The notes: generated from the letters alone by a model not told the origin. DNA of 64,000 nt from Bdellovibrionales bacterium (GCA_965217115.1 OZ244239.1:448001-512000); one strand, 5' to 3'. Shown: positions 1 to 64,000, counted from the first letter of the stretch. Translations and numbers: made by a program.

Positions 1-156
1 ATAAGGGTTTTGGTATTTAGAATAAGGATTCTGATACTTAGAATAAGGGTTGCACCTCTCTGTATAACAATTTACTTTCTTCGTATTTGAACTCCCATAC
101 CCATAGCTTACTTGAGCACTTATCAGCACAACCAAAACAATCATCAAAGTTTTCAT
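1..156 (-). CDS. Partial (runs off window) exported protein with NPYSKYQ heptad repeats
   Basis: Not in the ORF track. Manual translation from ATG at 156 (AAGGAG RBS upstream) gives MKTLMIVLVVLISAQVSYGYGSSNTKKVNCYTERC-NPYSKYQ-NPYSKYQ-NPY. Signal-peptide-like N-terminus; 21-bp tandem repeat at 1-51. Confidence 0.7.
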   Translation of the reverse strand, partial: MKTLMIVLVVLISAQVSYGYGSSNTKKVNCYTERCNPYSKYQNPYSKYQNPY

Positions 157-415
157 GCAAGAATCTCCTTTCTAAAAGGATTATTATAATGCAGTGCGCT
201 ATAGCAATCAATGCTATTTATTCATATCTTTTTTTCAAATTCCAGGTTTTTATCAAGATACTGACGTTTTTATCGTGTGAATTTTCTCTTTAATTTCAGT
301 GAGTTATGGATCACAGAGAAATATCATCAAGATCTTATCATATTAGGACACGATTGAGAGAATTTTATGAAAGAGAAAATTGCAATATCAGATGCTTTAA
401 AAAGGAATTGAAATA

Positions 416-1504
416 ATGAGTGGATTATCAATTTCTGAAAAAAGACTCTTTGAAGATATTTTGGAAATGAGTTGTGGTTATGTTTTTGATTTCTCTAATG
501 AGGATTTCCATGAGTTTTTTGAGACAGTCCTAAACATTGATATTTTCGATGAAAAGTACAATTTTAAAAGTGGCTCTAAGGCTAACCGAATGCGTGCTTT
601 TTGGAATAATGAAAATGGACAATGTGTCGGTAAAGTACTTTTTGAGATGATTCAACTGATCGAGCTTGGCGACGAATATGACGAGAATAAAATAGAAAAA
701 GCCAAAATAATAGTTCAAAGACTTCTTAGGGGGGAAACTAGGATAAACCATACAGATAGAAACTTGGAAGGGATTTGGCAACCAGGGAAGTTGAGAGTTT
801 TTATTTCTCACAGAGATAGGTACAAGAAAGATGCTATGGCACTAGGAAAGAAACTTGAAGTTTTAGGAATTAGCTCATTTGTTGCCCACGAAACAATAAC
901 TCCTACAACAAAATGGAAGGACGAAATCCATAAAGGTCTTGAGACTATGGATGCATGTATCGCCTTTCTTACCAGTGATTTTTATGAGAGTGAGTGGACA
1001 AATCAAGAACTGGGTTATGCATTATCCAGACAAGTTCCAGTATTCTTCTACAGTGTAGATAGGACTGACCCTAAAGGCTTTCATTTCGATATTCAAGCAA
1101 TAAAACAAGGGGAAGTTGCATTAATGTCTCATCTTAAAATACAGTTTAAAGGACATGAATATGTTAAAAATGCTCTTCTTGAGAGTTTTTACGCAGCAAT
1201 CAATGGAAGTTTCAATAATGCAAAGAACGCTTTGATACGAATCATAGGACTTGAACTATCAAATACTGAGATTGAAAAAATTGTGAGTTCAATTCAAAAT
1301 CCAACCAAACATCTTAATCATTTAAAGATTTTACTTCAAGATGATCCTATATCTGAAGGCTTAAAGACACAGTTTAAGTTTCAGGAAAACACTTACAAGG
1401 AATTACTGTTAAATAAAATTCTAAGCCAGTGCACAACAGGCAAATATAAGATTGAAGTTGATAACGACGATCGAAGAATAACAATTAACGAGGAGAACAT
1501 TTGA
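416..1504 (+). CDS. AbiJ-NTD3-like N-terminal domain fused to a TIR domain (putative NADase/signalling defence protein)
   Basis: N-terminal GYVFDFSN..F.EFF...SGSKANRMRAFW resembles AbiJ_NTD3. TIR motifs VFISH, SSFVAHETI, WKDEI and SEWTNQELGYA (catalytic Glu position). Confidence 0.8.
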   Translation: MSGLSISEKRLFEDILEMSCGYVFDFSNEDFHEFFETVLNIDIFDEKYNFKSGSKANRMRAFWNNENGQCVGKVLFEMIQLIELGDEYDENKIEKAKIIVQRLLRGETRINHTDRNLEGIWQPGKLRVFISHRDRYKKDAMALGKKLEVLGISSFVAHETITPTTKWKDEIHKGLETMDACIAFLTSDFYESEWTNQELGYALSRQVPVFFYSVDRTDPKGFHFDIQAIKQGEVALMSHLKIQFKGHEYVKNALLESFYAAINGSFNNAKNALIRIIGLELSNTEIEKIVSSIQNPTKHLNHLKILLQDDPISEGLKTQFKFQENTYKELLLNKILSQCTTGKYKIEVDNDDRRITINEENI

Positions 1505-1556
1505 TATGTCTATTAAAATCAAAAATGGCTGTCTTATAGCATTGAGGAATAAATAG

Positions 1557-2366
1557 ATGCGCCATATTACTCAATGGCTCAGTCAATTATCTAATATAAC
1601 TACCAATGAAGGTAGAGACATTGAAATATATCACCTGAAGCACCAACAAGACCCAGTAATTCTTTCTAATTGGGCTAAACACTTTAGAGAGCACTATTGC
1701 CCTGATGATCTTATTGATGTCTTAACATCAGGGACTGGACTTTCGCGGAAAGACTATCTGGAACAAATGGTATTTCCTGATAAAACACTAGCTCTCGGCC
1801 CTTCAATTCGATCAGGTGATTTTGGAGAACTGTTGGTAGCCGATTATTTGCAATTTTCTTTAAACTATTGGGTTCCTCGAATCAGAATGGAGAGTAAGGC
1901 AGTAAGAAATGAGTCTGTAAAAGGTTGTGATGTTATTGGCTTTAAAATAGTAAGTCAGTGTAAAATATCAGCTGATGATGAATTAGCAATATATGAGTGT
2001 AAGGCTGCCTTATCGACAAGCAGCAAAGAGAATAGTCTCCAAAGAGCAATTGATGATTCCGCAAAAGATGCTTTAAGAAAAGCTGAAGCTTTAAATTTTT
2101 TAAAAAGAAGATTGATAGAGAAATCAGATCAAATGTGGAAAACTGTTGAACGATTCCAAAACCCTGAAGATGATTCATACAAAGAAGCAAATGGCGCTGC
2201 TGCAATTTTATCAACTAATATTTTTGAGCAGATGCATGGAAAGTTTACTTCAACAAAAGGAAATCAACATCCCAACTCTTCGAGACTAAAACTTCTAATT
2301 ATACATGGCGATAATCTGATGCAATTTGTGCATGCACTGTATGAAAGGGCTGCTAATGAAGCCTAG
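1557..2366 (+). CDS. hamA: Hachiman HamA (DUF1837) PD-(D/E)xK nuclease
   Basis: RSGDFGELLVADYL, GCDVIGF and IYECKA nuclease motifs; overlaps a downstream Ski2-like helicase. Confidence 0.8.
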   Translation: MRHITQWLSQLSNITTNEGRDIEIYHLKHQQDPVILSNWAKHFREHYCPDDLIDVLTSGTGLSRKDYLEQMVFPDKTLALGPSIRSGDFGELLVADYLQFSLNYWVPRIRMESKAVRNESVKGCDVIGFKIVSQCKISADDELAIYECKAALSTSSKENSLQRAIDDSAKDALRKAEALNFLKRRLIEKSDQMWKTVERFQNPEDDSYKEANGAAAILSTNIFEQMHGKFTSTKGNQHPNSSRLKLLIIHGDNLMQFVHALYERAANEA

Positions 2367-5300
2367 AGAAAACTCCAAAAATCTCCTTGGCGTAACAAGG
2401 TCAAAAGCAAAAATGTATGAATACTCAGTACCTGAAGATCACCATATCAAAATAACAAGAGATCCTTCTCATCTTTTCCCAATATCATTTGCTCTTTTAG
2501 GAGATGTTGCAGCTGATTTATGTCGCCCTAATGCCGATCAAGAGACCTTAAAAAACAATATAACCGAGTTAGCTTTTTCAGCTCTTTTTTTTGACTCCTA
2601 TACACAAACTTATCTCAATGATGAATTGGATGAATACTTATCTTTACTGGCGGCGGCTGCATATTACCTTTGTGATTTGCCAGGCAGTACAACGGCAATT
2701 TTAAATAGAATGCCAGAGATATCTAACGATAACTATTCTGGTGAACTTGAAAGATTTCTCTTCTGGCTTCTTAAATCAGACTTTGAAGTAGGTTTTGAAT
2801 TTGGAGATACTATTTGTAAAAAAGAGTTCTCTCAACTCAAAGACCTAATTCGTGACTATTTTACAGGTAAAACTTCATGGCAAAATGTTTTAAATTTTGT
2901 TCCAACTATAAGGAGCAAAATTTATGACATAGGCTCGCCAAGAGATTTATTGCTTACAGACATTTCCTTAGCAGTTTTACTTCTTAAAATTAGAAACTCA
3001 ACTAGAACACTTCTTCCTCAATATACAGATTTAGATATTTCAACTTGGAATACCATTCTTTCTCAAAGTTCGTTTATTAAAGAATTGTGGCCATCACAAA
3101 GACTTTTAGGGAAAAAAAATGTTTTCAAAGGAGCTTCAGCCGTTATTCAAATGCCTACAAGTGCAGGGAAATCCAAGTCTATTGAGTTGATAATTCGCTC
3201 TGCTTTTCTTTCTGGGCGAACTAAAACTTGTGTCGTTGTTGCACCTTTTAGAGCCTTGTGCAGAGAAATTACAGAAAACTTGGCTAATGCTTTCAATGGT
3301 GAATCCATTAACATAAATGAATTAAGCGATGTATTTCAGAAAGACTTTGATGCAGAGAATCTTGTAAATGAATCTTCATTCCAGATTCTTTCTGTGACTC
3401 CTGAGAAATTAGTGTATGTACTACGACAAACACCTGACCTAGCTGAAAAAATAGGACTGTTAATTTTCGATGAAGGCCATCAATTCGATAACGGCACTCG
3501 TGGTGTTACTTATGAGTTACTAATTACTAGCTTAAAATCGCTTTTACCTCATGATGTACAGATGATTTTGATTTCTGCTGTCATTTCAAATGCTGAAGCA
3601 ATTGCAAGTTGGCTTTTGGGTGAAAGATCGCAAGTTATTAAGGACTCAAGTCTAGTTACAACATTTAGAACTATAGGTTTTTCAACCTGGACAACATCTC
3701 AAGGCCAGATTCAATACGTTAAGCCTAACGACATAGATCAAAATGAGTTTTTTGTACCTAGAGTTATTGAACGCCAAAACTTAGCAAAACGTGGTAGAGA
3801 GAGTAAAATTAGACAGTTCCCCCGCTTAAATGATGGGAAAACAGTAGCTGCCCATTTAGGGATAAAGCTTGTTAAAAATGGTGGAGTCGCAATTTTCTGT
3901 GGAGTTAAATCAACAGCAACAAATTTAGCTAATGACATAATTAAAGCGTTTGATCGTAGCTATTCTATGGAACCACCTTTGAATTTTTCGGATCAGTTGG
4001 AACTTACGAAAATTTCGTTTTTGTTTGAAGAGCACTTTGGTGCCAGTTCAGTTGAATGTAAGGCCGCGAAATATGGTGTTTTAACTCATCATGCAGGAAT
4101 TCCCCATGGGTTACGTTTGGCCACAGAAAATGCTCTTCGTGAGGGACACGCTAAATTTATAATTTGTACTTCTACTCTCGCTCAAGGAGTTAATCTTCCA
4201 ATAAAATACTTATTGTTCACAAATATTTATCAAGCAGGTGAAAAATTAAGCGTTAGAAATTTTCATAACCTTATCGGTCGGGCTGGTCGTTCAGGTCTTC
4301 AAACAGAAGGAACGATTATATTTGCTGACCCCGAAGTGTATGATAAACGCTCTAACCAAAGCTTTCAATCAATAAGAGAGTTGTTTGACTCTTCTAAGAC
4401 AGAACCTTGTACAAGTAGTTTATTAAGTATTTTTGCTCCGATACGCAGTTCTGATAAAAAGCTGGATTTAAATATCAGTGAAACAGATATCCTAAATATA
4501 TTAGAAAAATTTTATAAAGATGAAGCGTCTTTGAATACCTTGATCTCAGATATTGACAAACAATCAAAAGACAACAACTTTAATGAGAAAACTGTGCGTG
4601 CTCAATTTAAGTATAAATTAAAAATAGCAAGTTCAATTGAAGGATACTTAATTTCTACACTCGAAGGCACAGAGGAAGATAGAAGAGATTTGCTCTGTTC
4701 GGAACTGGCAAAAAGAACTTTAGCTTATCATTTGGCAAGTGCCGAACAAAAGCTTTTGTTGGAAAAACTATTCAGTATTATTAGTAAAAATATTGACGAC
4801 AAAGTTCCTTCTGAAATCAAGAAAGCAAGCTATAGTAGAGCTTTGACAGGGATTGCTGAGATGATTGAAATTGAAAAATGGGTTGAGGAAAACGCTTACC
4901 CTATTACATTATCTTCTGACGATGATAACTCACTATTTGAAGTTCTTTATCCCGTTATTGAAAAGTATTTAAATGGAGATACTTTAAAAAAAATATTTCC
5001 AGAAGGTCAAAGGAGCCCATTGGCGTTGAGTTGGGTTTCTGGTTCTTCTTACTATGAAATGTTATCTCATCTGTTGAGTAATAAATCTTGGCTTCAAGCA
5101 GGCTCCCAAAAGCGCAGAATACAATTATCTCACATAGTTGATATCTGCGATAGACAACTTGCCTTCGACGGAATGTTGACTCTTGGAGCAATTGCTGAAA
5201 TTTTGGAGTCTGACCCTGACTTCACGAATACAACTATTCCTAAATCTGTTCGTTTACTTCAGAAAAGAATTAAATATGGACTACCTGATAAACTTTCTGT

Positions 5301-5496
5301 TAGGGTCTTTGAACTGGGTTTTTCCGATCGAGTAATCGCACAAAAATTAGGAAATTATTTAGAACAAAAGAATGTTCGAAATAACTTTATGCTTACCCAA
5401 GAAATTAAAAAAAATATTGATGAAATAAGAAGTATTCTATTGCCTTATCCATCTTACTTTTTAGGTGTTTTAGATAAATTTTTGGTTGATGACTAA
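2356..5496 (+). CDS. hamB: Hachiman HamB DEAD/DEAH (Ski2-like) helicase
   Basis: MPTSAGKS (motif I), DEGHQ (II), ISAV (III), STLAQGVNLP (V), NLIGRAGR (VI). Likely start is ATG 2356, overlapping the hamA stop; the ORF track starts at 2326. Confidence 0.85.
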   Translation: MKPRENSKNLLGVTRSKAKMYEYSVPEDHHIKITRDPSHLFPISFALLGDVAADLCRPNADQETLKNNITELAFSALFFDSYTQTYLNDELDEYLSLLAAAAYYLCDLPGSTTAILNRMPEISNDNYSGELERFLFWLLKSDFEVGFEFGDTICKKEFSQLKDLIRDYFTGKTSWQNVLNFVPTIRSKIYDIGSPRDLLLTDISLAVLLLKIRNSTRTLLPQYTDLDISTWNTILSQSSFIKELWPSQRLLGKKNVFKGASAVIQMPTSAGKSKSIELIIRSAFLSGRTKTCVVVAPFRALCREITENLANAFNGESININELSDVFQKDFDAENLVNESSFQILSVTPEKLVYVLRQTPDLAEKIGLLIFDEGHQFDNGTRGVTYELLITSLKSLLPHDVQMILISAVISNAEAIASWLLGERSQVIKDSSLVTTFRTIGFSTWTTSQGQIQYVKPNDIDQNEFFVPRVIERQNLAKRGRESKIRQFPRLNDGKTVAAHLGIKLVKNGGVAIFCGVKSTATNLANDIIKAFDRSYSMEPPLNFSDQLELTKISFLFEEHFGASSVECKAAKYGVLTHHAGIPHGLRLATENALREGHAKFIICTSTLAQGVNLPIKYLLFTNIYQAGEKLSVRNFHNLIGRAGRSGLQTEGTIIFADPEVYDKRSNQSFQSIRELFDSSKTEPCTSSLLSIFAPIRSSDKKLDLNISETDILNILEKFYKDEASLNTLISDIDKQSKDNNFNEKTVRAQFKYKLKIASSIEGYLISTLEGTEEDRRDLLCSELAKRTLAYHLASAEQKLLLEKLFSIISKNIDDKVPSEIKKASYSRALTGIAEMIEIEKWVEENAYPITLSSDDDNSLFEVLYPVIEKYLNGDTLKKIFPEGQRSPLALSWVSGSSYYEMLSHLLSNKSWLQAGSQKRRIQLSHIVDICDRQLAFDGMLTLGAIAEILESDPDFTNTTIPKSVRLLQKRIKYGLPDKLSVRVFELGFSDRVIAQKLGNYLEQKNVRNNFMLTQEIKKNIDEIRSILLPYPSYFLGVLDKFLVDD

Positions 5497-5511
5497 ATTT
5501 TGGAGCTTTGA

Positions 5512-6342
5512 GTGAATAAAAAGATTAATCCTTTTGAGAGAAAAACAGCTGCTGATCAAGAAGAGTTTAAAAGCCACGAAGTCTTTTTTGAGTTAGAAAA
5601 ACTTCAATCTTTTTATGATTTATTTTCGCTGTCAATCATGAATTTTATGACTGTCGGAACTCGATCAATTATCAATATTGACAGCTACCTTTATTCCTCC
5701 ATTCAAGGAACACTAGAGTCTATAGGAATGATTCTAAAAAAAGGTCGTCTTGGAGATGCCTTTTCATTGCTAAGAAAATATCATGATTCGGTTATTCTTA
5801 ATGTTTATACAAATATTTATTTGGCAAATAATCATGATCTATCCACGAGGCTCATAGTTGAGGAGATTACTGATTGGCTGAATGGGAAAAAGAAATTACC
5901 TCATAATACTTATGGATCAATGTCTGAGTATATTGAAAGATCAGAGAAATTAAAAGATATTTTCTCTATTCTTAGCAAGGACAAGAGCTATCGCTTAACA
6001 AGACAAAGGTGTAACGATCACACACATTACAATTATTTTAGCAATGTTTTGGTTAATGACAATCAGGTTCATTTTCCAAAACGAATAGAGCTTTTGAATA
6101 CCTTTAAAGGAGATTTGGGAAACATAGCTCTCTTGCATTTGTCATGTATATTTAAGCTCAACGATCATTATATGATGTCTAGTGACTATATAGATTATCT
6201 TGAGATGGGGATGACACCTGAGTCTAACTCCCAGTACTGGGTTGCACCTTTCGTGCAGTCTGTATTTACAGAGCTGATTGAAAAGTATCAGCCTGAAATC
6301 GCCAAACTTATAAAAAAAGAGTCTTCTATGAAGCTTTCATAA
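5512..6342 (+). CDS. Helical hypothetical protein, possibly HEPN-like
   Basis: 15 bp after hamB with GGAG RBS. Helical-looking sequence with DAFSLLRKYHD and RQRCNDHTH (Rx4-6H-like). Confidence 0.5.
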   Translation: MNKKINPFERKTAADQEEFKSHEVFFELEKLQSFYDLFSLSIMNFMTVGTRSIINIDSYLYSSIQGTLESIGMILKKGRLGDAFSLLRKYHDSVILNVYTNIYLANNHDLSTRLIVEEITDWLNGKKKLPHNTYGSMSEYIERSEKLKDIFSILSKDKSYRLTRQRCNDHTHYNYFSNVLVNDNQVHFPKRIELLNTFKGDLGNIALLHLSCIFKLNDHYMMSSDYIDYLEMGMTPESNSQYWVAPFVQSVFTELIEKYQPEIAKLIKKESSMKLS

Positions 6343-6433
6343 ATTCTAATCTCATAGTTACTACAACATTTTGAATGGAGCAACGCCACAGCAGCTCAAC
6401 TATAAAAAAAGCTAGTCCATCAATAACTTTGTG

Positions 6434-6502
6434 TAACTCATCAGACCTGTTTTATGAGCATCTACGTCTTCACTGACAAGATCTTGTGACATTCCGTAGA
6501 TG
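6434..6502. repeat. 69-bp dyad-symmetric repeat, copy 1
   Basis: 63/69 identical to 13727-13795. Contains CATCTACG...ACAAGATCTTGT...CGTAGATG. Confidence 0.85.
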
Positions 6503-6670
6503 CCTGAGCTAAACGCCAAGAAGATAAAGCAAGGCGTTATCGCCTTGTCGGTGAGCTTGGTTCCAGTCAAATCCGCTTAGGTGCGGAAAAGGATTTTTAC
6601 CACCTCAGATTCAGCAGTGATTTCAGAGGAATGAGATAATTCTTCTAAAATTGCAGTTCCAAACTCACTT

Positions 6671-6684
6671 ACTAGGGCGCACCA
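6671..6684 (+). other. Possible tRNA 3'-end remnant (att-like core) ACTAGGGCGCACCA
   Basis: AGGGCGC-A-CCA looks like the 3' acceptor strand plus CCA of a tRNA starting GCGCCCT (tRNA-Arg type). No T-arm is present and the match is only 14 nt. Confidence 0.25.
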
Positions 6685-7099
6685 TTCATCAAGGTATCTG
6701 GTGTTGCATTAAACATAATGCTCTTTAAACTATTTAGGAATACGGAATAAGATTTAACCTTTGATTATCTTGCAAAGAGGATTGAATTTGATTTCTCCTT
6801 GATAGAATTAGCAGCAAGCAGCAACGGCGGTTTCCCCCAACAGGCTCAAGACTTCTTGTTTTCCGTCAGAAAAAATAGAGTTTAGTAAATATTACCCATT
6901 TAAAATATTTAATTGTAAACTTATAACATATTGATTTTAAAGGTATTAATTGAATAATTAGCAATTATATTAATTTATAGGCAGTTTTTAAAAACAAATA
7001 CCTAGGCAGATAACACCTAGCGCCATAGTGTTCGCTCTAAATAGACACAGTCTAACTTCTATATCGGTTAGATCAAACTAGAAACAGGAGAACTTAGCG

Positions 7100-8275
7100 A
7101 TGAAAAAGAGGACACTATTGTACCCATTATTAGTTTTATTATTATCCAATTTCAGCTATGCCAAAGATTGGAATAATAGAGGACGAAACTCTGATCAAGA
7201 GGAAGACAGTTCTTATCAAAAACAATCAGACTCAAACAGCGGATGCTTTTTAGGGTTATTTTGTTCTGATAATGCTAATTCTGATAATAATTCTGATGAA
7301 GTCGGCCCTATGGAAATTCCCGTAATTAATCAAGGGCTGTCAGCAAAAATAGCCCCCGCTTTTGAAAAAGCAAAAGATGAGCTTCGTGCTGTTGAAAAGA
7401 TTTATGACGATGGAGATTACGGCAAAGCATTGAGAGTCTCTAAAGATTTATTAGATCAAATTAAATCTAAGACAGGAATAAATCCGAAAGCTAAATTTCG
7501 TGAAAAAATACTTGTAAAAGGGATTTTCACTAGAGGCTCGAAAAATGAACTAAAAACTAATTTTGTAAACCTAAGGAATGAGCAGAAAGAAGCTCTAGCT
7601 GAGGCTGTGAATAACCATCTTGGCGGTTTTTACCTAGATCTTTTGAACCTTTATAAAAGAACGACACTTATTTATATTAAGTCTTTTTATCAAAAAATTA
7701 AACAGATGGGCGATTTAAGGCAAAGAGATATCGATAAGATCAAGAGAGATTTAGCTCTTATTCATGATATTAGCATCTTAGTTAAAGATCAGAACCTACA
7801 ATCTTCTTTTATCTTGTTTGACAGTGATGTCGCTGATTCAGATCAGCAGTATTTTTTCAATAGAGAGCTTGTTGATTTTATTTTGGAAGTGAAAGAAATT
7901 AGCTTTGATGAGAAAGCTTTTTCTCAGTTCTCATTACTTTTAAAAAATTCAGAGTTAGATCAATACAGAGCAGGCTTACTACCTGAGCCTTTAAGTGCTG
8001 TAGAGAAAAGAGCCCAGGTTAGATTGGAAAAGGCACGTGAAAAGGCACATGGTTATGCAAGGTGCAAAGACGCAGCCAGTTTGTTCTCTAACAACCCGAA
8101 AAATGAAGCACCACAAGCAAAAAAAAGGAGAAGTTGTTTTTATAAATACAAAAATACAGCAAATCTCAGCTTCACAGAATGTATGTCTATGGCTTCGTAT
8201 TTCTCTAACAACCCGAAAAATGGAGCACCACAGGCATATGAATCAGTAAAGTGTCATGATGCTTATTATAAATAA
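7100..8275 (+). CDS. Exported hypothetical protein with C-terminal Cys-containing 39-aa repeats
   Basis: AGGAG RBS and signal peptide. FSNNPKN(E/G)APQA occurs twice (8084-8119 and 8201-8236). Confidence 0.75.
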   Translation: MKKRTLLYPLLVLLLSNFSYAKDWNNRGRNSDQEEDSSYQKQSDSNSGCFLGLFCSDNANSDNNSDEVGPMEIPVINQGLSAKIAPAFEKAKDELRAVEKIYDDGDYGKALRVSKDLLDQIKSKTGINPKAKFREKILVKGIFTRGSKNELKTNFVNLRNEQKEALAEAVNNHLGGFYLDLLNLYKRTTLIYIKSFYQKIKQMGDLRQRDIDKIKRDLALIHDISILVKDQNLQSSFILFDSDVADSDQQYFFNRELVDFILEVKEISFDEKAFSQFSLLLKNSELDQYRAGLLPEPLSAVEKRAQVRLEKAREKAHGYARCKDAASLFSNNPKNEAPQAKKRRSCFYKYKNTANLSFTECMSMASYFSNNPKNGAPQAYESVKCHDAYYK

Positions 8276-8294
8276 ATTTAAAAGGAGAGTTAAA

Positions 8295-9182
8295 ATGCTT
8301 AGAATTATTACGAAAACAACCTTAGTCTTTTTGGTTTTATCAAGCCAACTTCAAGCTAGTGATCAAGAGCTAAAATCTTATTATGATCTTGTTACGCAAA
8401 TAAAGCAATTACGTGATCAGATCAAGGTCTCACAGTTGGTGGCGAGTGTTGAAACTTCACTCTTGAAAGTTCTCGATGAAAAAATAACAGGTCGATATAC
8501 GTCTGAGAACAATACGAAGGCTTCAGGTTTCTTTCCTTTAGGAAGTGAAGATGCTTTTGTCCTCATTCCTTATTCGGTCACTTATACCAATAAGAAGCTC
8601 CATTCTTACACGAAGATGGTAGCTCGTAACCTGAAAGAGATCAGTGGCTTTTCTCAAAAAAAGCAAGATGATTTTCTAAAGTTGAATCAAAACCTCCAAC
8701 AATATGTTGAAGATCATATTGTGGAAATCACGAATATAAAGGTTCTTACAGCAAGGGCTTTGATAAAGATGTTGTCTCTGATGGATCAGGGGTATGCTTT
8801 TTCAATCAAAGAAGCACAGAATGTCATAAACATGGCTCTTTTTATTGATTTTTCTGGGATGCAAAATGTCAGTGTCTGTACTCAAGTTAATTATGCTTCT
8901 TACATCAAAGAGCAATCTGAAACTGAGTTATCAGGCTATTTTGGTATTTTTATTAGTGGTCATTCCTATAATAAAAAGACCAATGAACAATTTGCTTATT
9001 CTGAAAAAACTTGTGACCCACCCTACTCTGTTGAATCTAGTGTAGGAACTTCTCAGCGTATCGACTTGAGTTATGTAGATCGCTCTTTAAACACTTGGGC
9101 TAAGACGGTTTTCCTTAAGATACTTCTTGAACAAAAAACAGACATTGTATTCCCTGATTTTGGGAGTCCGTATTATCATTAA
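8295..9182 (+). CDS. Exported hypothetical protein
   Basis: AGGAG at 8283 precedes ATG 8295; signal-peptide-like N-terminus; co-oriented with the previous gene. Confidence 0.7.
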   Translation: MLRIITKTTLVFLVLSSQLQASDQELKSYYDLVTQIKQLRDQIKVSQLVASVETSLLKVLDEKITGRYTSENNTKASGFFPLGSEDAFVLIPYSVTYTNKKLHSYTKMVARNLKEISGFSQKKQDDFLKLNQNLQQYVEDHIVEITNIKVLTARALIKMLSLMDQGYAFSIKEAQNVINMALFIDFSGMQNVSVCTQVNYASYIKEQSETELSGYFGIFISGHSYNKKTNEQFAYSEKTCDPPYSVESSVGTSQRIDLSYVDRSLNTWAKTVFLKILLEQKTDIVFPDFGSPYYH

Positions 9183-9434
9183 TTTCCCGTCATTCACGAT
9201 TAATCATCAGCTTTTCTAGAAAAGGGACCAACGGAGTTCCCTTTAGTAAAAAATATTTTCCCAATGATAACAGTGAAAAAGAGGCCCTGAAATCAGGACA
9301 CAATAAATTTTGAGGAAGAAAACAAAAATCCAAGAAAGCTGTAAACTAGTGATCATGCTACAAGTTCCCTAGGACTTTGATCTCTAGCTAAGGTTGTGCG
9401 AGTAAATTGTTTTTCATCTTTGATACATATACAA

Positions 9435-10547
9435 TTACAATGAATTTTTTGTTTTCTTGAGAGTAGAGTCTCCAAGCATAAGAGACATACCAAATAAAGG
9501 AGGCATTTCATTTGATTTTAAACTAGGGTTTACATCAAATCTCTTAATGTCACCACTTTCTAAGTCAAGCCATGCATTTTCAACTCTACTAGTTAAAATG
9601 TCTTGATTCATCTTAGTGACATGAAATTTATCTTTTAGAAAAGTTCTAATCTCATTTATCTGTAACCGGGAACCATTATTACCACCAATAAGTGTTACTT
9701 CAAGTTGATGGTCTTCTGGTTTATCTTCATTTGATCTAGTAAGCTCTCCACCAGCCTTTTTGAAATGATAACTCATCTCATATATTGACCTTCTTATATT
9801 TGCTCCAGCATCGACATGGGCCAAATAACCAACTTTATTTTTGCGATCATATATAGCAACAATAATACATGGACCTGCACCAAAGGTTTTTAAGCCTTTT
9901 ATATTGCTGTCTTTATCATATTTTCTAATTGCATACCCTCTCTGTAAAACTCCCAAAGCATTGTCACTGTCTTCAATAGTTCCTCTTTCAAAATTTTTTA
10001 CAGGAACAATGGAGTTTTCCAAAACTCTTTTTTTTCTTTCACTTTCTAAAAACCTTTCGTGACGTGCGAGATTATCTGGGTCACATTTGGGATCAATATT
10101 AAGAGTTTTTGCGAGCCTTTCAACTCCCTTTAAGCCTCTAACTAAGGAAATTGCTACCTGTGGTGACTCTCCTGTACCTCTAATTCGGATTATTCTTTTA
10201 ATTTTATTTGAAGCATCTAATTCCATATAGATAAGATTGTTCTCAACACCTTCTATTCTTAAGGCTGCACTAGGATAATTAAGATAAATTGATGTCTTTG
10301 GAGAATATGTGAGAGTAACACCGTTTTGATTAAAGATGTTAGAGAAGTTCTCTGTACTCACTAACTTAGGATCAACACCAAAAACTTCAAAAAAATCTTC
10401 ACCAATAACCGTTGAGTCTGCTTTTAGGAGATCTTGAACCATTCCTTTTGAAGAAGGTGTTTTGTCAGTAACCTCATAAAGAGACTGTCCTTGCGCGGTT
10501 AAAGATAAAATCAGGCAGATACTATAGGTTTTTATACGAACATTCAT
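9435..10547 (-). CDS. Exported protein with C-terminal CheD/CNF1-like Cys-His deamidase domain
   Basis: Signal peptide. KTFGAGPCIIVAIYDRKNKVGYLAHVD and VTLIGG resemble the CheD-type T.LGSC.....YD....G...H and GG motifs. Confidence 0.6.
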   Translation of the reverse strand: MNVRIKTYSICLILSLTAQGQSLYEVTDKTPSSKGMVQDLLKADSTVIGEDFFEVFGVDPKLVSTENFSNIFNQNGVTLTYSPKTSIYLNYPSAALRIEGVENNLIYMELDASNKIKRIIRIRGTGESPQVAISLVRGLKGVERLAKTLNIDPKCDPDNLARHERFLESERKKRVLENSIVPVKNFERGTIEDSDNALGVLQRGYAIRKYDKDSNIKGLKTFGAGPCIIVAIYDRKNKVGYLAHVDAGANIRRSIYEMSYHFKKAGGELTRSNEDKPEDHQLEVTLIGGNNGSRLQINEIRTFLKDKFHVTKMNQDILTSRVENAWLDLESGDIKRFDVNPSLKSNEMPPLFGMSLMLGDSTLKKTKNSL

Positions 10548-10553
10548 ATAGCA

Positions 10554-10580
10554 TTATCGACAAAAACTAACTTTTGTTTA
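10554..10580 (-). promoter_or_regulatory. Sigma28 (FliA)-type promoter
   Basis: Minus strand TAAA-N15-GTCGATAA (consensus TAAA-N15-GCCGATAA), ending 6 nt before ATG 10547. Confidence 0.6.
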
Positions 10581-11039
10581 AGTTGTAATGGCTTTTATTA
10601 AATTTATATTTTCAAGCACTTAGCATTATCAAAGTTCAATCTCTTCAAGACATTGGTCTAGGCCTTTTAATTCTGTTGGCTTCCTCAAAATAGCATGAGG
10701 TCGATAGCGATAGTTTTTCTTATCCGTAGCATTGATGCCACCGGCAAAAATAATTATGGCTGGAGATATAAAAATTTCTTCAAATGAAGACTTTGAAACA
10801 AAAGTCACAATAGAGCTTCCAAAGGCTGTCAAACCAACGTGGGCCAGTTCTGAGATTAACTTTGATGGGATAGAAAACAGTGTGATCTTAGACGATGACG
10901 AATCCAGGGCTACATATCGCTGAGAAGGTGTCTTGCAAGAATTCATACTATATAATATAGTTAGCAATGGCTTTCAATATCCAATTTTACAAAGACTAGT
11001 AAAAACGATAGACTTGAATCTTCTTCCAAAGGGAATTAT

Positions 11040-12767
11040 ATGAAACTTAAAAAAATTGAAATATTTCGTTTTAGAAAATTCTTTAAGCGAACAACAGTTG
11101 ATATAGCTAATTACACTGTACTTGTTGGCCCTAATAACGGCGGAAAATCAACAATTTGTGATGCATTAGAAATTTTTTTTAAAAACCTGGATCATTTTAC
11201 TGATAAAACAATAGTATCTACTGATTTTAGACGTCGCCTCAGAACTAGGTTCTCGAGAAGAGGTGAAACAAGAAGAGCACGCTATGACTCAATACTTGAT
11301 TACCCAGTCGAGCAGAAAAAAGGTCGTATTTGGCCATCTGCTTTTAAAGGTACTTTTACGTTAACAGAGAATGAAGTTAAGCACTTCAATTCAATAGAGT
11401 GTCAATTGTACGAAGATAATGAATTTGAAATTGAGTTTTCTTGGTGTTATAAAACAAATAGATTTTTTCCTAATATTCCTAAAGGAGTTGATGAAGATAA
11501 GTACATTGAAGGAGTTAAACTTGTTGCGCAATCATTCAAGTTAATTGTCATTCCTGCAGTAAGGGATCAGTCTAACCTTAATTATAATCTTGAAACTTTG
11601 TTTGAAGAGGCTATTGAATCTAGGTTAGAGAAAAGTAATCAACTAAAGAAAATAAACAAACAACTTCATAAATTAGTAGATCCACAAATTAAAAAATTAA
11701 ATAACACCTTAGAAAAATCAATCAAACAACTAATACCAGAAATTAGGAAAGTAGAAATTGATTGGACTCTAGATGTATTACCAAGAGCTGATCTTGGAAA
11801 AGTTATTGTTGATGATGGCCAAGAAACCCCTCTTTCTTTAAAAGGAGATGGCATCAAAAACCTTGTTCAAATGGCTCAACTTACAAACTTGGCGGAAAAA
11901 GTCGATGACAAAAAAGAGGACTTAAATAGAAGAACAAGAATATTTATAATCGAAGAACCTGAAAGTCATCTTAATTCATCTTACCTTCATCCTCTAAGAG
12001 AAAAATTAAAAATCCTTGCAAATAATGACCAATTACTAATTACAACCCATTCTCCTGTTTTTGTTGAAATGTATAATAGAAATTCAATCAGACTAGTAAA
12101 AGAAGGTAACGCTACCATCCCTAAAGCCAAAACGAATGTCGCAGAAGCATTGGGAATAAAAATACAAGAAAATCTACGTTCCAATTTGATTGCAATAATA
12201 ACTGAAAGCAAGAAAGATATCTTACTAATCAAAAAATCATTTGAAATATCTGAAGGAGGAAGAGAGATATTACAATCCATTGACTTTATTTCTGCGGAGG
12301 GAGCATCAAAGATAATAAATATGAAAAGCTCTATTGATACCCTATATGAACACATTTTTATTTTATTAGATAATGATCACGAAGGAAAAGAAGCATTAAA
12401 AAATTTAACAAAATTTGGCTCTTTAAAATCTAATATATTTATAACTCCAAAGAATGATGGTTATAAATCTAGTGAACTCGAAGACTTTTATCCAATGACC
12501 GAAATACAGGATATGATAAAAGTTGTTTTCAAAAGGGACTACGAATTAGATTCCTTAAAATCTTCAAAAAAATTAAAAAAAGCTAAATTTAGTACATGGA
12601 TTGAACATTTTTCTAATAAACATGGCCTACCAATTAGTAGCGCTGGCGCTTTTAAAGCAATTTTATATGAGAGGCTAGAGGAGAAAAAAAACCTTCAGAT
12701 AACCGGCGATGGTCTTCAGTTTTTCCAAACAATGCTTTCTTCAATAAGACAGGCCATTGGACGTTAG
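11040..12767 (+). CDS. OLD-family ATP-dependent nuclease (ABC ATPase + TOPRIM)
   Basis: Walker A GPNNGGKS, signature KGDG, Walker B IEEPESHL, TTHSP H-loop. TOPRIM ITESKKD, LDNDHEG, ELED. Confidence 0.85.
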   Translation: MKLKKIEIFRFRKFFKRTTVDIANYTVLVGPNNGGKSTICDALEIFFKNLDHFTDKTIVSTDFRRRLRTRFSRRGETRRARYDSILDYPVEQKKGRIWPSAFKGTFTLTENEVKHFNSIECQLYEDNEFEIEFSWCYKTNRFFPNIPKGVDEDKYIEGVKLVAQSFKLIVIPAVRDQSNLNYNLETLFEEAIESRLEKSNQLKKINKQLHKLVDPQIKKLNNTLEKSIKQLIPEIRKVEIDWTLDVLPRADLGKVIVDDGQETPLSLKGDGIKNLVQMAQLTNLAEKVDDKKEDLNRRTRIFIIEEPESHLNSSYLHPLREKLKILANNDQLLITTHSPVFVEMYNRNSIRLVKEGNATIPKAKTNVAEALGIKIQENLRSNLIAIITESKKDILLIKKSFEISEGGREILQSIDFISAEGASKIINMKSSIDTLYEHIFILLDNDHEGKEALKNLTKFGSLKSNIFITPKNDGYKSSELEDFYPMTEIQDMIKVVFKRDYELDSLKSSKKLKKAKFSTWIEHFSNKHGLPISSAGAFKAILYERLEEKKNLQITGDGLQFFQTMLSSIRQAIGR

Positions 12768-12819
12768 ATTTTTTTAGATAAAATTAACTTTGAACATGTA
12801 GCGATTATAGGTCATTATT

Positions 12820-13683
12820 ATGAATCACGAGAAACTCAAATTATCCTTAATAATATTTATCGAAAAAATTAATAGCGGAATTTTCTCATATGAAGATGTT
12901 GTTACATTTCTTTCTAGTATTCGTTTTGAAGATGAGGTCTTCTACAGAGGTATTAGTGCCAACAATAACTACCTACTAGACATTGCTCACATTGCAGCCC
13001 ATCAATTGAAAGACAGAGGACTCATAGTAAAAAAGCTAAAAGGATTTAAAATTATATCACAGTATATTGAAGAGGCTAATTTAAATAAAACAAAAAACTT
13101 AACTATTGATAAATTCCCCAAAGAAACATTTGAGTCTATATGTTTCATTTATAATGATGATTTGAAGAGTTACTACAAAAAACAAAATAATTTTTATCAT
13201 CTAAAACAAAAGAGATCGTACATAAGAAAGGCAAAACGCATTTTAAGAGATGTATTCTGTACATATGATATGCTCTATCCTCTTGTTTCAAGAGATGACT
13301 TATATGAAGACTTCATAAAGTGTTTGAATTTTTTTAGAGGGAAGCTATCTTTGCCTGAAATTAATAAGATCAACGAAAACAAAAAAAATGAACTTTTACT
13401 TTGTTTCTCTTATGTATTATTTAAATCGAAAATCTATGTAGGAGAGGGCGAAGAATATATAGAACCTGATTTTTCTATATCTAGTGGTAAATTAAATTTA
13501 ATGTGTAAATTGAATTTTGTTAAACATCCTATGATAAATATGACAGTAGGAAATGGAGTTGGACTATCAGCCTGTGTCATAAATTTAGGTATAGATGCTG
13601 AATCTGTGAATTTTGATCCCGATTTTGAAAATATAATAATCCAGCGAGATGATGACAATGATCTTGTTTTTAGAGATCTGTAA
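12820..13683 (+). CDS. Hypothetical protein downstream of OLD nuclease
   Basis: 287-aa ORF, co-oriented, 52 bp after the OLD gene. No signal peptide; DIAHIAAHQLKDRG motif. Confidence 0.65.
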   Translation: MNHEKLKLSLIIFIEKINSGIFSYEDVVTFLSSIRFEDEVFYRGISANNNYLLDIAHIAAHQLKDRGLIVKKLKGFKIISQYIEEANLNKTKNLTIDKFPKETFESICFIYNDDLKSYYKKQNNFYHLKQKRSYIRKAKRILRDVFCTYDMLYPLVSRDDLYEDFIKCLNFFRGKLSLPEINKINENKKNELLLCFSYVLFKSKIYVGEGEEYIEPDFSISSGKLNLMCKLNFVKHPMINMTVGNGVGLSACVINLGIDAESVNFDPDFENIIIQRDDDNDLVFRDL

Positions 13684-13726
13684 ATAAACAGATGTTTTAT
13701 TTACCAAAATATTTGTATATTTGGAA

Positions 13727-13795
13727 TAACTTATCAAATCTGTTTTATGAGCATCTACGGCTTTATTGACAAGATCTTGTGACATTCCGTAGATG
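13727..13795. repeat. 69-bp dyad-symmetric repeat, copy 2
   Basis: 63/69 identical to 6434-6502, same orientation. Confidence 0.85.
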
Positions 13796-13843
13796 TGTGT
13801 TTTCCAAGACAATTCTTTTGTAAGCACGAATGACCTAATGCAA

Positions 13844-14758
13844 CTACTGCACAGCCCCACTGGGTTCTTCTGGTGATTGAAGACTTCCCTCTTGTCTCTG
13901 GTCGAGGGCTCTTTTAGCTATTTTATGGCAGCCATTGGATCTTTTGCTATAACAATTGCCTTTTGCATAGTAGGCCTGACTATCACCACTATTGATAGAT
14001 ACACCTGTTTTTGCTCCAACGGGGCAGATAACAGTCGATGAGTTTTCTCCAAGCCCTCCTAGAGTGGCTAAACAATAACCAGCGTCCACCTTACCCACTT
14101 GAGTCCTAGGGTCCCCTGCACGATCACCCATTTCCATAAAGCGTTTATCACAGTCCAAAATTCTTGCAGGCTCAGATTTTTCGAATAAATACTTCCCGCA
14201 GTAATTCCTCCTTCTAGAAGGTTTCCTATCCCCACTTCCTGCACCCATAAAGCACTTTGCTACAGCCTGAGCTTCTTCCTTTGTTAAGTTTCTCTCCTTG
14301 GCGAAAAGGGTTCCTATGATCGATCTCTCTTTAGTCATATCAATATGACAGGCGTACATGGCGTAATCCTGTAAAGTCTTCTCCATAACCTCTACTTTTT
14401 GAAATATAAACTTCCCCCCTTTACTAACCATAATCTCTAGACCATTCTCGCAAGAGGCTTGGGTGATTTTTCCTTTAACTCCCTTTAGAACCCAACTAAC
14501 AACACCATTACTCACTTTTTTTATTAAACGGCCATTGTTATATTCTATTTTATTTATATAGTTGCCTTCCTCCTTCCGTGGATACTCCCCAAGACCACAC
14601 ATCTTTCCTTGGACATCAGTCACCCAACTCCATGGAAGCCCCTTTAATTTGATTTCAAATATTTCAGGATCTCGCATTTTATCTAGGACACCACTCATCT
14701 GGTTCCCATAGGATTGATTGACTAATATTAAACATAGAATCAATAACAGATTTTTCAT
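13844..14758 (-). CDS. Exported Cys-rich hypothetical protein
   Basis: GAGGGGAG RBS, MKNLLLILCLILVNQSYG signal peptide, multiple Cys residues. Confidence 0.7.
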   Translation of the reverse strand: MKNLLLILCLILVNQSYGNQMSGVLDKMRDPEIFEIKLKGLPWSWVTDVQGKMCGLGEYPRKEEGNYINKIEYNNGRLIKKVSNGVVSWVLKGVKGKITQASCENGLEIMVSKGGKFIFQKVEVMEKTLQDYAMYACHIDMTKERSIIGTLFAKERNLTKEEAQAVAKCFMGAGSGDRKPSRRRNYCGKYLFEKSEPARILDCDKRFMEMGDRAGDPRTQVGKVDAGYCLATLGGLGENSSTVICPVGAKTGVSINSGDSQAYYAKGNCYSKRSNGCHKIAKRALDQRQEGSLQSPEEPSGAVQ

Positions 14759-14981
14759 TTCTCCCCTCAATCAAGTCACCCATAGACAAATCGGAATAAT
14801 TGAGAAAAATCTATAATTTTACACAGGCCTCTTATTGTCAGAACTTCTGCAAAGAGAGAGACGAATAAATTCACCTGTCTTATTTTCAAATAAAACCCCG
14901 TCCTTAGTTTAGGTAAAATGAGCTTAATTTTAGTTTCGCGGGGAGAATTCCGATACACTAACTAGCCGCTAAGGAGTTTGT

Positions 14982-15380
14982 ATGCAAATAGTTTTACTTT
15001 CCCTATTTAGCTTGATTTTTATTTCCTGCACTGGAGTGAAGGAAAAAGTCACATCTACAACGGTGCAAAAAAGAACTATCGCCCATACGCAAATAAATCG
15101 ACGCATGCAGGTCTTAGTAGCTCTTTCAAGGTTAGTCCTTAGGGCTGATATAGGTGAGAGAAGAAATATTACGGGCCTTATAAATAATTTATCAGCTGAC
15201 TTGATCACAATCAGAAAAGGGGGCGTCGTTAAAACAAGGCCTATTATTCCGTCGAATTTTATTAAGAATTGTCCCGGCCCAGGCTGTCCTTCGCCCAGCA
15301 CTGTTAGCGGTAAAAATTGGACCCTAAAAGATTATAAAACTCATTTACAACTTTATAATCTGGGTGTGGCCTACCACTAG
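14982..15380 (+). CDS. Putative lipoprotein
   Basis: AAGGAG RBS; hydrophobic leader ending FISC (lipobox-like). Possible sigma28-like TTAG-N15-TCCGATAC at 14930-14956. Confidence 0.6.
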   Translation: MQIVLLSLFSLIFISCTGVKEKVTSTTVQKRTIAHTQINRRMQVLVALSRLVLRADIGERRNITGLINNLSADLITIRKGGVVKTRPIIPSNFIKNCPGPGCPSPSTVSGKNWTLKDYKTHLQLYNLGVAYH

Positions 15381-15457
15381 GTAAGTCACCCATTATAATT
15401 TCCCCTGGGATTTAGCTTTTTTTTCTATTAAAGCTAAAAGCCCTTGCCACCCCTGCC

Positions 15458-16255
15458 TTAAAAATCAAGGCTCGGTGTTAAGAAAAAATTAGTTTTCATT
15501 TGATTGGGGGTGTCAGTGTCACATTCTCTTTTAAATTTTTCAGCTCTTTTTCTTAGCTCGCCATGATCTCTTGGGTCAATTCTTTCCAAGGCTTCCTTTA
15601 AGCTTTGATCTACGCTGTTTTTGCAAAGAGCTCTGGCTTCATCATCTTGAGAGGTGGACGACATGGCCAGGGTTTCTTCGTCACAAACGGGGCTTTGATT
15701 TTGGTCTAGACGGCCATCGTAAAGAGCTAAAACATTATAAACCTCTGCCTTATAAAGCCCTATCCCATGAAGCTCTACCCCATCTGTCTCGTCACTAATA
15801 ATCATAGGGGTAAAGCTAATTTGGCAGATTTCATCATTGTTTAATAATTTAACCGTCGCTTCGCCGGTCTCTCCGTCAGGGTGTAAAATAGTGGCGATGA
15901 ATGTTTGATTTACATTCTCTGAAAAATAAACCTGTTCTATATCTAGACCGGGGCAATCGATTAAATTTTCTCTGTCGTCAAAACAGTTTACAGCTTCTGG
16001 GTATTTAAAAAAATGAGATCTTAAAGGGAGGCTCCTATTTATATCGTGATCATCATGGAAATAGAGAGTTTGTCCACCTAGCCGTTGAAACATTTTTTGA
16101 CAATCAATATTGGATTTCCCTTCTCTATCTAAACTCCGCACAGGAAAATTGACTCTCCCCTCTCCCATAGGGCGACACTGTGTGCTGTTGGAGGAGACAG
16201 CCAGTGCAGAAGGGCTCTGCAACAATATAATTAAGCCGAGTATAAATAATTCCAT
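15458..16255 (-). CDS. Exported hypothetical protein
   Basis: GGAG RBS before ATG 16255; signal peptide ending SALA; several Cys residues. Confidence 0.65.
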   Translation of the reverse strand: MELFILGLIILLQSPSALAVSSNSTQCRPMGEGRVNFPVRSLDREGKSNIDCQKMFQRLGGQTLYFHDDHDINRSLPLRSHFFKYPEAVNCFDDRENLIDCPGLDIEQVYFSENVNQTFIATILHPDGETGEATVKLLNNDEICQISFTPMIISDETDGVELHGIGLYKAEVYNVLALYDGRLDQNQSPVCDEETLAMSSTSQDDEARALCKNSVDQSLKEALERIDPRDHGELRKRAEKFKRECDTDTPNQMKTNFFLTPSLDF

Positions 16256-16570
16256 AGACTCTCCCAGCACTGTCTGTAACACGAACGCGGGCAGGTTAGC
16301 AGAGAGACATCAGAATATGTAAAATTTACTCCCCATAATAGCATCAGCCCCTTGATGATCGATAATTCAATGCAAGGGGCCTCTCGGGTCTCCACGGTGC
16401 ATCTTTACTTTAATTACATTCCTAAATTGCTTCGACATCCAAAATATTTCGTGTTGACCAAATCCAAATTGCAGGGGAAAATAAAAGTCTCAAACCATTT
16501 AAAATGGCTTCCGTAGAACGGAGCTATCTCGTAAAGGTGGCTTGATTTTCCAGGGGATTGAAATAGGCCT

Positions 16571-17137
16571 ATGAAAGTGTCGGGACTTCTTTCGAAAAAT
16601 AAGGCATGGGCTTTTGAAAAAACAGAGGCAGATGCAAGCTTTTTTACAAAGCTCTCTCAAGAACAAAAACCGTCTATTTTTTGGATCGGATGCTGCGACT
16701 CACGAGTGCTTCCTGGAGAACTCTTTGATTTTTCTTTAGGAGAGGTGTTTATGCACACCAATATTGCAAATCAAGTGGACATGAATGATTTAAATCTAAT
16801 GAGCGCTTTAGATTATTCAGTCAATGTCCTTGGGGTTGAGCATATTATCATTTGTGGCCATACTTGTTGTGGCGGGGTTCAATCGGCAATTGATGACAAT
16901 GTCTCTGATGTCCTGGGTGAATGGCTTAAACCCCTCAGAGAGCTCTATAGAGAAAATAAAGGATTAAACAGCCAGACTCTCAGTGCATTAAATATCAAGA
17001 GACAGGTTGAAAAAATATCCAACTGTGAACTGATACAGAGTTCTTGGAAAAAAAGAAAAGCCCCCCAAGTCCATGGTTGGATGTTTCAATTAGAAGATGG
17101 GATTGTTAGAGAAATTTGTTCTTCTTCTAGTTTCTAA
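16571..17137 (+). CDS. can: Beta-class carbonic anhydrase
   Basis: WIGCCDSRV, NIANQV and GHTCCGGV zinc-binding motifs. Confidence 0.92.
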   Translation: MKVSGLLSKNKAWAFEKTEADASFFTKLSQEQKPSIFWIGCCDSRVLPGELFDFSLGEVFMHTNIANQVDMNDLNLMSALDYSVNVLGVEHIIICGHTCCGGVQSAIDDNVSDVLGEWLKPLRELYRENKGLNSQTLSALNIKRQVEKISNCELIQSSWKKRKAPQVHGWMFQLEDGIVREICSSSSF

Positions 17138-17199
17138 ATTCACTCCGTCTCAAATGCCCCCAAATATTAAAGACACGCTCATTACACTTTTATTGATTC

Positions 17200-17229
17200 T
17201 TGACATAACCCTTTGAGGTAGGGTACAAT
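17200..17229 (+). promoter_or_regulatory. Sigma70-type promoter with internal dyad, upstream of the metal efflux operon
   Basis: TTGACA-N18-TACAAT with an ACCCT-N7-AGGGT dyad at 17208-17224. ATG 17237 is 7 nt after the -10 element. Confidence 0.65.
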
Positions 17230-17236
17230 ACTATCA

Positions 17237-17671
17237 ATGAAACTTCTCGTGATCTCGATTTTGTTTTTTTTAAATGGGCAACTTTTTGCTGGTTCCTGCT
17301 TGCCCGGCTGTATGGATAATGGGCCTCAGGCTAGCGGAGTTCAGGGGAAGCACTCCCAAGTCAAATCAGACTCTTCAGAGCATAACTGCTGCCCTAGCCC
17401 TGAGAAAAAAACATCGCCGAGCAATCAGCATTGCAAAATGAACAGTTGCATCAGCTCAAAGGCTCCTGATAATTCCACACTGAATTCTCAAATTGAGATC
17501 GTCACAAAACAACCTACGCCTGAGATCTTTTCCAAACTCACTGTTGATACCCCTTTAAAGGAACTCACTGTAAGAGCATTCCCATCAACTCACTTAAATA
17601 CAAATCACAGGCCTATCAAGGTCCCTCTTTACATCTATTTTCAAAAGCTTCTTATTTATTCTATTGCCTAA
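17237..17671 (+). CDS. Cys/His-rich exported protein preceding the Cus-type operon
   Basis: Signal peptide; CLPGC, HNCC and HCKMNSC; C-terminal PLYIYFQKLLI of the kind seen in small genes upstream of heavy-metal RND operons. Confidence 0.65.
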   Translation: MKLLVISILFFLNGQLFAGSCLPGCMDNGPQASGVQGKHSQVKSDSSEHNCCPSPEKKTSPSNQHCKMNSCISSKAPDNSTLNSQIEIVTKQPTPEIFSKLTVDTPLKELTVRAFPSTHLNTNHRPIKVPLYIYFQKLLIYSIA

Positions 17672-17739
17672 ATTGAATTGCCAACGGCTTAGAACCAATG
17701 GGTTCTAGCTATCAGCATGAAACAATTTAGGAGGATGGA

Positions 17740-19026
17740 GTGAAATTAAATTCAAGATCTCATGCTGCACCAGTGGCATTATTAACAGGGGTGCTGCTCG
17801 CAACACTGATTGTTCAAGGCAGTTTTGCACGGACAACTAAACCTAAATCCATAACAGAGATTCTCGATCTCGCCTATCGAAATAACCCATCCATTGCGGC
17901 CGCCGCACACGCTGTTGATGCTGAGAAATCCTTAATCACATCCATGGCCACTCCAAATGATCCCGTTATTGGAGTCTCAACACTCGATCGCAATGTCAGA
18001 ACACGGTATGCAACGATCAATCAAAAGCTAAGGTTCCCCATAAAGTACTACCTTCAGGCTAAAGCCCAGAGCAGTAAGGCTAAGAGCACTCAATCAAAGT
18101 TAAATATGGCAAAGCTCAAAGTTCGAGAAAAAATCACCTCCCTGTACTACTCAATTTATTCAGCTCAGAAAATTATTCAACTCACCGAAACCCATACGCA
18201 GGCTGTGAAAGGATTTGCACGGGTGGCTGAAAAAAAATATGCCGCAGGAAAATCTCCACAGAGAGACTCTATGAAAGCACACTTTGAATTAACCAGATTA
18301 GAGCTGGATCTCATACGCTTAAAACAACAGGAGCAAACTCTGCAGGATAAACTAAAATCTGTTCTCAATGATTCATCATTTGATCGTCTTAACTTAAACA
18401 ATAGTGTGCTTCCTACTCCAAAGCTCATTGCAAATGATATTTCTAATTCAGAGGGACTCTCCGCCCTAAAAAGAAAATTTCCAAAGATAATAGAACAAAC
18501 TCATTTGTTAAGAGAAACTGAGTATAAAAGCTCTCTTGCTCATTGGGAGTATCTTCCTGATTTACAACTCCAATATCAACAACGAGTCTCAGGAGAGCCA
18601 GAAGATTCAAAAATTTACTCCATTGGCATAACCATTCCACTATGGTTTTGGAAAAAAAGCTCTGAAGCCTCCATTGCCTCATCAAGAAGAATGGTTCAAA
18701 AATCCTATCTCGCAAGCATAACCCAGGAGGTTACTGCCAAAGTAAAAGAGCTCAATGGAAAAGTTCAGGTTGGAGTAAAAACTTTAAATATTTATAAAAC
18801 AAGTCTTATTCCTCTAGCACAGGGGGCCTACAATTCAACTCGTGCAGCCTATCGTGCCAACAAAACATCTTTCTTAGATCTTCTCGATAGCAAAAGATCA
18901 CTCTATCGAGTCAAAATAAATTTCTATCAATCACTGCAACTATACGTTGAGAGTTTAAGCCAATTAGAAACACGTCTAGGCTTTACAGCTTCAACTTTTG
19001 AAATTAAAAATGGGGTGCCAAAATGA
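17740..19026 (+). CDS. TolC-family outer membrane efflux protein (CusC-like)
   Basis: NNPSI, YAAGKS, SIGITIPLW and SFLDLLD motifs; first gene of the RND triplet. Confidence 0.85.
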   Translation: MKLNSRSHAAPVALLTGVLLATLIVQGSFARTTKPKSITEILDLAYRNNPSIAAAAHAVDAEKSLITSMATPNDPVIGVSTLDRNVRTRYATINQKLRFPIKYYLQAKAQSSKAKSTQSKLNMAKLKVREKITSLYYSIYSAQKIIQLTETHTQAVKGFARVAEKKYAAGKSPQRDSMKAHFELTRLELDLIRLKQQEQTLQDKLKSVLNDSSFDRLNLNNSVLPTPKLIANDISNSEGLSALKRKFPKIIEQTHLLRETEYKSSLAHWEYLPDLQLQYQQRVSGEPEDSKIYSIGITIPLWFWKKSSEASIASSRRMVQKSYLASITQEVTAKVKELNGKVQVGVKTLNIYKTSLIPLAQGAYNSTRAAYRANKTSFLDLLDSKRSLYRVKINFYQSLQLYVESLSQLETRLGFTASTFEIKNGVPK

Positions 19027-20150
19027 AAAATAAAATGATCGCTCTAATGATTATTCTCACGACAATAGGCTTTGGTTCTTGGTGGTTTTTTAACCAAGGT
19101 CATCAAACAAATCACCGTGGGCACCAACACGGCAGGGTGAAAAAAACATCCAAATACCTCTGCTCCATGCATCCGCAAATCATAGAGAACAATCCTGGAA
19201 AATGTCCTATCTGTGGAATGACCCTTGTCCCTATAGAAGACAATCACGAAAAAGAGAATGACCCTGCCAAAAAGAGTCCAAACCATTCTAATCACCAAGA
19301 AAAATTTCCAGATGGTCATGTTAATTTCATCCTCTCTTCAGAGAAACAACAAATGATCGGAATTAAAATCACACAGGCAAAAAGGAAAAAACTCTTCAAA
19401 TCCATTCGTGCACCAGGGAGAATCGCCTTTGATCCAGATCTCTACACCGCTCAGAGTGAGTACTTAGAAGCCCTCAAACAATGGCGAAATGTGAAACACT
19501 CCCCTATCTCCGCCGTAAAAGAAAACATAAAACAAATGATTCGTTCATCGAGAATTCGCTTAAAAGTTCTAGGACTCTCCAACGGTCAGATAAAAGCACT
19601 TGCAAAGAAAGGCTCTCAATCTGAAGGGCTTTTAGTCAGTGGAAAAGAGCAGGATAATTGGGTCTATGCAGACGTCTTTGAAGTGGATTTGCCCTACCTC
19701 AAAAAAGGTCTCTCTGCCCAGATAACGGCAAAATTCCTACAAGGGAAAATCTTGCACGGAAAAATTATATCTGTAGATCAAATCATTAACCCTGAAACTA
19801 GAACAGCAAAAGTCAGAATTCAACTTATGAAAACCGATGCCTCCATACGCCCAGAATCCTACGTGAATATTACTATTTCCGCTCCAGTGGGCGAGCACAT
19901 CGCTGTTCCATTAGAAGCTATAATGGATACTGGAAGAGAATCTTTTGTCTTTATAAAAAAAGGACAGGGGCAATTCAAACCTAGAAGGGTGAATGTTCTT
20001 CTAGAAACTGATAACGAAGCCGCCGTGACTGGCAGTGTGATGCCCGGTGAGGAAGTTGTTGTCGGTGGAAATTTTATGCTCGACTCCGAATCACGTTTAA
20101 AATCTGTCATTCAAGAGGGTACTAGCTACAATGAAACAATCACTAAATAG
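19023..20150 (+). CDS. cusB: CusB-like RND periplasmic adaptor with heavy-metal-binding domain
   Basis: YLCSMHPQI...PGKCPICGMTL; INPETRTAKVRI; GNFMLDSES. Confidence 0.88.
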   Translation: MKNKMIALMIILTTIGFGSWWFFNQGHQTNHRGHQHGRVKKTSKYLCSMHPQIIENNPGKCPICGMTLVPIEDNHEKENDPAKKSPNHSNHQEKFPDGHVNFILSSEKQQMIGIKITQAKRKKLFKSIRAPGRIAFDPDLYTAQSEYLEALKQWRNVKHSPISAVKENIKQMIRSSRIRLKVLGLSNGQIKALAKKGSQSEGLLVSGKEQDNWVYADVFEVDLPYLKKGLSAQITAKFLQGKILHGKIISVDQIINPETRTAKVRIQLMKTDASIRPESYVNITISAPVGEHIAVPLEAIMDTGRESFVFIKKGQGQFKPRRVNVLLETDNEAAVTGSVMPGEEVVVGGNFMLDSESRLKSVIQEGTSYNETITK

Positions 20151-20216
20151 GACTTAACGGCCCATGGAACTCAACCCATAGGCATTGGCCATAAGAACTA
20201 AATGAGGAACTAAACA

Positions 20217-23200
20217 ATGATTTTAAAAATAATTGATTTCTCTGCCAAAAACAAATTCATCACACTCTTTGGTGTAGCCATGCTCCTCATTGGTGGTTGG
20301 CTCAGCATGAAACAAATTCCCATCGATGCAATCCCCGATCTCTCGGACACTCAAGTCATTGTCTATTCAAAATGGAACGTCAGTCCAGGTATCATAGAAG
20401 ATCAAGTGACCTACCCCATAGTGAGCAGCCTTTTAGGGGTTCCAAAGATAAAAAACATCCGTGGGCTCTCGACCTTTGGAGCCTCCTATGTCTACGCCAT
20501 CTTTGAAGATGGCACCGACATCTACTGGGCCAGAGCCAGAGTCATGGAGTACTTATCAAAAGTAACTCCACAACTCCCCGAAGGAGTACAAACAGAGCTA
20601 GGTCCTGATGCCACAGGAGTGGGCTGGGTTTATCAATATGCCCTCAAAGACACCTCTGGGAAAAACTCCCTCGCGGAGCTAAGATCATTCCAAGATTGGT
20701 TCTTAAAATACCAGTTACAATCTATTTCTGGCGTGTCTGAAATAGCCTCCTTCGGTGGATTCGAAGAACAGTATCAAGTTCAAGTTAATCCAGAATCCTT
20801 AAGAGCCTACAACATCTCTCTGTCTAAAGTTATCAAGGCCATTGAACAAGGAAACAAACAAACTGGCGCACGAGTCATAGAATTCTCTGGAACAGAGTAC
20901 ATGATACGAGCAAAGGGATACGTCAAGAACCGTCACGATATCGAGAACACAGTGGTCGGTGTCAATAAGAATGGGGTTCCTATTTATGTAAAAAACATTG
21001 CCAAGGTCGCAAAAGGTCCAGAGATTAGACGAGGCCTTGGAGATTTAAACGGCTTAGGCGATGCCGTCGGTGGTATTGTCGTCATTCGCTTTGGCGAGAA
21101 TCCAAATCAAATCATTGAACGAGTTAAAAGTAAACTCAAAGAGTTAAAACCCTCTCTACCAGAGGGTCTCGAAATTGTCGAAACCTACAATCGCAGTGAT
21201 CTCATCAATAGATCAGTGAACACCCTAACCCATGAACTCATTGTTGAAATGATTGTGGTCGCCCTTATCATCATGATCTTTCTGCTTCACATTCCCAGTG
21301 CCTTGATTCCAATCATCACGCTTCCCACAGCCGTGATCATCTCCTTTATCTTTATCTACTTAACGGGAGTCTCGGCAAATATCATGTCCCTTGGAGGTAT
21401 CGCGATTGCCATTGGAGCCATGGTTGATGCTGCCATTGTTGTCGTAGAAAACTGTCATAAGAGAGTCGAGACGTGGCGCAAACAAGGACAGAAAGAACCT
21501 GTTAACAATGTTATCATCGATGCCATTAAGGAAGTTGGGCCTGCGAGTTTCTACTCTCTGCTTGTTATCGCAGTTTCGTTCTTGCCTATTTTCGTACTAG
21601 AAGCTCAAGAAGGAAGACTTTTTAAACCATTAGCCTACACAAAAACATTAACCATGATGATTGCCTCAGTTCTCTCCATCACACTCGTTCCAGCATTACT
21701 CATTGTCTTTACAAGAACAAAAGAACTCACAAAAGGGCCTACTTGGTTTACAAAATCAATCAATTTTATATTTTCTTCAAACACTCCCTCTGAAGAGAAC
21801 CATCCCATAAGTAGAGTTTTGTTCAGACTGTATACACCCGTCGTTGATTGGGTCGTAGACAACAGAAAAAAAGTCGTTGCTATTGCCATGTTAATGGTTC
21901 TTACAACAGTTCCTATTTATTTTAAATTAGGCTCTGAGTTTATGCCCCCCTTAGATGAGGGGACAATTCTCTATATGCCGATAACTATGCCAGGTATTTC
22001 GACCACAGAGGCTCAAGATCTTTTACAAAAACAAGATACGATTTTAAAAAGCTTCCCCGAAGTGGCTAGCGTTCATGGCAAAGCAGGACGGGCCAATACC
22101 GCCACAGACCCCGCTCCTCTCTCAATGATGGAAACAGTTGTTGTCTTAAAAAACCCTGATCAATGGCCGAGAGTGGATCGATGGTATTCTTTTTTACCCG
22201 ATTTCTTAGAGTGGCCATTTCGAATGATCACTCCTAATCACCTGACCTCAGATGAATTAATACGGAAAATGAATAAAGAAATGAACTTCCCTGGGCTCAT
22301 TAATGCATGGACTTTTCCAATAAAAGGAAGAATAGACATGCTCACCACTGGTATCAGAACTCCCATAGGAATCAAAGTCTCGGGATCAGATTTAAAAGAA
22401 ATTGAGCGGATTGGAATTCATCTTGAAAAAATCATCAGTCATATTAAAGGCACACGAAGTGTTTTTGCAGAACGCGTGGTTGGAGGCTTTTTCTTTGATT
22501 TTAATTTTAACCGCGAAGCCTTAGCTCGACACGGAATATCCATCAAACAAGCCCAAGAAACCTTAGCCACGGCACTTGGTGGAAAAAATGCTGCAACGAC
22601 CGTAGAAGGCAGAGAGCGTCACTCCGTCAATGTTCGTTACGCCAGAGCGTTTAGACAGAACAAAGAAGACATTCGCCGTATTCTCTTAGATTCTTCCAAG
22701 GGGTACCAAATTCCACTCTCAGAAGTGGCAGATATCCAACTCTCAAACGGGCCAGGCATAATTAGAAATGATAATGGTTTGTTAACTGGATATGTACACG
22801 TCGATATTGAGAACTCTGACGTAGGGCGCTTTGTTGAACAAGCCAAAAAAATAGTGAACGAAAAGCTCACCCTTCCCTCTGGATACTCTCTCACGTGGAG
22901 CGGTCAGTACGAAAGTATCGTGCGAGTTAAGGAAAAATTAAAAATCGTTCTTCCTCTCACTCTGTTGATTATTATCATGTTGATTTATCTCAATACGAAA
23001 TCTGCTATTAAAACCTCCATTATTCTGTTAGCCATTCCATTTTCTTCGATCGGTGCCTTCTGGCTTCTCTATCTGCTTGGCTACAATATGAGTATCGCCG
23101 TCTGGGTGGGACTTATTGCCCTCTTGGGAGTTGATGCCGAAACAGCCATTTACATGCTTCTCTACCTTGATCTGTCCTACGAAAAGAAAAGGAAAACAGG

Positions 23201-23489
23201 CGAGATGAAGAACTTTAGTGATTTAAAAGAGGCCATTCATCAAGGAGCTGTTAAGCGAATCCGTCCTAAAATGATGACAGTCCTAACCACGTTTATAGCC
23301 CTCTTGCCAGTACTGTGGGCTAGCACAACCAACAGTGGCGCGGACGTGATGAAACGGATGGTCGCCCCCATGGTGGGAGGAATTTGCACATCATTTCTTT
23401 TAGAGCTTCTTGTCTATCCAGCGATTTTTGCACTCTGGAAAGAATGGGAACTTAAACGGTCACTTACTTATGAGTCAATGGGACATTAA
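20217..23489 (+). CDS. cusA: CusA/CzcA-family heavy-metal RND permease (Cu/Ag type)
   Basis: DAIPDLSDTQVIV, LGPDATGVGWVYQY, GAMVDAAIVVVEN, EFMPPLDEG, RIDMLTTGIRTP, RIRPKMMT. Confidence 0.95.
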   Translation: MILKIIDFSAKNKFITLFGVAMLLIGGWLSMKQIPIDAIPDLSDTQVIVYSKWNVSPGIIEDQVTYPIVSSLLGVPKIKNIRGLSTFGASYVYAIFEDGTDIYWARARVMEYLSKVTPQLPEGVQTELGPDATGVGWVYQYALKDTSGKNSLAELRSFQDWFLKYQLQSISGVSEIASFGGFEEQYQVQVNPESLRAYNISLSKVIKAIEQGNKQTGARVIEFSGTEYMIRAKGYVKNRHDIENTVVGVNKNGVPIYVKNIAKVAKGPEIRRGLGDLNGLGDAVGGIVVIRFGENPNQIIERVKSKLKELKPSLPEGLEIVETYNRSDLINRSVNTLTHELIVEMIVVALIIMIFLLHIPSALIPIITLPTAVIISFIFIYLTGVSANIMSLGGIAIAIGAMVDAAIVVVENCHKRVETWRKQGQKEPVNNVIIDAIKEVGPASFYSLLVIAVSFLPIFVLEAQEGRLFKPLAYTKTLTMMIASVLSITLVPALLIVFTRTKELTKGPTWFTKSINFIFSSNTPSEENHPISRVLFRLYTPVVDWVVDNRKKVVAIAMLMVLTTVPIYFKLGSEFMPPLDEGTILYMPITMPGISTTEAQDLLQKQDTILKSFPEVASVHGKAGRANTATDPAPLSMMETVVVLKNPDQWPRVDRWYSFLPDFLEWPFRMITPNHLTSDELIRKMNKEMNFPGLINAWTFPIKGRIDMLTTGIRTPIGIKVSGSDLKEIERIGIHLEKIISHIKGTRSVFAERVVGGFFFDFNFNREALARHGISIKQAQETLATALGGKNAATTVEGRERHSVNVRYARAFRQNKEDIRRILLDSSKGYQIPLSEVADIQLSNGPGIIRNDNGLLTGYVHVDIENSDVGRFVEQAKKIVNEKLTLPSGYSLTWSGQYESIVRVKEKLKIVLPLTLLIIIMLIYLNTKSAIKTSIILLAIPFSSIGAFWLLYLLGYNMSIAVWVGLIALLGVDAETAIYMLLYLDLSYEKKRKTGEMKNFSDLKEAIHQGAVKRIRPKMMTVLTTFIALLPVLWASTTNSGADVMKRMVAPMVGGICTSFLLELLVYPAIFALWKEWELKRSLTYESMGH

Positions 23490-23537
23490 TATGCAACTGA
23501 TGACTCAGGGGTCGAAACAAAATCTAGAGGCCTTCAA

Positions 23538-24137
23538 TTATCGACAAGGTTTTTTGAAAACTAGATTATGGCAAATCTGCCCTCTATCTAAATACTTTTT
23601 CTCAAAGTGAGTTCTTGCTTTGCAATTGTTCTCTATCTTTATCCATTCACATAGTTCTAGCTTCCAAAGATTCACCAGCTTATCAACAACCTCTTCGGCG
23701 TAAAAAAGCTCATTGGTCGCCAAAGTCAGGGTTCCTCCGATCGTCATCGTTGAAATCAAATGCTCCATAAAAGGCATATTAGCAAAACGCAAATTTGCGT
23801 GCTTACCTTTAGGATATGGATTCGGATACAGAATAAAATATTTTTCTACACTTTTAGGGGGTATGTAATGGCTAATCCAAGCAATCGCATCACCATGGAT
23901 GGGTAACAGGTTTTCAATTTCTTGATGATTTCCATGACGTCTCTGAAACTTGGCAAACTTATTTTTTGTTCTCTCAAAAGCAATTAATTTCCTTTCTGGA
24001 TGCTGACCGCTGTACTGAATCGCATGAAGTCCCACTCCTGCGCCTATCTCAATATTCACAGGCCAAGGCAATTCACCTTTGCTTAAACTATTTTCCGCCT
24101 CTGGCCGAGGAATTTCTGAAAATAAAAAGTGTCTCAT
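23538..24137 (-). CDS. trmB: TrmB-like SAM-dependent methyltransferase (tRNA m7G46)
   Basis: IEIGAGVG, HGDA, YPNPYPK and THFEKKY motifs. Confidence 0.75.
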   Translation of the reverse strand: MRHFLFSEIPRPEAENSLSKGELPWPVNIEIGAGVGLHAIQYSGQHPERKLIAFERTKNKFAKFQRRHGNHQEIENLLPIHGDAIAWISHYIPPKSVEKYFILYPNPYPKGKHANLRFANMPFMEHLISTMTIGGTLTLATNELFYAEEVVDKLVNLWKLELCEWIKIENNCKARTHFEKKYLDRGQICHNLVFKKPCR

Positions 24138-24224
24138 CTTATAAAAACACGCCCCATTAGTTACAATCAGTGGTTGCAGTCAGTGACTACAATCATTGGT
24201 TGCAAATAGAATGTCGATCCTCTT

Positions 24225-25388
24225 TTAATCTACTCTCTTGATTTTCATCACAATACCAAGAGCTATCGCTAATGGAGCTGCCACCACTGAAAACAATGCC
24301 CCCATCTTTGCCGCCCCCTGAAGATCTAAATTGGAATAGGCCTCACCTGATACAAAGAGGGCCACTGTCAAACCAAGGCCGGCAATCACCCCTGCAATCA
24401 TTAAACTCTTAATATTCATCCCAGCAGGAAGTTTAAACCCTAGCACATGGCCTAAATAACCAAAGAACGTGATCCCTAAAGTTTTACCTATAATCAGCGA
24501 ACCCAAAATAATTAATGTCACATGATTCATATTTGAGAATAAAACTCCCCCATTAGCCAAACCAAAACCAAAGAGTCCAACATCAACAAACCTCTTGTAC
24601 TTATGTTCAAAAGAAATCAGCGTTGAGTTTCCACGATGAACTTCATTATCTGTCGGCATAAAAGGAATAATAAACACCAGAGCCAAGGCAGGATGTAAAT
24701 GGGCCATAATCAAACCCAACCAAGACAAACCTCCTCCGATAAGAAGGTAATAGCCCATCTTTTCAACAGATTTTTTTCGCATAAGAAAGGAGATAAACAT
24801 TCCCAGCAACACCAGGACTAAATAATAAATTTCCACAGGGTGAACTGGATCTGGATAGAACACAGCGATAATTCCCAAACCAATTGCATCATCAGCCACC
24901 GCCAATAACAACAGGTAAGACACCGCTGGATGTTTCGCTCCAAAAACCAAACGCGCTACTAACCAGGCCAAGGCAATATCAGTCGCTGTCGGAATTCCCC
25001 AACCATTTAAAATATCCTCTCGACTTATGGACTCCGTTAATAATTCATTAATAGGTAAGATATTACACAGAACGAAGAACGCAGCCACTGGCCCAAACAC
25101 ACCGCCCAAAGTTCCTAAAAGAGGATTTACAGCCTTGGAGATGGGGTTCAAAGGCCCCCCTGGTAAAACCGCTTGCATGATCTCTACCGCCGCAATACCA
25201 AAAAACAAAACCATAAACAGGTCATTCACCAAGAAATGAAAATTTATTTCGTGACCTAATATTTTCAAGCCACCCAATACGGAGTGATGGAGAAAAGCGT
25301 GATAGGACCCAGCCCCTAAATTTGCCCATAATAGAGCGACAAAGACCCCTAATATTAAGAATGCAGAGTACTCCTGCATAAGCTCCAT
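24225..25388 (-). CDS. nhaA: Na+/H+ antiporter NhaA
   Basis: VNDLFM, GWGIPTATDIA, LAVADDA, GKTLGI, GLTVALF. Start uncertain (ATG 25388, ATT 25415 or GTG 25520). Confidence 0.88.
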   Translation of the reverse strand: MELMQEYSAFLILGVFVALLWANLGAGSYHAFLHHSVLGGLKILGHEINFHFLVNDLFMVLFFGIAAVEIMQAVLPGGPLNPISKAVNPLLGTLGGVFGPVAAFFVLCNILPINELLTESISREDILNGWGIPTATDIALAWLVARLVFGAKHPAVSYLLLLAVADDAIGLGIIAVFYPDPVHPVEIYYLVLVLLGMFISFLMRKKSVEKMGYYLLIGGGLSWLGLIMAHLHPALALVFIIPFMPTDNEVHRGNSTLISFEHKYKRFVDVGLFGFGLANGGVLFSNMNHVTLIILGSLIIGKTLGITFFGYLGHVLGFKLPAGMNIKSLMIAGVIAGLGLTVALFVSGEAYSNLDLQGAAKMGALFSVVAAPLAIALGIVMKIKRVD

Positions 25389-25624
25389 AAATGAGCGACG
25401 GTTTGATTTATTAATAAGGCAACCCCTTCTTAAAAGTTTACTCCTAGCTACACAATAGTCATGAGAATGGCAAATCGGCGGATAAAAGTCTTGATGCGAT
25501 TGGTCACTCACTCTGTTCACTTCTCATATCCATAAAAACTGCTATAAGTCATCTAACTAAAATTTGAATCTTAGCTGCACATATTTGTACGAATCTATAC
25601 ACTTTAATTAGGGAGTTAATATTT

Positions 25625-26782
25625 ATGACCGATGCACGCCCTGCGCTCACAACCTTATCTGAAGACGAAATCGCTTTTCGTGATGCTATCCGCAGTTTTG
25701 CTGAATCAGAGATCAAACCCCTTGTCTCAAAGATGGACGAAGAAGCCAAAATGGATTCCACCCTTCTATCAAAGCTCTTTGAAATGGGCATTATGGGTAT
25801 AGAGACCCCTGAAGAATTTGGCGGAGCTGAAGCCAGTTTCACCCTCGCCTGCATCGCCGTTGAAGAGTTGGCACGTATTGATGCCTCCGTCAGCGTTCTC
25901 CTAGATGTTCAAAACACACTTGTCACCAACGCATTTTTACGTTGGGGAACACAGGCGCAGAAACAAAAGTATCTGACTAAAATGTCCAGTGAATGGATCG
26001 GAGCCTTTGCCCTGTCTGAGAGCATCAGTGGCTCAGATGCTTTCGCCTTAAAACTCCGTGGCGAAGACAAAGGAGATAAGTATATCTTAAACGGTCATAA
26101 ACTATGGATCACTAATGGCAATGAGGCCAGTGTTTTCCTTGTCTTTGCCAATATCAATCCCGATGAAGGATACAAAGGCATCACAGCCTTTATTGTCGAA
26201 AAAGATTTCCCCGGTTTCACAGTCGGAAAAAAAGAAGATAAACTAGGCATTCGCGCCAGCTCCACCTGCGAACTTATTTTTGAAAATTGTGAAGTTCCAA
26301 AAGAAAATGTCATTGGAGAGATCGGTAAAGGCTATAAAATCGCCATTGAAACTCTCAATGAGGGACGTGTCGGAATCGGCGCACAGATGATCGGTATCGC
26401 TCAAGGAGCCTATGAAGCTGCATTAAAATACACCAAAGATCGTGAGCAATTTGATAAACCCATTAGCAAATTCCAAGGAGTGCAATTTCAATTGGCAGAA
26501 ATGCGCACTGACCTTGAAGCCGCTCGTCTTATGGTCTACAACGCCGCTCGTTTGAAAGATGCCAATGAAGATTTTATTCAAGAAGCCGCCATGGCTAAAC
26601 TCCACTCTTCCCGCGTCGCTGAAAAAATCAGCTCCATGGCCGTTGATCTTTTTGGTGGCAATGGCTTTAGCAAGGAGTACCCCGTCGAAAAATTCTACCG
26701 CGATGCCAAGATCGGCCAAATCTACGAAGGCACCTCAAACATGCAACTACAAACCATCGCAAAAATGGAACTCGCCAAATAA
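25625..26782 (+). CDS. Acyl-CoA dehydrogenase (short/branched-chain type)
   Basis: FALSESISGSDA, KLWITNG, KLGIRASST, REQF, FYRDAKIGQIYEGTSNMQ. Confidence 0.95.
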   Translation: MTDARPALTTLSEDEIAFRDAIRSFAESEIKPLVSKMDEEAKMDSTLLSKLFEMGIMGIETPEEFGGAEASFTLACIAVEELARIDASVSVLLDVQNTLVTNAFLRWGTQAQKQKYLTKMSSEWIGAFALSESISGSDAFALKLRGEDKGDKYILNGHKLWITNGNEASVFLVFANINPDEGYKGITAFIVEKDFPGFTVGKKEDKLGIRASSTCELIFENCEVPKENVIGEIGKGYKIAIETLNEGRVGIGAQMIGIAQGAYEAALKYTKDREQFDKPISKFQGVQFQLAEMRTDLEAARLMVYNAARLKDANEDFIQEAAMAKLHSSRVAEKISSMAVDLFGGNGFSKEYPVEKFYRDAKIGQIYEGTSNMQLQTIAKMELAK

Positions 26783-26879
26783 CCCTCTCCCCACGATCCT
26801 CAAAGAGCAAGCCCTTCCAGCGATGCTCGAAGAGCAAGCCTTCCTTCCCTGCCTTCCTGCCTTCCTTACCTCCCCACCT

Positions 26880-27040
26880 CGCTGTTCCCAGTCAAGCGCA
26901 GATTTCAAAGCCTGTTTTTTAAATGGATCTTTGTTATTTAAGCGAGTTCGGATTGGTGCGATGCTCGCTTCAGCGAGCGCCGCTGCCAAACGAATGTCTG
27001 AGCTTAAATAATAAAGATCCATTTAAAAAACCTCCCTTTG
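26880..27040 (+). repeat. 161-bp palindromic element, copy 1 (hairpin 26914-27031)
   Basis: GTTTTTTAAATGGATCTTTGTTATTTAAGC...GCTTAAATAATAAAGATCCATTTAAAAAAC with apical GCTCGC-TTCA-GCGAGC. Shares a further ~110-bp right flank (to 27150) with copy 3. Confidence 0.95.
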
Positions 27041-27165
27041 AAAATTTTTCCCATCTTTTTTACCTTATTTCACACTGTCCTATTTTTGTTTAGACCCAGC
27101 AAACACCCTATGTTACAGTGCGTCATTATAGGTGCTTTAACTTTAACCATTGCAAGGAGAATAAA

Positions 27166-27759
27166 ATGAAAAAACTTATACTATTAGTAGCTCTGATGTT
27201 TACATCAGCGACATTTGCAGGAGGAGCTGCAGGCTTTTCTGTTGAGATTCTGAGTGTTTTAAAAAAAATCATGGTGGGGAAAAAGTCAGGGAACCTCACG
27301 ACACGACAGTCTTCAAGTGCAAATAAGGCTATAGAAGCTTCTTCAAGACTTGAAGGAGATGAAGTTATTGTAAACTTGTCTAAGGGACTTAATATTGACG
27401 AGCTACTTAAAGTAGAGGTTAACGCTCGTGGATGGAGCCAGATATCTGTGGAACTTTCTCACATGGGGCCTTCGGTAATAACTCAATTTTCATTAAAATC
27501 CATTGACAGCCTAGTCAAAAAAATTGTGAAATCTCACAAACTTCGTCCTGTCAGTATCATAAATAATAAGCGCCTTGACCCAAAGACTCTTTACAGCACT
27601 ACTAATAAGGACTTTACATATAATTTAGATATATCTAATGGTGGGTCTACTGTAAAACTCTCAACCTCATACCAAAATGAGATGATAGTAGGAAAAATTA
27701 TAGAAAACATCGGGTTCAACTTGGAAAAGTTTGCAGCCTCAGCAGCAGCTTTACTCTAA
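27166..27759 (+). CDS. Exported hypothetical protein (cargo 1)
   Basis: AAGGAG RBS; MKKLILLVALMFTSATFA signal peptide. Confidence 0.75.
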   Translation: MKKLILLVALMFTSATFAGGAAGFSVEILSVLKKIMVGKKSGNLTTRQSSSANKAIEASSRLEGDEVIVNLSKGLNIDELLKVEVNARGWSQISVELSHMGPSVITQFSLKSIDSLVKKIVKSHKLRPVSIINNKRLDPKTLYSTTNKDFTYNLDISNGGSTVKLSTSYQNEMIVGKIIENIGFNLEKFAASAAALL

Positions 27760-28048
27760 TTGTTGAGCCTTAAAGACTAGAAGGAGTTAGGTCAGTATGT
27801 GCTATTATCACTTACTCCTCTCTAGTCTTATATTGTAAAAACTAGCGCCACTGAGTATCAATACCAAAAAGATAAAAGATGTAACATTGGTGCTTTTTGG
27901 TATACATGTAAAAAAAAACAGTGCCTATCAAGAAAAGAAACGGGAAAGTTCCTTTTCTTTCAATAGATACTACTCCGGGAGATGATGGGGCTCTAACTTG
28001 TAAAAATTAAATGCCTCTCTAAAATAGCTCCCATAGAATAAGTTGAAC

Positions 28049-28123
28049 TGATTTTTTTGGTGGCGATGGCTTTAGCAAGGAGTGCTCCGTAACTATTATG
28101 AAGATGACCAGAACCGCCCTTAA
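28049..28123 (+). pseudogene. Chimeric scar: acyl-CoA dehydrogenase 3' fragment joined to ankyrin gene 3' end
   Basis: 28049-28090 matches 26644-26685 (38/42); 28090-28123 matches 33121-33154 (31/34). Confidence 0.8.
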
Positions 28124-28168
28124 TACTCATCTTAAAAACAAGTTCACTTCCTTGAACTAAAAAAATAA

Positions 28169-28190
28169 AAAGGCCACCAAAGTGGCCTTT
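28169..28190. terminator. Probable intrinsic terminator
   Basis: AAAGGCCAC-CAAA-GTGGCCTTT; paralogous hairpin at 34668-34691. Confidence 0.65.
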
Positions 28191-28220
28191 GTTATTTGAG
28201 CCAGTTCGAATTGGTCCGAC

Positions 28221-28500
28221 GCTCAAAGAGCAGCCCTCCCCTCCCCTCCCCTGCGATGCTCAAAGAGCAGCCCTTCCCTGCTGCCCTATCTCCCTGCGAT
28301 GCTCAAAGAGCAAGCCCTTCCCTGCTGCCCTGTCTCCCTGCAATGCTCAAAGAGCAGCCCTTCCCTGCTGCCCTATCTCCCTGCGATGCTCAAAGAGCAA
28401 GCCCTTCCCTGCTTCCCTGTCTCCCTGCGATGCTCAAAGAGCAAGCCCTTCCCTGCTGCCCCTGTCTCCCTGCGATGCTCAAAGAGCAAGCCCTTCCCTG
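28221..28500 (+). repeat. Tandem array of ~43-45-bp units, each with a GCTC-AAA-GAGC mini-hairpin
   Basis: GCTCAAAGAGC at 28221, 28258, 28301, 28345, 28388, 28432 and 28477. Linkers are near-identical, not unique spacers. Confidence 0.9.
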
Positions 28501-28528
28501 CGTCCCTTCCTTCCCTCCCTCCCCGCCC

Positions 28529-28688
28529 CGCTGTTCCCAGTCAAGCGCAGATTTCAAAGCCTGTTTTTTAAATGGGTCTTTGTTATTTAAGCGAGTTCGG
28601 ATTGGTGCGATGCTCGCTTCAGCGAGCGCCGCTGCCAAACGAATGTCTGAGCTAAATAATAAAGACCCATTTAAAAAACCTCCCTTTG
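28529..28688 (+). repeat. 160-bp palindromic element, copy 2
   Basis: Near-identical to copy 1, with a paired change GGATC/GATCC to GGGTC/GACCC and a 1-nt deletion. Confidence 0.95.
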
Positions 28689-28810
28689 CCCAAATCTAAG
28701 CACCGCGTTAGGGTGCATAAAACTTGTCCTCCCCCCAAATCCTGATACTAATTAATTTAGTTAAAAAATTATTTTAGATAAACCATATTAAACAAAAAAA
28801 GGCCTCAAAG

Positions 28811-29740
28811 ATGAAGATACTATTATTAATGAGTCTATCCCTATCCTCTCCCCTATTAGCTACCGCAAAAATGATACCACTAGAGTGTTTTCAGATAATA
28901 GGAACTGTTCTTACAAAGTATACTTGTAATTTCGAGGCCATTACGATTCCTGATAGTACAACTAATATTGCTGGGCGAGCATTTGCAAATAAGAACCTAA
29001 CATCTGTTAATATTCCTGATAGTGTGGCTACTATTAGTTTTAAGGCATTTACATCTAATAACCTAACATCTGTTAATATCCCTGATAGTGTGACTCTTAT
29101 TGGTTCTGATGCCTTTGCATATAATGACCTAACATCTGTTGATATCCCTAATAGTGTATCTAGTATCGGTTTTGGAGCATTTGCATATAATAAACTAACA
29201 TCTGTTAATATTTCCAGTAGTGTGAACTATATTGGTGAAAAGGTATTTACAGATAATAATCTAACATCTATTACTATTCCTGACAGTGTGTCTATTATTG
29301 GTTCTGATGCATTTGCAAAGAATAGTCTAAAATCTGTGACCATTCCTAAGAGCGTGACCTATATCGGTAGCGGAGCATTTGCAAATAATAAGCTAAAGTC
29401 TGTTACTATTTCTGATAGCCTGATTTCTATTAGTCCTGTGACATTTAAAAAGAATAGTCTAACATCTGTTACTATTCCTAAGAGCGTGACCTATATCGGT
29501 AGCGGAGCATTTGCAAATAATAAACTAAAGTCTGTTACTATTCCTGATAGTGTGACTGTTATTGATATCAGTGCATTTGAAGACAACAAGCTGAGGTCTC
29601 TTACTATTCCAAGTAGCGTCACTGAAATTCGTGAAGGTGCCTTTACTAGTAATAGAATCACCCGTGTTAAATTGTCAAAATCAACACACATTAGTCATGG
29701 TGCCTTTGACAAAGGCGTAACCTATGAATTCACCGATTAA
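28811..29740 (+). CDS. BspA-type leucine-rich repeat (LRR_5) exported protein
   Basis: Signal peptide; about 11 22-aa repeats L.SV.IP.SV..IG..AF..N. Confidence 0.92.
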   Translation: MKILLLMSLSLSSPLLATAKMIPLECFQIIGTVLTKYTCNFEAITIPDSTTNIAGRAFANKNLTSVNIPDSVATISFKAFTSNNLTSVNIPDSVTLIGSDAFAYNDLTSVDIPNSVSSIGFGAFAYNKLTSVNISSSVNYIGEKVFTDNNLTSITIPDSVSIIGSDAFAKNSLKSVTIPKSVTYIGSGAFANNKLKSVTISDSLISISPVTFKKNSLTSVTIPKSVTYIGSGAFANNKLKSVTIPDSVTVIDISAFEDNKLRSLTIPSSVTEIREGAFTSNRITRVKLSKSTHISHGAFDKGVTYEFTD

Positions 29741-29742
29741 GC

Positions 29743-30270
29743 AAACCCTCCTTATTTAAGGTTTTGCAAGAAAACATTCCAGAAAATGCAGTCATCCCCG
29801 TAGATGTTGGAAACAACACCTATTCTTTTGGAAGATACTTTGAATGTAAGCAACAAAGTATTTTAATGTCTGGCTACTTAGGCTCTATTGGTTTTTCCTT
29901 CCCCGCAGCTATGGGTGCATGGGCTGCTGTAAAGGGCAAAAGAAAAGTTGTCTCTATTAGTGGAGACGGTGGCTTTGGCCAATACATGAATGAACTAAAT
30001 ACGGCCGTAAAATATAAAATGAATATCACTCATATCTTATTGAATAACTTTGAATTAGGAAAAATCTCTAAAGAACAACTAGCAGGTGATTGGAATATCT
30101 GGCAAACCTCCCTACACAACCCTAGTTTTGCAAAGTATGCAGAAAACTGCGGAGCCCTAGGAATACAAGTTACCAAGCTTAGCGAATTAAAAGGAGCTTT
30201 AGATCAAGCACTAGCCCACACCCAAGGCCCCTCTCTAATAGAAATTGTCACCGACGCAAAATTAATATAA
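29743..30270 (+). pseudogene. 5'-truncated thiamine-pyrophosphate enzyme (pyruvate oxidase/acetolactate synthase-like C-terminal domain only)
   Basis: DVGNNT, SGYLGSIGFSFPAAMGA and SGDGGF...LLNN. The reading frame begins right after the LRR stop with no RBS; N-terminal and central domains are missing. Confidence 0.8.
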
Positions 30271-30522
30271 ACCACAATCAAATTCTAAATAAAAACCAAT
30301 ACAGTTCTCTTCACCAGTCTCAAACTCAAGTTTGTTGTTATTTACCCCTCCCCCAATGCCCGAAGAACAAGTTCTTCTCCAAGCCTCGGAGGAATATCTC
30401 CAGCACCGAAAACTTTACAGCCAAAGATTGAATTACTTGCAGTCTGAGGGGAACTTATGTATTGGTACTAAAGCTCTCGGCTAGTCAATGGTGTAGATAA
30501 AAAATAATAAAAATTATAGGAG

Positions 30523-31695
30523 ATGAATCTAATGGGCTTTTACAATGACTACTTAGATAAGAATATGGACGCCAAAAGCATAGCCGTAGAAAGAAAAAAT
30601 CAATTAGAAAAAATTCAAAAAATAAGAGGAAGAGATATCATAGTCTTTGCCTCTGACCTAACAAAGAATAACGCTCCTATTTCAATAGAGTATTCTGATT
30701 TGCTACCCTTAGAGGACCAAATCAGTAATCTTAAGAAAAAGAAAATAGATCTAATTCTAGAAACTCCAGGGGGCTCTGGTGAAGTCTCTGAAGATATTGT
30801 TGATTTACTTAGAAATAGATTTTCAGAAGTTAATATTATCATCCCCGGAAGTGCAAAAAGTGCTGGAACTATAATTGCCATGGCATGTAATGAAATTCTT
30901 ATGGGTCCAGGCTCTTCATTGGGGCCTATTGATGCACAGCTGAGGATAAACGGACAGGTACGCTCAGCGGATACCATTTTAGGGGAGTTTGAAAAAATAA
31001 AGAAGGAAATAGAGGATACAGGGACTTTAAACAAAGCTTATATTCCGATGCTCCAACAGCTATCTCTAGGGCAACTGGAACATGCTCGTAATGCAAAGAA
31101 TTTTGCTATCACATTAGTATCTGAATGGTTAGTGAAATATAAATTTCAAAATTGGACTCAACATTCATCCAATGGAAAAAAAGTCACAATAAAAGAAAAA
31201 GAAAAGAGGGCAGAAGACATTGCTAATAACTTAAGTAAGCATACCCAATGGCTTACGCATGGCCGATCTATAAAAATGCCAGATTTAAGAAAGATGAAAT
31301 TAGAAATTACCGATTATTCAACTGACAAAGTGTTACATGAAGCGATTTCTCGATATTACATCCTTCTTCAAATGACATTTCAATCTACTAATCAATATAA
31401 AATTTTTGAAACTTCAACTTCTCAAATTAATCGCTACATTGGTATAGCCACCCCCCCTCTTCCTTCTCTTGAGCAAAATAACAAGCAATTCCTTATAGTT
31501 GAGGCAAAATGTGGCAATTGTACAACTATTACTAAGCTTCAAGCTAATTTAGACCGATCAATACCTATAAAGCAGGGACACAAAAAATTTCCTAAAGATA
31601 ATTTGTTTATATGCCCTAAGTGTAGAAAAACTTCTAATATACTCGCCTTAAGGCAACAAATTGAAGCACAGGAAAAAAAGAAAATTGTAAGCTAA
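30523..31695 (+). CDS. SDH-family (ClpP/S49-like fold) serine protease with C-terminal Cys4 zinc-ribbon-like domain
   Basis: LETPGGSGE, AKSAGT, LGPIDAQ, THGRSI; C-terminal CGNC...CPKC; AGGAG RBS. Confidence 0.8.
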   Translation: MNLMGFYNDYLDKNMDAKSIAVERKNQLEKIQKIRGRDIIVFASDLTKNNAPISIEYSDLLPLEDQISNLKKKKIDLILETPGGSGEVSEDIVDLLRNRFSEVNIIIPGSAKSAGTIIAMACNEILMGPGSSLGPIDAQLRINGQVRSADTILGEFEKIKKEIEDTGTLNKAYIPMLQQLSLGQLEHARNAKNFAITLVSEWLVKYKFQNWTQHSSNGKKVTIKEKEKRAEDIANNLSKHTQWLTHGRSIKMPDLRKMKLEITDYSTDKVLHEAISRYYILLQMTFQSTNQYKIFETSTSQINRYIGIATPPLPSLEQNNKQFLIVEAKCGNCTTITKLQANLDRSIPIKQGHKKFPKDNLFICPKCRKTSNILALRQQIEAQEKKKIVS

Positions 31696-31702
31696 CTATG
31701 TT

Positions 31703-31909
31703 ATGGTACAAGAGGTTATGGTGAATGATATTAAATTTAAAATTATAAATAATGATAGCGTTATAGACTCTCTCACAGAGAATCTCACGCAAGACACTAG
31801 TATTTCTGAAATATGCTCAGAATCTCAAGAAGTGGCAGACACACTAAAAGACTTGAACCAAAATATATTAAGCCATGATAGTGATGTTATTATTTATACA
31901 AATTCTTAG
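31703..31909 (+). CDS. Small acidic hypothetical protein
   Basis: 68-aa ORF 7 bp after the protease; alternative ATG at 31718 after GAGG. Confidence 0.5.
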   Translation: MVQEVMVNDIKFKIINNDSVIDSLTENLTQDTSISEICSESQEVADTLKDLNQNILSHDSDVIIYTNS

Positions 31910-32176
31910 CACTCCTACTAATTATTTAGAATCTGCTTTTTCTGCCCGTGGCATTTTAGTCAGCTAGGGTGTAAATTAAATGTTTTTTAATCTATAAAAA
32001 AACTCCACAACTAAGCCATTTTTGACTTTTTAAAAGAAATACTTAGATATGCATCATGACTTAGCCCCCAAAACACCCTTCATTATTTAAGCAAGCCCGC
32101 TCGCTACGATGCTCAAAGAGCGAGCCCTATCTATCTATCTTTCTTTCCCTACCTCCGCCCCGCTCCGCTCCGCCCC

Positions 32177-32337
32177 CGCTGTTCCCAGTCAAACGCAGAT
32201 TTCAAAGCCTGTTTTTTAAATGGATCTTTGTTATTTAAGCGAGTTCGGATTGGTGCGATGCTCGCTTCAGCGAGCGCCGCTGCCAAACGAATGTCTGAGC
32301 TTAAATAATAAAGATCCATTTAAAAAACCTCCCTTTG
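32177..32337 (+). repeat. 161-bp palindromic element, copy 3
   Basis: Near-identical core. Right flank to 32446 is shared with copy 1; left flank is shared with copy 4. Confidence 0.95.
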
Positions 32338-32497
32338 AAAATTTTTCCCATCTTTTTCACCTTATTTCACACTGCCCTATTTTTTTTAGACCCAGCAAAC
32401 ACCCTATGCTACAGTGCATCATTATAAGTCCTTTAACTTTAACCATGCCATTGATTTTATTCTCAAAATTGGTGTCATCAATAAGCAGGAGAAAACC

Positions 32498-33154
32498 ATG
32501 AAAGCTTTATTATTAATTGTTACACTCTTATCTTCATTTCCATTACTTGCTGAACTGAAGGTAGTTGGAGAGTACAAGGGTATTCCAATTGTACGATCGA
32601 CTCCAAATCAGCGGAGAATCAATTCAAGACTGAGAGCTTGTACAAAAAAGTATTTCCAATTAGCTATCATAGCGGTAAGTCCCGAGAAATCGGTTACAGA
32701 AACAACGTGGGTTTTAGATAATTGTCCTAAGATAGATATCAATCAAGAAATGTTTTCTCCTTATCGAGCTACTCCCAAGAGTGTCTATCATTGGAAGCCG
32801 ACCCATAGTGCAGTCTTTCAGGGAAAAGTGGGATTGCTGGAACTGCTCATTGATAGAGGTGCAGACTTAGACGCAATAGCAAAGATCAAATGGAATCGTC
32901 ATAATGCTAGTTATTACTCACCCTTAACCTATGCTCTTCTCCGGAAGGAAGCCGAGGTCGCATTGGCCTTAATTAAAGGCGGAGCTGATGTGAATATGAG
33001 GGTTTCACAACAACTTTTCGATAGAGCTCACTTACCATTAGAGAGAGCCAGGGTTTTTGGAAATAAAAGAGTCATAAAAGCCCTACTCGCTGCAGGTGCG
33101 GGTAAAGATGACGATAAATATAACTATCATGAAGATGACCAAAATCGCCCTTAA
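32498..33154 (+). CDS. Exported ankyrin-repeat protein
   Basis: AGGAG RBS, signal peptide; PTHSAVFQGKVGLLELLIDRGAD, SPLTYA...ALIKGGADVN, ALLAAGA. Confidence 0.85.
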   Translation: MKALLLIVTLLSSFPLLAELKVVGEYKGIPIVRSTPNQRRINSRLRACTKKYFQLAIIAVSPEKSVTETTWVLDNCPKIDINQEMFSPYRATPKSVYHWKPTHSAVFQGKVGLLELLIDRGADLDAIAKIKWNRHNASYYSPLTYALLRKEAEVALALIKGGADVNMRVSQQLFDRAHLPLERARVFGNKRVIKALLAAGAGKDDDKYNYHEDDQNRP

Positions 33155-33208
33155 AACTAAAATAACAAAAATAACCTATTACTTGAATAATATAAACAGG
33201 AGATTAAA

Positions 33209-34612
33209 ATGAAAAAAATTATTACACCTATTTTCTTTACAATTATGAGTTTGATGCTTTTGACTCAAGAATCTAACGCCAAATCGAACTGTCGTGATGG
33301 TGCTTCCGAGATCTTTCTTTTTGACGCTGACAGAGGGAATTACAACTGCATAAAGGATGTCACGACCGTGGATTTAGATGGCGATCAGCGACCAGACATT
33401 GTCTATTTACTGGAAACAGGAATCAAGGAATACTATCATGATCGTGTGTACAAGATCGTTTGGAGAAAAAACATGGGTGATGGAAAATTTTCTTCCACAC
33501 AGGTTATTCGCTCTATAACACGAAATACCTTCTTTGAAACTAGAGATGATTTCCTTCCTGAACAGAAGAACCGCTCTGGATTCTCTTTTCCTTTTGAAAA
33601 AGCTAACTTGGTCTTAAAAGATTTGGACAAGGATGGATTAGTAGATATCATTTTTTCTTTAGGAAGAGGTATCTATAAGAATAGTAACTCCTGGGAGGCT
33701 TATAATGAGGTCGTTTGGTATAAGAATAATGGAAGAATGTCTTTTTCTGAAAAAAAATCACCGTTTGCCATCAAGTCTGGCGTTATAGCATCTCTCACTA
33801 TAGAGGACTATAATGGAGATGATATTTTAGATATTGGTTATACTGCTATTGGGGATGATATAATTATTCCTAGAGGGCTGAACGGAGTTTTTTTAGGAAA
33901 AGGGAAAGGCCTCTTTCACCCAGACGCTGGTTCTATCCGCACTGGTTCCCATGAAAATGATTTTAAATCATATACAGCTGTGGGTAAATTCTCAACTGAT
34001 CCTTATCAAAGTGTCGTTTATCTTTATAATAGGTCAGGCAATAACAATCGTTACAAGCCTCTTTTAATTGCTGGAAACATTGGTTTCGACAAGGATGGTC
34101 GTATACATCTTCCCACTGAATCATATCAACTTTCTTACTTTAAGAGTGGTCAGAGTGGCGGAGTAACCAAGCCGACTGTCAGAGATTTCAATGTTGATGG
34201 GTTGTCCGATCTTTTGGTTAACATAGATGGTGTGGGTGCTTATATCTATACTTTTGTGAGTAATGATTTCTTACCCTATGAAGACAAGATCACAGACCGC
34301 TACACAACATCTGTTAGAGCGATAGATGTCGATGGAGATGGCTTGTTAGATATTGTTTATTCGTCTTATGAAATCTCCCTCTTTTTCTTTGACGTGCACC
34401 GTTTAGCATGGAGAAAGAATCTAGGTTCTAGAAAATTTTCTTCTGAAAGACTTATTAAAAAGCCTTCTTCTTACACTGAATTAGCCGCAGTAGGAGATTT
34501 TAATGGCAATGGAATGATCGATTTAGTAACTCTCTCCGTAAAAGGAAAGGACAAAAAATCAAGTCTGACCATCCATAACGATCTTATTCCAAAATCAAAC
34601 AGCAAGAACTAA
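33209..34612 (+). CDS. Exported FG-GAP/VCBS repeat protein
   Basis: Repeated DxDGDGxxD motifs (DLDGDQRPD, DLDKDGLVD, DYNGDDILD, DVDGDGLLD, DFNGNGMID); signal peptide. Confidence 0.88.
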   Translation: MKKIITPIFFTIMSLMLLTQESNAKSNCRDGASEIFLFDADRGNYNCIKDVTTVDLDGDQRPDIVYLLETGIKEYYHDRVYKIVWRKNMGDGKFSSTQVIRSITRNTFFETRDDFLPEQKNRSGFSFPFEKANLVLKDLDKDGLVDIIFSLGRGIYKNSNSWEAYNEVVWYKNNGRMSFSEKKSPFAIKSGVIASLTIEDYNGDDILDIGYTAIGDDIIIPRGLNGVFLGKGKGLFHPDAGSIRTGSHENDFKSYTAVGKFSTDPYQSVVYLYNRSGNNNRYKPLLIAGNIGFDKDGRIHLPTESYQLSYFKSGQSGGVTKPTVRDFNVDGLSDLLVNIDGVGAYIYTFVSNDFLPYEDKITDRYTTSVRAIDVDGDGLLDIVYSSYEISLFFFDVHRLAWRKNLGSRKFSSERLIKKPSSYTELAAVGDFNGNGMIDLVTLSVKGKDKKSSLTIHNDLIPKSNSKN

Positions 34613-34667
34613 ACTATCTCCAGAAGAAACTAAAGACGAGGATGACGTCGACCAACTAAGAAAACAC

Positions 34668-34691
34668 AAAGGCCACTCCAAAGTGGCCTTT
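34668..34691. terminator. Probable intrinsic terminator
   Basis: AAAGGCCACT-CCAA-AGTGGCCTTT after the FG-GAP gene. Confidence 0.65.
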
Positions 34692-34812
34692 GTTACTTTT
34701 AAGCAAGCCCGCTTGCTACGATGCTCAAAGAGCGAGCCCTTTTCTTTTTTCTTTTTTCTTTTTTTTTCTTTCCTTTTCTTTTTCTTTTCCTTCCCTACCT
34801 CCGCTCCGCCCC

Positions 34813-34973
34813 CGCTGTTCCCAGTCAAACGCAGATTTCAAAGTCTGTTTTTTAAATGGATCTTTGTTATTTAAGCGAGTTCGGATTGGTGCGATGCTCG
34901 CTTCAGCGAGCGCCGCTGCCAAACGAATGTCTGAGCTTAAATAATAAAGATCCATTTAAAAAACCTCCCTTTG
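34813..34973 (+). repeat. 161-bp palindromic element, copy 4
   Basis: Near-identical core. Right flank CCCAAATC is shared with copy 2; ends 10 bp from the icmF stop. Confidence 0.95.
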
Positions 34974-34983
34974 CCCAAATCAA

Positions 34984-37900
34984 CTAAAGGTTGCGTCGAT
35001 ACTCCCCCCCCACCCCATACAAAGCCCCAGAAATCTGCCCCAAACTACAGTGCCTCGTAGCCGACATCAAAGCCTCAAAAATATTCTCCCCTCTTAAAGC
35101 CACAGATTTTAGATTTTCAAGCTCTCTCTCCCCATCGACTTTATGGGACTCCTTAAAATTTAAGCAGTTCTTTAATTGGGAGTTTTTTTCTGCAGCAGAG
35201 GCCCTTGCCATCTTGATTTTCTCAGGGACATATCCTGCCTTTAAGGTTTCAGGGTCAATAAAAGTATTCACGCCCACCACTGGGTACTCACCGCTGTGTT
35301 TTAAATGCTCATAGTGCATCGATTCTTCTTGGATCTTCGACCTTTGATACTGCGTCTCCATCGCCCCCAAAACACCACCGCGCTCATTGATCTTCTGGAA
35401 CATTTCCAAAACCGACTCTTCAACGAGATCTGTTAACTCTTCAAAGAAAAAGCTTCCTTGATTGGAGTTTTCATTCACTGCCGCGCCAAACTCTTTATTG
35501 ATAATTATTTGTATAGCCATCGCACGTCTGACCGATTCTTCTGTCGGTGTGGTGATAGCCTCATCATAGGCATTCGTGTGCAAAGAGTTGCAATTATCAT
35601 AGGTCGCAAGCAACGCTTGCAGTGTCGTGCGAATGTCATTGAATTGAATTTCCTGGGCATGGAGAGAACGTCCACTCGTTTGAATATGATATTTTAACTT
35701 TTGCGAACGCTCATTGGCACCATAAACATCTCTCATCGCTACAGCCCAAATACGCCGCGCCACACGACCTATCACCGAATACTCAGCATCCATACCATTA
35801 CTAAAAAAGAACGACAGGTTGGGAGCAAACTCATCAATGTCTAACCCTCTAGCCAAATAATACTCCACATAGGTAAAGGCATTGGCCAAAGTAAACGCCA
35901 CCTGACTAATAGGGTTCGCGCCCGCCTCAGCAATGTGATAACCAGAGATACTCACTGAATAAAAATTTTCTACTTTATTTTTGACAAAATATTGGGCAAT
36001 ATCTCCCATCATTTTCAATGCAAAATTGATCGAAAAAATACAGGTATTCTGTCCCTGGTCTTCTTTAAAAATATCAGCTTGAACGGTTCCACGGACACTG
36101 GTTAAAGCTTCCTGTCGCGTCTCTTCCATCTCTTGTTTTGTAAGGTCACGCTTCCATTCTTTTTCTTTTTCCTCCACCAGTTGATCAATAGCGGCGTTAA
36201 AGAAAAAAGCCAATATTATTGGCGCTGGTCCATTGATCGTCATACTCACACTGGTCTTGGGATCACATAAATCAAAACCAGCGTAGAGTTTTTTCATATC
36301 CTCAAGAGTGCAAATACTCACGCCACTCTCACCCACCTTGCCATAAATATCAGGGCGTGCATCAGGGTCTTGACCATACAAAGTCACACTATCAAAAGCC
36401 GTCGACAATCTCTTTGCTGTCTCCGTGTCCGCTAAGTAATGAAACCTTTTGTTTGTTCTCTCGGGAGTTCCCTCACCTGCAAACATTCTCTTTGGGTCCT
36501 CTCCCTCTCTTTTCAAAGGAAATACACCCGAAGTGAATGGAAAAGCCCCAGGAAAATTCTCCAAGCGCAAAAATCGCAGTCGATCCCCCCAGTCCGTGTA
36601 TCGAGGGACAGACACTCTCCTGATCTTTGAACCACTCAAGGATTCACGGTAAAGATTTTGACGAACCTCCTTCCCTCGAACCTTAAACACATATTCATCA
36701 CTCTTATAAGTATTTATTAAACTCTGCCAAGAATTTAATAATTCAAGATGACTTCCCAAATCTTTTCTCAAAGACTCTTTATTATGATGAGAACCCTTAA
36801 TCGAGGCTCCCACTGACTCTATTTTTTCTATTGCTCCTAAGAGAGATGCTTTCTCAGATAACTCTTCCGTGGTTTTTCTATAGTTCCTGATATTTTTAAC
36901 AACCTCAGCTAAATAATTCTGACGGTCTGGGGGAATAATAATATGTTCATTGGAACTCACCAAACTATCTTTATACTCATCTTTCAATTGCCACTGACGT
37001 TCTTGATCCCCCTTTGCCAGCGAATCTATCAACCCAAGAAATAGGCGATTTACTCCTCCATTATTAAATTGAGCCGCCTCTGTTAAATAAATAGGAAGAG
37101 TCTTGGGGTCTTGACTAAATAATTTCCGCGAACGCTGGTACTGTTTAGCCACATCTCGAACAGCATCTTCCGCCCCTCGACGATCAGCCTTGTTAACAGC
37201 GATAAGATCTGCGTAGTCAATCATGTCAATTTTTTCTAACTGACTTTGGGCCCCAAACTCAGAGGTCATCACATACAAACTCAAATCTGCAAATTCTGTG
37301 ATCGCAGTGCTCGCCTGACCAATTCCCGATGTCTCTGCAATCACCAAATCAAAGTCACACTTTTTTAAAAAACGAAGAATCTCAGGCAGTGAGTTGGCCA
37401 CCTCATTGCCAGACCCCCTCGATGCCACCGAACGCATATACACACGATCACGACTCAAAGAGTTCATACGAATACGATCACCCAGCAATGCTCCACCTGT
37501 TTTACGTTTAGACGGGTCCACACACACCACGGCTATTTTCTTATCACTGTAGGCATTTAAAAAACGATGGAGAAGCTCATCAATCAAACTTGATTTTCCA
37601 GCCCCACCAGTTCCTGTCATACCTAAAACCAGAGGCTCATTTTTAGGTTTGTAGAAACTCCCTAATTGTTGCAAATACGGCTTTAAACCTTCACCGCCGT
37701 CTGCATGATTTCTATTTTCAATCGCCAACAAGGCTCTACCCAAAATAACACTTGGCACAGGATCAGATTCTCCAAAGCTTTGACCCTCCTCTATCTCCTT
37801 AACTTTTTCCAACACATCAAAATCACACTCACGCATGATCATCTCAATCATTCCCTCTAAACCCAAGCGACGCCCATCATCTGGGTGAAATATCTGTGCA

Positions 37901-38256
37901 ATGCCGTACTCTTCCAAAGCCTTCTTCTCTTCATGGATGATAACGCCACCGCCACCACCAAAAATACGCACATATCCGGCACCACACTGATCAAGTAAGT
38001 CCTTCATGTACTTAAAATATTCCATGTGTCCGCCCTGATAAGAACTCACACATATTCCCTGGGCCCCTTCTTGGATAGCCGTTTTCACCACTTCATAAAC
38101 AGACCGATTATGGGCTAAATGAATAACCTCAGCCCCCATCTCCTGAAGAATTCTACGCATAATATTAATACTCGCATCATGGCCATCAAACAACGAGGCT
38201 GCCGTTACGATGCGAATATTCTTTTCTGCTTGATATGCCAAAATAAAATCTCCCAC
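34984..38256 (-). CDS. icmF: Fused isobutyryl-CoA mutase / MeaI GTPase (AdoCbl-dependent)
   Basis: FDGHDASINIMRR B12-binding motif, GTGGAGKSS GTPase, RMFAGEG and SLHTNAYDEA mutase motifs; 1090 aa. Confidence 0.95.
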   Translation of the reverse strand: MGDFILAYQAEKNIRIVTAASLFDGHDASINIMRRILQEMGAEVIHLAHNRSVYEVVKTAIQEGAQGICVSSYQGGHMEYFKYMKDLLDQCGAGYVRIFGGGGGVIIHEEKKALEEYGIAQIFHPDDGRRLGLEGMIEMIMRECDFDVLEKVKEIEEGQSFGESDPVPSVILGRALLAIENRNHADGGEGLKPYLQQLGSFYKPKNEPLVLGMTGTGGAGKSSLIDELLHRFLNAYSDKKIAVVCVDPSKRKTGGALLGDRIRMNSLSRDRVYMRSVASRGSGNEVANSLPEILRFLKKCDFDLVIAETSGIGQASTAITEFADLSLYVMTSEFGAQSQLEKIDMIDYADLIAVNKADRRGAEDAVRDVAKQYQRSRKLFSQDPKTLPIYLTEAAQFNNGGVNRLFLGLIDSLAKGDQERQWQLKDEYKDSLVSSNEHIIIPPDRQNYLAEVVKNIRNYRKTTEELSEKASLLGAIEKIESVGASIKGSHHNKESLRKDLGSHLELLNSWQSLINTYKSDEYVFKVRGKEVRQNLYRESLSGSKIRRVSVPRYTDWGDRLRFLRLENFPGAFPFTSGVFPLKREGEDPKRMFAGEGTPERTNKRFHYLADTETAKRLSTAFDSVTLYGQDPDARPDIYGKVGESGVSICTLEDMKKLYAGFDLCDPKTSVSMTINGPAPIILAFFFNAAIDQLVEEKEKEWKRDLTKQEMEETRQEALTSVRGTVQADIFKEDQGQNTCIFSINFALKMMGDIAQYFVKNKVENFYSVSISGYHIAEAGANPISQVAFTLANAFTYVEYYLARGLDIDEFAPNLSFFFSNGMDAEYSVIGRVARRIWAVAMRDVYGANERSQKLKYHIQTSGRSLHAQEIQFNDIRTTLQALLATYDNCNSLHTNAYDEAITTPTEESVRRAMAIQIIINKEFGAAVNENSNQGSFFFEELTDLVEESVLEMFQKINERGGVLGAMETQYQRSKIQEESMHYEHLKHSGEYPVVGVNTFIDPETLKAGYVPEKIKMARASAAEKNSQLKNCLNFKESHKVDGERELENLKSVALRGENIFEALMSATRHCSLGQISGALYGVGGEYRRNL

Positions 38257-38280
38257 TGTAGGTGTTTAAAATGATTTAAG

Positions 38281-39072
38281 CTACTTCCCCTTAAAATCAG
38301 CACGACGCTTTTCTATAAAAGCATTCGCCCCCTCTCTTTGATCGTCACTGGTGAAGAGTTTACTAAATGCTCTTTTTTCTAAATCCATCCCCTGATCGAT
38401 AGAAACATCATAAGCACCGCTGATCACTTCTTTTGCCTCAGCTATAGCTATCGGACCACGACTTGCTATTAGTTCAGCCGTCTTTTGACACTCGGCCATC
38501 AACTCTTCAGGAGCAAACACCTTATTTACTAAACCAATGCTCCGTGCTTCCTCAGCATCAATGAAATCCCCCCGATAGATCAGCTCACGCGCTTTTGCTA
38601 AGCCCACCAGCCGAGATAAACGGACCGTGCCACCAAAACCAGGAATAAGTCCCAGTGTCACTTCAGGTAAACCAAACTTAGCTTTCTGACTAGAATAAAT
38701 AAAATCACAAGACAAAGCCAATTCCAACCCTCCACCAAGAGCAAAACCATTGACTGCTGCAATAACAGGGATTTTTAATTTCTCAAGCTGTCGAAACACA
38801 TCTTGCCCCTTACTGGCAAAACCCTGTGCATCCTTCTCATTCATAGTTGGAAAGCCTTTAATATCAGCTCCAGCCACAAACGCATTCCCTGCACCTGTTA
38901 TGATTAAACAACGTAATTTAGATTCTTTTTCAATGTCGGATAGACACTGGACTAATTCTTCGAGTGTGGATTCATCTAAAGCATTTAAAACCTTAGGGCG
39001 ATTCACCGTTAAAAGTCCAATCTCACCTTGGTTATCTAATGTTCTCTTTGTAAAAATTAATCTTTCCATCAC
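38281..39072 (-). CDS. crt: Enoyl-CoA hydratase (crotonase)
   Basis: AFVAGADI, GFALGGGLELALSCD, PEVTLGLIPGFGGT. Confidence 0.9.
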   Translation of the reverse strand: MMERLIFTKRTLDNQGEIGLLTVNRPKVLNALDESTLEELVQCLSDIEKESKLRCLIITGAGNAFVAGADIKGFPTMNEKDAQGFASKGQDVFRQLEKLKIPVIAAVNGFALGGGLELALSCDFIYSSQKAKFGLPEVTLGLIPGFGGTVRLSRLVGLAKARELIYRGDFIDAEEARSIGLVNKVFAPEELMAECQKTAELIASRGPIAIAEAKEVISGAYDVSIDQGMDLEKRAFSKLFTSDDQREGANAFIEKRRADFKGK

Positions 39073-39100
39073 ACACCTCTGTAAAACTCCTGCACTACAA

Positions 39101-39952
39101 CTAGTACTCGTAAAACCCTCTTCCTGTTTTACGTCCTAACCAGCCCGCTTCAACATATTTTACCAATAGGGGGCAAGGGCGGTATTTACTATCACCTAAT
39201 CCACTATAAAGAACTTCCATTATAGCCAGACAGGTGTCTAAACCAATAAAATCAGCAAGAGCCATTGGCCCCATTGGCTGATTCGTGCCTAACGTCATCG
39301 CATTGTCAATACTCTCAATTGAAGCAATGCCCTCATGCAGAGTGTACACCGCCTCATTAATCATGGGCATCAAGATGCGATTAACAATAAACCCAGGCAT
39401 ATCTTTGACTGACTCAACAAAAGTTTTCCCTAATTTTTCAGATAACTCTTTAACAAGTAAGAAAGTTTCGTCAGAAGTCTGCAACCCACGAATCCCTTCA
39501 ACCAATTTCATTAAAGGAACAGGATTCATAAAATGCATCCCTGCAACTTTATCAGGACGCTCCGTCGCTGTGGCAATCTTAGTGATTGAAATCGAAGATG
39601 TATTTGAACAAAGTAACGCTTCTCTCTTAATTGTTTGATCTAGTTTCTTAAAAATAGAAAGTTTTAGATCTATATTTTCCGTCGCTGCCTCAATGACAAT
39701 ATCACAGTCCTTCAACTCAACCATATCAGTGGCTGTACGCACGCGGCTTAAAAGATCTTTTTTATCTCTCTCAGAGATTTTCTCTTTTTTTATTAACCGA
39801 TCACAGCTCTTAGAAATTGTCGCTAAACCTTTCTCAAGAGCTGAATCAGAAATATCCAACATCACGACATCGTATCCTTTCATTGCCGCCACCTGAACAA
39901 TGCCATTGCCCATTTGCCCCGCTCCAACAACACCTATTAATTTTATTCCCAT
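39101..39952 (-). CDS. hbd: 3-hydroxybutyryl-CoA dehydrogenase
   Basis: [35 protein letters not shown]...D.IGLD. Confidence 0.92.
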
Positions 39953-40142
39953 AGAAATTCTCCTCTCATCCATCAAACAAACCACGGCAAAACTACATCG
40001 AAAGAACCAAAGTCACAACCATTGTCATTTAAACCTCCTGATGTTTCTCCACTCAAATACCACAAAAAAGCAGCCGAATCACAAACTAAAGACACGTTGC
40101 GTTGATGCCTGATCATAATTCCCTCTAAATAATTAAAAACCG

Positions 40143-41645
40143 ATGAAAGACACTTGTCAGGCATGGTGGAAACGATGGAAAATAACCTTTATGCAACACC
40201 GTATCGTCTTATTTGCTATGGCTATGATTCTGCCAATAACTTCACTCTCCATGACGCCTATTTTTCGCTCTCCCAAAAGCCCCTTTGCCTCAGGGGAGAT
40301 AAATAAAAGTGAGCTTAAAAAGAACACCCAAAAAGTGATCTCTCAATCTTGGACAAACATCTACTGGCAAGGACATACCGGCTGGGTTAAATCATCAAAA
40401 TTGCTCTCGCCCTCCCATTTCCATCGTCTCGCACTTTTATCTCCAAAAGCTCCAGTGCGGTCACACCCCCATTGGAATCTAGACCCTTTGTATCTATCTC
40501 ACAAAAGCCTCCATGCCCCCATTGAACTCTTAATCATTGAAGAGGATTGGGCATTGATTTCCTTCCGCCAAAGTTCACGGCAAGGATGGGTTCCAGTGAA
40601 ATACATACAACCCATATCTGGAGATTTAGGGTTTGCTTACACACAAAAGACATCTCAACTCTATGGACAAGTACAAAATAAAGAGGTTCTCCTTGAGATA
40701 CCTCCACACTCTCGATTAGTGATTGTCAAAATAACAGGCAAACAATTCCTTGTTAGATACAAGGGCCATCTTGGGTACATTCCTATTCAACACTGTCTTA
40801 GTAAAATACATTTTGCCAACACTGTAAAAACTTTAAAAACAGCCCATTGGCTGCCTGTACATCAATTGACAACCTCCGGACTAAAAACTCCCTACGGTTT
40901 AATTTCCTTTTCATCTATCAAGGGCATTAGAGTTAAAAAAAACCTCTATTTTACAGCCAGAAAAAAAACTCCTCTTTACTTAAGTCCAAACTACTCTAAG
41001 GATCACATACAGTTGATACCTACTTTTGAACCTGTTGCTCTCATTAAGCATTTACCTGTAAAATGGGGTTTTGCTAAAATTAATTCCCATCACGATGTTG
41101 GCTCTTTTGCTTGGTGGAAGGTTTCATCTAATCACGGGGAATCACATTTACAGAAACAACGTCAAAAAGATCTTCATAGTACAGATCTTCATAGTACAGA
41201 TCTTCATAGTACAGAGGATATTTTCAAACGCAAAGTCTACGCTGTTGCCTCCAACCCTCTAAATTCTAAACTTATGTTCGCCTCAGCCCGAGGGGTTTTT
41301 CGCTCCACCGATGGGAAAACGTGGCGGAAACTCTCTAAATTTGGAACTCACAATCACCCCATAGCTATTGCTAAAAATGGGTATGTTTTTATTGGTTCTC
41401 ACAAGAGTCGTGACAATGGAAAAACATTCACTCCTTTTTTGCGCTGGGATAAGATTGCTTGGGCCATTCATCACAACAAGAAATTTTCACCTAATAACCT
41501 TAGTCTACAAGAAATAAAGATTTTAGATCAAAGGGCACGGAAAATATCAATTATTGTAAAAACTCAGAATCAGGCTTCCAGCCAAAAGCACACTCTTATC
41601 TCAATAAACAGTGGCAAAACATGGGCTGTCTCAAATTCAAAATAA
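40143..41645 (+). CDS. Exported protein with SH3-like repeats and C-terminal Asp-box (BNR) repeats
   Basis: GWV/GYI SH3b-like motifs; STDGKTW, SRDNGKTF, SINSGKTW; internal (DLHST)x3. Start may be ATG 40191. Confidence 0.65.
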   Translation: MKDTCQAWWKRWKITFMQHRIVLFAMAMILPITSLSMTPIFRSPKSPFASGEINKSELKKNTQKVISQSWTNIYWQGHTGWVKSSKLLSPSHFHRLALLSPKAPVRSHPHWNLDPLYLSHKSLHAPIELLIIEEDWALISFRQSSRQGWVPVKYIQPISGDLGFAYTQKTSQLYGQVQNKEVLLEIPPHSRLVIVKITGKQFLVRYKGHLGYIPIQHCLSKIHFANTVKTLKTAHWLPVHQLTTSGLKTPYGLISFSSIKGIRVKKNLYFTARKKTPLYLSPNYSKDHIQLIPTFEPVALIKHLPVKWGFAKINSHHDVGSFAWWKVSSNHGESHLQKQRQKDLHSTDLHSTDLHSTEDIFKRKVYAVASNPLNSKLMFASARGVFRSTDGKTWRKLSKFGTHNHPIAIAKNGYVFIGSHKSRDNGKTFTPFLRWDKIAWAIHHNKKFSPNNLSLQEIKILDQRARKISIIVKTQNQASSQKHTLISINSGKTWAVSNSK

Positions 41646-42797
41646 ATTGGTGTCTTCCTCTCCCGATTGCGCGCCCGTAGATGTGCTCTTAGGAACACGC
41701 CCTAACATAGCACGCAATCTTGCAGCACGCTTCTGCCTCTCTTTATATTTATCGTGGCTCGCGGACCCCGATAGATTGTTTAAATAAGTCTCGTAATCGA
41801 CAATTTGCACTTCAAAAGGATAAAAGAAATTTAGCCCCTTCTCTTCTCCCTGATTATCTTTAGATTCAATATGGATCAATTTCCTCGCAATAAATTTAAT
41901 AAACTTATATTTATGACTTGAATACAGGTTCTCCTTGTCTAAATACCCTCCCTCTTTACTAAATTTTTGCAAACGATCATTTAAAATTTCGTGTATTTCG
42001 TCGCTTGACGTACTCGCAGAAGCACTCTCTTCTAATTGTTTCATCGTTTCAAAAAACAACCTCGTTGGGTAGAGAGTATTATTTGCCTGATCTGGCATAA
42101 TATGGGCAAAGCTAATAACATTCTCCTCCACAAGAAAACGAATCACACGAAAAGCATCAAAAATAGATCGAGTGACAAAACGAACTCCTACCTTATCCAA
42201 TAAACTACTCGCCGTCAGATTTGGCTTAGCAAGTAGTTTAATAATCGCACTGTCCACCGACTTGTCTGGTTTTATATCAAAACGCTGGAGTTTTATTTGT
42301 TCACTGTCCTTCTTTCTCCCTAAAGTCGTTGCCCGAATAGCAGGGTCTATCCAAATACAGTCTTGAAAAGGTTTTAGAATTTGTTGCTGTATTTCACGGG
42401 AATAAACATTAAATAAATCATTTTCTAGATGGGCATGGGCGTGCATCACTCTTAAAACGACACAAGCCCATTTCTGTAGAGTTTTGTTCTCTCCTAAAGC
42501 TTCACTGGCAAAGAGAAGCAATCTCTCAATGTGAACTAATTTTGATGGCTCGTAAATCTCTTCAGGGATTTCCTCACCCTCAACCAGAAGATTATCTTTG
42601 AGAAAAGCCACTGCCCGTCGATGAATGTTCCACGCTCTACTCTTGTCGCCCTCTCTTTGAAAATCATATCCATAGGTTTTAATAAATTCAGAGGCTTCTT
42701 CACGGGATCGAAGATCTAATTGTGGAACTTCTAACGCTGAATGCCCAGCGATCACTGTGCCCATAATACGGTTGTCAAAATTAAAAGGCTCATCCAT
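41637..42797 (-). CDS. TIGR04552-like protein (RelA/SpoT-like nucleotidyltransferase fold)
   Basis: KLLAKP, DKVGVRFVT, FFYPFEVQIVD, SHDKYKERQ. Confidence 0.75.
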   Translation of the reverse strand: MDEPFNFDNRIMGTVIAGHSALEVPQLDLRSREEASEFIKTYGYDFQREGDKSRAWNIHRRAVAFLKDNLLVEGEEIPEEIYEPSKLVHIERLLLFASEALGENKTLQKWACVVLRVMHAHAHLENDLFNVYSREIQQQILKPFQDCIWIDPAIRATTLGRKKDSEQIKLQRFDIKPDKSVDSAIIKLLAKPNLTASSLLDKVGVRFVTRSIFDAFRVIRFLVEENVISFAHIMPDQANNTLYPTRLFFETMKQLEESASASTSSDEIHEILNDRLQKFSKEGGYLDKENLYSSHKYKFIKFIARKLIHIESKDNQGEEKGLNFFYPFEVQIVDYETYLNNLSGSASHDKYKERQKRAARLRAMLGRVPKSTSTGAQSGEEDTNLF

Positions 42798-42866
42798 GAA
42801 TGGTAGAATAATCCCTTATACTTCACAATTGCAAGGATTCACAGGGGTTTGAAAAATCTCTTTAGC

Positions 42867-42898
42867 AAAAAAAAATGGTGGCTACAGGAACCACCATT
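42867..42898 (-). terminator. Intrinsic terminator
   Basis: AATGGTGG-N9-CCACCATT hairpin followed by a T-run on the minus strand, just after the lipoprotein stop. Confidence 0.65.
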
Positions 42899-42916
42899 GC
42901 GGTATTACAAAACAGA

Positions 42917-43627
42917 TTACTCCACACATTTAAAAAAAGAACAGGCGTGCATCTTGAAGCCAACTGATCCAGAACCAGGTTCATCACCAAAAATCACATC
43001 ATTAGCATACCTAAAAGTTCCTGAAAATACATACTTCCCATTCTCTATAGAGAAGTAACCATCCATACTCATAGAACCATACTCATCAGAAAATTTAATT
43101 TCAGCATAATCGCCCCTTACACTTCCTCCCACAGCACTTTCGAATAGAACCTCTATGAACTCTTTGCTGCCTTCAACTAGAACTCCTAAACTGGATTTTG
43201 TTGAATTAATACTCATATAAGGAATATTGCCACTTTGAATGTCTCTTAAGTGAATTCCTCTGTCACTCTCTAATACGGCAATAGTTTTACCGGGTCCCTC
43301 AACACTTGTGATAAAAATCCCTGTGGAATTTCCCCACTGAGTACTTACTGATCCTAATTTAGAAAAATCACTACCAAGCTTCTTGAATTTTTTTGTAGAT
43401 GCAACAAGTCCATATGCAAAGGTGTTAAATTCCTCTTGATACTGAGAGTCTGTAAGTAATTGACCCCAATTTCCACCACTGCTACTAGAGCCACCTAAAC
43501 TATTGTTAGGGCCAGGAGCATAGCCAATTCCACTATTGCGTGTTATTGATGCTCCAGATTCCTTTTCGCCACAACCAATAAGGGCACTTAAACTCAATGT
43601 TAATAATGTTACTAATAGATATTTCAT
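42917..43627 (-). CDS. Putative lipoprotein
   Basis: GAGGAG RBS; MKYLLVTLLTLSLSALIGC lipobox. Confidence 0.75.
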   Translation of the reverse strand: MKYLLVTLLTLSLSALIGCGEKESGASITRNSGIGYAPGPNNSLGGSSSSGGNWGQLLTDSQYQEEFNTFAYGLVASTKKFKKLGSDFSKLGSVSTQWGNSTGIFITSVEGPGKTIAVLESDRGIHLRDIQSGNIPYMSINSTKSSLGVLVEGSKEFIEVLFESAVGGSVRGDYAEIKFSDEYGSMSMDGYFSIENGKYVFSGTFRYANDVIFGDEPGSGSVGFKMHACSFFKCVE

Positions 43628-43668
43628 TGTATCTCCTCGTTTAATAAAGTTGTTCAACACTATTAAGA

Positions 43669-43683
43669 GCAAAGATGAGGCCA
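43669..43683 (-). promoter_or_regulatory. Sigma54 -24/-12 promoter
   Basis: Minus strand TGGC-CTCATCT-TTGC, about 40 bp upstream of the lipoprotein ATG. Confidence 0.6.
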
Positions 43684-43864
43684 GCTTTCCATCCATTTGG
43701 CACACCAAACCCGTGTGAGTTGTTTCTGGTAAGAGGGCTTTGCATCAAAATGAGACTGTGACTAAAAATGTCTCTCCCGTGGTAAACAGCCGACTAATCC
43801 TTTGACACTTCTCCAATTTGAATAGGAATAGCTTTTTTAAACCGCCCATTAAAAAAACCGCCCA

Positions 43865-46042
43865 TTATTTACCAGGGCTTGAGTAGAATTTGCGCTCTGT
43901 TTTTGCCATATTACGCAAAGGTTGGCTCGGCTTGAAGCGAATGGCCCCATCCTTTCTTGCATATATCTCCAGCTGATCAGAAATATAACTCGCACCCATG
44001 GTGTCCGCATACCTTAGAATGCCCCCGCGAAAAGGTGGAAAGCCTATCCCCATTATCATTGCCAGATCAACCTCTTCTGCGCTCTCAACAATACGATCTT
44101 CCAGCAAAGCCAGAGACGCTTCATTAATCATAGAAAATAATCCCCTCTCCAAGCACTCTTTTTTGGTCAGAGGATTGGTTGGCTCTTTCAAGCCCATATC
44201 AGAATAGACAGAATGATCAACTCCTGATTTTACGCCTTTCTCATTATATTTATAAAAACCCTTTCCATTTTTTTTACCCAAGCGCTGGGTCTGAGACAAT
44301 GTCAGAAAAGCCTTGGATATCTGAACTCTATCGCCAAAGGATTCTTTAAACATTTTAAGCACCTTCACACACACATCCAAACCCACTTCATCCATTAAAG
44401 CGTGGGGCCCCATGGGCAAACCAACCTCTTTCACATAGTATTCATCTAAGGCCTCAATCGACATTCCATCGGCCAACAAATGCATACTCTCACTAATATA
44501 AGGAATTAAAATCCGATTGACTAAGAAGCCTGGAGCATCCTTAACAACCACAGGGGTTTTGCCCATTCTCTTTGCAAGATTAAACACTGTCGCCACTGTC
44601 TCATCACTGGTTTTCTCACCACGAATCACTTCCACTAAAGGCATCTTATCCACTGGATTGAAAAAATGAAGTCCAACAAAATTTTCTGGATGAGGATGGG
44701 CTAAGGCTATCTCATTCACGCTCAAAGAAGAGGTGTTTGTCGCCATAATACAATCACTTGAGCAATGTTTCGCCGCTTCGGCAATAACTGATTTCTTTAT
44801 ACTCAAATCCTCAACAATCGCTTCAATCACCAAGTCTAAGTTAGAAAAGCCAGCGTAATTTAAGCCAGCACTGATCAATCCCATTTTTCTCTTGTATTCA
44901 ACTTTCTTCAAACGCCGACGCTTGACTTTCTTCTGCCAAATATCCGAAGCCGATTTAAACCCAAGGGCCAAAGCCGTATTATTAATATCCTTAAGGCGAA
45001 CATCAATACCCTTGTCAGCCGCCACATAGGCTATACCACCACCCATTGTTCCCGCACCTAAAACAGACATGTTAGAAATTTTATGGGCTCTGACCTCTTT
45101 ACCTGGAATACCTTTTCTCTTTTTCACAGCTTCCATCATAAAAAATAAATTAATTAAATTTTTAGAAACATCCGTCACCGCAACCTGACAAAAACCTTCA
45201 GACTCAATACACATCGCGCGCGAACGATTAGACATGCCATAAGTTTTCTTAATAACTTCAATCGCCTTCAGGGGAGCTGGGTAATGACCATGACTCATCT
45301 TCAAAACCGACTCTCTGGCTTTTTTAAAAACAATGCCTCTTCCTAGAAAGGAATGGAGGAACCGCTCTACCAAATTTCTTCCTCTGAAGGTTTTCTTTCT
45401 CTTGTTAGCTCCATCTGCAATCGCTTTTTTTGCCACCTGCAAAGATTTATGCAAAAGATTTTCTCTATGGACCACTTCATCCACGAGACCTATCTTTTTA
45501 GCCTTGCGACTATCTACATTCTTTCCTGCTAAAATAATATCCAATGAAGCCGGTAAGCCTACCAATCTAGGCAAACGAACACAGCCACCAAAACCAGGAA
45601 TGATTCCCAACTTTGTTTCAGGCAAACCAATTCTTGTCGATTTATCATTAGTGCAAATACGATGATCACAGGCTAAGATAACCTCTGTTCCACCACCCAT
45701 ACAAGCCCCATGAACCGCCGCAATCACGGGAATACTTAAATCCTCGATTTTATTCATCACCCCCTGACCCACTCCAACGGCATGACGAAAACCCTCTGCG
45801 GATTTAATATTTTTGATTTCATTGATGTCAGCGCCCGCAATAAAAATCTTCTCTTTCTTAGAGATCAGCACTGCAGCTTTAAACTTTCCGCTACTTAATT
45901 CACTCAAAACGTGATCAAAGCGTGTCAGAGTCTGCCCATCTAACTTATTTACGCTTTCACCGATTAAATCTAGCTCTATGATAGCGATGTCTGAATAATG
46001 GCCTTCACCTTGGGCAATTTTTACACTTTCTTCCATACCCAT
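43865..46042 (-). CDS. fadJ: Fatty-acid oxidation complex alpha subunit (enoyl-CoA hydratase/3-hydroxyacyl-CoA dehydrogenase)
   Basis: FIAGADI, GLPETKLGIIPG, GAGTMGGGI, TNTSSL, GLHFFNP, GFPPFRGG. Confidence 0.92.
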   Translation of the reverse strand: MGMEESVKIAQGEGHYSDIAIIELDLIGESVNKLDGQTLTRFDHVLSELSSGKFKAAVLISKKEKIFIAGADINEIKNIKSAEGFRHAVGVGQGVMNKIEDLSIPVIAAVHGACMGGGTEVILACDHRICTNDKSTRIGLPETKLGIIPGFGGCVRLPRLVGLPASLDIILAGKNVDSRKAKKIGLVDEVVHRENLLHKSLQVAKKAIADGANKRKKTFRGRNLVERFLHSFLGRGIVFKKARESVLKMSHGHYPAPLKAIEVIKKTYGMSNRSRAMCIESEGFCQVAVTDVSKNLINLFFMMEAVKKRKGIPGKEVRAHKISNMSVLGAGTMGGGIAYVAADKGIDVRLKDINNTALALGFKSASDIWQKKVKRRRLKKVEYKRKMGLISAGLNYAGFSNLDLVIEAIVEDLSIKKSVIAEAAKHCSSDCIMATNTSSLSVNEIALAHPHPENFVGLHFFNPVDKMPLVEVIRGEKTSDETVATVFNLAKRMGKTPVVVKDAPGFLVNRILIPYISESMHLLADGMSIEALDEYYVKEVGLPMGPHALMDEVGLDVCVKVLKMFKESFGDRVQISKAFLTLSQTQRLGKKNGKGFYKYNEKGVKSGVDHSVYSDMGLKEPTNPLTKKECLERGLFSMINEASLALLEDRIVESAEEVDLAMIMGIGFPPFRGGILRYADTMGASYISDQLEIYARKDGAIRFKPSQPLRNMAKTERKFYSSPGK

Positions 46043-46044
46043 AA

Positions 46045-47343
46045 TTACGCCTCTTCTCTCTCTAGAATAATAGCCCCACCTTGACCTCCACCAATACACA
46101 AAGTCGCCAAACCATATCTTATCTTACGGCGTTGCATCTCTTTAGCGAGCGTCAAAGTGATCCGCGTTCCTGTCGTACCCACTGGATGTCCCAGAGCAAT
46201 CGCACCACCATTCACATTCATAATCGAACGATCCACCCTACCAATGGCCCTATCCAAACCCAACTTCTCACGGGCAAACTCATCACTAGCGAAAGCCTTT
46301 TCACAGGCAATCACCTGCGCAGCAAAAGCCTCATTAAGCTCCACCAACCCCATATCTTTCATTTCTAAACCCGCTCTTTTTAACGCCACAGGAGTCGCAT
46401 ACACAGGTCCCAATCCCATTCTCTCAGGCTCTAATCCAGCAAAAGCGTAGGACTTTATTGTCACTAAAGGTTTATACCCCAACTCTTGAGCTTTCTTACG
46501 ACTCATTAACAGAACCATGGCCGCACCATCAGTGATCGGGCAAGCATTGGCCACTGTCACTGTTCCCTCTCTGCGGTCAAAGTAAGGGCGCAACTTAGCC
46601 AATTGTTCCATGGACTGCTCCTCTCTTGGACCCAGGTCATTTTCTACCACCTTAGAGTATTTGGGGGGTAAGAACACGGGGGTTATCTCTTCAGCCAAAC
46701 GCCCTTCTCTTTGGGCAGCCACTGCACGTTGATGGCTCATCAATGCATACTCATCTTGCTCTTGACGCGTAATACTGAATTCCCGAGCAAGAACCTCCGC
46801 CGTCTGACCCATATTAATACCAACAAAAGGATCTGTTAACCCTTCCAACACAGCGACCCGAGGTTTTAAATCTTTTAATTTAAGCTTTTTTAATGCTTTT
46901 AATCTCTTCTTCAAAGTTTTTGCAAAAGCAAATTCACCGAAAATATTTTGAAATTGACGAGTGAATATCAACGGCATCTGCGACATAGACTCTGTTCCGC
47001 CTGCGATAACAACATCCATCGTGCCTGATTTAATTTTTTCATAACCAGAGGCGATACTCTCCAAAGCCGATGCACAGTTTCGATGAACAGTGTAGGCCGA
47101 AGTTTTTAAAGGGATCCCAGCATGAAGGGCCACCACGCGACCGATGTTTAATGCATCTGAGGGGCTTCCTACATTACCAACAATCACTTCATCCACCACG
47201 TCCACATTCAGATTAGTTCGTGCAATCAACTCCTTTAAAGCAATTTGGCCTAACATTGCAGGGTCAACATCCTTCAATTTACTCCCTGCCTTCACAAAAG
47301 GAGTTCTAATTCCATCCACTAAAACGACGTCACGATCATCCAT
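46045..47343 (-). CDS. fadI: Acetyl-CoA C-acyltransferase (thiolase)
   Basis: RNCAS, NEAFAAQ, GGAIALGHP, CIGGGQG. Confidence 0.92.
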   Translation of the reverse strand: MDDRDVVLVDGIRTPFVKAGSKLKDVDPAMLGQIALKELIARTNLNVDVVDEVIVGNVGSPSDALNIGRVVALHAGIPLKTSAYTVHRNCASALESIASGYEKIKSGTMDVVIAGGTESMSQMPLIFTRQFQNIFGEFAFAKTLKKRLKALKKLKLKDLKPRVAVLEGLTDPFVGINMGQTAEVLAREFSITRQEQDEYALMSHQRAVAAQREGRLAEEITPVFLPPKYSKVVENDLGPREEQSMEQLAKLRPYFDRREGTVTVANACPITDGAAMVLLMSRKKAQELGYKPLVTIKSYAFAGLEPERMGLGPVYATPVALKRAGLEMKDMGLVELNEAFAAQVIACEKAFASDEFAREKLGLDRAIGRVDRSIMNVNGGAIALGHPVGTTGTRITLTLAKEMQRRKIRYGLATLCIGGGQGGAIILEREEA

Positions 47344-47515
47344 TCTGTCTCCCACTTCAAACCGAGACCATTATACACCTTTGGCCTCTTTTAACCATAG
47401 AAATGTTCACTATATAATGCCCTCTATCATTGTCTACACCAGATAATGTGGCTTGAAAGATCCATATTTAATTACTACAATTTAGAGACCTTTTTGATTT
47501 TCACTGGAGAATAAC

Positions 47516-49828
47516 GTGCAAAATAATAAAGACAAATTTAACCAGGAGGCCCTAGAGTATCACAGCAAGGCACCAGCTGGAAAAATAGAAGTGAATTGTA
47601 CTAAATCCTGCGACACCGAAAGAGACCTCTCCCTTGCCTATAGCCCTGGAGTTGCAATACCCTGCCTCGAAATAGCCAAAAACCCAAAAGCAGCCTACGA
47701 TTACACCGCAAAAGCCAATCTTGTCGCCGTCATCTCCAACGGAACAGCCGTTTTAGGACTGGGAGACATCGGAGCCTTAGCCTCCAAGCCTGTCATGGAA
47801 GGAAAGGGGATTCTTTTTAAAAAATTCGCTAATTTAGACGTTTTTGATATTGAAGTTAACACAAAGGATGTCAATGAATTTGTCTCAACTGTTTCCAAAT
47901 TAGAACCCACTTTCGGGGGTATTAATTTAGAAGACATCAAAGCCCCAGAATGTTTTGAAATAGAAAAACAGCTTAACCAAATGCTTAATATTCCTGTCTT
48001 TCACGATGATCAGCACGGAACTGCTATTATCTCAGGAGCCGCTCTTATAAATGCCTGCCTCCTCACAAAACAAAAATTAGAAAACCTCAAACTCGTTGTC
48101 AACGGCGCTGGAGCTGCGGCCATTGCCTGTTCAAATATATTTCTCACCCTTGGAGTAAAGAGAGAAAATCTCATCATGTGTGATTCCAAGGGAGTTATCT
48201 ACAAGGGCAGAAAAAAAGGCATGAACCCCTATAAAGAGCCCTTTGCCAATGACACTTCAGCCCGCACTCTAGAGGAAGCACTCAACGGAGCCCATTGTTT
48301 TGTTGGGCTTAGTGTCGCTGGAGCACTCACACCGGAGATGTTAAAAAACATGGCGCCATCGCCCATCGTTATGGCCATGGCTAATCCTCATCCTGAAATT
48401 TTACCTTCAGATGCACTCAAAGTTCGCAAAGATGTTATTATTGCTACTGGTCGGAGTGATTTTCCCAACCAAGTCAATAATGTGCTCGGTTTCCCTTATA
48501 TTTTCCGCGGGGCGCTTGATGTTCGTGCAACTGCAATCAATGAAGAAATGAAAGCCGCTGCCGTCCACGCCATCGCCGAACTTACTAGACAAGATGTTCC
48601 TGAAAAAGTCTCTGAAGCCTATGGCGGGCAAGAGTTTCACTTTGGCCCTAAGTATATTATTCCAAAACCCTTCGATGAAAGAGTTCTTCTATGGGTTGCC
48701 CCTGCCGTGGCTAAAGCTGCCATGGACACTGGTGTTGCCCAGAAATCCATTAAAAACTTCAAAGCCTACCGTGAGCATTTAGAAGGCATGCAAGGACCAG
48801 TGAAAAAGTTTGTGCGCTCATCGATCAACAAGATCAAGTCCTCGTGCCGACGACACAAACATCCACTCCCCCGCATTATTTTTCCAGATGGCTCCAGTTC
48901 TAAAATCCTCAAAGCCCTCTCTTCCATTGCCAACGAAAATATCTGTCAACCCATTCTACTCGGACAGCCTTCAGTTATTCTCAAAAAGATAGAGGAGTTA
49001 GAACTCAAGTCTTTAGAAAAAATCCTCATTATAAATCCTGTCGAAGACCTTCGCTTTAAAGAATTTTCTCAAAAATTTTATAAAATAAGGCACCGCAAAG
49101 GAATACTCTACAGTGAAGCAAGAAAATTCATCTCAAGGCCAACCTACTTCGGTGCTATGCTCGTCAAAGAAGGACACGCTGAAGGCCTCGTCACAGGCGC
49201 CTTAAGCAACTATGCCGAAAGTGTTAAGCCTTTGCTTCAGGTTTTTGGCACAAACCAAGATCAACTGGCTACTGGGATAAACTTTGTCTTTCACAATGAT
49301 CGTCTCATTATGTTTGCCGACACAACAGTAAATATTAACCCCTCAGCTGAACAAATTGCCAAAATTGCTGAGCAATGCTCTCAATTGATGCGCTACTTAG
49401 AATTAAAACCTAAAATTGCCATGGTTAGTTATTCCAACTTTTCTGGCAAGGGTGAGTCGCCTTCGAAAATGCAAAAAGCCACCGCGATTATCAAAAATAA
49501 GTTTCCCGATCTCACTGTCGATGGAGAGATGCAAGCCGACACTGCCATCAATGGTGACATCACAAAAAGGCTCTTCCCCTTCTCCAAGGTTCAAGGTGGA
49601 GCCAATATTCTTCTCTTTCCCAATCTAGATTCAGCAAATATCTCGTATAAACTCGTTCAACAACTCAGTGAAGCTAAGGTCATGGGACCATTTTTGATGG
49701 GTGTCACTGAACCTGCCAATGTTCTACAAAGAACCTCTGACGTGGAAAATATTATCAACTCCATCGTTATGACAGTCCTTGAAGCTGAAACAGTAAGAGC
49801 TGTTCGACGACAGTTTAAGAATAAATAA
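47516..49828 (+). CDS. maeB: NADP-dependent malic enzyme with PTA-like domain
   Basis: LSLAYSPGVA, KPVMEGK, FHDDQHGTA, GRSDFPNQVNN; C-terminal DGEMQAD. Confidence 0.95.
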   Translation: MQNNKDKFNQEALEYHSKAPAGKIEVNCTKSCDTERDLSLAYSPGVAIPCLEIAKNPKAAYDYTAKANLVAVISNGTAVLGLGDIGALASKPVMEGKGILFKKFANLDVFDIEVNTKDVNEFVSTVSKLEPTFGGINLEDIKAPECFEIEKQLNQMLNIPVFHDDQHGTAIISGAALINACLLTKQKLENLKLVVNGAGAAAIACSNIFLTLGVKRENLIMCDSKGVIYKGRKKGMNPYKEPFANDTSARTLEEALNGAHCFVGLSVAGALTPEMLKNMAPSPIVMAMANPHPEILPSDALKVRKDVIIATGRSDFPNQVNNVLGFPYIFRGALDVRATAINEEMKAAAVHAIAELTRQDVPEKVSEAYGGQEFHFGPKYIIPKPFDERVLLWVAPAVAKAAMDTGVAQKSIKNFKAYREHLEGMQGPVKKFVRSSINKIKSSCRRHKHPLPRIIFPDGSSSKILKALSSIANENICQPILLGQPSVILKKIEELELKSLEKILIINPVEDLRFKEFSQKFYKIRHRKGILYSEARKFISRPTYFGAMLVKEGHAEGLVTGALSNYAESVKPLLQVFGTNQDQLATGINFVFHNDRLIMFADTTVNINPSAEQIAKIAEQCSQLMRYLELKPKIAMVSYSNFSGKGESPSKMQKATAIIKNKFPDLTVDGEMQADTAINGDITKRLFPFSKVQGGANILLFPNLDSANISYKLVQQLSEAKVMGPFLMGVTEPANVLQRTSDVENIINSIVMTVLEAETVRAVRRQFKNK

Positions 49829-49970
49829 AGCCTCTGCTTAGAAAAAAAATGTAACCATTCAGCGTGTGTTTCAAAGTATTCGCTGAATAGCTACAAAAAG
49901 AAAAGCCTGGGAAAATCTACTTATTCACAGGCTCTCATTTATCAGTAAAATAAAAGGTCAGGATTCTCTT

Positions 49971-50369
49971 CTAAGGAGAACTTTCAGAAGAACCTTGGTC
50001 TAAATTACCATTTCCTGTTCTAGGTGGCAGACCACCTTGACCTGGAATTAGAGTTGCTTCACTTTTTTTTACAGCCGAGGCTCCATTACCAGAGCCGCTT
50101 GTTTGAACACCAGCAGATAGGGTATTATCAGCTGCTGGAGTCTTTGTATTTTCAGTAAAATCTATATGAGGTAAGCACCATACAATCAATTGGGCACGAG
50201 ACTTAACATTCATTTTCTTATAAATGTTTGTCAGGTGGAATTTCACAGTTTTTTCCGTCACAAAAAGTTGGCTGGCAACTTCTTTGTTAGACAAACCCTT
50301 AGAAACCAACCCGGCAACCTCTGCCTCACGATTAGACAAACCACTTTTTATTAACACGTCTCTGAGCAT
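49971..50369 (-). CDS. Stand-alone LuxR-type HTH regulator
   Basis: LSNREAEVAGLVSKGLSNKEVASQLFVTEKTVKFHLTNIYKKMNVKSRAQL; GGGAG RBS before ATG 50369. Confidence 0.9.
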   Translation of the reverse strand: MLRDVLIKSGLSNREAEVAGLVSKGLSNKEVASQLFVTEKTVKFHLTNIYKKMNVKSRAQLIVWCLPHIDFTENTKTPAADNTLSAGVQTSGSGNGASAVKKSEATLIPGQGGLPPRTGNGNLDQGSSESSP

Positions 50370-50638
50370 CCTTGCTCCCCCCAGTATTAAGTCATATTTT
50401 TTAGCCTGCCACCCGAAAACCATATCAAGAGCATAACCTGTCTAAAAGTCTTACAGCTTCTGAAATATTACGCAAGTGAATAGCTCTTATATTTCCCAAA
50501 CTGGACTGGAAACCGTGGTCTCCATTTTCAAAACAGGCTAGCATCCAGATAAACAGGGGAAACCTCCAGAATAAGACTTTTGCTGCAGTGCAGTAATGTC
50601 CGTGTCTGATTAAAGATTATGCAAATAATAACAGCCAT

Positions 50639-52930
50639 CTATGGACAGAATTTTTTCTCTAGCCCTTCAATGATTTTATCAATTTTTGGATGGGGAGCAA
50701 CACTGAAAATATCCTCTATCTGGTTCCCCCAGGTATGGGCACGGGCCCACTTTACCTCCAATTTCCAAGAAAAAAGGGCATTCACCGCAGCCACCAGAAG
50801 CCCCTGTTGATCTTTTCCACGAAAACTTATAATCACTTCATTTTTATCACGATGGGTGATCGTGATTCGATCAAAAAATATCTGCCCTAGTTTATTCAAG
50901 CCCGATGTCTTTAATCTCAGTATCTTTTCTAATTGTTCAGGAGATTTACCTGTTTTTACTCGAAACCAATCATAGACTCCATACTTTCCATCAGAGTTTA
51001 TGCAAGCATGACTAATGTTACAGCCCGATACATACAATTTTGTTACAAAATCCGCCAAAACCTCATTTGCCTCTGTATGGCTATGCAAACGAATCCAAAT
51101 ATCGTTCTGTTTTACACGCACAACCAAAGGCGGTAAACTCTTCACTCTTGCGTATTTCTCTAAATCAAGACTATCCTGCAATAATATATCGACAGATATT
51201 TCCGATAGCACTGTCTTATCAATCATGGCAAAGATAGGTTCCACTTCTACTTGTTTCTTATTTGCCAATTGCCTCAGTGATACAGCCTTTCTGGTCGCAT
51301 TCTCTTCCATCGTCTTCATCAGGTCATAGAGCAGCCTCTCTTTCCAAGAGTTCCAAGCATCAGGGTTGGTCGCTCGAATATCAATAAGAGTGAATACTCC
51401 AAGCCTTATCAATCTCTTCCCTTTAACCCCTTTTGCACTCAACTCTTGCCAAGTTTGCGGAGATTCAGGGTTTTGTCTAAAAGCGGCCTTAGATAGTAAG
51501 AGATGATTTTTCACCAACCAACACACTTCATTGGCTAATTTGTCAGGGAAACCAAACTTTTTGAAATCTCTTTTCACTATTTTTTCACCAACAATAGCAT
51601 GATCCCCCTCCAAGCCCTTTGCTATGTCGTGGTAAAGAGCCGTCCACATCAAGATTTCCCAATCATCTTTTGATAGAGAAAATTCCCGGAGTAAACCCAT
51701 ACTCTTCTTAGGACTCTTATAAACCCGCCGCACCTCACGCATCGCCTGCATAATGTGGGTGTCTGCCGTAAAGCGATGATACTGATCATGCTGCACCCAT
51801 CCAGTTAATCTTTTAATATCAGGAAAACAATACTGCATTAAGTGTGACCTAAAGAGAGCTACAATATATCTATCTTTATGATAAACGCCCATGGCCTTTT
51901 TCAGAATCTTTCCTAGCTTCCTACCCGTTACCTTCTCACCCAAAGTAGGAAGAAAATGGCGAATCCTATTCTGCATTAGAATAGAGTAATCTTCCTCCAA
52001 GTACTCAAAGCACCACTGCAAAGATGTTAAATCTTTTTGAGTATAGGTTTCCAATTTGTTCTGAGATGCCAGAGCGCTCTGCGTAATCCAATCGGTGTAG
52101 AAACTCACGCGAGAGAGACCCTTCTGCACCTCTCTCATAAAATCACGGGGCTCTTCATACTGAAACCAATCACTCAACTCTCTCTGATCTTGAGCCATTA
52201 ATATATCTACTTTCTCCATTAAATGAAGTCTCTGCCGAATCGTTAGAAAAAAAGCCTGATAATATCGCAAAACCTCCAGAGCATGATAAATTTGAGGGAA
52301 TTTTTCTTGAGCTAACTCATAGGTCATCAACGCCTGCTGTATATCTCTTAAACCACCATAGCCGTATTTCAAATTAGGCTCTAAGAAATTATCAATAGAA
52401 TCATAGCGCAATCTTCTCTCTTTTCTCTCAACACCCATGGCCTTAACCAAGCTCTTAATAAAAGATTTTTCTCTAGACCAAATTTTTTCTTGCTGCTCAA
52501 ACAAAGAGCGAGCGGCCAAGGGCTCCAAAGGTCGCGCCGATAGGAGAGCTATAATATCATGCATCCCTACGCCTTGAGTCCAATCTTGAATGTCCTCTGG
52601 CATACGATAACGAATCTTCAAGCCCTGTTCATTAAGATTATCTACTACTTGTGAAACCGCTTCTTCACGACCTACAAATAAAAGATCCACATCACTATTG
52701 GGACACAATTCCCCACGAGCATAAGAGCCTAGAGCAATGGGAGCTGATTCCTCCCAGAGGGGATGTTGCCGTAGTTTTTTGTCGAGACGCAATTCTAACC
52801 AGCGGGAAAAAGGTTCATTGGATAAATGACGGCGAGTCCGCAAATTCCCTCGGGGAGAAGTCACGGGCGAACGCAAAACCCCTTGGGCAATAAGAAACTC
52901 TTGTTCATTTAAGAAAGTGTTTTTTGCCAT
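50639..52930 (-). CDS. glnD: PII uridylyltransferase/uridylyl-removing enzyme
   Basis: GSYARGELCPNSDVDLL, EPNLKYGYGGLRD, HD motif YHDIAKG, C-terminal ACT-like DQQGLL. Confidence 0.88.
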   Translation of the reverse strand: MAKNTFLNEQEFLIAQGVLRSPVTSPRGNLRTRRHLSNEPFSRWLELRLDKKLRQHPLWEESAPIALGSYARGELCPNSDVDLLFVGREEAVSQVVDNLNEQGLKIRYRMPEDIQDWTQGVGMHDIIALLSARPLEPLAARSLFEQQEKIWSREKSFIKSLVKAMGVERKERRLRYDSIDNFLEPNLKYGYGGLRDIQQALMTYELAQEKFPQIYHALEVLRYYQAFFLTIRQRLHLMEKVDILMAQDQRELSDWFQYEEPRDFMREVQKGLSRVSFYTDWITQSALASQNKLETYTQKDLTSLQWCFEYLEEDYSILMQNRIRHFLPTLGEKVTGRKLGKILKKAMGVYHKDRYIVALFRSHLMQYCFPDIKRLTGWVQHDQYHRFTADTHIMQAMREVRRVYKSPKKSMGLLREFSLSKDDWEILMWTALYHDIAKGLEGDHAIVGEKIVKRDFKKFGFPDKLANEVCWLVKNHLLLSKAAFRQNPESPQTWQELSAKGVKGKRLIRLGVFTLIDIRATNPDAWNSWKERLLYDLMKTMEENATRKAVSLRQLANKKQVEVEPIFAMIDKTVLSEISVDILLQDSLDLEKYARVKSLPPLVVRVKQNDIWIRLHSHTEANEVLADFVTKLYVSGCNISHACINSDGKYGVYDWFRVKTGKSPEQLEKILRLKTSGLNKLGQIFFDRITITHRDKNEVIISFRGKDQQGLLVAAVNALFSWKLEVKWARAHTWGNQIEDIFSVAPHPKIDKIIEGLEKKFCP

Positions 52931-55395
52931 TGAGCTATCTTATTTATTGCCTCTAGTGGTGTAATACTCTGTAAAGACATGTCCTTTATCGCTTTCAATA
53001 ATTCTTTATGCTCTGAAGACAGACTCTCCACATCGATGTAATCAGTGGTCTCTAAATCAGAAGATAATTCCATTTGATTTTGTTCCTGATGGCCTTCTAG
53101 TTGATGAAGGATTGTTTTAGCTCTCTTTGTTACAAGAGATGGTAACCCAGCTAATTGCCCCACCTGTATTCCATAGGATTTATTCGCCGGCCCCTTAGAC
53201 AAGGTATAGAGAAAATGAATCTGCCCTTTATCCTCAGTGATTGACATATGTTTATTACGCACTTGTGGAAAGAGATCTGCTAATTTTGTCAACTCATGGT
53301 AATGGGTCGCAAACAAGGTCATCGCTCGACACTGGCCCATCAAATATTCTAAAATAGCTTGTGCTAAACTCATTCCATCATAGGTGCTTGTTCCACGTCC
53401 CACTTCATCCAACACCACAAGAGACTTCACCGTTGCTCTGTCTAACATCTCCGCTGTCTCTTTCATTTCCACCATAAAGGTCGACATCCCCTCAGCCAAA
53501 AAGTCACTGGAGCCAATACGGGTAAAGATACAATCAAAGAGGGGCAATCTCGCCTCTTTAGCTGGAACAAATAATCCTGTCTGAGCCATAAGGCCTATCA
53601 CCGCTACCTGTCTCATTAACGTGCTCTTACCAGCCATGTTTGGACCAGTTAACAAAAGGCAATGATGGGGGTCCAAAGAAATATCGTTTGCAACAAAGGA
53701 TTTTCTCACCATCTGTTCAACCACAGGGTGTCGAGAAGATTTCAAAGATAAACTTCGATCAGAGACAAAAGAAGGTCGACAGTAATCATGTTCCACCGCT
53801 AACCAAGCTGATGAACTCAGCACGTCCAATTCACTCCAGCGTCTTGTTAAGAGTAGTAACTCCGGAATATAACAAAGAATATGCTTTTTCAATTCTTCAA
53901 AATACTGAAACTCAAGATCGCTTTTTTTACTCTTAGCTGAAAGAATTTTATTTTCTAGCTCCTGTAATTCTTCAATGATGTATCTTTCCGCATTCACCAG
54001 AGTTTGCTTACGCACATAATGGGATGGTACTTTAGCCTGATGAGTTTTTGTCACCTCAATGTAATAACCAAAAACATTGTTATAACGGATCTTTAAACTG
54101 CTGATCCCTGTTTGTTTTCTTTCACGAGCTTCTAGTTCTTGTAAACATTTCTGACTATTTGAAGTCAATAATATCAATTCATCTAATTGAGACGAGAAAC
54201 CCTCTTTCGTGAAAAAGCCATTTTTTGTCGAGATGGGTGGCTCAGTAATAATTTGCTTCTCAATACTCTCAATAAGGTTGTTGGCGATTTGTAACCTTTC
54301 TGGTGATGGTTTTAAATTTGCAAAGGCGATATGACTCACCTCTATGCCCGCCCTCAAAGAACTGGCTAGGGCTAAAAAATCACGAGGATTACAATTAGGA
54401 TTAGATATTTTACCCAAACGCCTCTCTATATCTCCCATCTTCGAAAGAACATTACGCACTTGTTTCAGTGCTGGGAGATCTTGTAACCAACACTCAACCC
54501 CGTCCAGACGAGCTTCAATCTCCTCCTTACCAATGAGAGGAAAACTAAGCCAATTCTTTAATAATCTTGCCCCTGCCGATGTTTTCGTCCGATCAATAGC
54601 ATGGAAAAGACTCCCCTTTTTCTCACCCCGATATGTCTCAAAAATTTCTAAATGACGAATCACCAAGGGTGACAATTCCAAGCGATGTTCTAGTTCTCTA
54701 CATTCAAAGGAACCAACAGATTTTAAAACACTCTCACCCTGCATATAGGCCGCGTAGGATAACAGTCTCTGAGCACAAGACGGTAACTCTGCACTCGTCT
54801 CATTTATTTTATGATATGTAATGATCGGTCCATCGAGAGAATGGCTTTTCAAATTTTTCTTGCTCTCCTCCTCTCCTAAAACCATTTCACTAGGACTCAA
54901 GGTTGCGATCAATCTCTTGCGGATTGCCGAGTGATCGGTCAGGTAATAAAAAGCCTCTCCTGTAGTGATTTCTAAGAAAGCAATCGCCCGGGCATCATAA
55001 CTACACATGTAATTTGGTTTCAAACTATCAAGAGTCTCTGGGTCGTAAACCATCCCAGGACTTAGAATACGTGTCACCGCCCTTTTAACAATTCCTTTAG
55101 CTTGTTTGGGGTCTTCTATTTGGTCGCATATTGCCACTTTGTAACCCGCGGCGAGAAGTTTATTGATCGGACCTGCAATACTGTGATGGGGCACTCCACA
55201 CAAGGGCGTGTTATCTCCCCCTTTTTTATTACGCGAAGTCAGAGCGGCACCTATAATCGGGGATGCAGTGATGGCATCATCGTGAAACATTTCAAAAAAA
55301 TCACCCATCCGAAACAAAAGGACTTTGTCCTTATGGGCATTCTTAATATCCCAAAACTGCTGCATCATTGGTGTTAAACCGATTTTCCCAGCCAC
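52909..55395 (-). CDS. mutS: DNA mismatch repair protein MutS
   Basis: TPMMQQF, FRMGDFFE, TGPNMAGKST, STFMVEM, DEVGRGTST, ATHYHEL. Confidence 0.97.
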   Translation of the reverse strand: MAGKIGLTPMMQQFWDIKNAHKDKVLLFRMGDFFEMFHDDAITASPIIGAALTSRNKKGGDNTPLCGVPHHSIAGPINKLLAAGYKVAICDQIEDPKQAKGIVKRAVTRILSPGMVYDPETLDSLKPNYMCSYDARAIAFLEITTGEAFYYLTDHSAIRKRLIATLSPSEMVLGEEESKKNLKSHSLDGPIITYHKINETSAELPSCAQRLLSYAAYMQGESVLKSVGSFECRELEHRLELSPLVIRHLEIFETYRGEKKGSLFHAIDRTKTSAGARLLKNWLSFPLIGKEEIEARLDGVECWLQDLPALKQVRNVLSKMGDIERRLGKISNPNCNPRDFLALASSLRAGIEVSHIAFANLKPSPERLQIANNLIESIEKQIITEPPISTKNGFFTKEGFSSQLDELILLTSNSQKCLQELEARERKQTGISSLKIRYNNVFGYYIEVTKTHQAKVPSHYVRKQTLVNAERYIIEELQELENKILSAKSKKSDLEFQYFEELKKHILCYIPELLLLTRRWSELDVLSSSAWLAVEHDYCRPSFVSDRSLSLKSSRHPVVEQMVRKSFVANDISLDPHHCLLLTGPNMAGKSTLMRQVAVIGLMAQTGLFVPAKEARLPLFDCIFTRIGSSDFLAEGMSTFMVEMKETAEMLDRATVKSLVVLDEVGRGTSTYDGMSLAQAILEYLMGQCRAMTLFATHYHELTKLADLFPQVRNKHMSITEDKGQIHFLYTLSKGPANKSYGIQVGQLAGLPSLVTKRAKTILHQLEGHQEQNQMELSSDLETTDYIDVESLSSEHKELLKAIKDMSLQSITPLEAINKIAQWQKTLS

Positions 55396-55661
55396 TAGAA
55401 ATCTCCTTCTTCAACTCGTGCAACGTAGTATAAATGCCCATCATTATCAGCTACTTTCTAGGGGCGTACTGCTAAATAGGCAGGTTCCAACATCGTTTTG
55501 AGTCTTTTTGACACGCAGCGTCTTTTAATTGGTTGTCATTTCCTCTGTAAATGGGGATAAAGGGTGGAGTTCACGGTTATGAATACGGATCATTCGTGTT
55601 TAGTATCACTGGCTTGTTAGATTTTGTTTCTTAGAACTTCATTAATCAAAAAGGTTTTTCC

Positions 55662-56228
55662 ATGAAAAAAAATACACTCGTTTTAGCTTCGCTTCTTATT
55701 TTTAGTTTTTCACTTGCTCAACAAAAAACTGTCTCTCTCAAAGAGAGCTCCTTTAAATGGACTGCCTCTAAGAAACTCGGCAGCAAGCACTACGGGAAAA
55801 TTTTCCTTAACTCAGCCAAGTGGGATGAAGCAAGGGGAGAATTACAAAGAGCTGAGTTTATCATAAATATGAAAACCTTCACTGTCGATGATCTCGATGG
55901 CACTTGGAAGGGAAAATTTCTCGCACACGTTAAAAGCAAAGATTTTTTTGAAGTTTCCAAATATCCCGAAGCAAAATTAATTATTAATAAAAAAACAAAG
56001 GAAAATGCGACAGGTTCTTTAACTATTAAAGGAAAAACTCATCCCGTTAAGGTTAATATTACCAGCATAGCTAAGAATAAAAACAAAACAACTTATAAAG
56101 GGAAAATGACTTTTGATCGCACAAAATTTAACATAATCTATAATTCAGGTAACTTTTTTAAAAATCTCACCGCTAAAAAAATTATCAATGACAACATCGA
56201 TGTGAACTTTAAGGTAGTGATTCAATAA
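55662..56228 (+). CDS. yceI: YceI-family periplasmic protein
   Basis: Signal peptide; HVKSKDFFEVSKYPEA, GSLTIKGKT, DRTKF. Confidence 0.88.
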   Translation: MKKNTLVLASLLIFSFSLAQQKTVSLKESSFKWTASKKLGSKHYGKIFLNSAKWDEARGELQRAEFIINMKTFTVDDLDGTWKGKFLAHVKSKDFFEVSKYPEAKLIINKKTKENATGSLTIKGKTHPVKVNITSIAKNKNKTTYKGKMTFDRTKFNIIYNSGNFFKNLTAKKIINDNIDVNFKVVIQ

Positions 56229-56267
56229 TACCTTATTAATCTCTTCTCTTAAAGCACGATTAAATGG

Positions 56268-57281
56268 TTACGGTAACTCCTTCATACTGTGAATCGACAT
56301 TATCCTCTCTTTAAAATAAGAAAAACTCATATTAAAATAACCCAAATCTCCATGAACCTCTCCATAGGAGTTTCTAATTCTTAGATATTCAATCTGCCCA
56401 TCTTCTTTTAATTTATAACCCACAACCAACACTGCATGTCCGACTACACTTGTTATCGGCTTTATTGAGAACACTTTCATCCTACCACTAGAAGATATCA
56501 CATCATTGTTTGTCGTATTATAACTCAAAAACATCCCTTTGTTTTTATCAACAAGATCAATAATACGGGTTTCTAATTGACCCACCTGGTTTGGTTCAAA
56601 AACTAATTGGAAATTCTTCGGTTTAAAAAAATCCATGGGGAAAATATCTTCATAGGATCTTGCCAATTTCTGAATTTTAATGATTTCATCCCTTTTTATC
56701 TCATTTAAATACTTCATTAAACTCTGATGTAATTCTTTCCCTGTGATCTCTCCCCAATTAAGAGAGGTCATTTTTTTTGATAAAAACTCTTCCATTTTAG
56801 TTAATCTTAAATTTTCAGCAGCTATATAGGCTCCCCTCTTCAAACTCTGGTCAAAGAGAAAAACACCCTCTTCTTTCATTATTTTCAAAACCTCTTCCGC
56901 CCTGCCATAAGTAATAATATCGGGCCTCTCACCCACGTCTAATACCAAGCCATCCTCGAGGCTCTTTTTAATTGAATTTTCCCATTCTAAAAAGTCTGAC
57001 TTCATCCTGCTTTTTATCAACTCAGCAAATAACAATACCCTAGAGATGACAATGTCATTTCCATACTTACGACTTAAAGCATTCTCCATATGCGCTACAG
57101 ATGCCTCAAAGTAACAAGTTCCCCGACATTGCTGAACGGCTCTATAACGAGCTATTTGTATGTTGTTCTCTGAAAGTCGAAAGAGATCCTTACAGTTATT
57201 GGCCCACAACGATTGACAGCTGATCAATAAATAGACAGTTAGAAACCGTTTAAAGATAGGGTTCTTCAAGAAAAATCTCAT
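56268..57281 (-). CDS. Exported papain-like (C1) cysteine peptidase
   Basis: QQCRGTCYF, GHAVLVVGY, IRNSYG, GYF. Likely start ATG 57281. Confidence 0.8.
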   Translation of the reverse strand: MRFFLKNPIFKRFLTVYLLISCQSLWANNCKDLFRLSENNIQIARYRAVQQCRGTCYFEASVAHMENALSRKYGNDIVISRVLLFAELIKSRMKSDFLEWENSIKKSLEDGLVLDVGERPDIITYGRAEEVLKIMKEEGVFLFDQSLKRGAYIAAENLRLTKMEEFLSKKMTSLNWGEITGKELHQSLMKYLNEIKRDEIIKIQKLARSYEDIFPMDFFKPKNFQLVFEPNQVGQLETRIIDLVDKNKGMFLSYNTTNNDVISSSGRMKVFSIKPITSVVGHAVLVVGYKLKEDGQIEYLRIRNSYGEVHGDLGYFNMSFSYFKERIMSIHSMKELP

Positions 57282-57294
57282 AGCTATAGTTATA

Positions 57295-57309
57295 GCAATT
57301 TTAAAGCCA
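57295..57309 (-). promoter_or_regulatory. Sigma54 -24/-12 promoter
   Basis: Minus strand TGGC-TTTAAAA-TTGC, 13 bp upstream of ATG 57281. Confidence 0.55.
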
Positions 57310-57892
57310 TAAAAAGGCTTCTTTGTGATAAATAGTGGAACTGTTCCCAAGAGACTCATCTTGAGGGCTCTCTTTCTAAAACTATCCATGGATAACAGCG
57401 TTGTTACACATGGAGGTCAGTCATAGAAATAGAGGAGATCTGTCTAGTTAACGGAGCATAGTTTTGTAAACCAACCCAGGTTTATTATTATTCGTTTTAA
57501 ACTTTCGAGGGAATTTGTCCAGAATAAATGACCTATTTCTAAACCAACACTTTGGCCTTCCCAGTCTTTCTTTTGTACAATTCCCTTTGATATTACACTA
57601 GAGATCCATTGACTCATTGATTGAATACGTCCTTTTTTTCTAGAGTCTCTCCCAAAAGAATCCAGTTCTTTTCGGCGAGTTTGGCTTGGCGACTTCCATT
57701 GCATTTCTCTGCAATGGAAGGTGACAAACGAATGTTTGAGCAAGAAAAGGGCTGGATTCTTTTGGGAGAGATTCTAGAAAAAAAACAGCTCATCAGAAAA
57801 AACTGGTTCCACTATTGTTTGTCATAAAGAACCTAAAAAGGCTTGCCGCCAAAGGTCTTAACCCCATTGGCTGCAAGATTTTTAAAAATACG

Positions 57893-59341
57893 CTACCCTC
57901 TCAGTCTCTCCGTCAACTTCGTATAAATCCCATCAAAACCTCCGTTGGACATAATCAAAATCACATCCCCAGATATTGTCTTCTCACATAAGAAATCTAC
58001 AATCTCATTTGTAGAACCAAATTCATGGGCCTCCACGTCCCTACTCTTTAAATCAGTCACTAGCTTCCCCGTAGAGAAGCGGTCTTCTTCAGAAATACGG
58101 GATTGATCGTAGGCAGAAGCGATCACTGCCACATTTGCTTCAGAGAAAGCCTCTAGGTACTGCTGCTGAAAAATGCTTCTTCTTGAAGTTGCCGAACGGG
58201 GTTCAAAAACTGAAAAAACCCTCCTTCCCTGATAACGACTCTGCACTGACTCGATTGTTCCCTTCACCGCCGTCGGATGATGGGCAAAGTCCTCTATCAA
58301 CGTCACACCACCAGGTTCACCCAAAACCTCTTGCCGCCTCTTAACCCCTTTAAAAGTTTTGATCGCCTGAACCACGTCATCAGAAGGCCAATCCATTTGT
58401 CTGGCTAAGATATAAGCCGACATAGCATTGGACACATTATAAGAACCAAACATCTTCATTTCGATTTCAACGATTTTCTGCCCCTGAAATTCAATATCAA
58501 ACACAGTTTTATTTACAGCTCCATTTACAGACCCATCCCTATCCACTCTGATGTTCTTCGCTTGATAATCACCTTCATTAAAACCAAAACTCATTATTTT
58601 TCGACAAGATGTCTCAGGCAAAATACTTTTAATATTACTATCTTCACCATTATAAACAAGATGCCCGTCCTCTGGTATCAACCCCATCAATAGACGGAAT
58701 GCTTTTAACACATCCTCTAAATTGTCGTAAATATCTGCATGGTCAAATTCAACACCTGTCAAAATCACATGGCGAGGTTTATAATGCTTAAACTTAGGAA
58801 CCTTATCAAAAAAAGCCGTGTCATATTCATCACCCTCAATAATAAAATAATCTCTCTCCCCTGAAGACTCCTCTGGATTTTTAAACGACCGGGAGAAATT
58901 CTGGGGAATACCTCCAATCAAATAACCGGCCTTCTTCCCACACACTTGGGCTATCCAAGCCATAATAGCCGTGGTCGTAGTCTTGCCATGGGTTCCAGAA
59001 ATCACCACACTCTGACGATCTTCAATTACAAAATCAGCCAAAGCTCTAGGTAAACTCGTATAAGGAATATCTGACTCTAATAAAGCCACCGCTTCATCAT
59101 AAGTTTTAGTGATCACATTTCCCACAACAACAAAATCAGGTCGTGGCTCTAAATTCTTTCTATTGTAGTCCTTCATAATATCAATACCAAGGCTCTCCAA
59201 TTGAGTAGACATAGGAGGGTAGGCAGCCTGATCACTTCCAGTGATTTTATATCCACGGGCTTTCATAATACCTGCAAGACTCGCCATCGCTGTGCCACAA
59301 ATTCCCATGAAGTGAATGTGAGCACCCGCCTTTAATATCAT
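57893..59341 (-). CDS. mpl: Murein peptide ligase Mpl
   Basis: GICGTAMASLA, YPPMSTQL, GTHGKTTT, EGDEYDTAFFDK, DFAHHPTA, EPRS, MSNGGF. ATGA overlap at 59338-59341. Confidence 0.92.
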   Translation of the reverse strand: MILKAGAHIHFMGICGTAMASLAGIMKARGYKITGSDQAAYPPMSTQLESLGIDIMKDYNRKNLEPRPDFVVVGNVITKTYDEAVALLESDIPYTSLPRALADFVIEDRQSVVISGTHGKTTTTAIMAWIAQVCGKKAGYLIGGIPQNFSRSFKNPEESSGERDYFIIEGDEYDTAFFDKVPKFKHYKPRHVILTGVEFDHADIYDNLEDVLKAFRLLMGLIPEDGHLVYNGEDSNIKSILPETSCRKIMSFGFNEGDYQAKNIRVDRDGSVNGAVNKTVFDIEFQGQKIVEIEMKMFGSYNVSNAMSAYILARQMDWPSDDVVQAIKTFKGVKRRQEVLGEPGGVTLIEDFAHHPTAVKGTIESVQSRYQGRRVFSVFEPRSATSRRSIFQQQYLEAFSEANVAVIASAYDQSRISEEDRFSTGKLVTDLKSRDVEAHEFGSTNEIVDFLCEKTISGDVILIMSNGGFDGIYTKLTERLRG

Positions 59342-60411
59342 TTCTCTGAATCCTGCATAAGATAGCTCATCACCCAATTATGAATCTTCGGGCGTAGGCT
59401 TTTAAAATTATTCGGTTCAGATAAAGGGTGCACTCGATTACTTAAAATGATCACTTGCACATCTTTCTCTGGATCAAACCAAATAGACGTTCCCGTAAAC
59501 CCCGTGTGACCAAAGGACTCTTCAGAAAATCCATCTCCACAACTGGAGTTACCGACAGTCGGTTTCATAAAACCCAAACCCCAGTCTCCAATACTCTCAG
59601 ATAATTGACGCCGAGTGAATTCTTTTATAATCTTATGATCGATTTTTCCTTCAATCACTCTCTCCTGATTCAAATAACGACTTCGTACACACTCAACCCA
59701 TCGCCCAACACCATCTATAGAACCAAACAAACCTGCATGGGTTGACACTCCTCCCATTGCCCAACAGTTATCGTCATCCACGACACCTTGAATCACACCT
59801 CCACGATTTTTTTTAATCTGAGTCGGGGCATAACAGTCAATACTTTCTGTAAAATTATTATCAACATGAAAATCAACGTTCTCTAATGAAAAATCATTTT
59901 TTGTTTCACACCAAACATCCAATAAAGATTTTTGATAAATCTGCTCCAACACAAAACCTAAAACCCAAAAGCCCACATCGGAATAGACAGCTCTTCGACT
60001 ATTGGTTTCATCTCTGATCACACGACCGAGAAAATTTTTTAACTCTTCCCTGCTCTTTTGATTTTGTTGTTTTTCTTCATCAGGGTCGTAGAAAGGCAGC
60101 CACCATGGCAATCCCGATGTATGGGTTAGCAGTTGACGAAGTGTTATATCTTGATAAGGAAACCAAGAGAGCCCACCAATATCGGCCAACGATTTCTCCA
60201 CCGTAACACGCCCCTGACCCACGGCACTCATCAGCGTCGTTGTCGTAAAAATTAATTTCGTTAGAGAAGCTAAATCGTACTGCTCATATGTCTTCCCAAT
60301 AGAGTCATCCACTGCGATACGACCTTTATGGTAGGCCCGAATCACAACACCCTGACTCACTCCTTTTAATTCATCAGAAATACAACTAGAGACAGAACTC
60401 CAAGGAGTCAC
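59338..60411 (-). CDS. Beta-lactamase-family serine hydrolase
   Basis: ASLTK, LLTHTSGL, YSD, HAGLF, GHTGFTG. Confidence 0.88.
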   Translation of the reverse strand: MTPWSSVSSCISDELKGVSQGVVIRAYHKGRIAVDDSIGKTYEQYDLASLTKLIFTTTTLMSAVGQGRVTVEKSLADIGGLSWFPYQDITLRQLLTHTSGLPWWLPFYDPDEEKQQNQKSREELKNFLGRVIRDETNSRRAVYSDVGFWVLGFVLEQIYQKSLLDVWCETKNDFSLENVDFHVDNNFTESIDCYAPTQIKKNRGGVIQGVVDDDNCWAMGGVSTHAGLFGSIDGVGRWVECVRSRYLNQERVIEGKIDHKIIKEFTRRQLSESIGDWGLGFMKPTVGNSSCGDGFSEESFGHTGFTGTSIWFDPEKDVQVIILSNRVHPLSEPNNFKSLRPKIHNWVMSYLMQDSEK

Positions 60412-61346
60412 GATGATTTTCCATCCAATTTTATCTTAGTTTCCATAAAAGGTCGTAATCCCAAGTGCAAACAAGAGGTGCTTCCAAAAATAATCGGCCT
60501 CTGGATCTTTCCATGACCGCTAGGGAATCCTGATAAAACAGGCTTTTTTAAATCCTGTGCAAAACTCTTGATAGCGCCCTTCCACAACCGCCGCCCATCA
60601 GACTCTTCTCCACCAATAAATTCACCAAACACAATGGCCTTAGCTCTTTTTAGACTCTGAGTCTGCAACCATTGCTGAAGAAGACGATCCACACGATAGC
60701 CACGTTCGTCGATCTCTTCAAAAAAAACAATCTTACCCTCAACATTCATCTGCCATGGTGTTCCCAAGGTACTCGATGCCACCACTAAATTACCACCAAT
60801 AACAGGTCCACGGATAACCTTCTCTATTTTTGCCATCTCATTAAGAGACTTCAGCCCTCTATAAGACAAAACCCTCTCTGTCTTTTTTCCTGGGTGTCGA
60901 AATAAAATATTCTTCAAGTCTTTATCTACCTGAGGCGTGTACCTTCCGCTGGCCATTCTCTCCAATAGAGGGCCATGCACCGTTTGCCAGCCCCAAACTT
61001 GATTCAGAAATAAATGCAGAGAGGTTATATCACTTAAACCAATAAAGAGTTTGTTTTTCTCAGGTCGTTTCATCCTTTGTAGAAAGGGCAGCAAACGCAT
61101 GGAACCGTACCCCCCACGGACACACCAAATAGCCTTAGATGATGAGCTTAAAAGGGCTTCACGTAAAAAGGCGAATCTCTGCCCATCGGTATTTGAAAGA
61201 TAATCCTTTTTTCTAAAGATATTCTTAGGAAATCGAGGCACAAGCCCCCATGATTCAATGAACGAAGCACCATTCCGAAGCTCTTGTTCAGAACAAGCCG
61301 AGCCAGGAGCTACAATATCAACAACATCACCACGCTCTAAACACAT
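60408..61346 (-). CDS. ldcA: LD-carboxypeptidase (S66)
   Basis: RGGYG, GLSDIT, GGNL, FEEIDE, SGHG. Confidence 0.9.
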   Translation of the reverse strand: MCLERGDVVDIVAPGSACSEQELRNGASFIESWGLVPRFPKNIFRKKDYLSNTDGQRFAFLREALLSSSSKAIWCVRGGYGSMRLLPFLQRMKRPEKNKLFIGLSDITSLHLFLNQVWGWQTVHGPLLERMASGRYTPQVDKDLKNILFRHPGKKTERVLSYRGLKSLNEMAKIEKVIRGPVIGGNLVVASSTLGTPWQMNVEGKIVFFEEIDERGYRVDRLLQQWLQTQSLKRAKAIVFGEFIGGEESDGRRLWKGAIKSFAQDLKKPVLSGFPSGHGKIQRPIIFGSTSCLHLGLRPFMETKIKLDGKSS

Positions 61347-61387
61347 GGTGTTATTCCATCAATTTGCTTCTACATTGGCAAGAGATA

Positions 61388-61837
61388 TTATACTGCCTCA
61401 TTGGCTATAAATAGCTGGGGAAAGTAACTTGGAGGATCAGCTCCCAATCCACTCAGTGCTCGGGCAAAGATATGCTCAAAACCGAAAAACTTCTCGATAG
61501 ATACTGGCTCTGAACCAAATTTCTCCCTCACTTTCTCTTTAAAATCTTTCCGTAGGTTTTCGTTACTTAAAATATAGCGACAACATTTCGACAAAGAACG
61601 GTCATCATGGTTTTTCACAGCCTTTTTTGCCATTCCATAAACATGCACTTTAGCTGTTAGATCTAAGAAATCTTTATCAATATGCCTCTCCTCACAGAGC
61701 TTTTCAAAGCGCTGACGAGTTTCGTCATCATTTAAGATGTGATTGGCCACATAAATAGCATCTTCTAGATTTTTTACCATGAAACACTCCATAACGTCTA
61801 AAAGTTCATTTTGACTCACCAACAAACTATCGGACAA
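61388..61837 (-). CDS. Hypothetical protein
   Basis: 149-aa ORF co-oriented upstream of ldcA; start uncertain. Confidence 0.55.
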   Translation of the reverse strand: MSDSLLVSQNELLDVMECFMVKNLEDAIYVANHILNDDETRQRFEKLCEERHIDKDFLDLTAKVHVYGMAKKAVKNHDDRSLSKCCRYILSNENLRKDFKEKVREKFGSEPVSIEKFFGFEHIFARALSGLGADPPSYFPQLFIANEAV

Positions 61838-61952
61838 ACTAGGACCTAGGTTTAGAAGAAAATGACCCCAATTTACCCAAAAAATTCGACTTCCTAGCTA
61901 AAAACAAGCCCGCCCCTTGACTCAATGCTTCTTTCTGAACTAGTAGTCTTCC

Positions 61953-63035
61953 ATGGAACTTCTTATTTTTGCCCACAGACCAGAGGCCGGCTATTTCATC
62001 GAAAGTGACCATTGGCTTCCTTCGCCTGATCTTCCCTTTCCTCTCTTAAAGCACAAAGCCAGTGACACAGCTCTCCTTATTACAGGTGAAGGCATCGAGA
62101 AGTCTATTCTCGCCACATCGAGTGTCCTCTCCTGCGAAAAAAACATCACCTCTGCCATCAACCTTGGCGTTGCAGGACACCTACAGGATTCTTCTGAAAA
62201 ACTACAGCGAGAAGAGATTTACCCTATTCGCACAGTTTACGCAGAAACAAGCAATGCAAGATTACAGAGCAAGAGTTTTACCCTTCAAGTTTCCGGTGAT
62301 TCTCAAATCCCCTCTCAAGATTGTCTCTCTGTCTGCCAAAGAGTTTTGGATGATAAAAAGGCTCAATCTCTCTCCCACTTCTCTCCAATCGTAGATCGTG
62401 AGCTATGGGGAATCGCCATGGTCTGTAATAAGTTTCAAGTTCCCCTCAGAAGTTACAAACTTATCTCAGACATTGCCGGTCAACAAACCCAGTGCCTAGA
62501 TATTCGCAATCAAGCACAGAGGTACAGTCGACTTCTTTACGAAAAATACCAGACACTGCTTGATAACAGTACGAAGAAAGGCCCTCTCCTTCAGCGGGGA
62601 ATGAAGCCAATCAATGAACTCCCCAATACTTTCCACAGCACCCGTTCTCAACAGGATACGTTAAGCAAATTAATCACAACCCTAAACATCAAAGAAGAAG
62701 GCAATTCTAATTTCTTTGCACTACAGGTACAGTCTCTTGCACGAAAAAAACTCACTCCCAAGCAGAGAACAAGCGAATTAATTAAAAACCTTCAAGATCA
62801 TCTCAATCCCTTCACTAGAGGACTAAAGAAAAAATTAGAATCACATATAGAGAACTTTGAAAGGGATAAAAATATTCACCTCCATTTTACCAAAAACTTT
62901 GAATCAGAAGAGTTTAATATTTCCTTGCACATTGAAAATAGTCGGCAATTTCACGAAACTCTCAATGAGATGAAATCTCTCGACGTTCAAGGCATACAAG
63001 ATATTCTTTTAGGTGAGGGAGATCATCTTGTTTAA
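61953..63035 (+). CDS. Nucleoside phosphorylase/MTA nucleosidase-like domain protein with C-terminal extension
   Basis: FAHRPEA, LITGEG, INLGVAG, VDRELWG, KLISD. Confidence 0.7.
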   Translation: MELLIFAHRPEAGYFIESDHWLPSPDLPFPLLKHKASDTALLITGEGIEKSILATSSVLSCEKNITSAINLGVAGHLQDSSEKLQREEIYPIRTVYAETSNARLQSKSFTLQVSGDSQIPSQDCLSVCQRVLDDKKAQSLSHFSPIVDRELWGIAMVCNKFQVPLRSYKLISDIAGQQTQCLDIRNQAQRYSRLLYEKYQTLLDNSTKKGPLLQRGMKPINELPNTFHSTRSQQDTLSKLITTLNIKEEGNSNFFALQVQSLARKKLTPKQRTSELIKNLQDHLNPFTRGLKKKLESHIENFERDKNIHLHFTKNFESEEFNISLHIENSRQFHETLNEMKSLDVQGIQDILLGEGDHLV

Positions 63036-64000
63036 GACCCTTTTCATAGAAAAACACCTCTACTCCCATCCCATAACACAGAATATCCTCAAACAATTTC
63101 CACAGGCACAAATTAAGCAATTAGACAATCTCCAAGAGGTGTTCGGAAAGGTCAGAAAACCTTATCTACAGAAACGCACAAATCTTAATCTCTTCCTCGG
63201 AACTAAGAGAGGAAGACTCATTAAAGAAGCCCCACCTGCTTACGGACTTGATGGCGAACCCCATTATTATTACATCCATGCTTACAATTGTATTTATGAG
63301 TGCCAATACTGTTATTTGCAAGGGTACTTTAAATCCCCTGATCTCGTTTTTTTCTTAAACCACGAAGACATCATAAAGGAAATGGAAAAGGTCACTCTCT
63401 CCCACTCTTCAGAAAAAAGAATCTGGTTTCATGCTGGAGAATTCAGTGATTCCCTTGCTCTAAGCCATCTCACACAAGAGCTTCCTTTATACTGGGATTT
63501 TTTTAGTCGATATCCTCAAGCCTGTCTTGAACTAAGAACAAAATCAGTAAATATTAAAGAAATCCTTAAACTCCCTGTTAGAAAAAACATCATCACTAGT
63601 TTTTCCCTCTCTCCTGATATGCAAACTCGAAAATTTGACCTCAAAACACCCTCACTCAAGCAACGGCTTAAAGCCATCTCTAAACTCTCAGACTCTGGAT
63701 ATCCCATAGGAATTCATCTTGATCCTGTTATTTACCAAGAAGATTTTGAATTGAACTACCAAGAGTTATTGCAGTTGCTTAAGGAGGTTCTCCCTAATAA
63801 CTCATTGTCGTATATTTCGATTGGGGTTGTTCGTTTCACAAAAGAAGTTTATTCTGATATGCAAAAAAACTATCCTGATTCTTCTATTTTGGCATCAGAA
63901 CTGACAAAAAGTTTTGATGGGAAAATTAGGTACAATCGCCCGATGCGTCTCTGGATACTTAAAAAAATTCAAAAAATGCTTCACGATCATGGTTATGACA
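63028..64000 (+). CDS. Spore photoproduct lyase-like radical SAM protein (partial, runs off window)
   Basis: Not in the ORF track. TTG start after GAGGGAG; NCIYECQYCYLQG (CxxxCxxC), GEFSDSL, ELRTKS, HLDP. Confidence 0.85.
   Translation, partial: MFKTLFIEKHLYSHPITQNILKQFPQAQIKQLDNLQEVFGKVRKPYLQKRTNLNLFLGTKRGRLIKEAPPAYGLDGEPHYYYIHAYNCIYECQYCYLQGYFKSPDLVFFLNHEDIIKEMEKVTLSHSSEKRIWFHAGEFSDSLALSHLTQELPLYWDFFSRYPQACLELRTKSVNIKEILKLPVRKNIITSFSLSPDMQTRKFDLKTPSLKQRLKAISKLSDSGYPIGIHLDPVIYQEDFELNYQELLQLLKEVLPNNSLSYISIGVVRFTKEVYSDMQKNYPDSSILASELTKSFDGKIRYNRPMRLWILKKIQKMLHDHGYD

Follow-up and report, generated by a model that had tools for sequence, protein, structure and literature searches.

We find that four co-oriented copies of a long palindromic element punctuate the genes lying between convergent acyl-CoA dehydrogenase and icmF genes in a 64,000-nucleotide stretch (the window; GCA_965217115.1 OZ244239.1:448001-512000) of a 2.17-Mb Bdellovibrionota genome. 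The array looks like the outcome of local duplication and recombination between copies, not of integron-like capture. The element represents a family of structured interspersed repeats of Bacteriovorax-like Bdellovibrionota that has not been described before, and with moderate confidence we take this to be an orphaned family resembling REPINs or IS200 ends, with copies that act as seeds for local duplication, gene conversion and accretion.

Element copies and modules in the window

The four copies belong to a 214-nt repeat family, D2 (26877-27090, 28526-28739, 32174-32387 and 34810-35023). The core unit common to them has the extent given in Table 1 for the first three and spans 34813-34978 in the fourth. 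Pairwise identity among c1-c4 is 0.958-0.994, and the best match to copies elsewhere in the genome is 0.878; the four direct copies of the preliminary description are thus borne out at 96-99% identity. The length of 160-161 bp given there needs correcting, since most genomic copies run about 8 nt further, to AAATCAA. Each copy contains a hairpin of about 118 nt (-75.6 kcal/mol on the + strand, z -11.1; 0 of 200 shuffles as good) and lies 3' of a degenerate half-element with its pyrimidine-rich tract.

The elements separate unrelated cargo in blocks of 1-4 ORFs, all on the + strand, as had been described; Pfam confirms the genes named at that stage, and the link to variable cargo is real. The description of this cargo as mostly exported is better put as signal-peptide-like N-termini in 4 of the 7 cargo ORFs, judged by eye and without a predictor. 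For the ankyrin gene the true start is likely near 32498, where such an N-terminus begins. The FG-GAP protein has a 40%-identical paralogue at C1:299010 (blastp). Both flanking housekeeping genes are widely kept: orthologues of acyl-CoA dehydrogenase occur in 29 of 30 relatives (71-79% identity) and those of IcmF in all 30.

Downstream of the element, c1 and c3 have a further 120 nt in common (score 205; highest shuffled score 29), c2 and c4 just 8 further bases. The arrangement reported earlier, in which a type A element with its leader, cargo, a GGCCAC terminator and a type B element follow one another twice with different cargo, is present. However, the modules c1-c2 and c3-c4 have element, leader, ankyrin-gene 3' relic and terminator in common and, on this sequence evidence, are paralogous duplicates rather than independent captures.

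Table 1. Features of the acyl-CoA dehydrogenase-icmF interval, in window positions.
Feature	Position	Strand	Evidence or remark
Acyl-CoA dehydrogenase, left housekeeping flank	25625..26782	+	Pfam Acyl-CoA_dh_N/M/1
Degenerate half-element (mini-hairpin GCTC-AAAG-AGC motif twice) and pyrimidine-rich tract, 5' of c1	26787..26879	+	families D3, D4, D6
Element copy c1 (type A), a 5' box and a long hairpin whose core is conserved	26880..27045	+	CM R1 114.9 bits
Leader common to c1 and c3 (~95% identical), reaching the downstream gene's start; c1 copy	27041..27150	+	D9
Orphan ORF, signal-peptide-like N-terminus	27168..27759	+	no Pfam family (ORF called over 27118-27759); GC 0.377
42-nt fragment copied from within the acyl-CoA dehydrogenase gene	28049..28090	+	90% identical to 26644-26685; D12, blastn
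Relic: ankyrin-type gene 3' end and downstream spacer	28090..28165	+	72% identical to 33121-33196 (D8); blastn 89% over 38 nt
GGCCAC hairpin terminator, module 1	28169..28190	+	D13
Degenerate left half-element, then about six 44-nt tandem repeats derived from the element's mini-hairpin	28179..28511	+	D5, D6, D7
Element copy c2 (type B)	28529..28693	+	CM 113 bits
BspA-type leucine-rich-repeat protein, 66-nt periodic repeats (family D1), signal-peptide-like N-terminus	28811..29740	+	PF13306, 1.3e-82; GC3 0.242
Thiamine-diphosphate enzyme fragment, C-terminal TPP-binding domain only, 168 aa	29764..30270	+	PF02775 only (TPP_enzyme_C)
ClpP-like SDH-type serine protease homologue	30523..31695	+	PF01972 and PF00574; GC3 0.281
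68-aa ORF	31703..31909	+	no Pfam family
Degenerate half-element and pyrimidine-rich tract, 5' of c3	32086..32176	+	D3, D11
Element copy c3 (type A)	32177..32342	+	CM 114.9 bits
Second copy of shared leader, 3' of c3	32338..32446	+	D9
Ankyrin-repeat protein	32414..33154	+	PF00023 and PF12796
FG-GAP repeat protein, signal-peptide-like N-terminus	33209..34612	+	PF13517
GGCCAC hairpin terminator, module 2	34666..34693	+	hairpin
Degenerate half-element and T/C-rich tract, 5' of c4	34698..34812	+	D11, D4
Element copy c4 (type B)	34813..34983	+	3' end AAATCAA abuts opposite-strand icmF stop codon
IcmF-type fused isobutyryl-CoA mutase, right housekeeping flank	34984..38256	-	PF01642, PF03308, PF02310

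The repeat family and its structure

Across the genome, 109 nhmmer matches resolve into 76 non-overlapping copies in 20 clusters. All are extragenic, their only overlaps being with short ORFs called inside the repeats by a crude ORF caller. In at least 10 other clusters the copies bracket mostly orphan genes beside the ends of housekeeping genes, and 24 of the 32 ORFs so bracketed in 10 of these clusters have no Pfam family. There are also runs of 3-8 tandem copies without an intervening gene, and several clusters are gene-free. The preliminary description had set its variable locus against an ordinary repeat scattered genome-wide with no link to variable cargo: the element is scattered, yet the link to cargo holds.

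Copies are homogenised locally: the 101 pairs from a common cluster have a median identity of 0.914, the 1669 pairs from different clusters one of 0.653, and cluster-specific variants reach 96-99%. As an observation against the reading that we prefer, 76 copies in near-identical local sets are more than a decay model alone predicts. Cargo paralogues within a cluster are frequent (75%, 96%, 46% and 44% identity), and in the cluster at C1:1814-1823 kb the unit repeated is the element joined to some 88 nt from the 3' end of the adjacent gene. Comparison by blastn found no cargo DNA common to different islets. Recombination between copies, a process that we infer, is the best-supported way in which the window array was shaped.

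The CM R1 search detects the core in 8 of 61 genomes of the order (at least 61, 27, 12, 7, 7, 3, 1 and 1 copies per genome) and in 5 of 151 genomes of a phylum sample, every one from the same order; a DNA search finds the element in 4 of 30 relatives. The exact core pattern has 11 matches in genome contigs, 7 of them with the full core and all in Bdellovibrionota MAGs, the other 4 being chance, and about 28 of 36 metagenome loci have most of the core present. A relative from a second family, G005, has the same layout of element-bounded orphan genes between housekeeping genes, and in other genomes single copies occupy the gap between convergent genes without cargo. When the acyl-CoA dehydrogenase-icmF interval is compared across 8 relatives, the gap does vary in length as a variable locus should (434 nt to 9.6 kb, with other genes inside), but the element is absent from all 8.

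In the element (161-171 nt) a long hairpin is preceded by a short 5' box and followed by a short 3' tail; the element is 3-5 times longer than classical REPs, a point that speaks against our preferred reading. On its 5' side it always adjoins C-rich sequence or a tandem repeat, and its 3' end reads AAATCAA in at least 10 clusters and differs in the others. The 5' box bears no relation to the 3' tail and the inverted repeat has a subterminal position; neither a target duplication in the flanks of the copies nor an empty site was found, which also speaks against our preferred reading. Within the hairpin an asymmetric core of about 62 nt is conserved at the centre while the arms vary between clusters and genomes; the closing stem differs in sequence by lineage or cluster, with complementarity kept. 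Given 46 distinct copies, drawn from this genome, from 4 relatives and from metagenomes, RNAalifold returns 36 pairs, 22 of them with compensatory changes. The 19 core pairs comprise 700 Watson-Crick, 157 G:T and only 5 A:C cells, the outer stems in this genome show 25 G:T against 3 A:C, and the + strand folds 8 kcal/mol better than the - strand. These asymmetries point to a single-stranded DNA or RNA structure of which one strand is selected; because selection falls on one strand only, the element would act single-stranded. Also on the side against our preferred reading, such a one-strand structure is equally compatible with RNA and with single-stranded DNA.

The first alternative to weigh, which we consider unlikely, is that the element is a structured RNA serving the host, for example as a 3'-UTR stabiliser, bidirectional terminator, protein-binding RNA or 5'-UTR module. 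Such an RNA would be sited at convergent junctions or 5' of secreted-protein genes, with arrays arising as the module is duplicated along with genes. It would account for G:U pairs and U:A to U:G changes confined to one strand, for an apical loop that is variable and carries a hairpin insertion in three copies, for a candidate kink-turn in the internal loop beside the outer stem (GA opposite a bulge and GA, by eye), and for the single copies that fill convergent-gene gaps in other genomes. Conservation fits it too: element and leader are 95-99% conserved in the window ahead of unrelated genes, and at C1:427-430 kb they are about 90% identical against 46% amino-acid identity of the genes that follow. 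On the other hand, Rfam 15 gives 0 covariance-model matches at E <= 1 (window 26000-36000, both strands), no U-tract lies 3' of the hairpin on either strand, and the folded strand is antisense to the abutting housekeeping gene in 19 cases. The patchy spread within the order is odd for a host function, and neither the gene-free tandem runs nor the copies adjoining Y1 genes in the relative G020 favour one.

Mobilising enzymes and the origin of the array

A scan of 48 ORFs of the window gives no match to any transposase or recombinase family, which agrees with the preliminary description. The genome itself, a one-contig assembly beside which a plasmid might carry a transposase, has 0 matches to PF01797 (Y1), against 47 of 61 genomes of the order, and 0 to PF01548 (IS110) and PF07282 (TnpB); tblastn with the G020 Y1 protein finds nothing in it better than E = 8. 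Its three PF00589 tyrosine recombinases lie neither in the window nor near any cluster. An integron integrase was not found in the genome: the one non-Xer recombinase (367 aa) reaches 46.2 bits with TIGR02249, whose cut-off is 265, and 19.9 bits with NF011946, whose cut-off is 435.

The search for a mobilising enzyme, empty in this genome, does find a candidate in G020, where 5 of the 7 copies have a Y1 HUH transposase gene (PF01797, 179-194 aa, HIH motif) at a distance of 46-260 nt and one Y1 gene has direct copies on both sides. The seven Y1 paralogues there are 81-84% identical, with conservation confined to the ORF, as in RAYTs. Because these genes are multi-copy and the element occurs in all four orientations and sides relative to them, it could equally be a preferred insertion target. 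No Y1-adjacent copy was found in G005 (12 copies, 17 Y1 genes), G011 (7 and 7), G007, G021 or G135, and the nearest Y1 genes in these carriers are 5-12 kb off. The Y1 link depends on a single genome, G020.

Judging from this relative, the element is most likely the hairpin recognised by a Y1 (HUH) transposase from the IS200/RAYT superfamily and probably the substrate of a transposase since lost from the genome; it would work like a REPIN or a miniature element derived from an IS200/IS605 end. We propose that the genome lost every Y1 transposase gene and that its 76 copies would, because of this loss, no longer transpose. Lying at the 3' ends of housekeeping genes, the copies would form local homology tracts and long palindromes, and neighbouring copies could undergo unequal crossing-over, tandem duplication, gene conversion and deletion. 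Such events would assemble and rearrange small islets whose genes are low in GC and for the most part orphan or coding for secreted proteins; the acyl-CoA dehydrogenase-icmF interval would hold one such islet.

Less probable than an RNA function is co-location without a mechanism, in which convergent junctions tolerate any insertion, and selfish hairpin repeats build up there independently of orphan genes that arrive by horizontal transfer. Convergent junctions lack promoters, single copies between convergent genes of other genomes come without cargo, and the relatives' acyl-CoA dehydrogenase-icmF gaps hold other genes and no element, all of which would fit. But direct-orientation copies recur between cargo modules, some with flanking gene-end copies; these recurrent direct copies, the gene-end copies and the cluster-specific variants require that the element itself belong to a duplicating or recombining unit.

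We give least credence to integron-like or other site-specific cassette capture, with the element as the recombination site at which a trans-acting recombinase excises and inserts element-bounded cassettes: co-oriented elements separating unrelated, co-oriented, low-GC genes, copies of a target gene's 3' end at module seams (e.g. C1:1814-1823 kb) as the footprint of repeated same-site integration, the G005 layout and the variable gap would suit it, yet the genome has no integron integrase, no recombinase near a cluster and no Y1, IS110 or TnpB gene, a conserved centre with variable arms is the opposite of attC, the copies form 20 clusters rather than one array with many runs cargo-free, the islets have no cargo DNA in common, the modules are paralogous, and the element is missing from the interval in all 8 relatives. 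What survives of the capture or shuffling locus first proposed is recombination between copies; dedicated gene capture is unsupported, given 76 copies, 20 clusters and no integrase.

Comparison with known systems

Sites of the attC type, in cassette arrays and CALINs, are imperfect palindromes, about 60-140 nt long, that separate co-oriented and unrelated genes, often orphans; they show species-specific homogeneity and fold on one strand, and they have conserved outer R''/R' boxes and a variable centre. The element resembles them in being palindromic between co-oriented unrelated genes, homogeneous within the species and folded on one strand. It departs from integrons in lacking IntI and RYYYAAC/GTTRRRY boxes, in its conserved centre and variable arms, in its genome-wide clusters and cargo-free tandem runs, and in blocks of several ORFs instead of one repeat per gene.

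Intergenic imperfect palindromes of 100-160 nt are also known as ERIC/IRU and Correia (CREE/NEMIS) elements; Neisseria has NIME/dRS3 arrays near surface-protein genes, and minimal mobile elements are variable gene blocks that have conserved housekeeping genes on either side and are swapped through homologous recombination. Our element is likewise an intergenic imperfect palindrome, with arrays close to surface-protein genes and with variable gene blocks between housekeeping genes. Unlike the MITEs with terminal inverted repeats (Correia, ERIC), its ends are not inverted repeats and no TA duplication is seen; unlike ERIC, Correia and NIME, it has a core conserved across families of an order and a probable association with a Y1 transposase.

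IS200/IS605 ends and their miniature derivatives (PATEs) have strand-specific subterminal hairpins recognised as single-stranded DNA; they lack terminal inverted repeats and a visible target duplication, insert 3' of a fixed tetra- or pentanucleotide and, at the right end of IS608, are cleaved at TCAA. The element shares the one-strand hairpin (by a G:T to A:C imbalance that an RNA would score alike), the lack of terminal inverted repeats and visible target duplication, and, in at least 10 clusters, a 3' end that finishes in TCAA. It differs in having no separate left-end and right-end hairpins. No autonomous copy with conserved ends was found: the G020 Y1 gene between two direct copies is a candidate partner, but what the seven paralogues have in common is the ORF alone.

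REPINs and REPs with their RAYT transposases (Bertels & Rainey 2011, PMC3116915; PMC5581495) are among the closest known systems. REPs are 20-40 nt long with a GTAG or CGTC head (PMC3733652). Neither the 5' box (CGYTGTTCCCAG) nor the stems of our element carry such a head, and its unit of 113-170 nt has an asymmetric 62-nt core and a variable stem, unlike a REPIN of two inverted 20-40-nt REPs. Its copies are strongly clustered and bracket genes, the Y1 genes of G020 are multi-copy, and its own genome has no cognate Y1 gene, all unlike REPINs and RAYTs. Like REPINs and REPs, however, the element is extragenic, multi-copy and hairpin-forming, shows compensatory changes in its arms and lies at gene 3' ends, and in G020 the repeats lie on both sides of a Y1 HUH transposase gene. 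The likeness would extend to decay after transposase loss, as in the slow REPIN decay following RAYT loss that is described in bioRxiv 10.1101/2021.07.10.451892.

Hairpin copies and cargo in the window islet

The preliminary description had placed four co-oriented elements (c1 to c4) between a convergent acyl-CoA dehydrogenase gene and icmF, separating unrelated cargo genes, and this is the layout that we recover. The elements form a four-copy repeat family of 214 nt, with an invariant block of about 161 nt in the alignment of c1 to c4; their mutual identity is 0.958-0.994, and the closest copy elsewhere in the genome reaches 0.878. Pfam assigns the flanking genes to an acyl-CoA dehydrogenase on the + strand and an IcmF-type fused mutase on the - strand. 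The cargo, with every ORF on the + strand, consists of an ORF of no family (module 1, c1 to c2), a BspA-LRR protein, a fragment with TPP_enzyme_C only, a ClpP-like SDH protease and a 68-aa ORF (c2 to c3), and an ankyrin and an FG-GAP protein (module 2, c3 to c4). The 120-nt leader that c1 and c3 share beyond the element, the GGCCAC terminators (one ahead of c2, one ahead of c4) and the lack of a transposase or recombinase in the window (no match to such a family among the 48 window ORFs scanned) are likewise as first described. The cargo had also been called mostly exported; read by eye, this fits four of the seven cargo ORFs, which have signal-peptide-like N-termini.

Other features were observed in the window (see table). 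The GCTC-AAAG-AGC motif of the 44-nt tandem repeats, whose apparent source is a truncated left half-element, is also found in single copies upstream of all four window elements. In the gap separating the TPP fragment from the Clp-like gene is another small repeat family, at which short-read contigs of two runs stop. Separately, a TIR-domain protein, HamA with a 1056-aa DEAD/ResIII helicase (a Hachiman-like pair), an AAA_15/AAA_21 ATPase and ORFs of no family make up what is likely an anti-phage defence island.

Positions of the features discussed in the text (window, counted from its start; C1, contig of this genome; L, individual loci)
Feature	Position	Remark
Element copies c1, c2, c3, c4	window 26877, 28526, 32174, 34810	
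Tandem repeats of 44 nt	window 28217-28511	about six, a mini-hairpin in each
Small repeat family	window 30380-30488; C1:1877884, 810351, 1571172	
Short-read contig ends	window 30433/30472	
Likely defence island	window 416-13683	
Piece of acyl-CoA dehydrogenase gene	window 28049-28090	42 nt
Relic of ankyrin-gene 3' end	window 28090-28165	76 nt; counterpart at 33121-33196
Minor-depth contigs	window 32564-33878	ankyrin and FG-GAP genes
12-nt repeats of the 5' box	L099:2944-3186 (C1:1814944-1815186)	at least 12 units
Copies with inverted core	C1:529103, 529345, 533819, 1925598, 1925776	
Further listed inverted-core site	L036:499-612	
Tandem runs of element without cargo	C1: 118 kb; 351-352 kb; 1924-1926 kb	three, six and seven copies
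Further element copies	C1:913-920 kb	
Repeat unit with copied gene end	C1:1814-1823 kb	
Eight-member protein family	C1:428145, 429454, 753490, 788216, 1560497-1566832	about 177-191 aa, no Pfam family
Xre-family antitoxin and RES-domain toxin pair	L101:7619-8795 (C1:531619-532795)	cargo in the 527-534 kb cluster
Topoisomerase VI subunits A and B	L101:10193-13208 (C1:534193-537208)	stop codon of the A gene inside the tail of an element copy

In the full unit, a 5' box of CGYTGTTCCCAG plus about 20 nt is followed by the hairpin, and the 3' tail ends in ...TTTGCCMAAATCAA in most clusters. A fourth part, upstream, consists of C-rich tracts or 12-nt tandem repeats of the 5' box. Such repeats precede many copies besides the one at L099, in every case 5' of the element, and may reflect slippage, abortive copying or a role as protein-binding iterons. 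Each window copy holds a hairpin of about 118 nt with a predicted folding energy of -75.6 kcal/mol on the + strand (z -11.1) and -67.7 kcal/mol on the - strand. Its central ~62 nt form an asymmetric core that is conserved, and the outer stem varies by cluster yet remains complementary. Three copies carry an extra apical-loop hairpin. In five copies of this genome, and in one copy of the relative G020, the core is inverted with respect to the 5' box, a flip-flop that recombination of one hairpin arm with the other would be expected to produce.

RNAalifold, run on 46 distinct copies, predicts a structure of 36 pairs, and 22 of these show compensatory changes. At 19 core pairs we count 157 G:T against 5 A:C, and in the outer stems of this genome 25 against 3; this excess of G:T argues that selection acts on the structure of one strand, be it RNA or single-stranded DNA. 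In alignment A2 (columns 27-35 and 79-92), the internal loop that adjoins the outer stem has GA on its 5' strand and, on its 3' strand, a bulge of 4 nt plus GA; read by eye, it fits the kink-turn consensus and is a candidate kink-turn. A search of Rfam with window 26000-36000 gives no match at E <= 1, a promoter and terminator scan returns nothing more than weak consensus matches inside the element, and no empty site or target duplication of the element was found.

A multi-copy family with patchy distribution

The genome is a single contig of 2.17 Mb (39.6% GC), in which a profile built from the four window copies finds 109 matches that reduce to 76 non-overlapping copies in 20 clusters. Some clusters are tandem runs without cargo, and in others genes separate the copies; no copy falls inside a real gene, with a simple ORF caller supplying the gene calls beyond the window. 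Median identity is 0.914 between copies of the same cluster and 0.653 between clusters, which points to local amplification or homogenisation and not to recent spread from one master copy. GC skew places the replication origin near 1.265 Mb and the terminus near 0.18 Mb; the clusters show no consistent orientation bias relative to replication direction, and cores can flip.

How far does the element extend beyond this genome? The core alone occurs at 74-91% identity in four of 30 relatives, all of other families and each with a different flanking inverted repeat; the IcmF proteins of these genomes are 62-70% identical. An exact core pattern matches 11 loci in genome_contigs, seven with the full core and all from Bdellovibrionota MAGs (the other four, in other phyla, are chance matches), none in viral contigs, and 36 loci in metagenomes, about 28 of which have most of the core. 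With a covariance model we find the element in eight of the 61 genomes of the order, with at least 61 copies in this genome and then 27, 12, 7, 7, 3, 1 and 1; in a phylum-wide sample the model finds it in 5 of 151 genomes, every one in this order. The distribution is patchy and multi-copy, across seven of 13 families. The nearest relative, G001 of the same family, has no match, but its assembly is in 670 contigs, so that this is not evidence of absence. Full-text literature searches on Bacteriovorax and Bdellovibrio repeats, palindromes, hairpins and MITEs returned no paper on such an element.

Gene ends, orphan cargo and the history of the islet

For 19 copies, in 15 of the 20 clusters, no more than 31 nt separate the element's 3' end from the stop codon of an opposite-strand gene, and in some cases the TCA of the element tail is that stop codon. 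The abutted genes are nearly all housekeeping genes (icmF, purF-like, KdsD-like, topoisomerase VI A, polA, rlmL-like, lipB, yceG, cyclophilin, hldA-like and others); topoisomerase VI is uncommon in bacteria. In relatives and metagenomes, a single copy typically fills the gap between two convergent genes, and at L040 and L079 (MAG and metagenome loci) the element, by eye, abuts the 3' end of an opposite-strand tRNA gene. L040 also holds, by eye, a palindrome of about 55 bp whose left arm repeats, in inverted orientation, the final ~22 nt of the tRNA.

Ten other clusters enclose 32 ORFs between flanks that are almost all housekeeping genes. Among these ORFs, 24 have no Pfam family, and the remaining eight include a RES/Xre toxin-antitoxin pair, DUF188, LysR, AHSA1, TehB-like and PMT_2. 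Cargo is GC-poor, with a mean GC3 of 0.319 against 0.360 for the genome; in the window the values are 0.242 for the LRR gene and 0.281 for the Clp-like gene, and 0.41-0.45 for the flanks. Cargo genes of the same cluster are often paralogues (75%, 96%, 46% and 44% identity). In the repeat unit at 1814-1823 kb, the element is joined to about 88 nt from the end of the neighbouring gene; the cluster also holds a 1.13-kb module duplicated at 97%. The same layout is found in G005, a genome of another family, where elements abut the ends of gcvH, spoVR, atpE, a glmM-like gene and a sensor kinase gene, and enclose ORFs of 163, 224, 322 and 194 aa of no family together with a weak NlpC/P60 match. Orphan genes collect between element copies in two families. 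Of the eight-member protein family listed in the table, two members sit inside an element cluster, where the element and leader are far more conserved than the genes.

Judged by their sequences, modules 1 and 2 of the window are paralogous. Both have the element, the leader (at c1 and c3) and, ahead of c2 and c4, the terminator with a degenerate half-element; module 1 also keeps a relic of the ankyrin-gene 3' end that is 72% identical to its counterpart in module 2. In place of the ankyrin body, module 1 has the orphan ORF, debris of unrelated sequence and a fragment of the acyl-CoA dehydrogenase gene, and it lacks the FG-GAP gene. Since the elements are 96-99% identical and the relic only 72%, either gene conversion has acted between neighbouring copies or the parts differ in age. 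Elsewhere in the genome the cargo DNA recurs only as two unrelated small repeats and an FG-GAP paralogue. A decayed icmF 3' end as the source of the c1/c3 leader is not established by DNA local alignment (p ~0.02-0.05, uncorrected) or by a profile of 21 IcmF C-termini (E > 1).

The convergent acyl-CoA dehydrogenase/icmF pair is ancestral: in eight of the 30 relatives both genes are on one contig and no more than 10 kb apart, the gaps being 434, 1392, 3196, 3257, 4233, 5471, 9522 and 9612 nt. The interval proposed for comparison is therefore a variable site, though none of the eight gaps holds the element, and since these relatives belong to other families the comparison speaks to the site and not to strain-level dynamics. 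For a sample with four sequencing runs, contigs end at element copies, and the joints listed trace to other repeat copies. Minor-depth contigs of two runs have numerous substitutions in the ankyrin and FG-GAP genes, which suggests that the sample also contains another allele or strain, or a close paralogue.

Candidate enzymes and origin of the array

This genome has no match to PF01797 (Y1, a class of HUH transposases), PF01548 (IS110) or PF07282 (TnpB), and no integron integrase was found in it; two of its three tyrosine recombinases score as XerC/XerD, and the third is generic and far under integron-integrase cut-offs. A Y1 gene lies 46-260 nt from five of the seven element copies in G020, in one instance with a copy on each side, and a half-element is seen by eye upstream of a further Y1 paralogue. 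The encoded protein of 179-194 aa has an HIH motif and scores 25-29 bits with PF01797, and it falls under the NCBIfam IS200 cut-off; the seven G020 paralogues have nothing but the ORF in common. Across the order, Y1 genes occur in 47 of 61 genomes and homologues of the G020 protein in 33 of 61, both counts including the element carriers G005, G011, G016 and G184. No element lies beside a Y1 gene in G005, G011, G007, G021 or G135.

The element is an extragenic, strand-specific hairpin, multi-copy and patchy, at gene 3' ends and beside Y1 genes in one relative, and it behaves like a REPIN (the paired-repeat substrate of RAYTs, the REP-associated Y1 enzymes) or a miniature element derived from IS200/IS605 ends, with the Y1 link coming from the single genome G020. 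In this lineage the Y1 transposase would have been lost and the copies left to decay, which fits the absence of a Y1 gene here together with the strong divergence between clusters; one preprint describes REPIN decay after transposase loss (bioRxiv 10.1101/2021.07.10.451892). Neighbouring copies would then undergo local unequal crossing-over, tandem duplication, gene conversion and deletion, a scheme that fits the near-identity inside clusters, the paralogous modules and the copied gene ends. With these same paralogous modules, local homogenisation and gene-end copies, the array reads as a product of recombination between repeats, and the proposal of a dedicated capture platform is not upheld.

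We consider it improbable that the element-bounded blocks are true mobile cassettes, moved by a Y1 HUH transposase present in relatives and formerly in this lineage, which would use two direct or inverted copies as ends and carry the genes between them as single-stranded DNA to other hairpin copies at housekeeping gene ends. Were it so, predatory bacteria would have for their secreted and orphan genes an equivalent of the integron that is distributed and needs no integrase. If instead the REPIN-like reading holds, the genome would be a natural experiment with the transposase gone and 76 copies left, which homogenise locally and become seams of small orphan and secreted-protein islets at housekeeping gene ends. 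It would offer a testable route to accessory gene gain, duplication and loss where classical mobile elements are almost absent, and the conserved core would be a clean substrate for studying hairpin recognition by HUH enzymes. Bacteriovorax-like predators would then possess a REPIN-like system in which the hairpin is unusually large.
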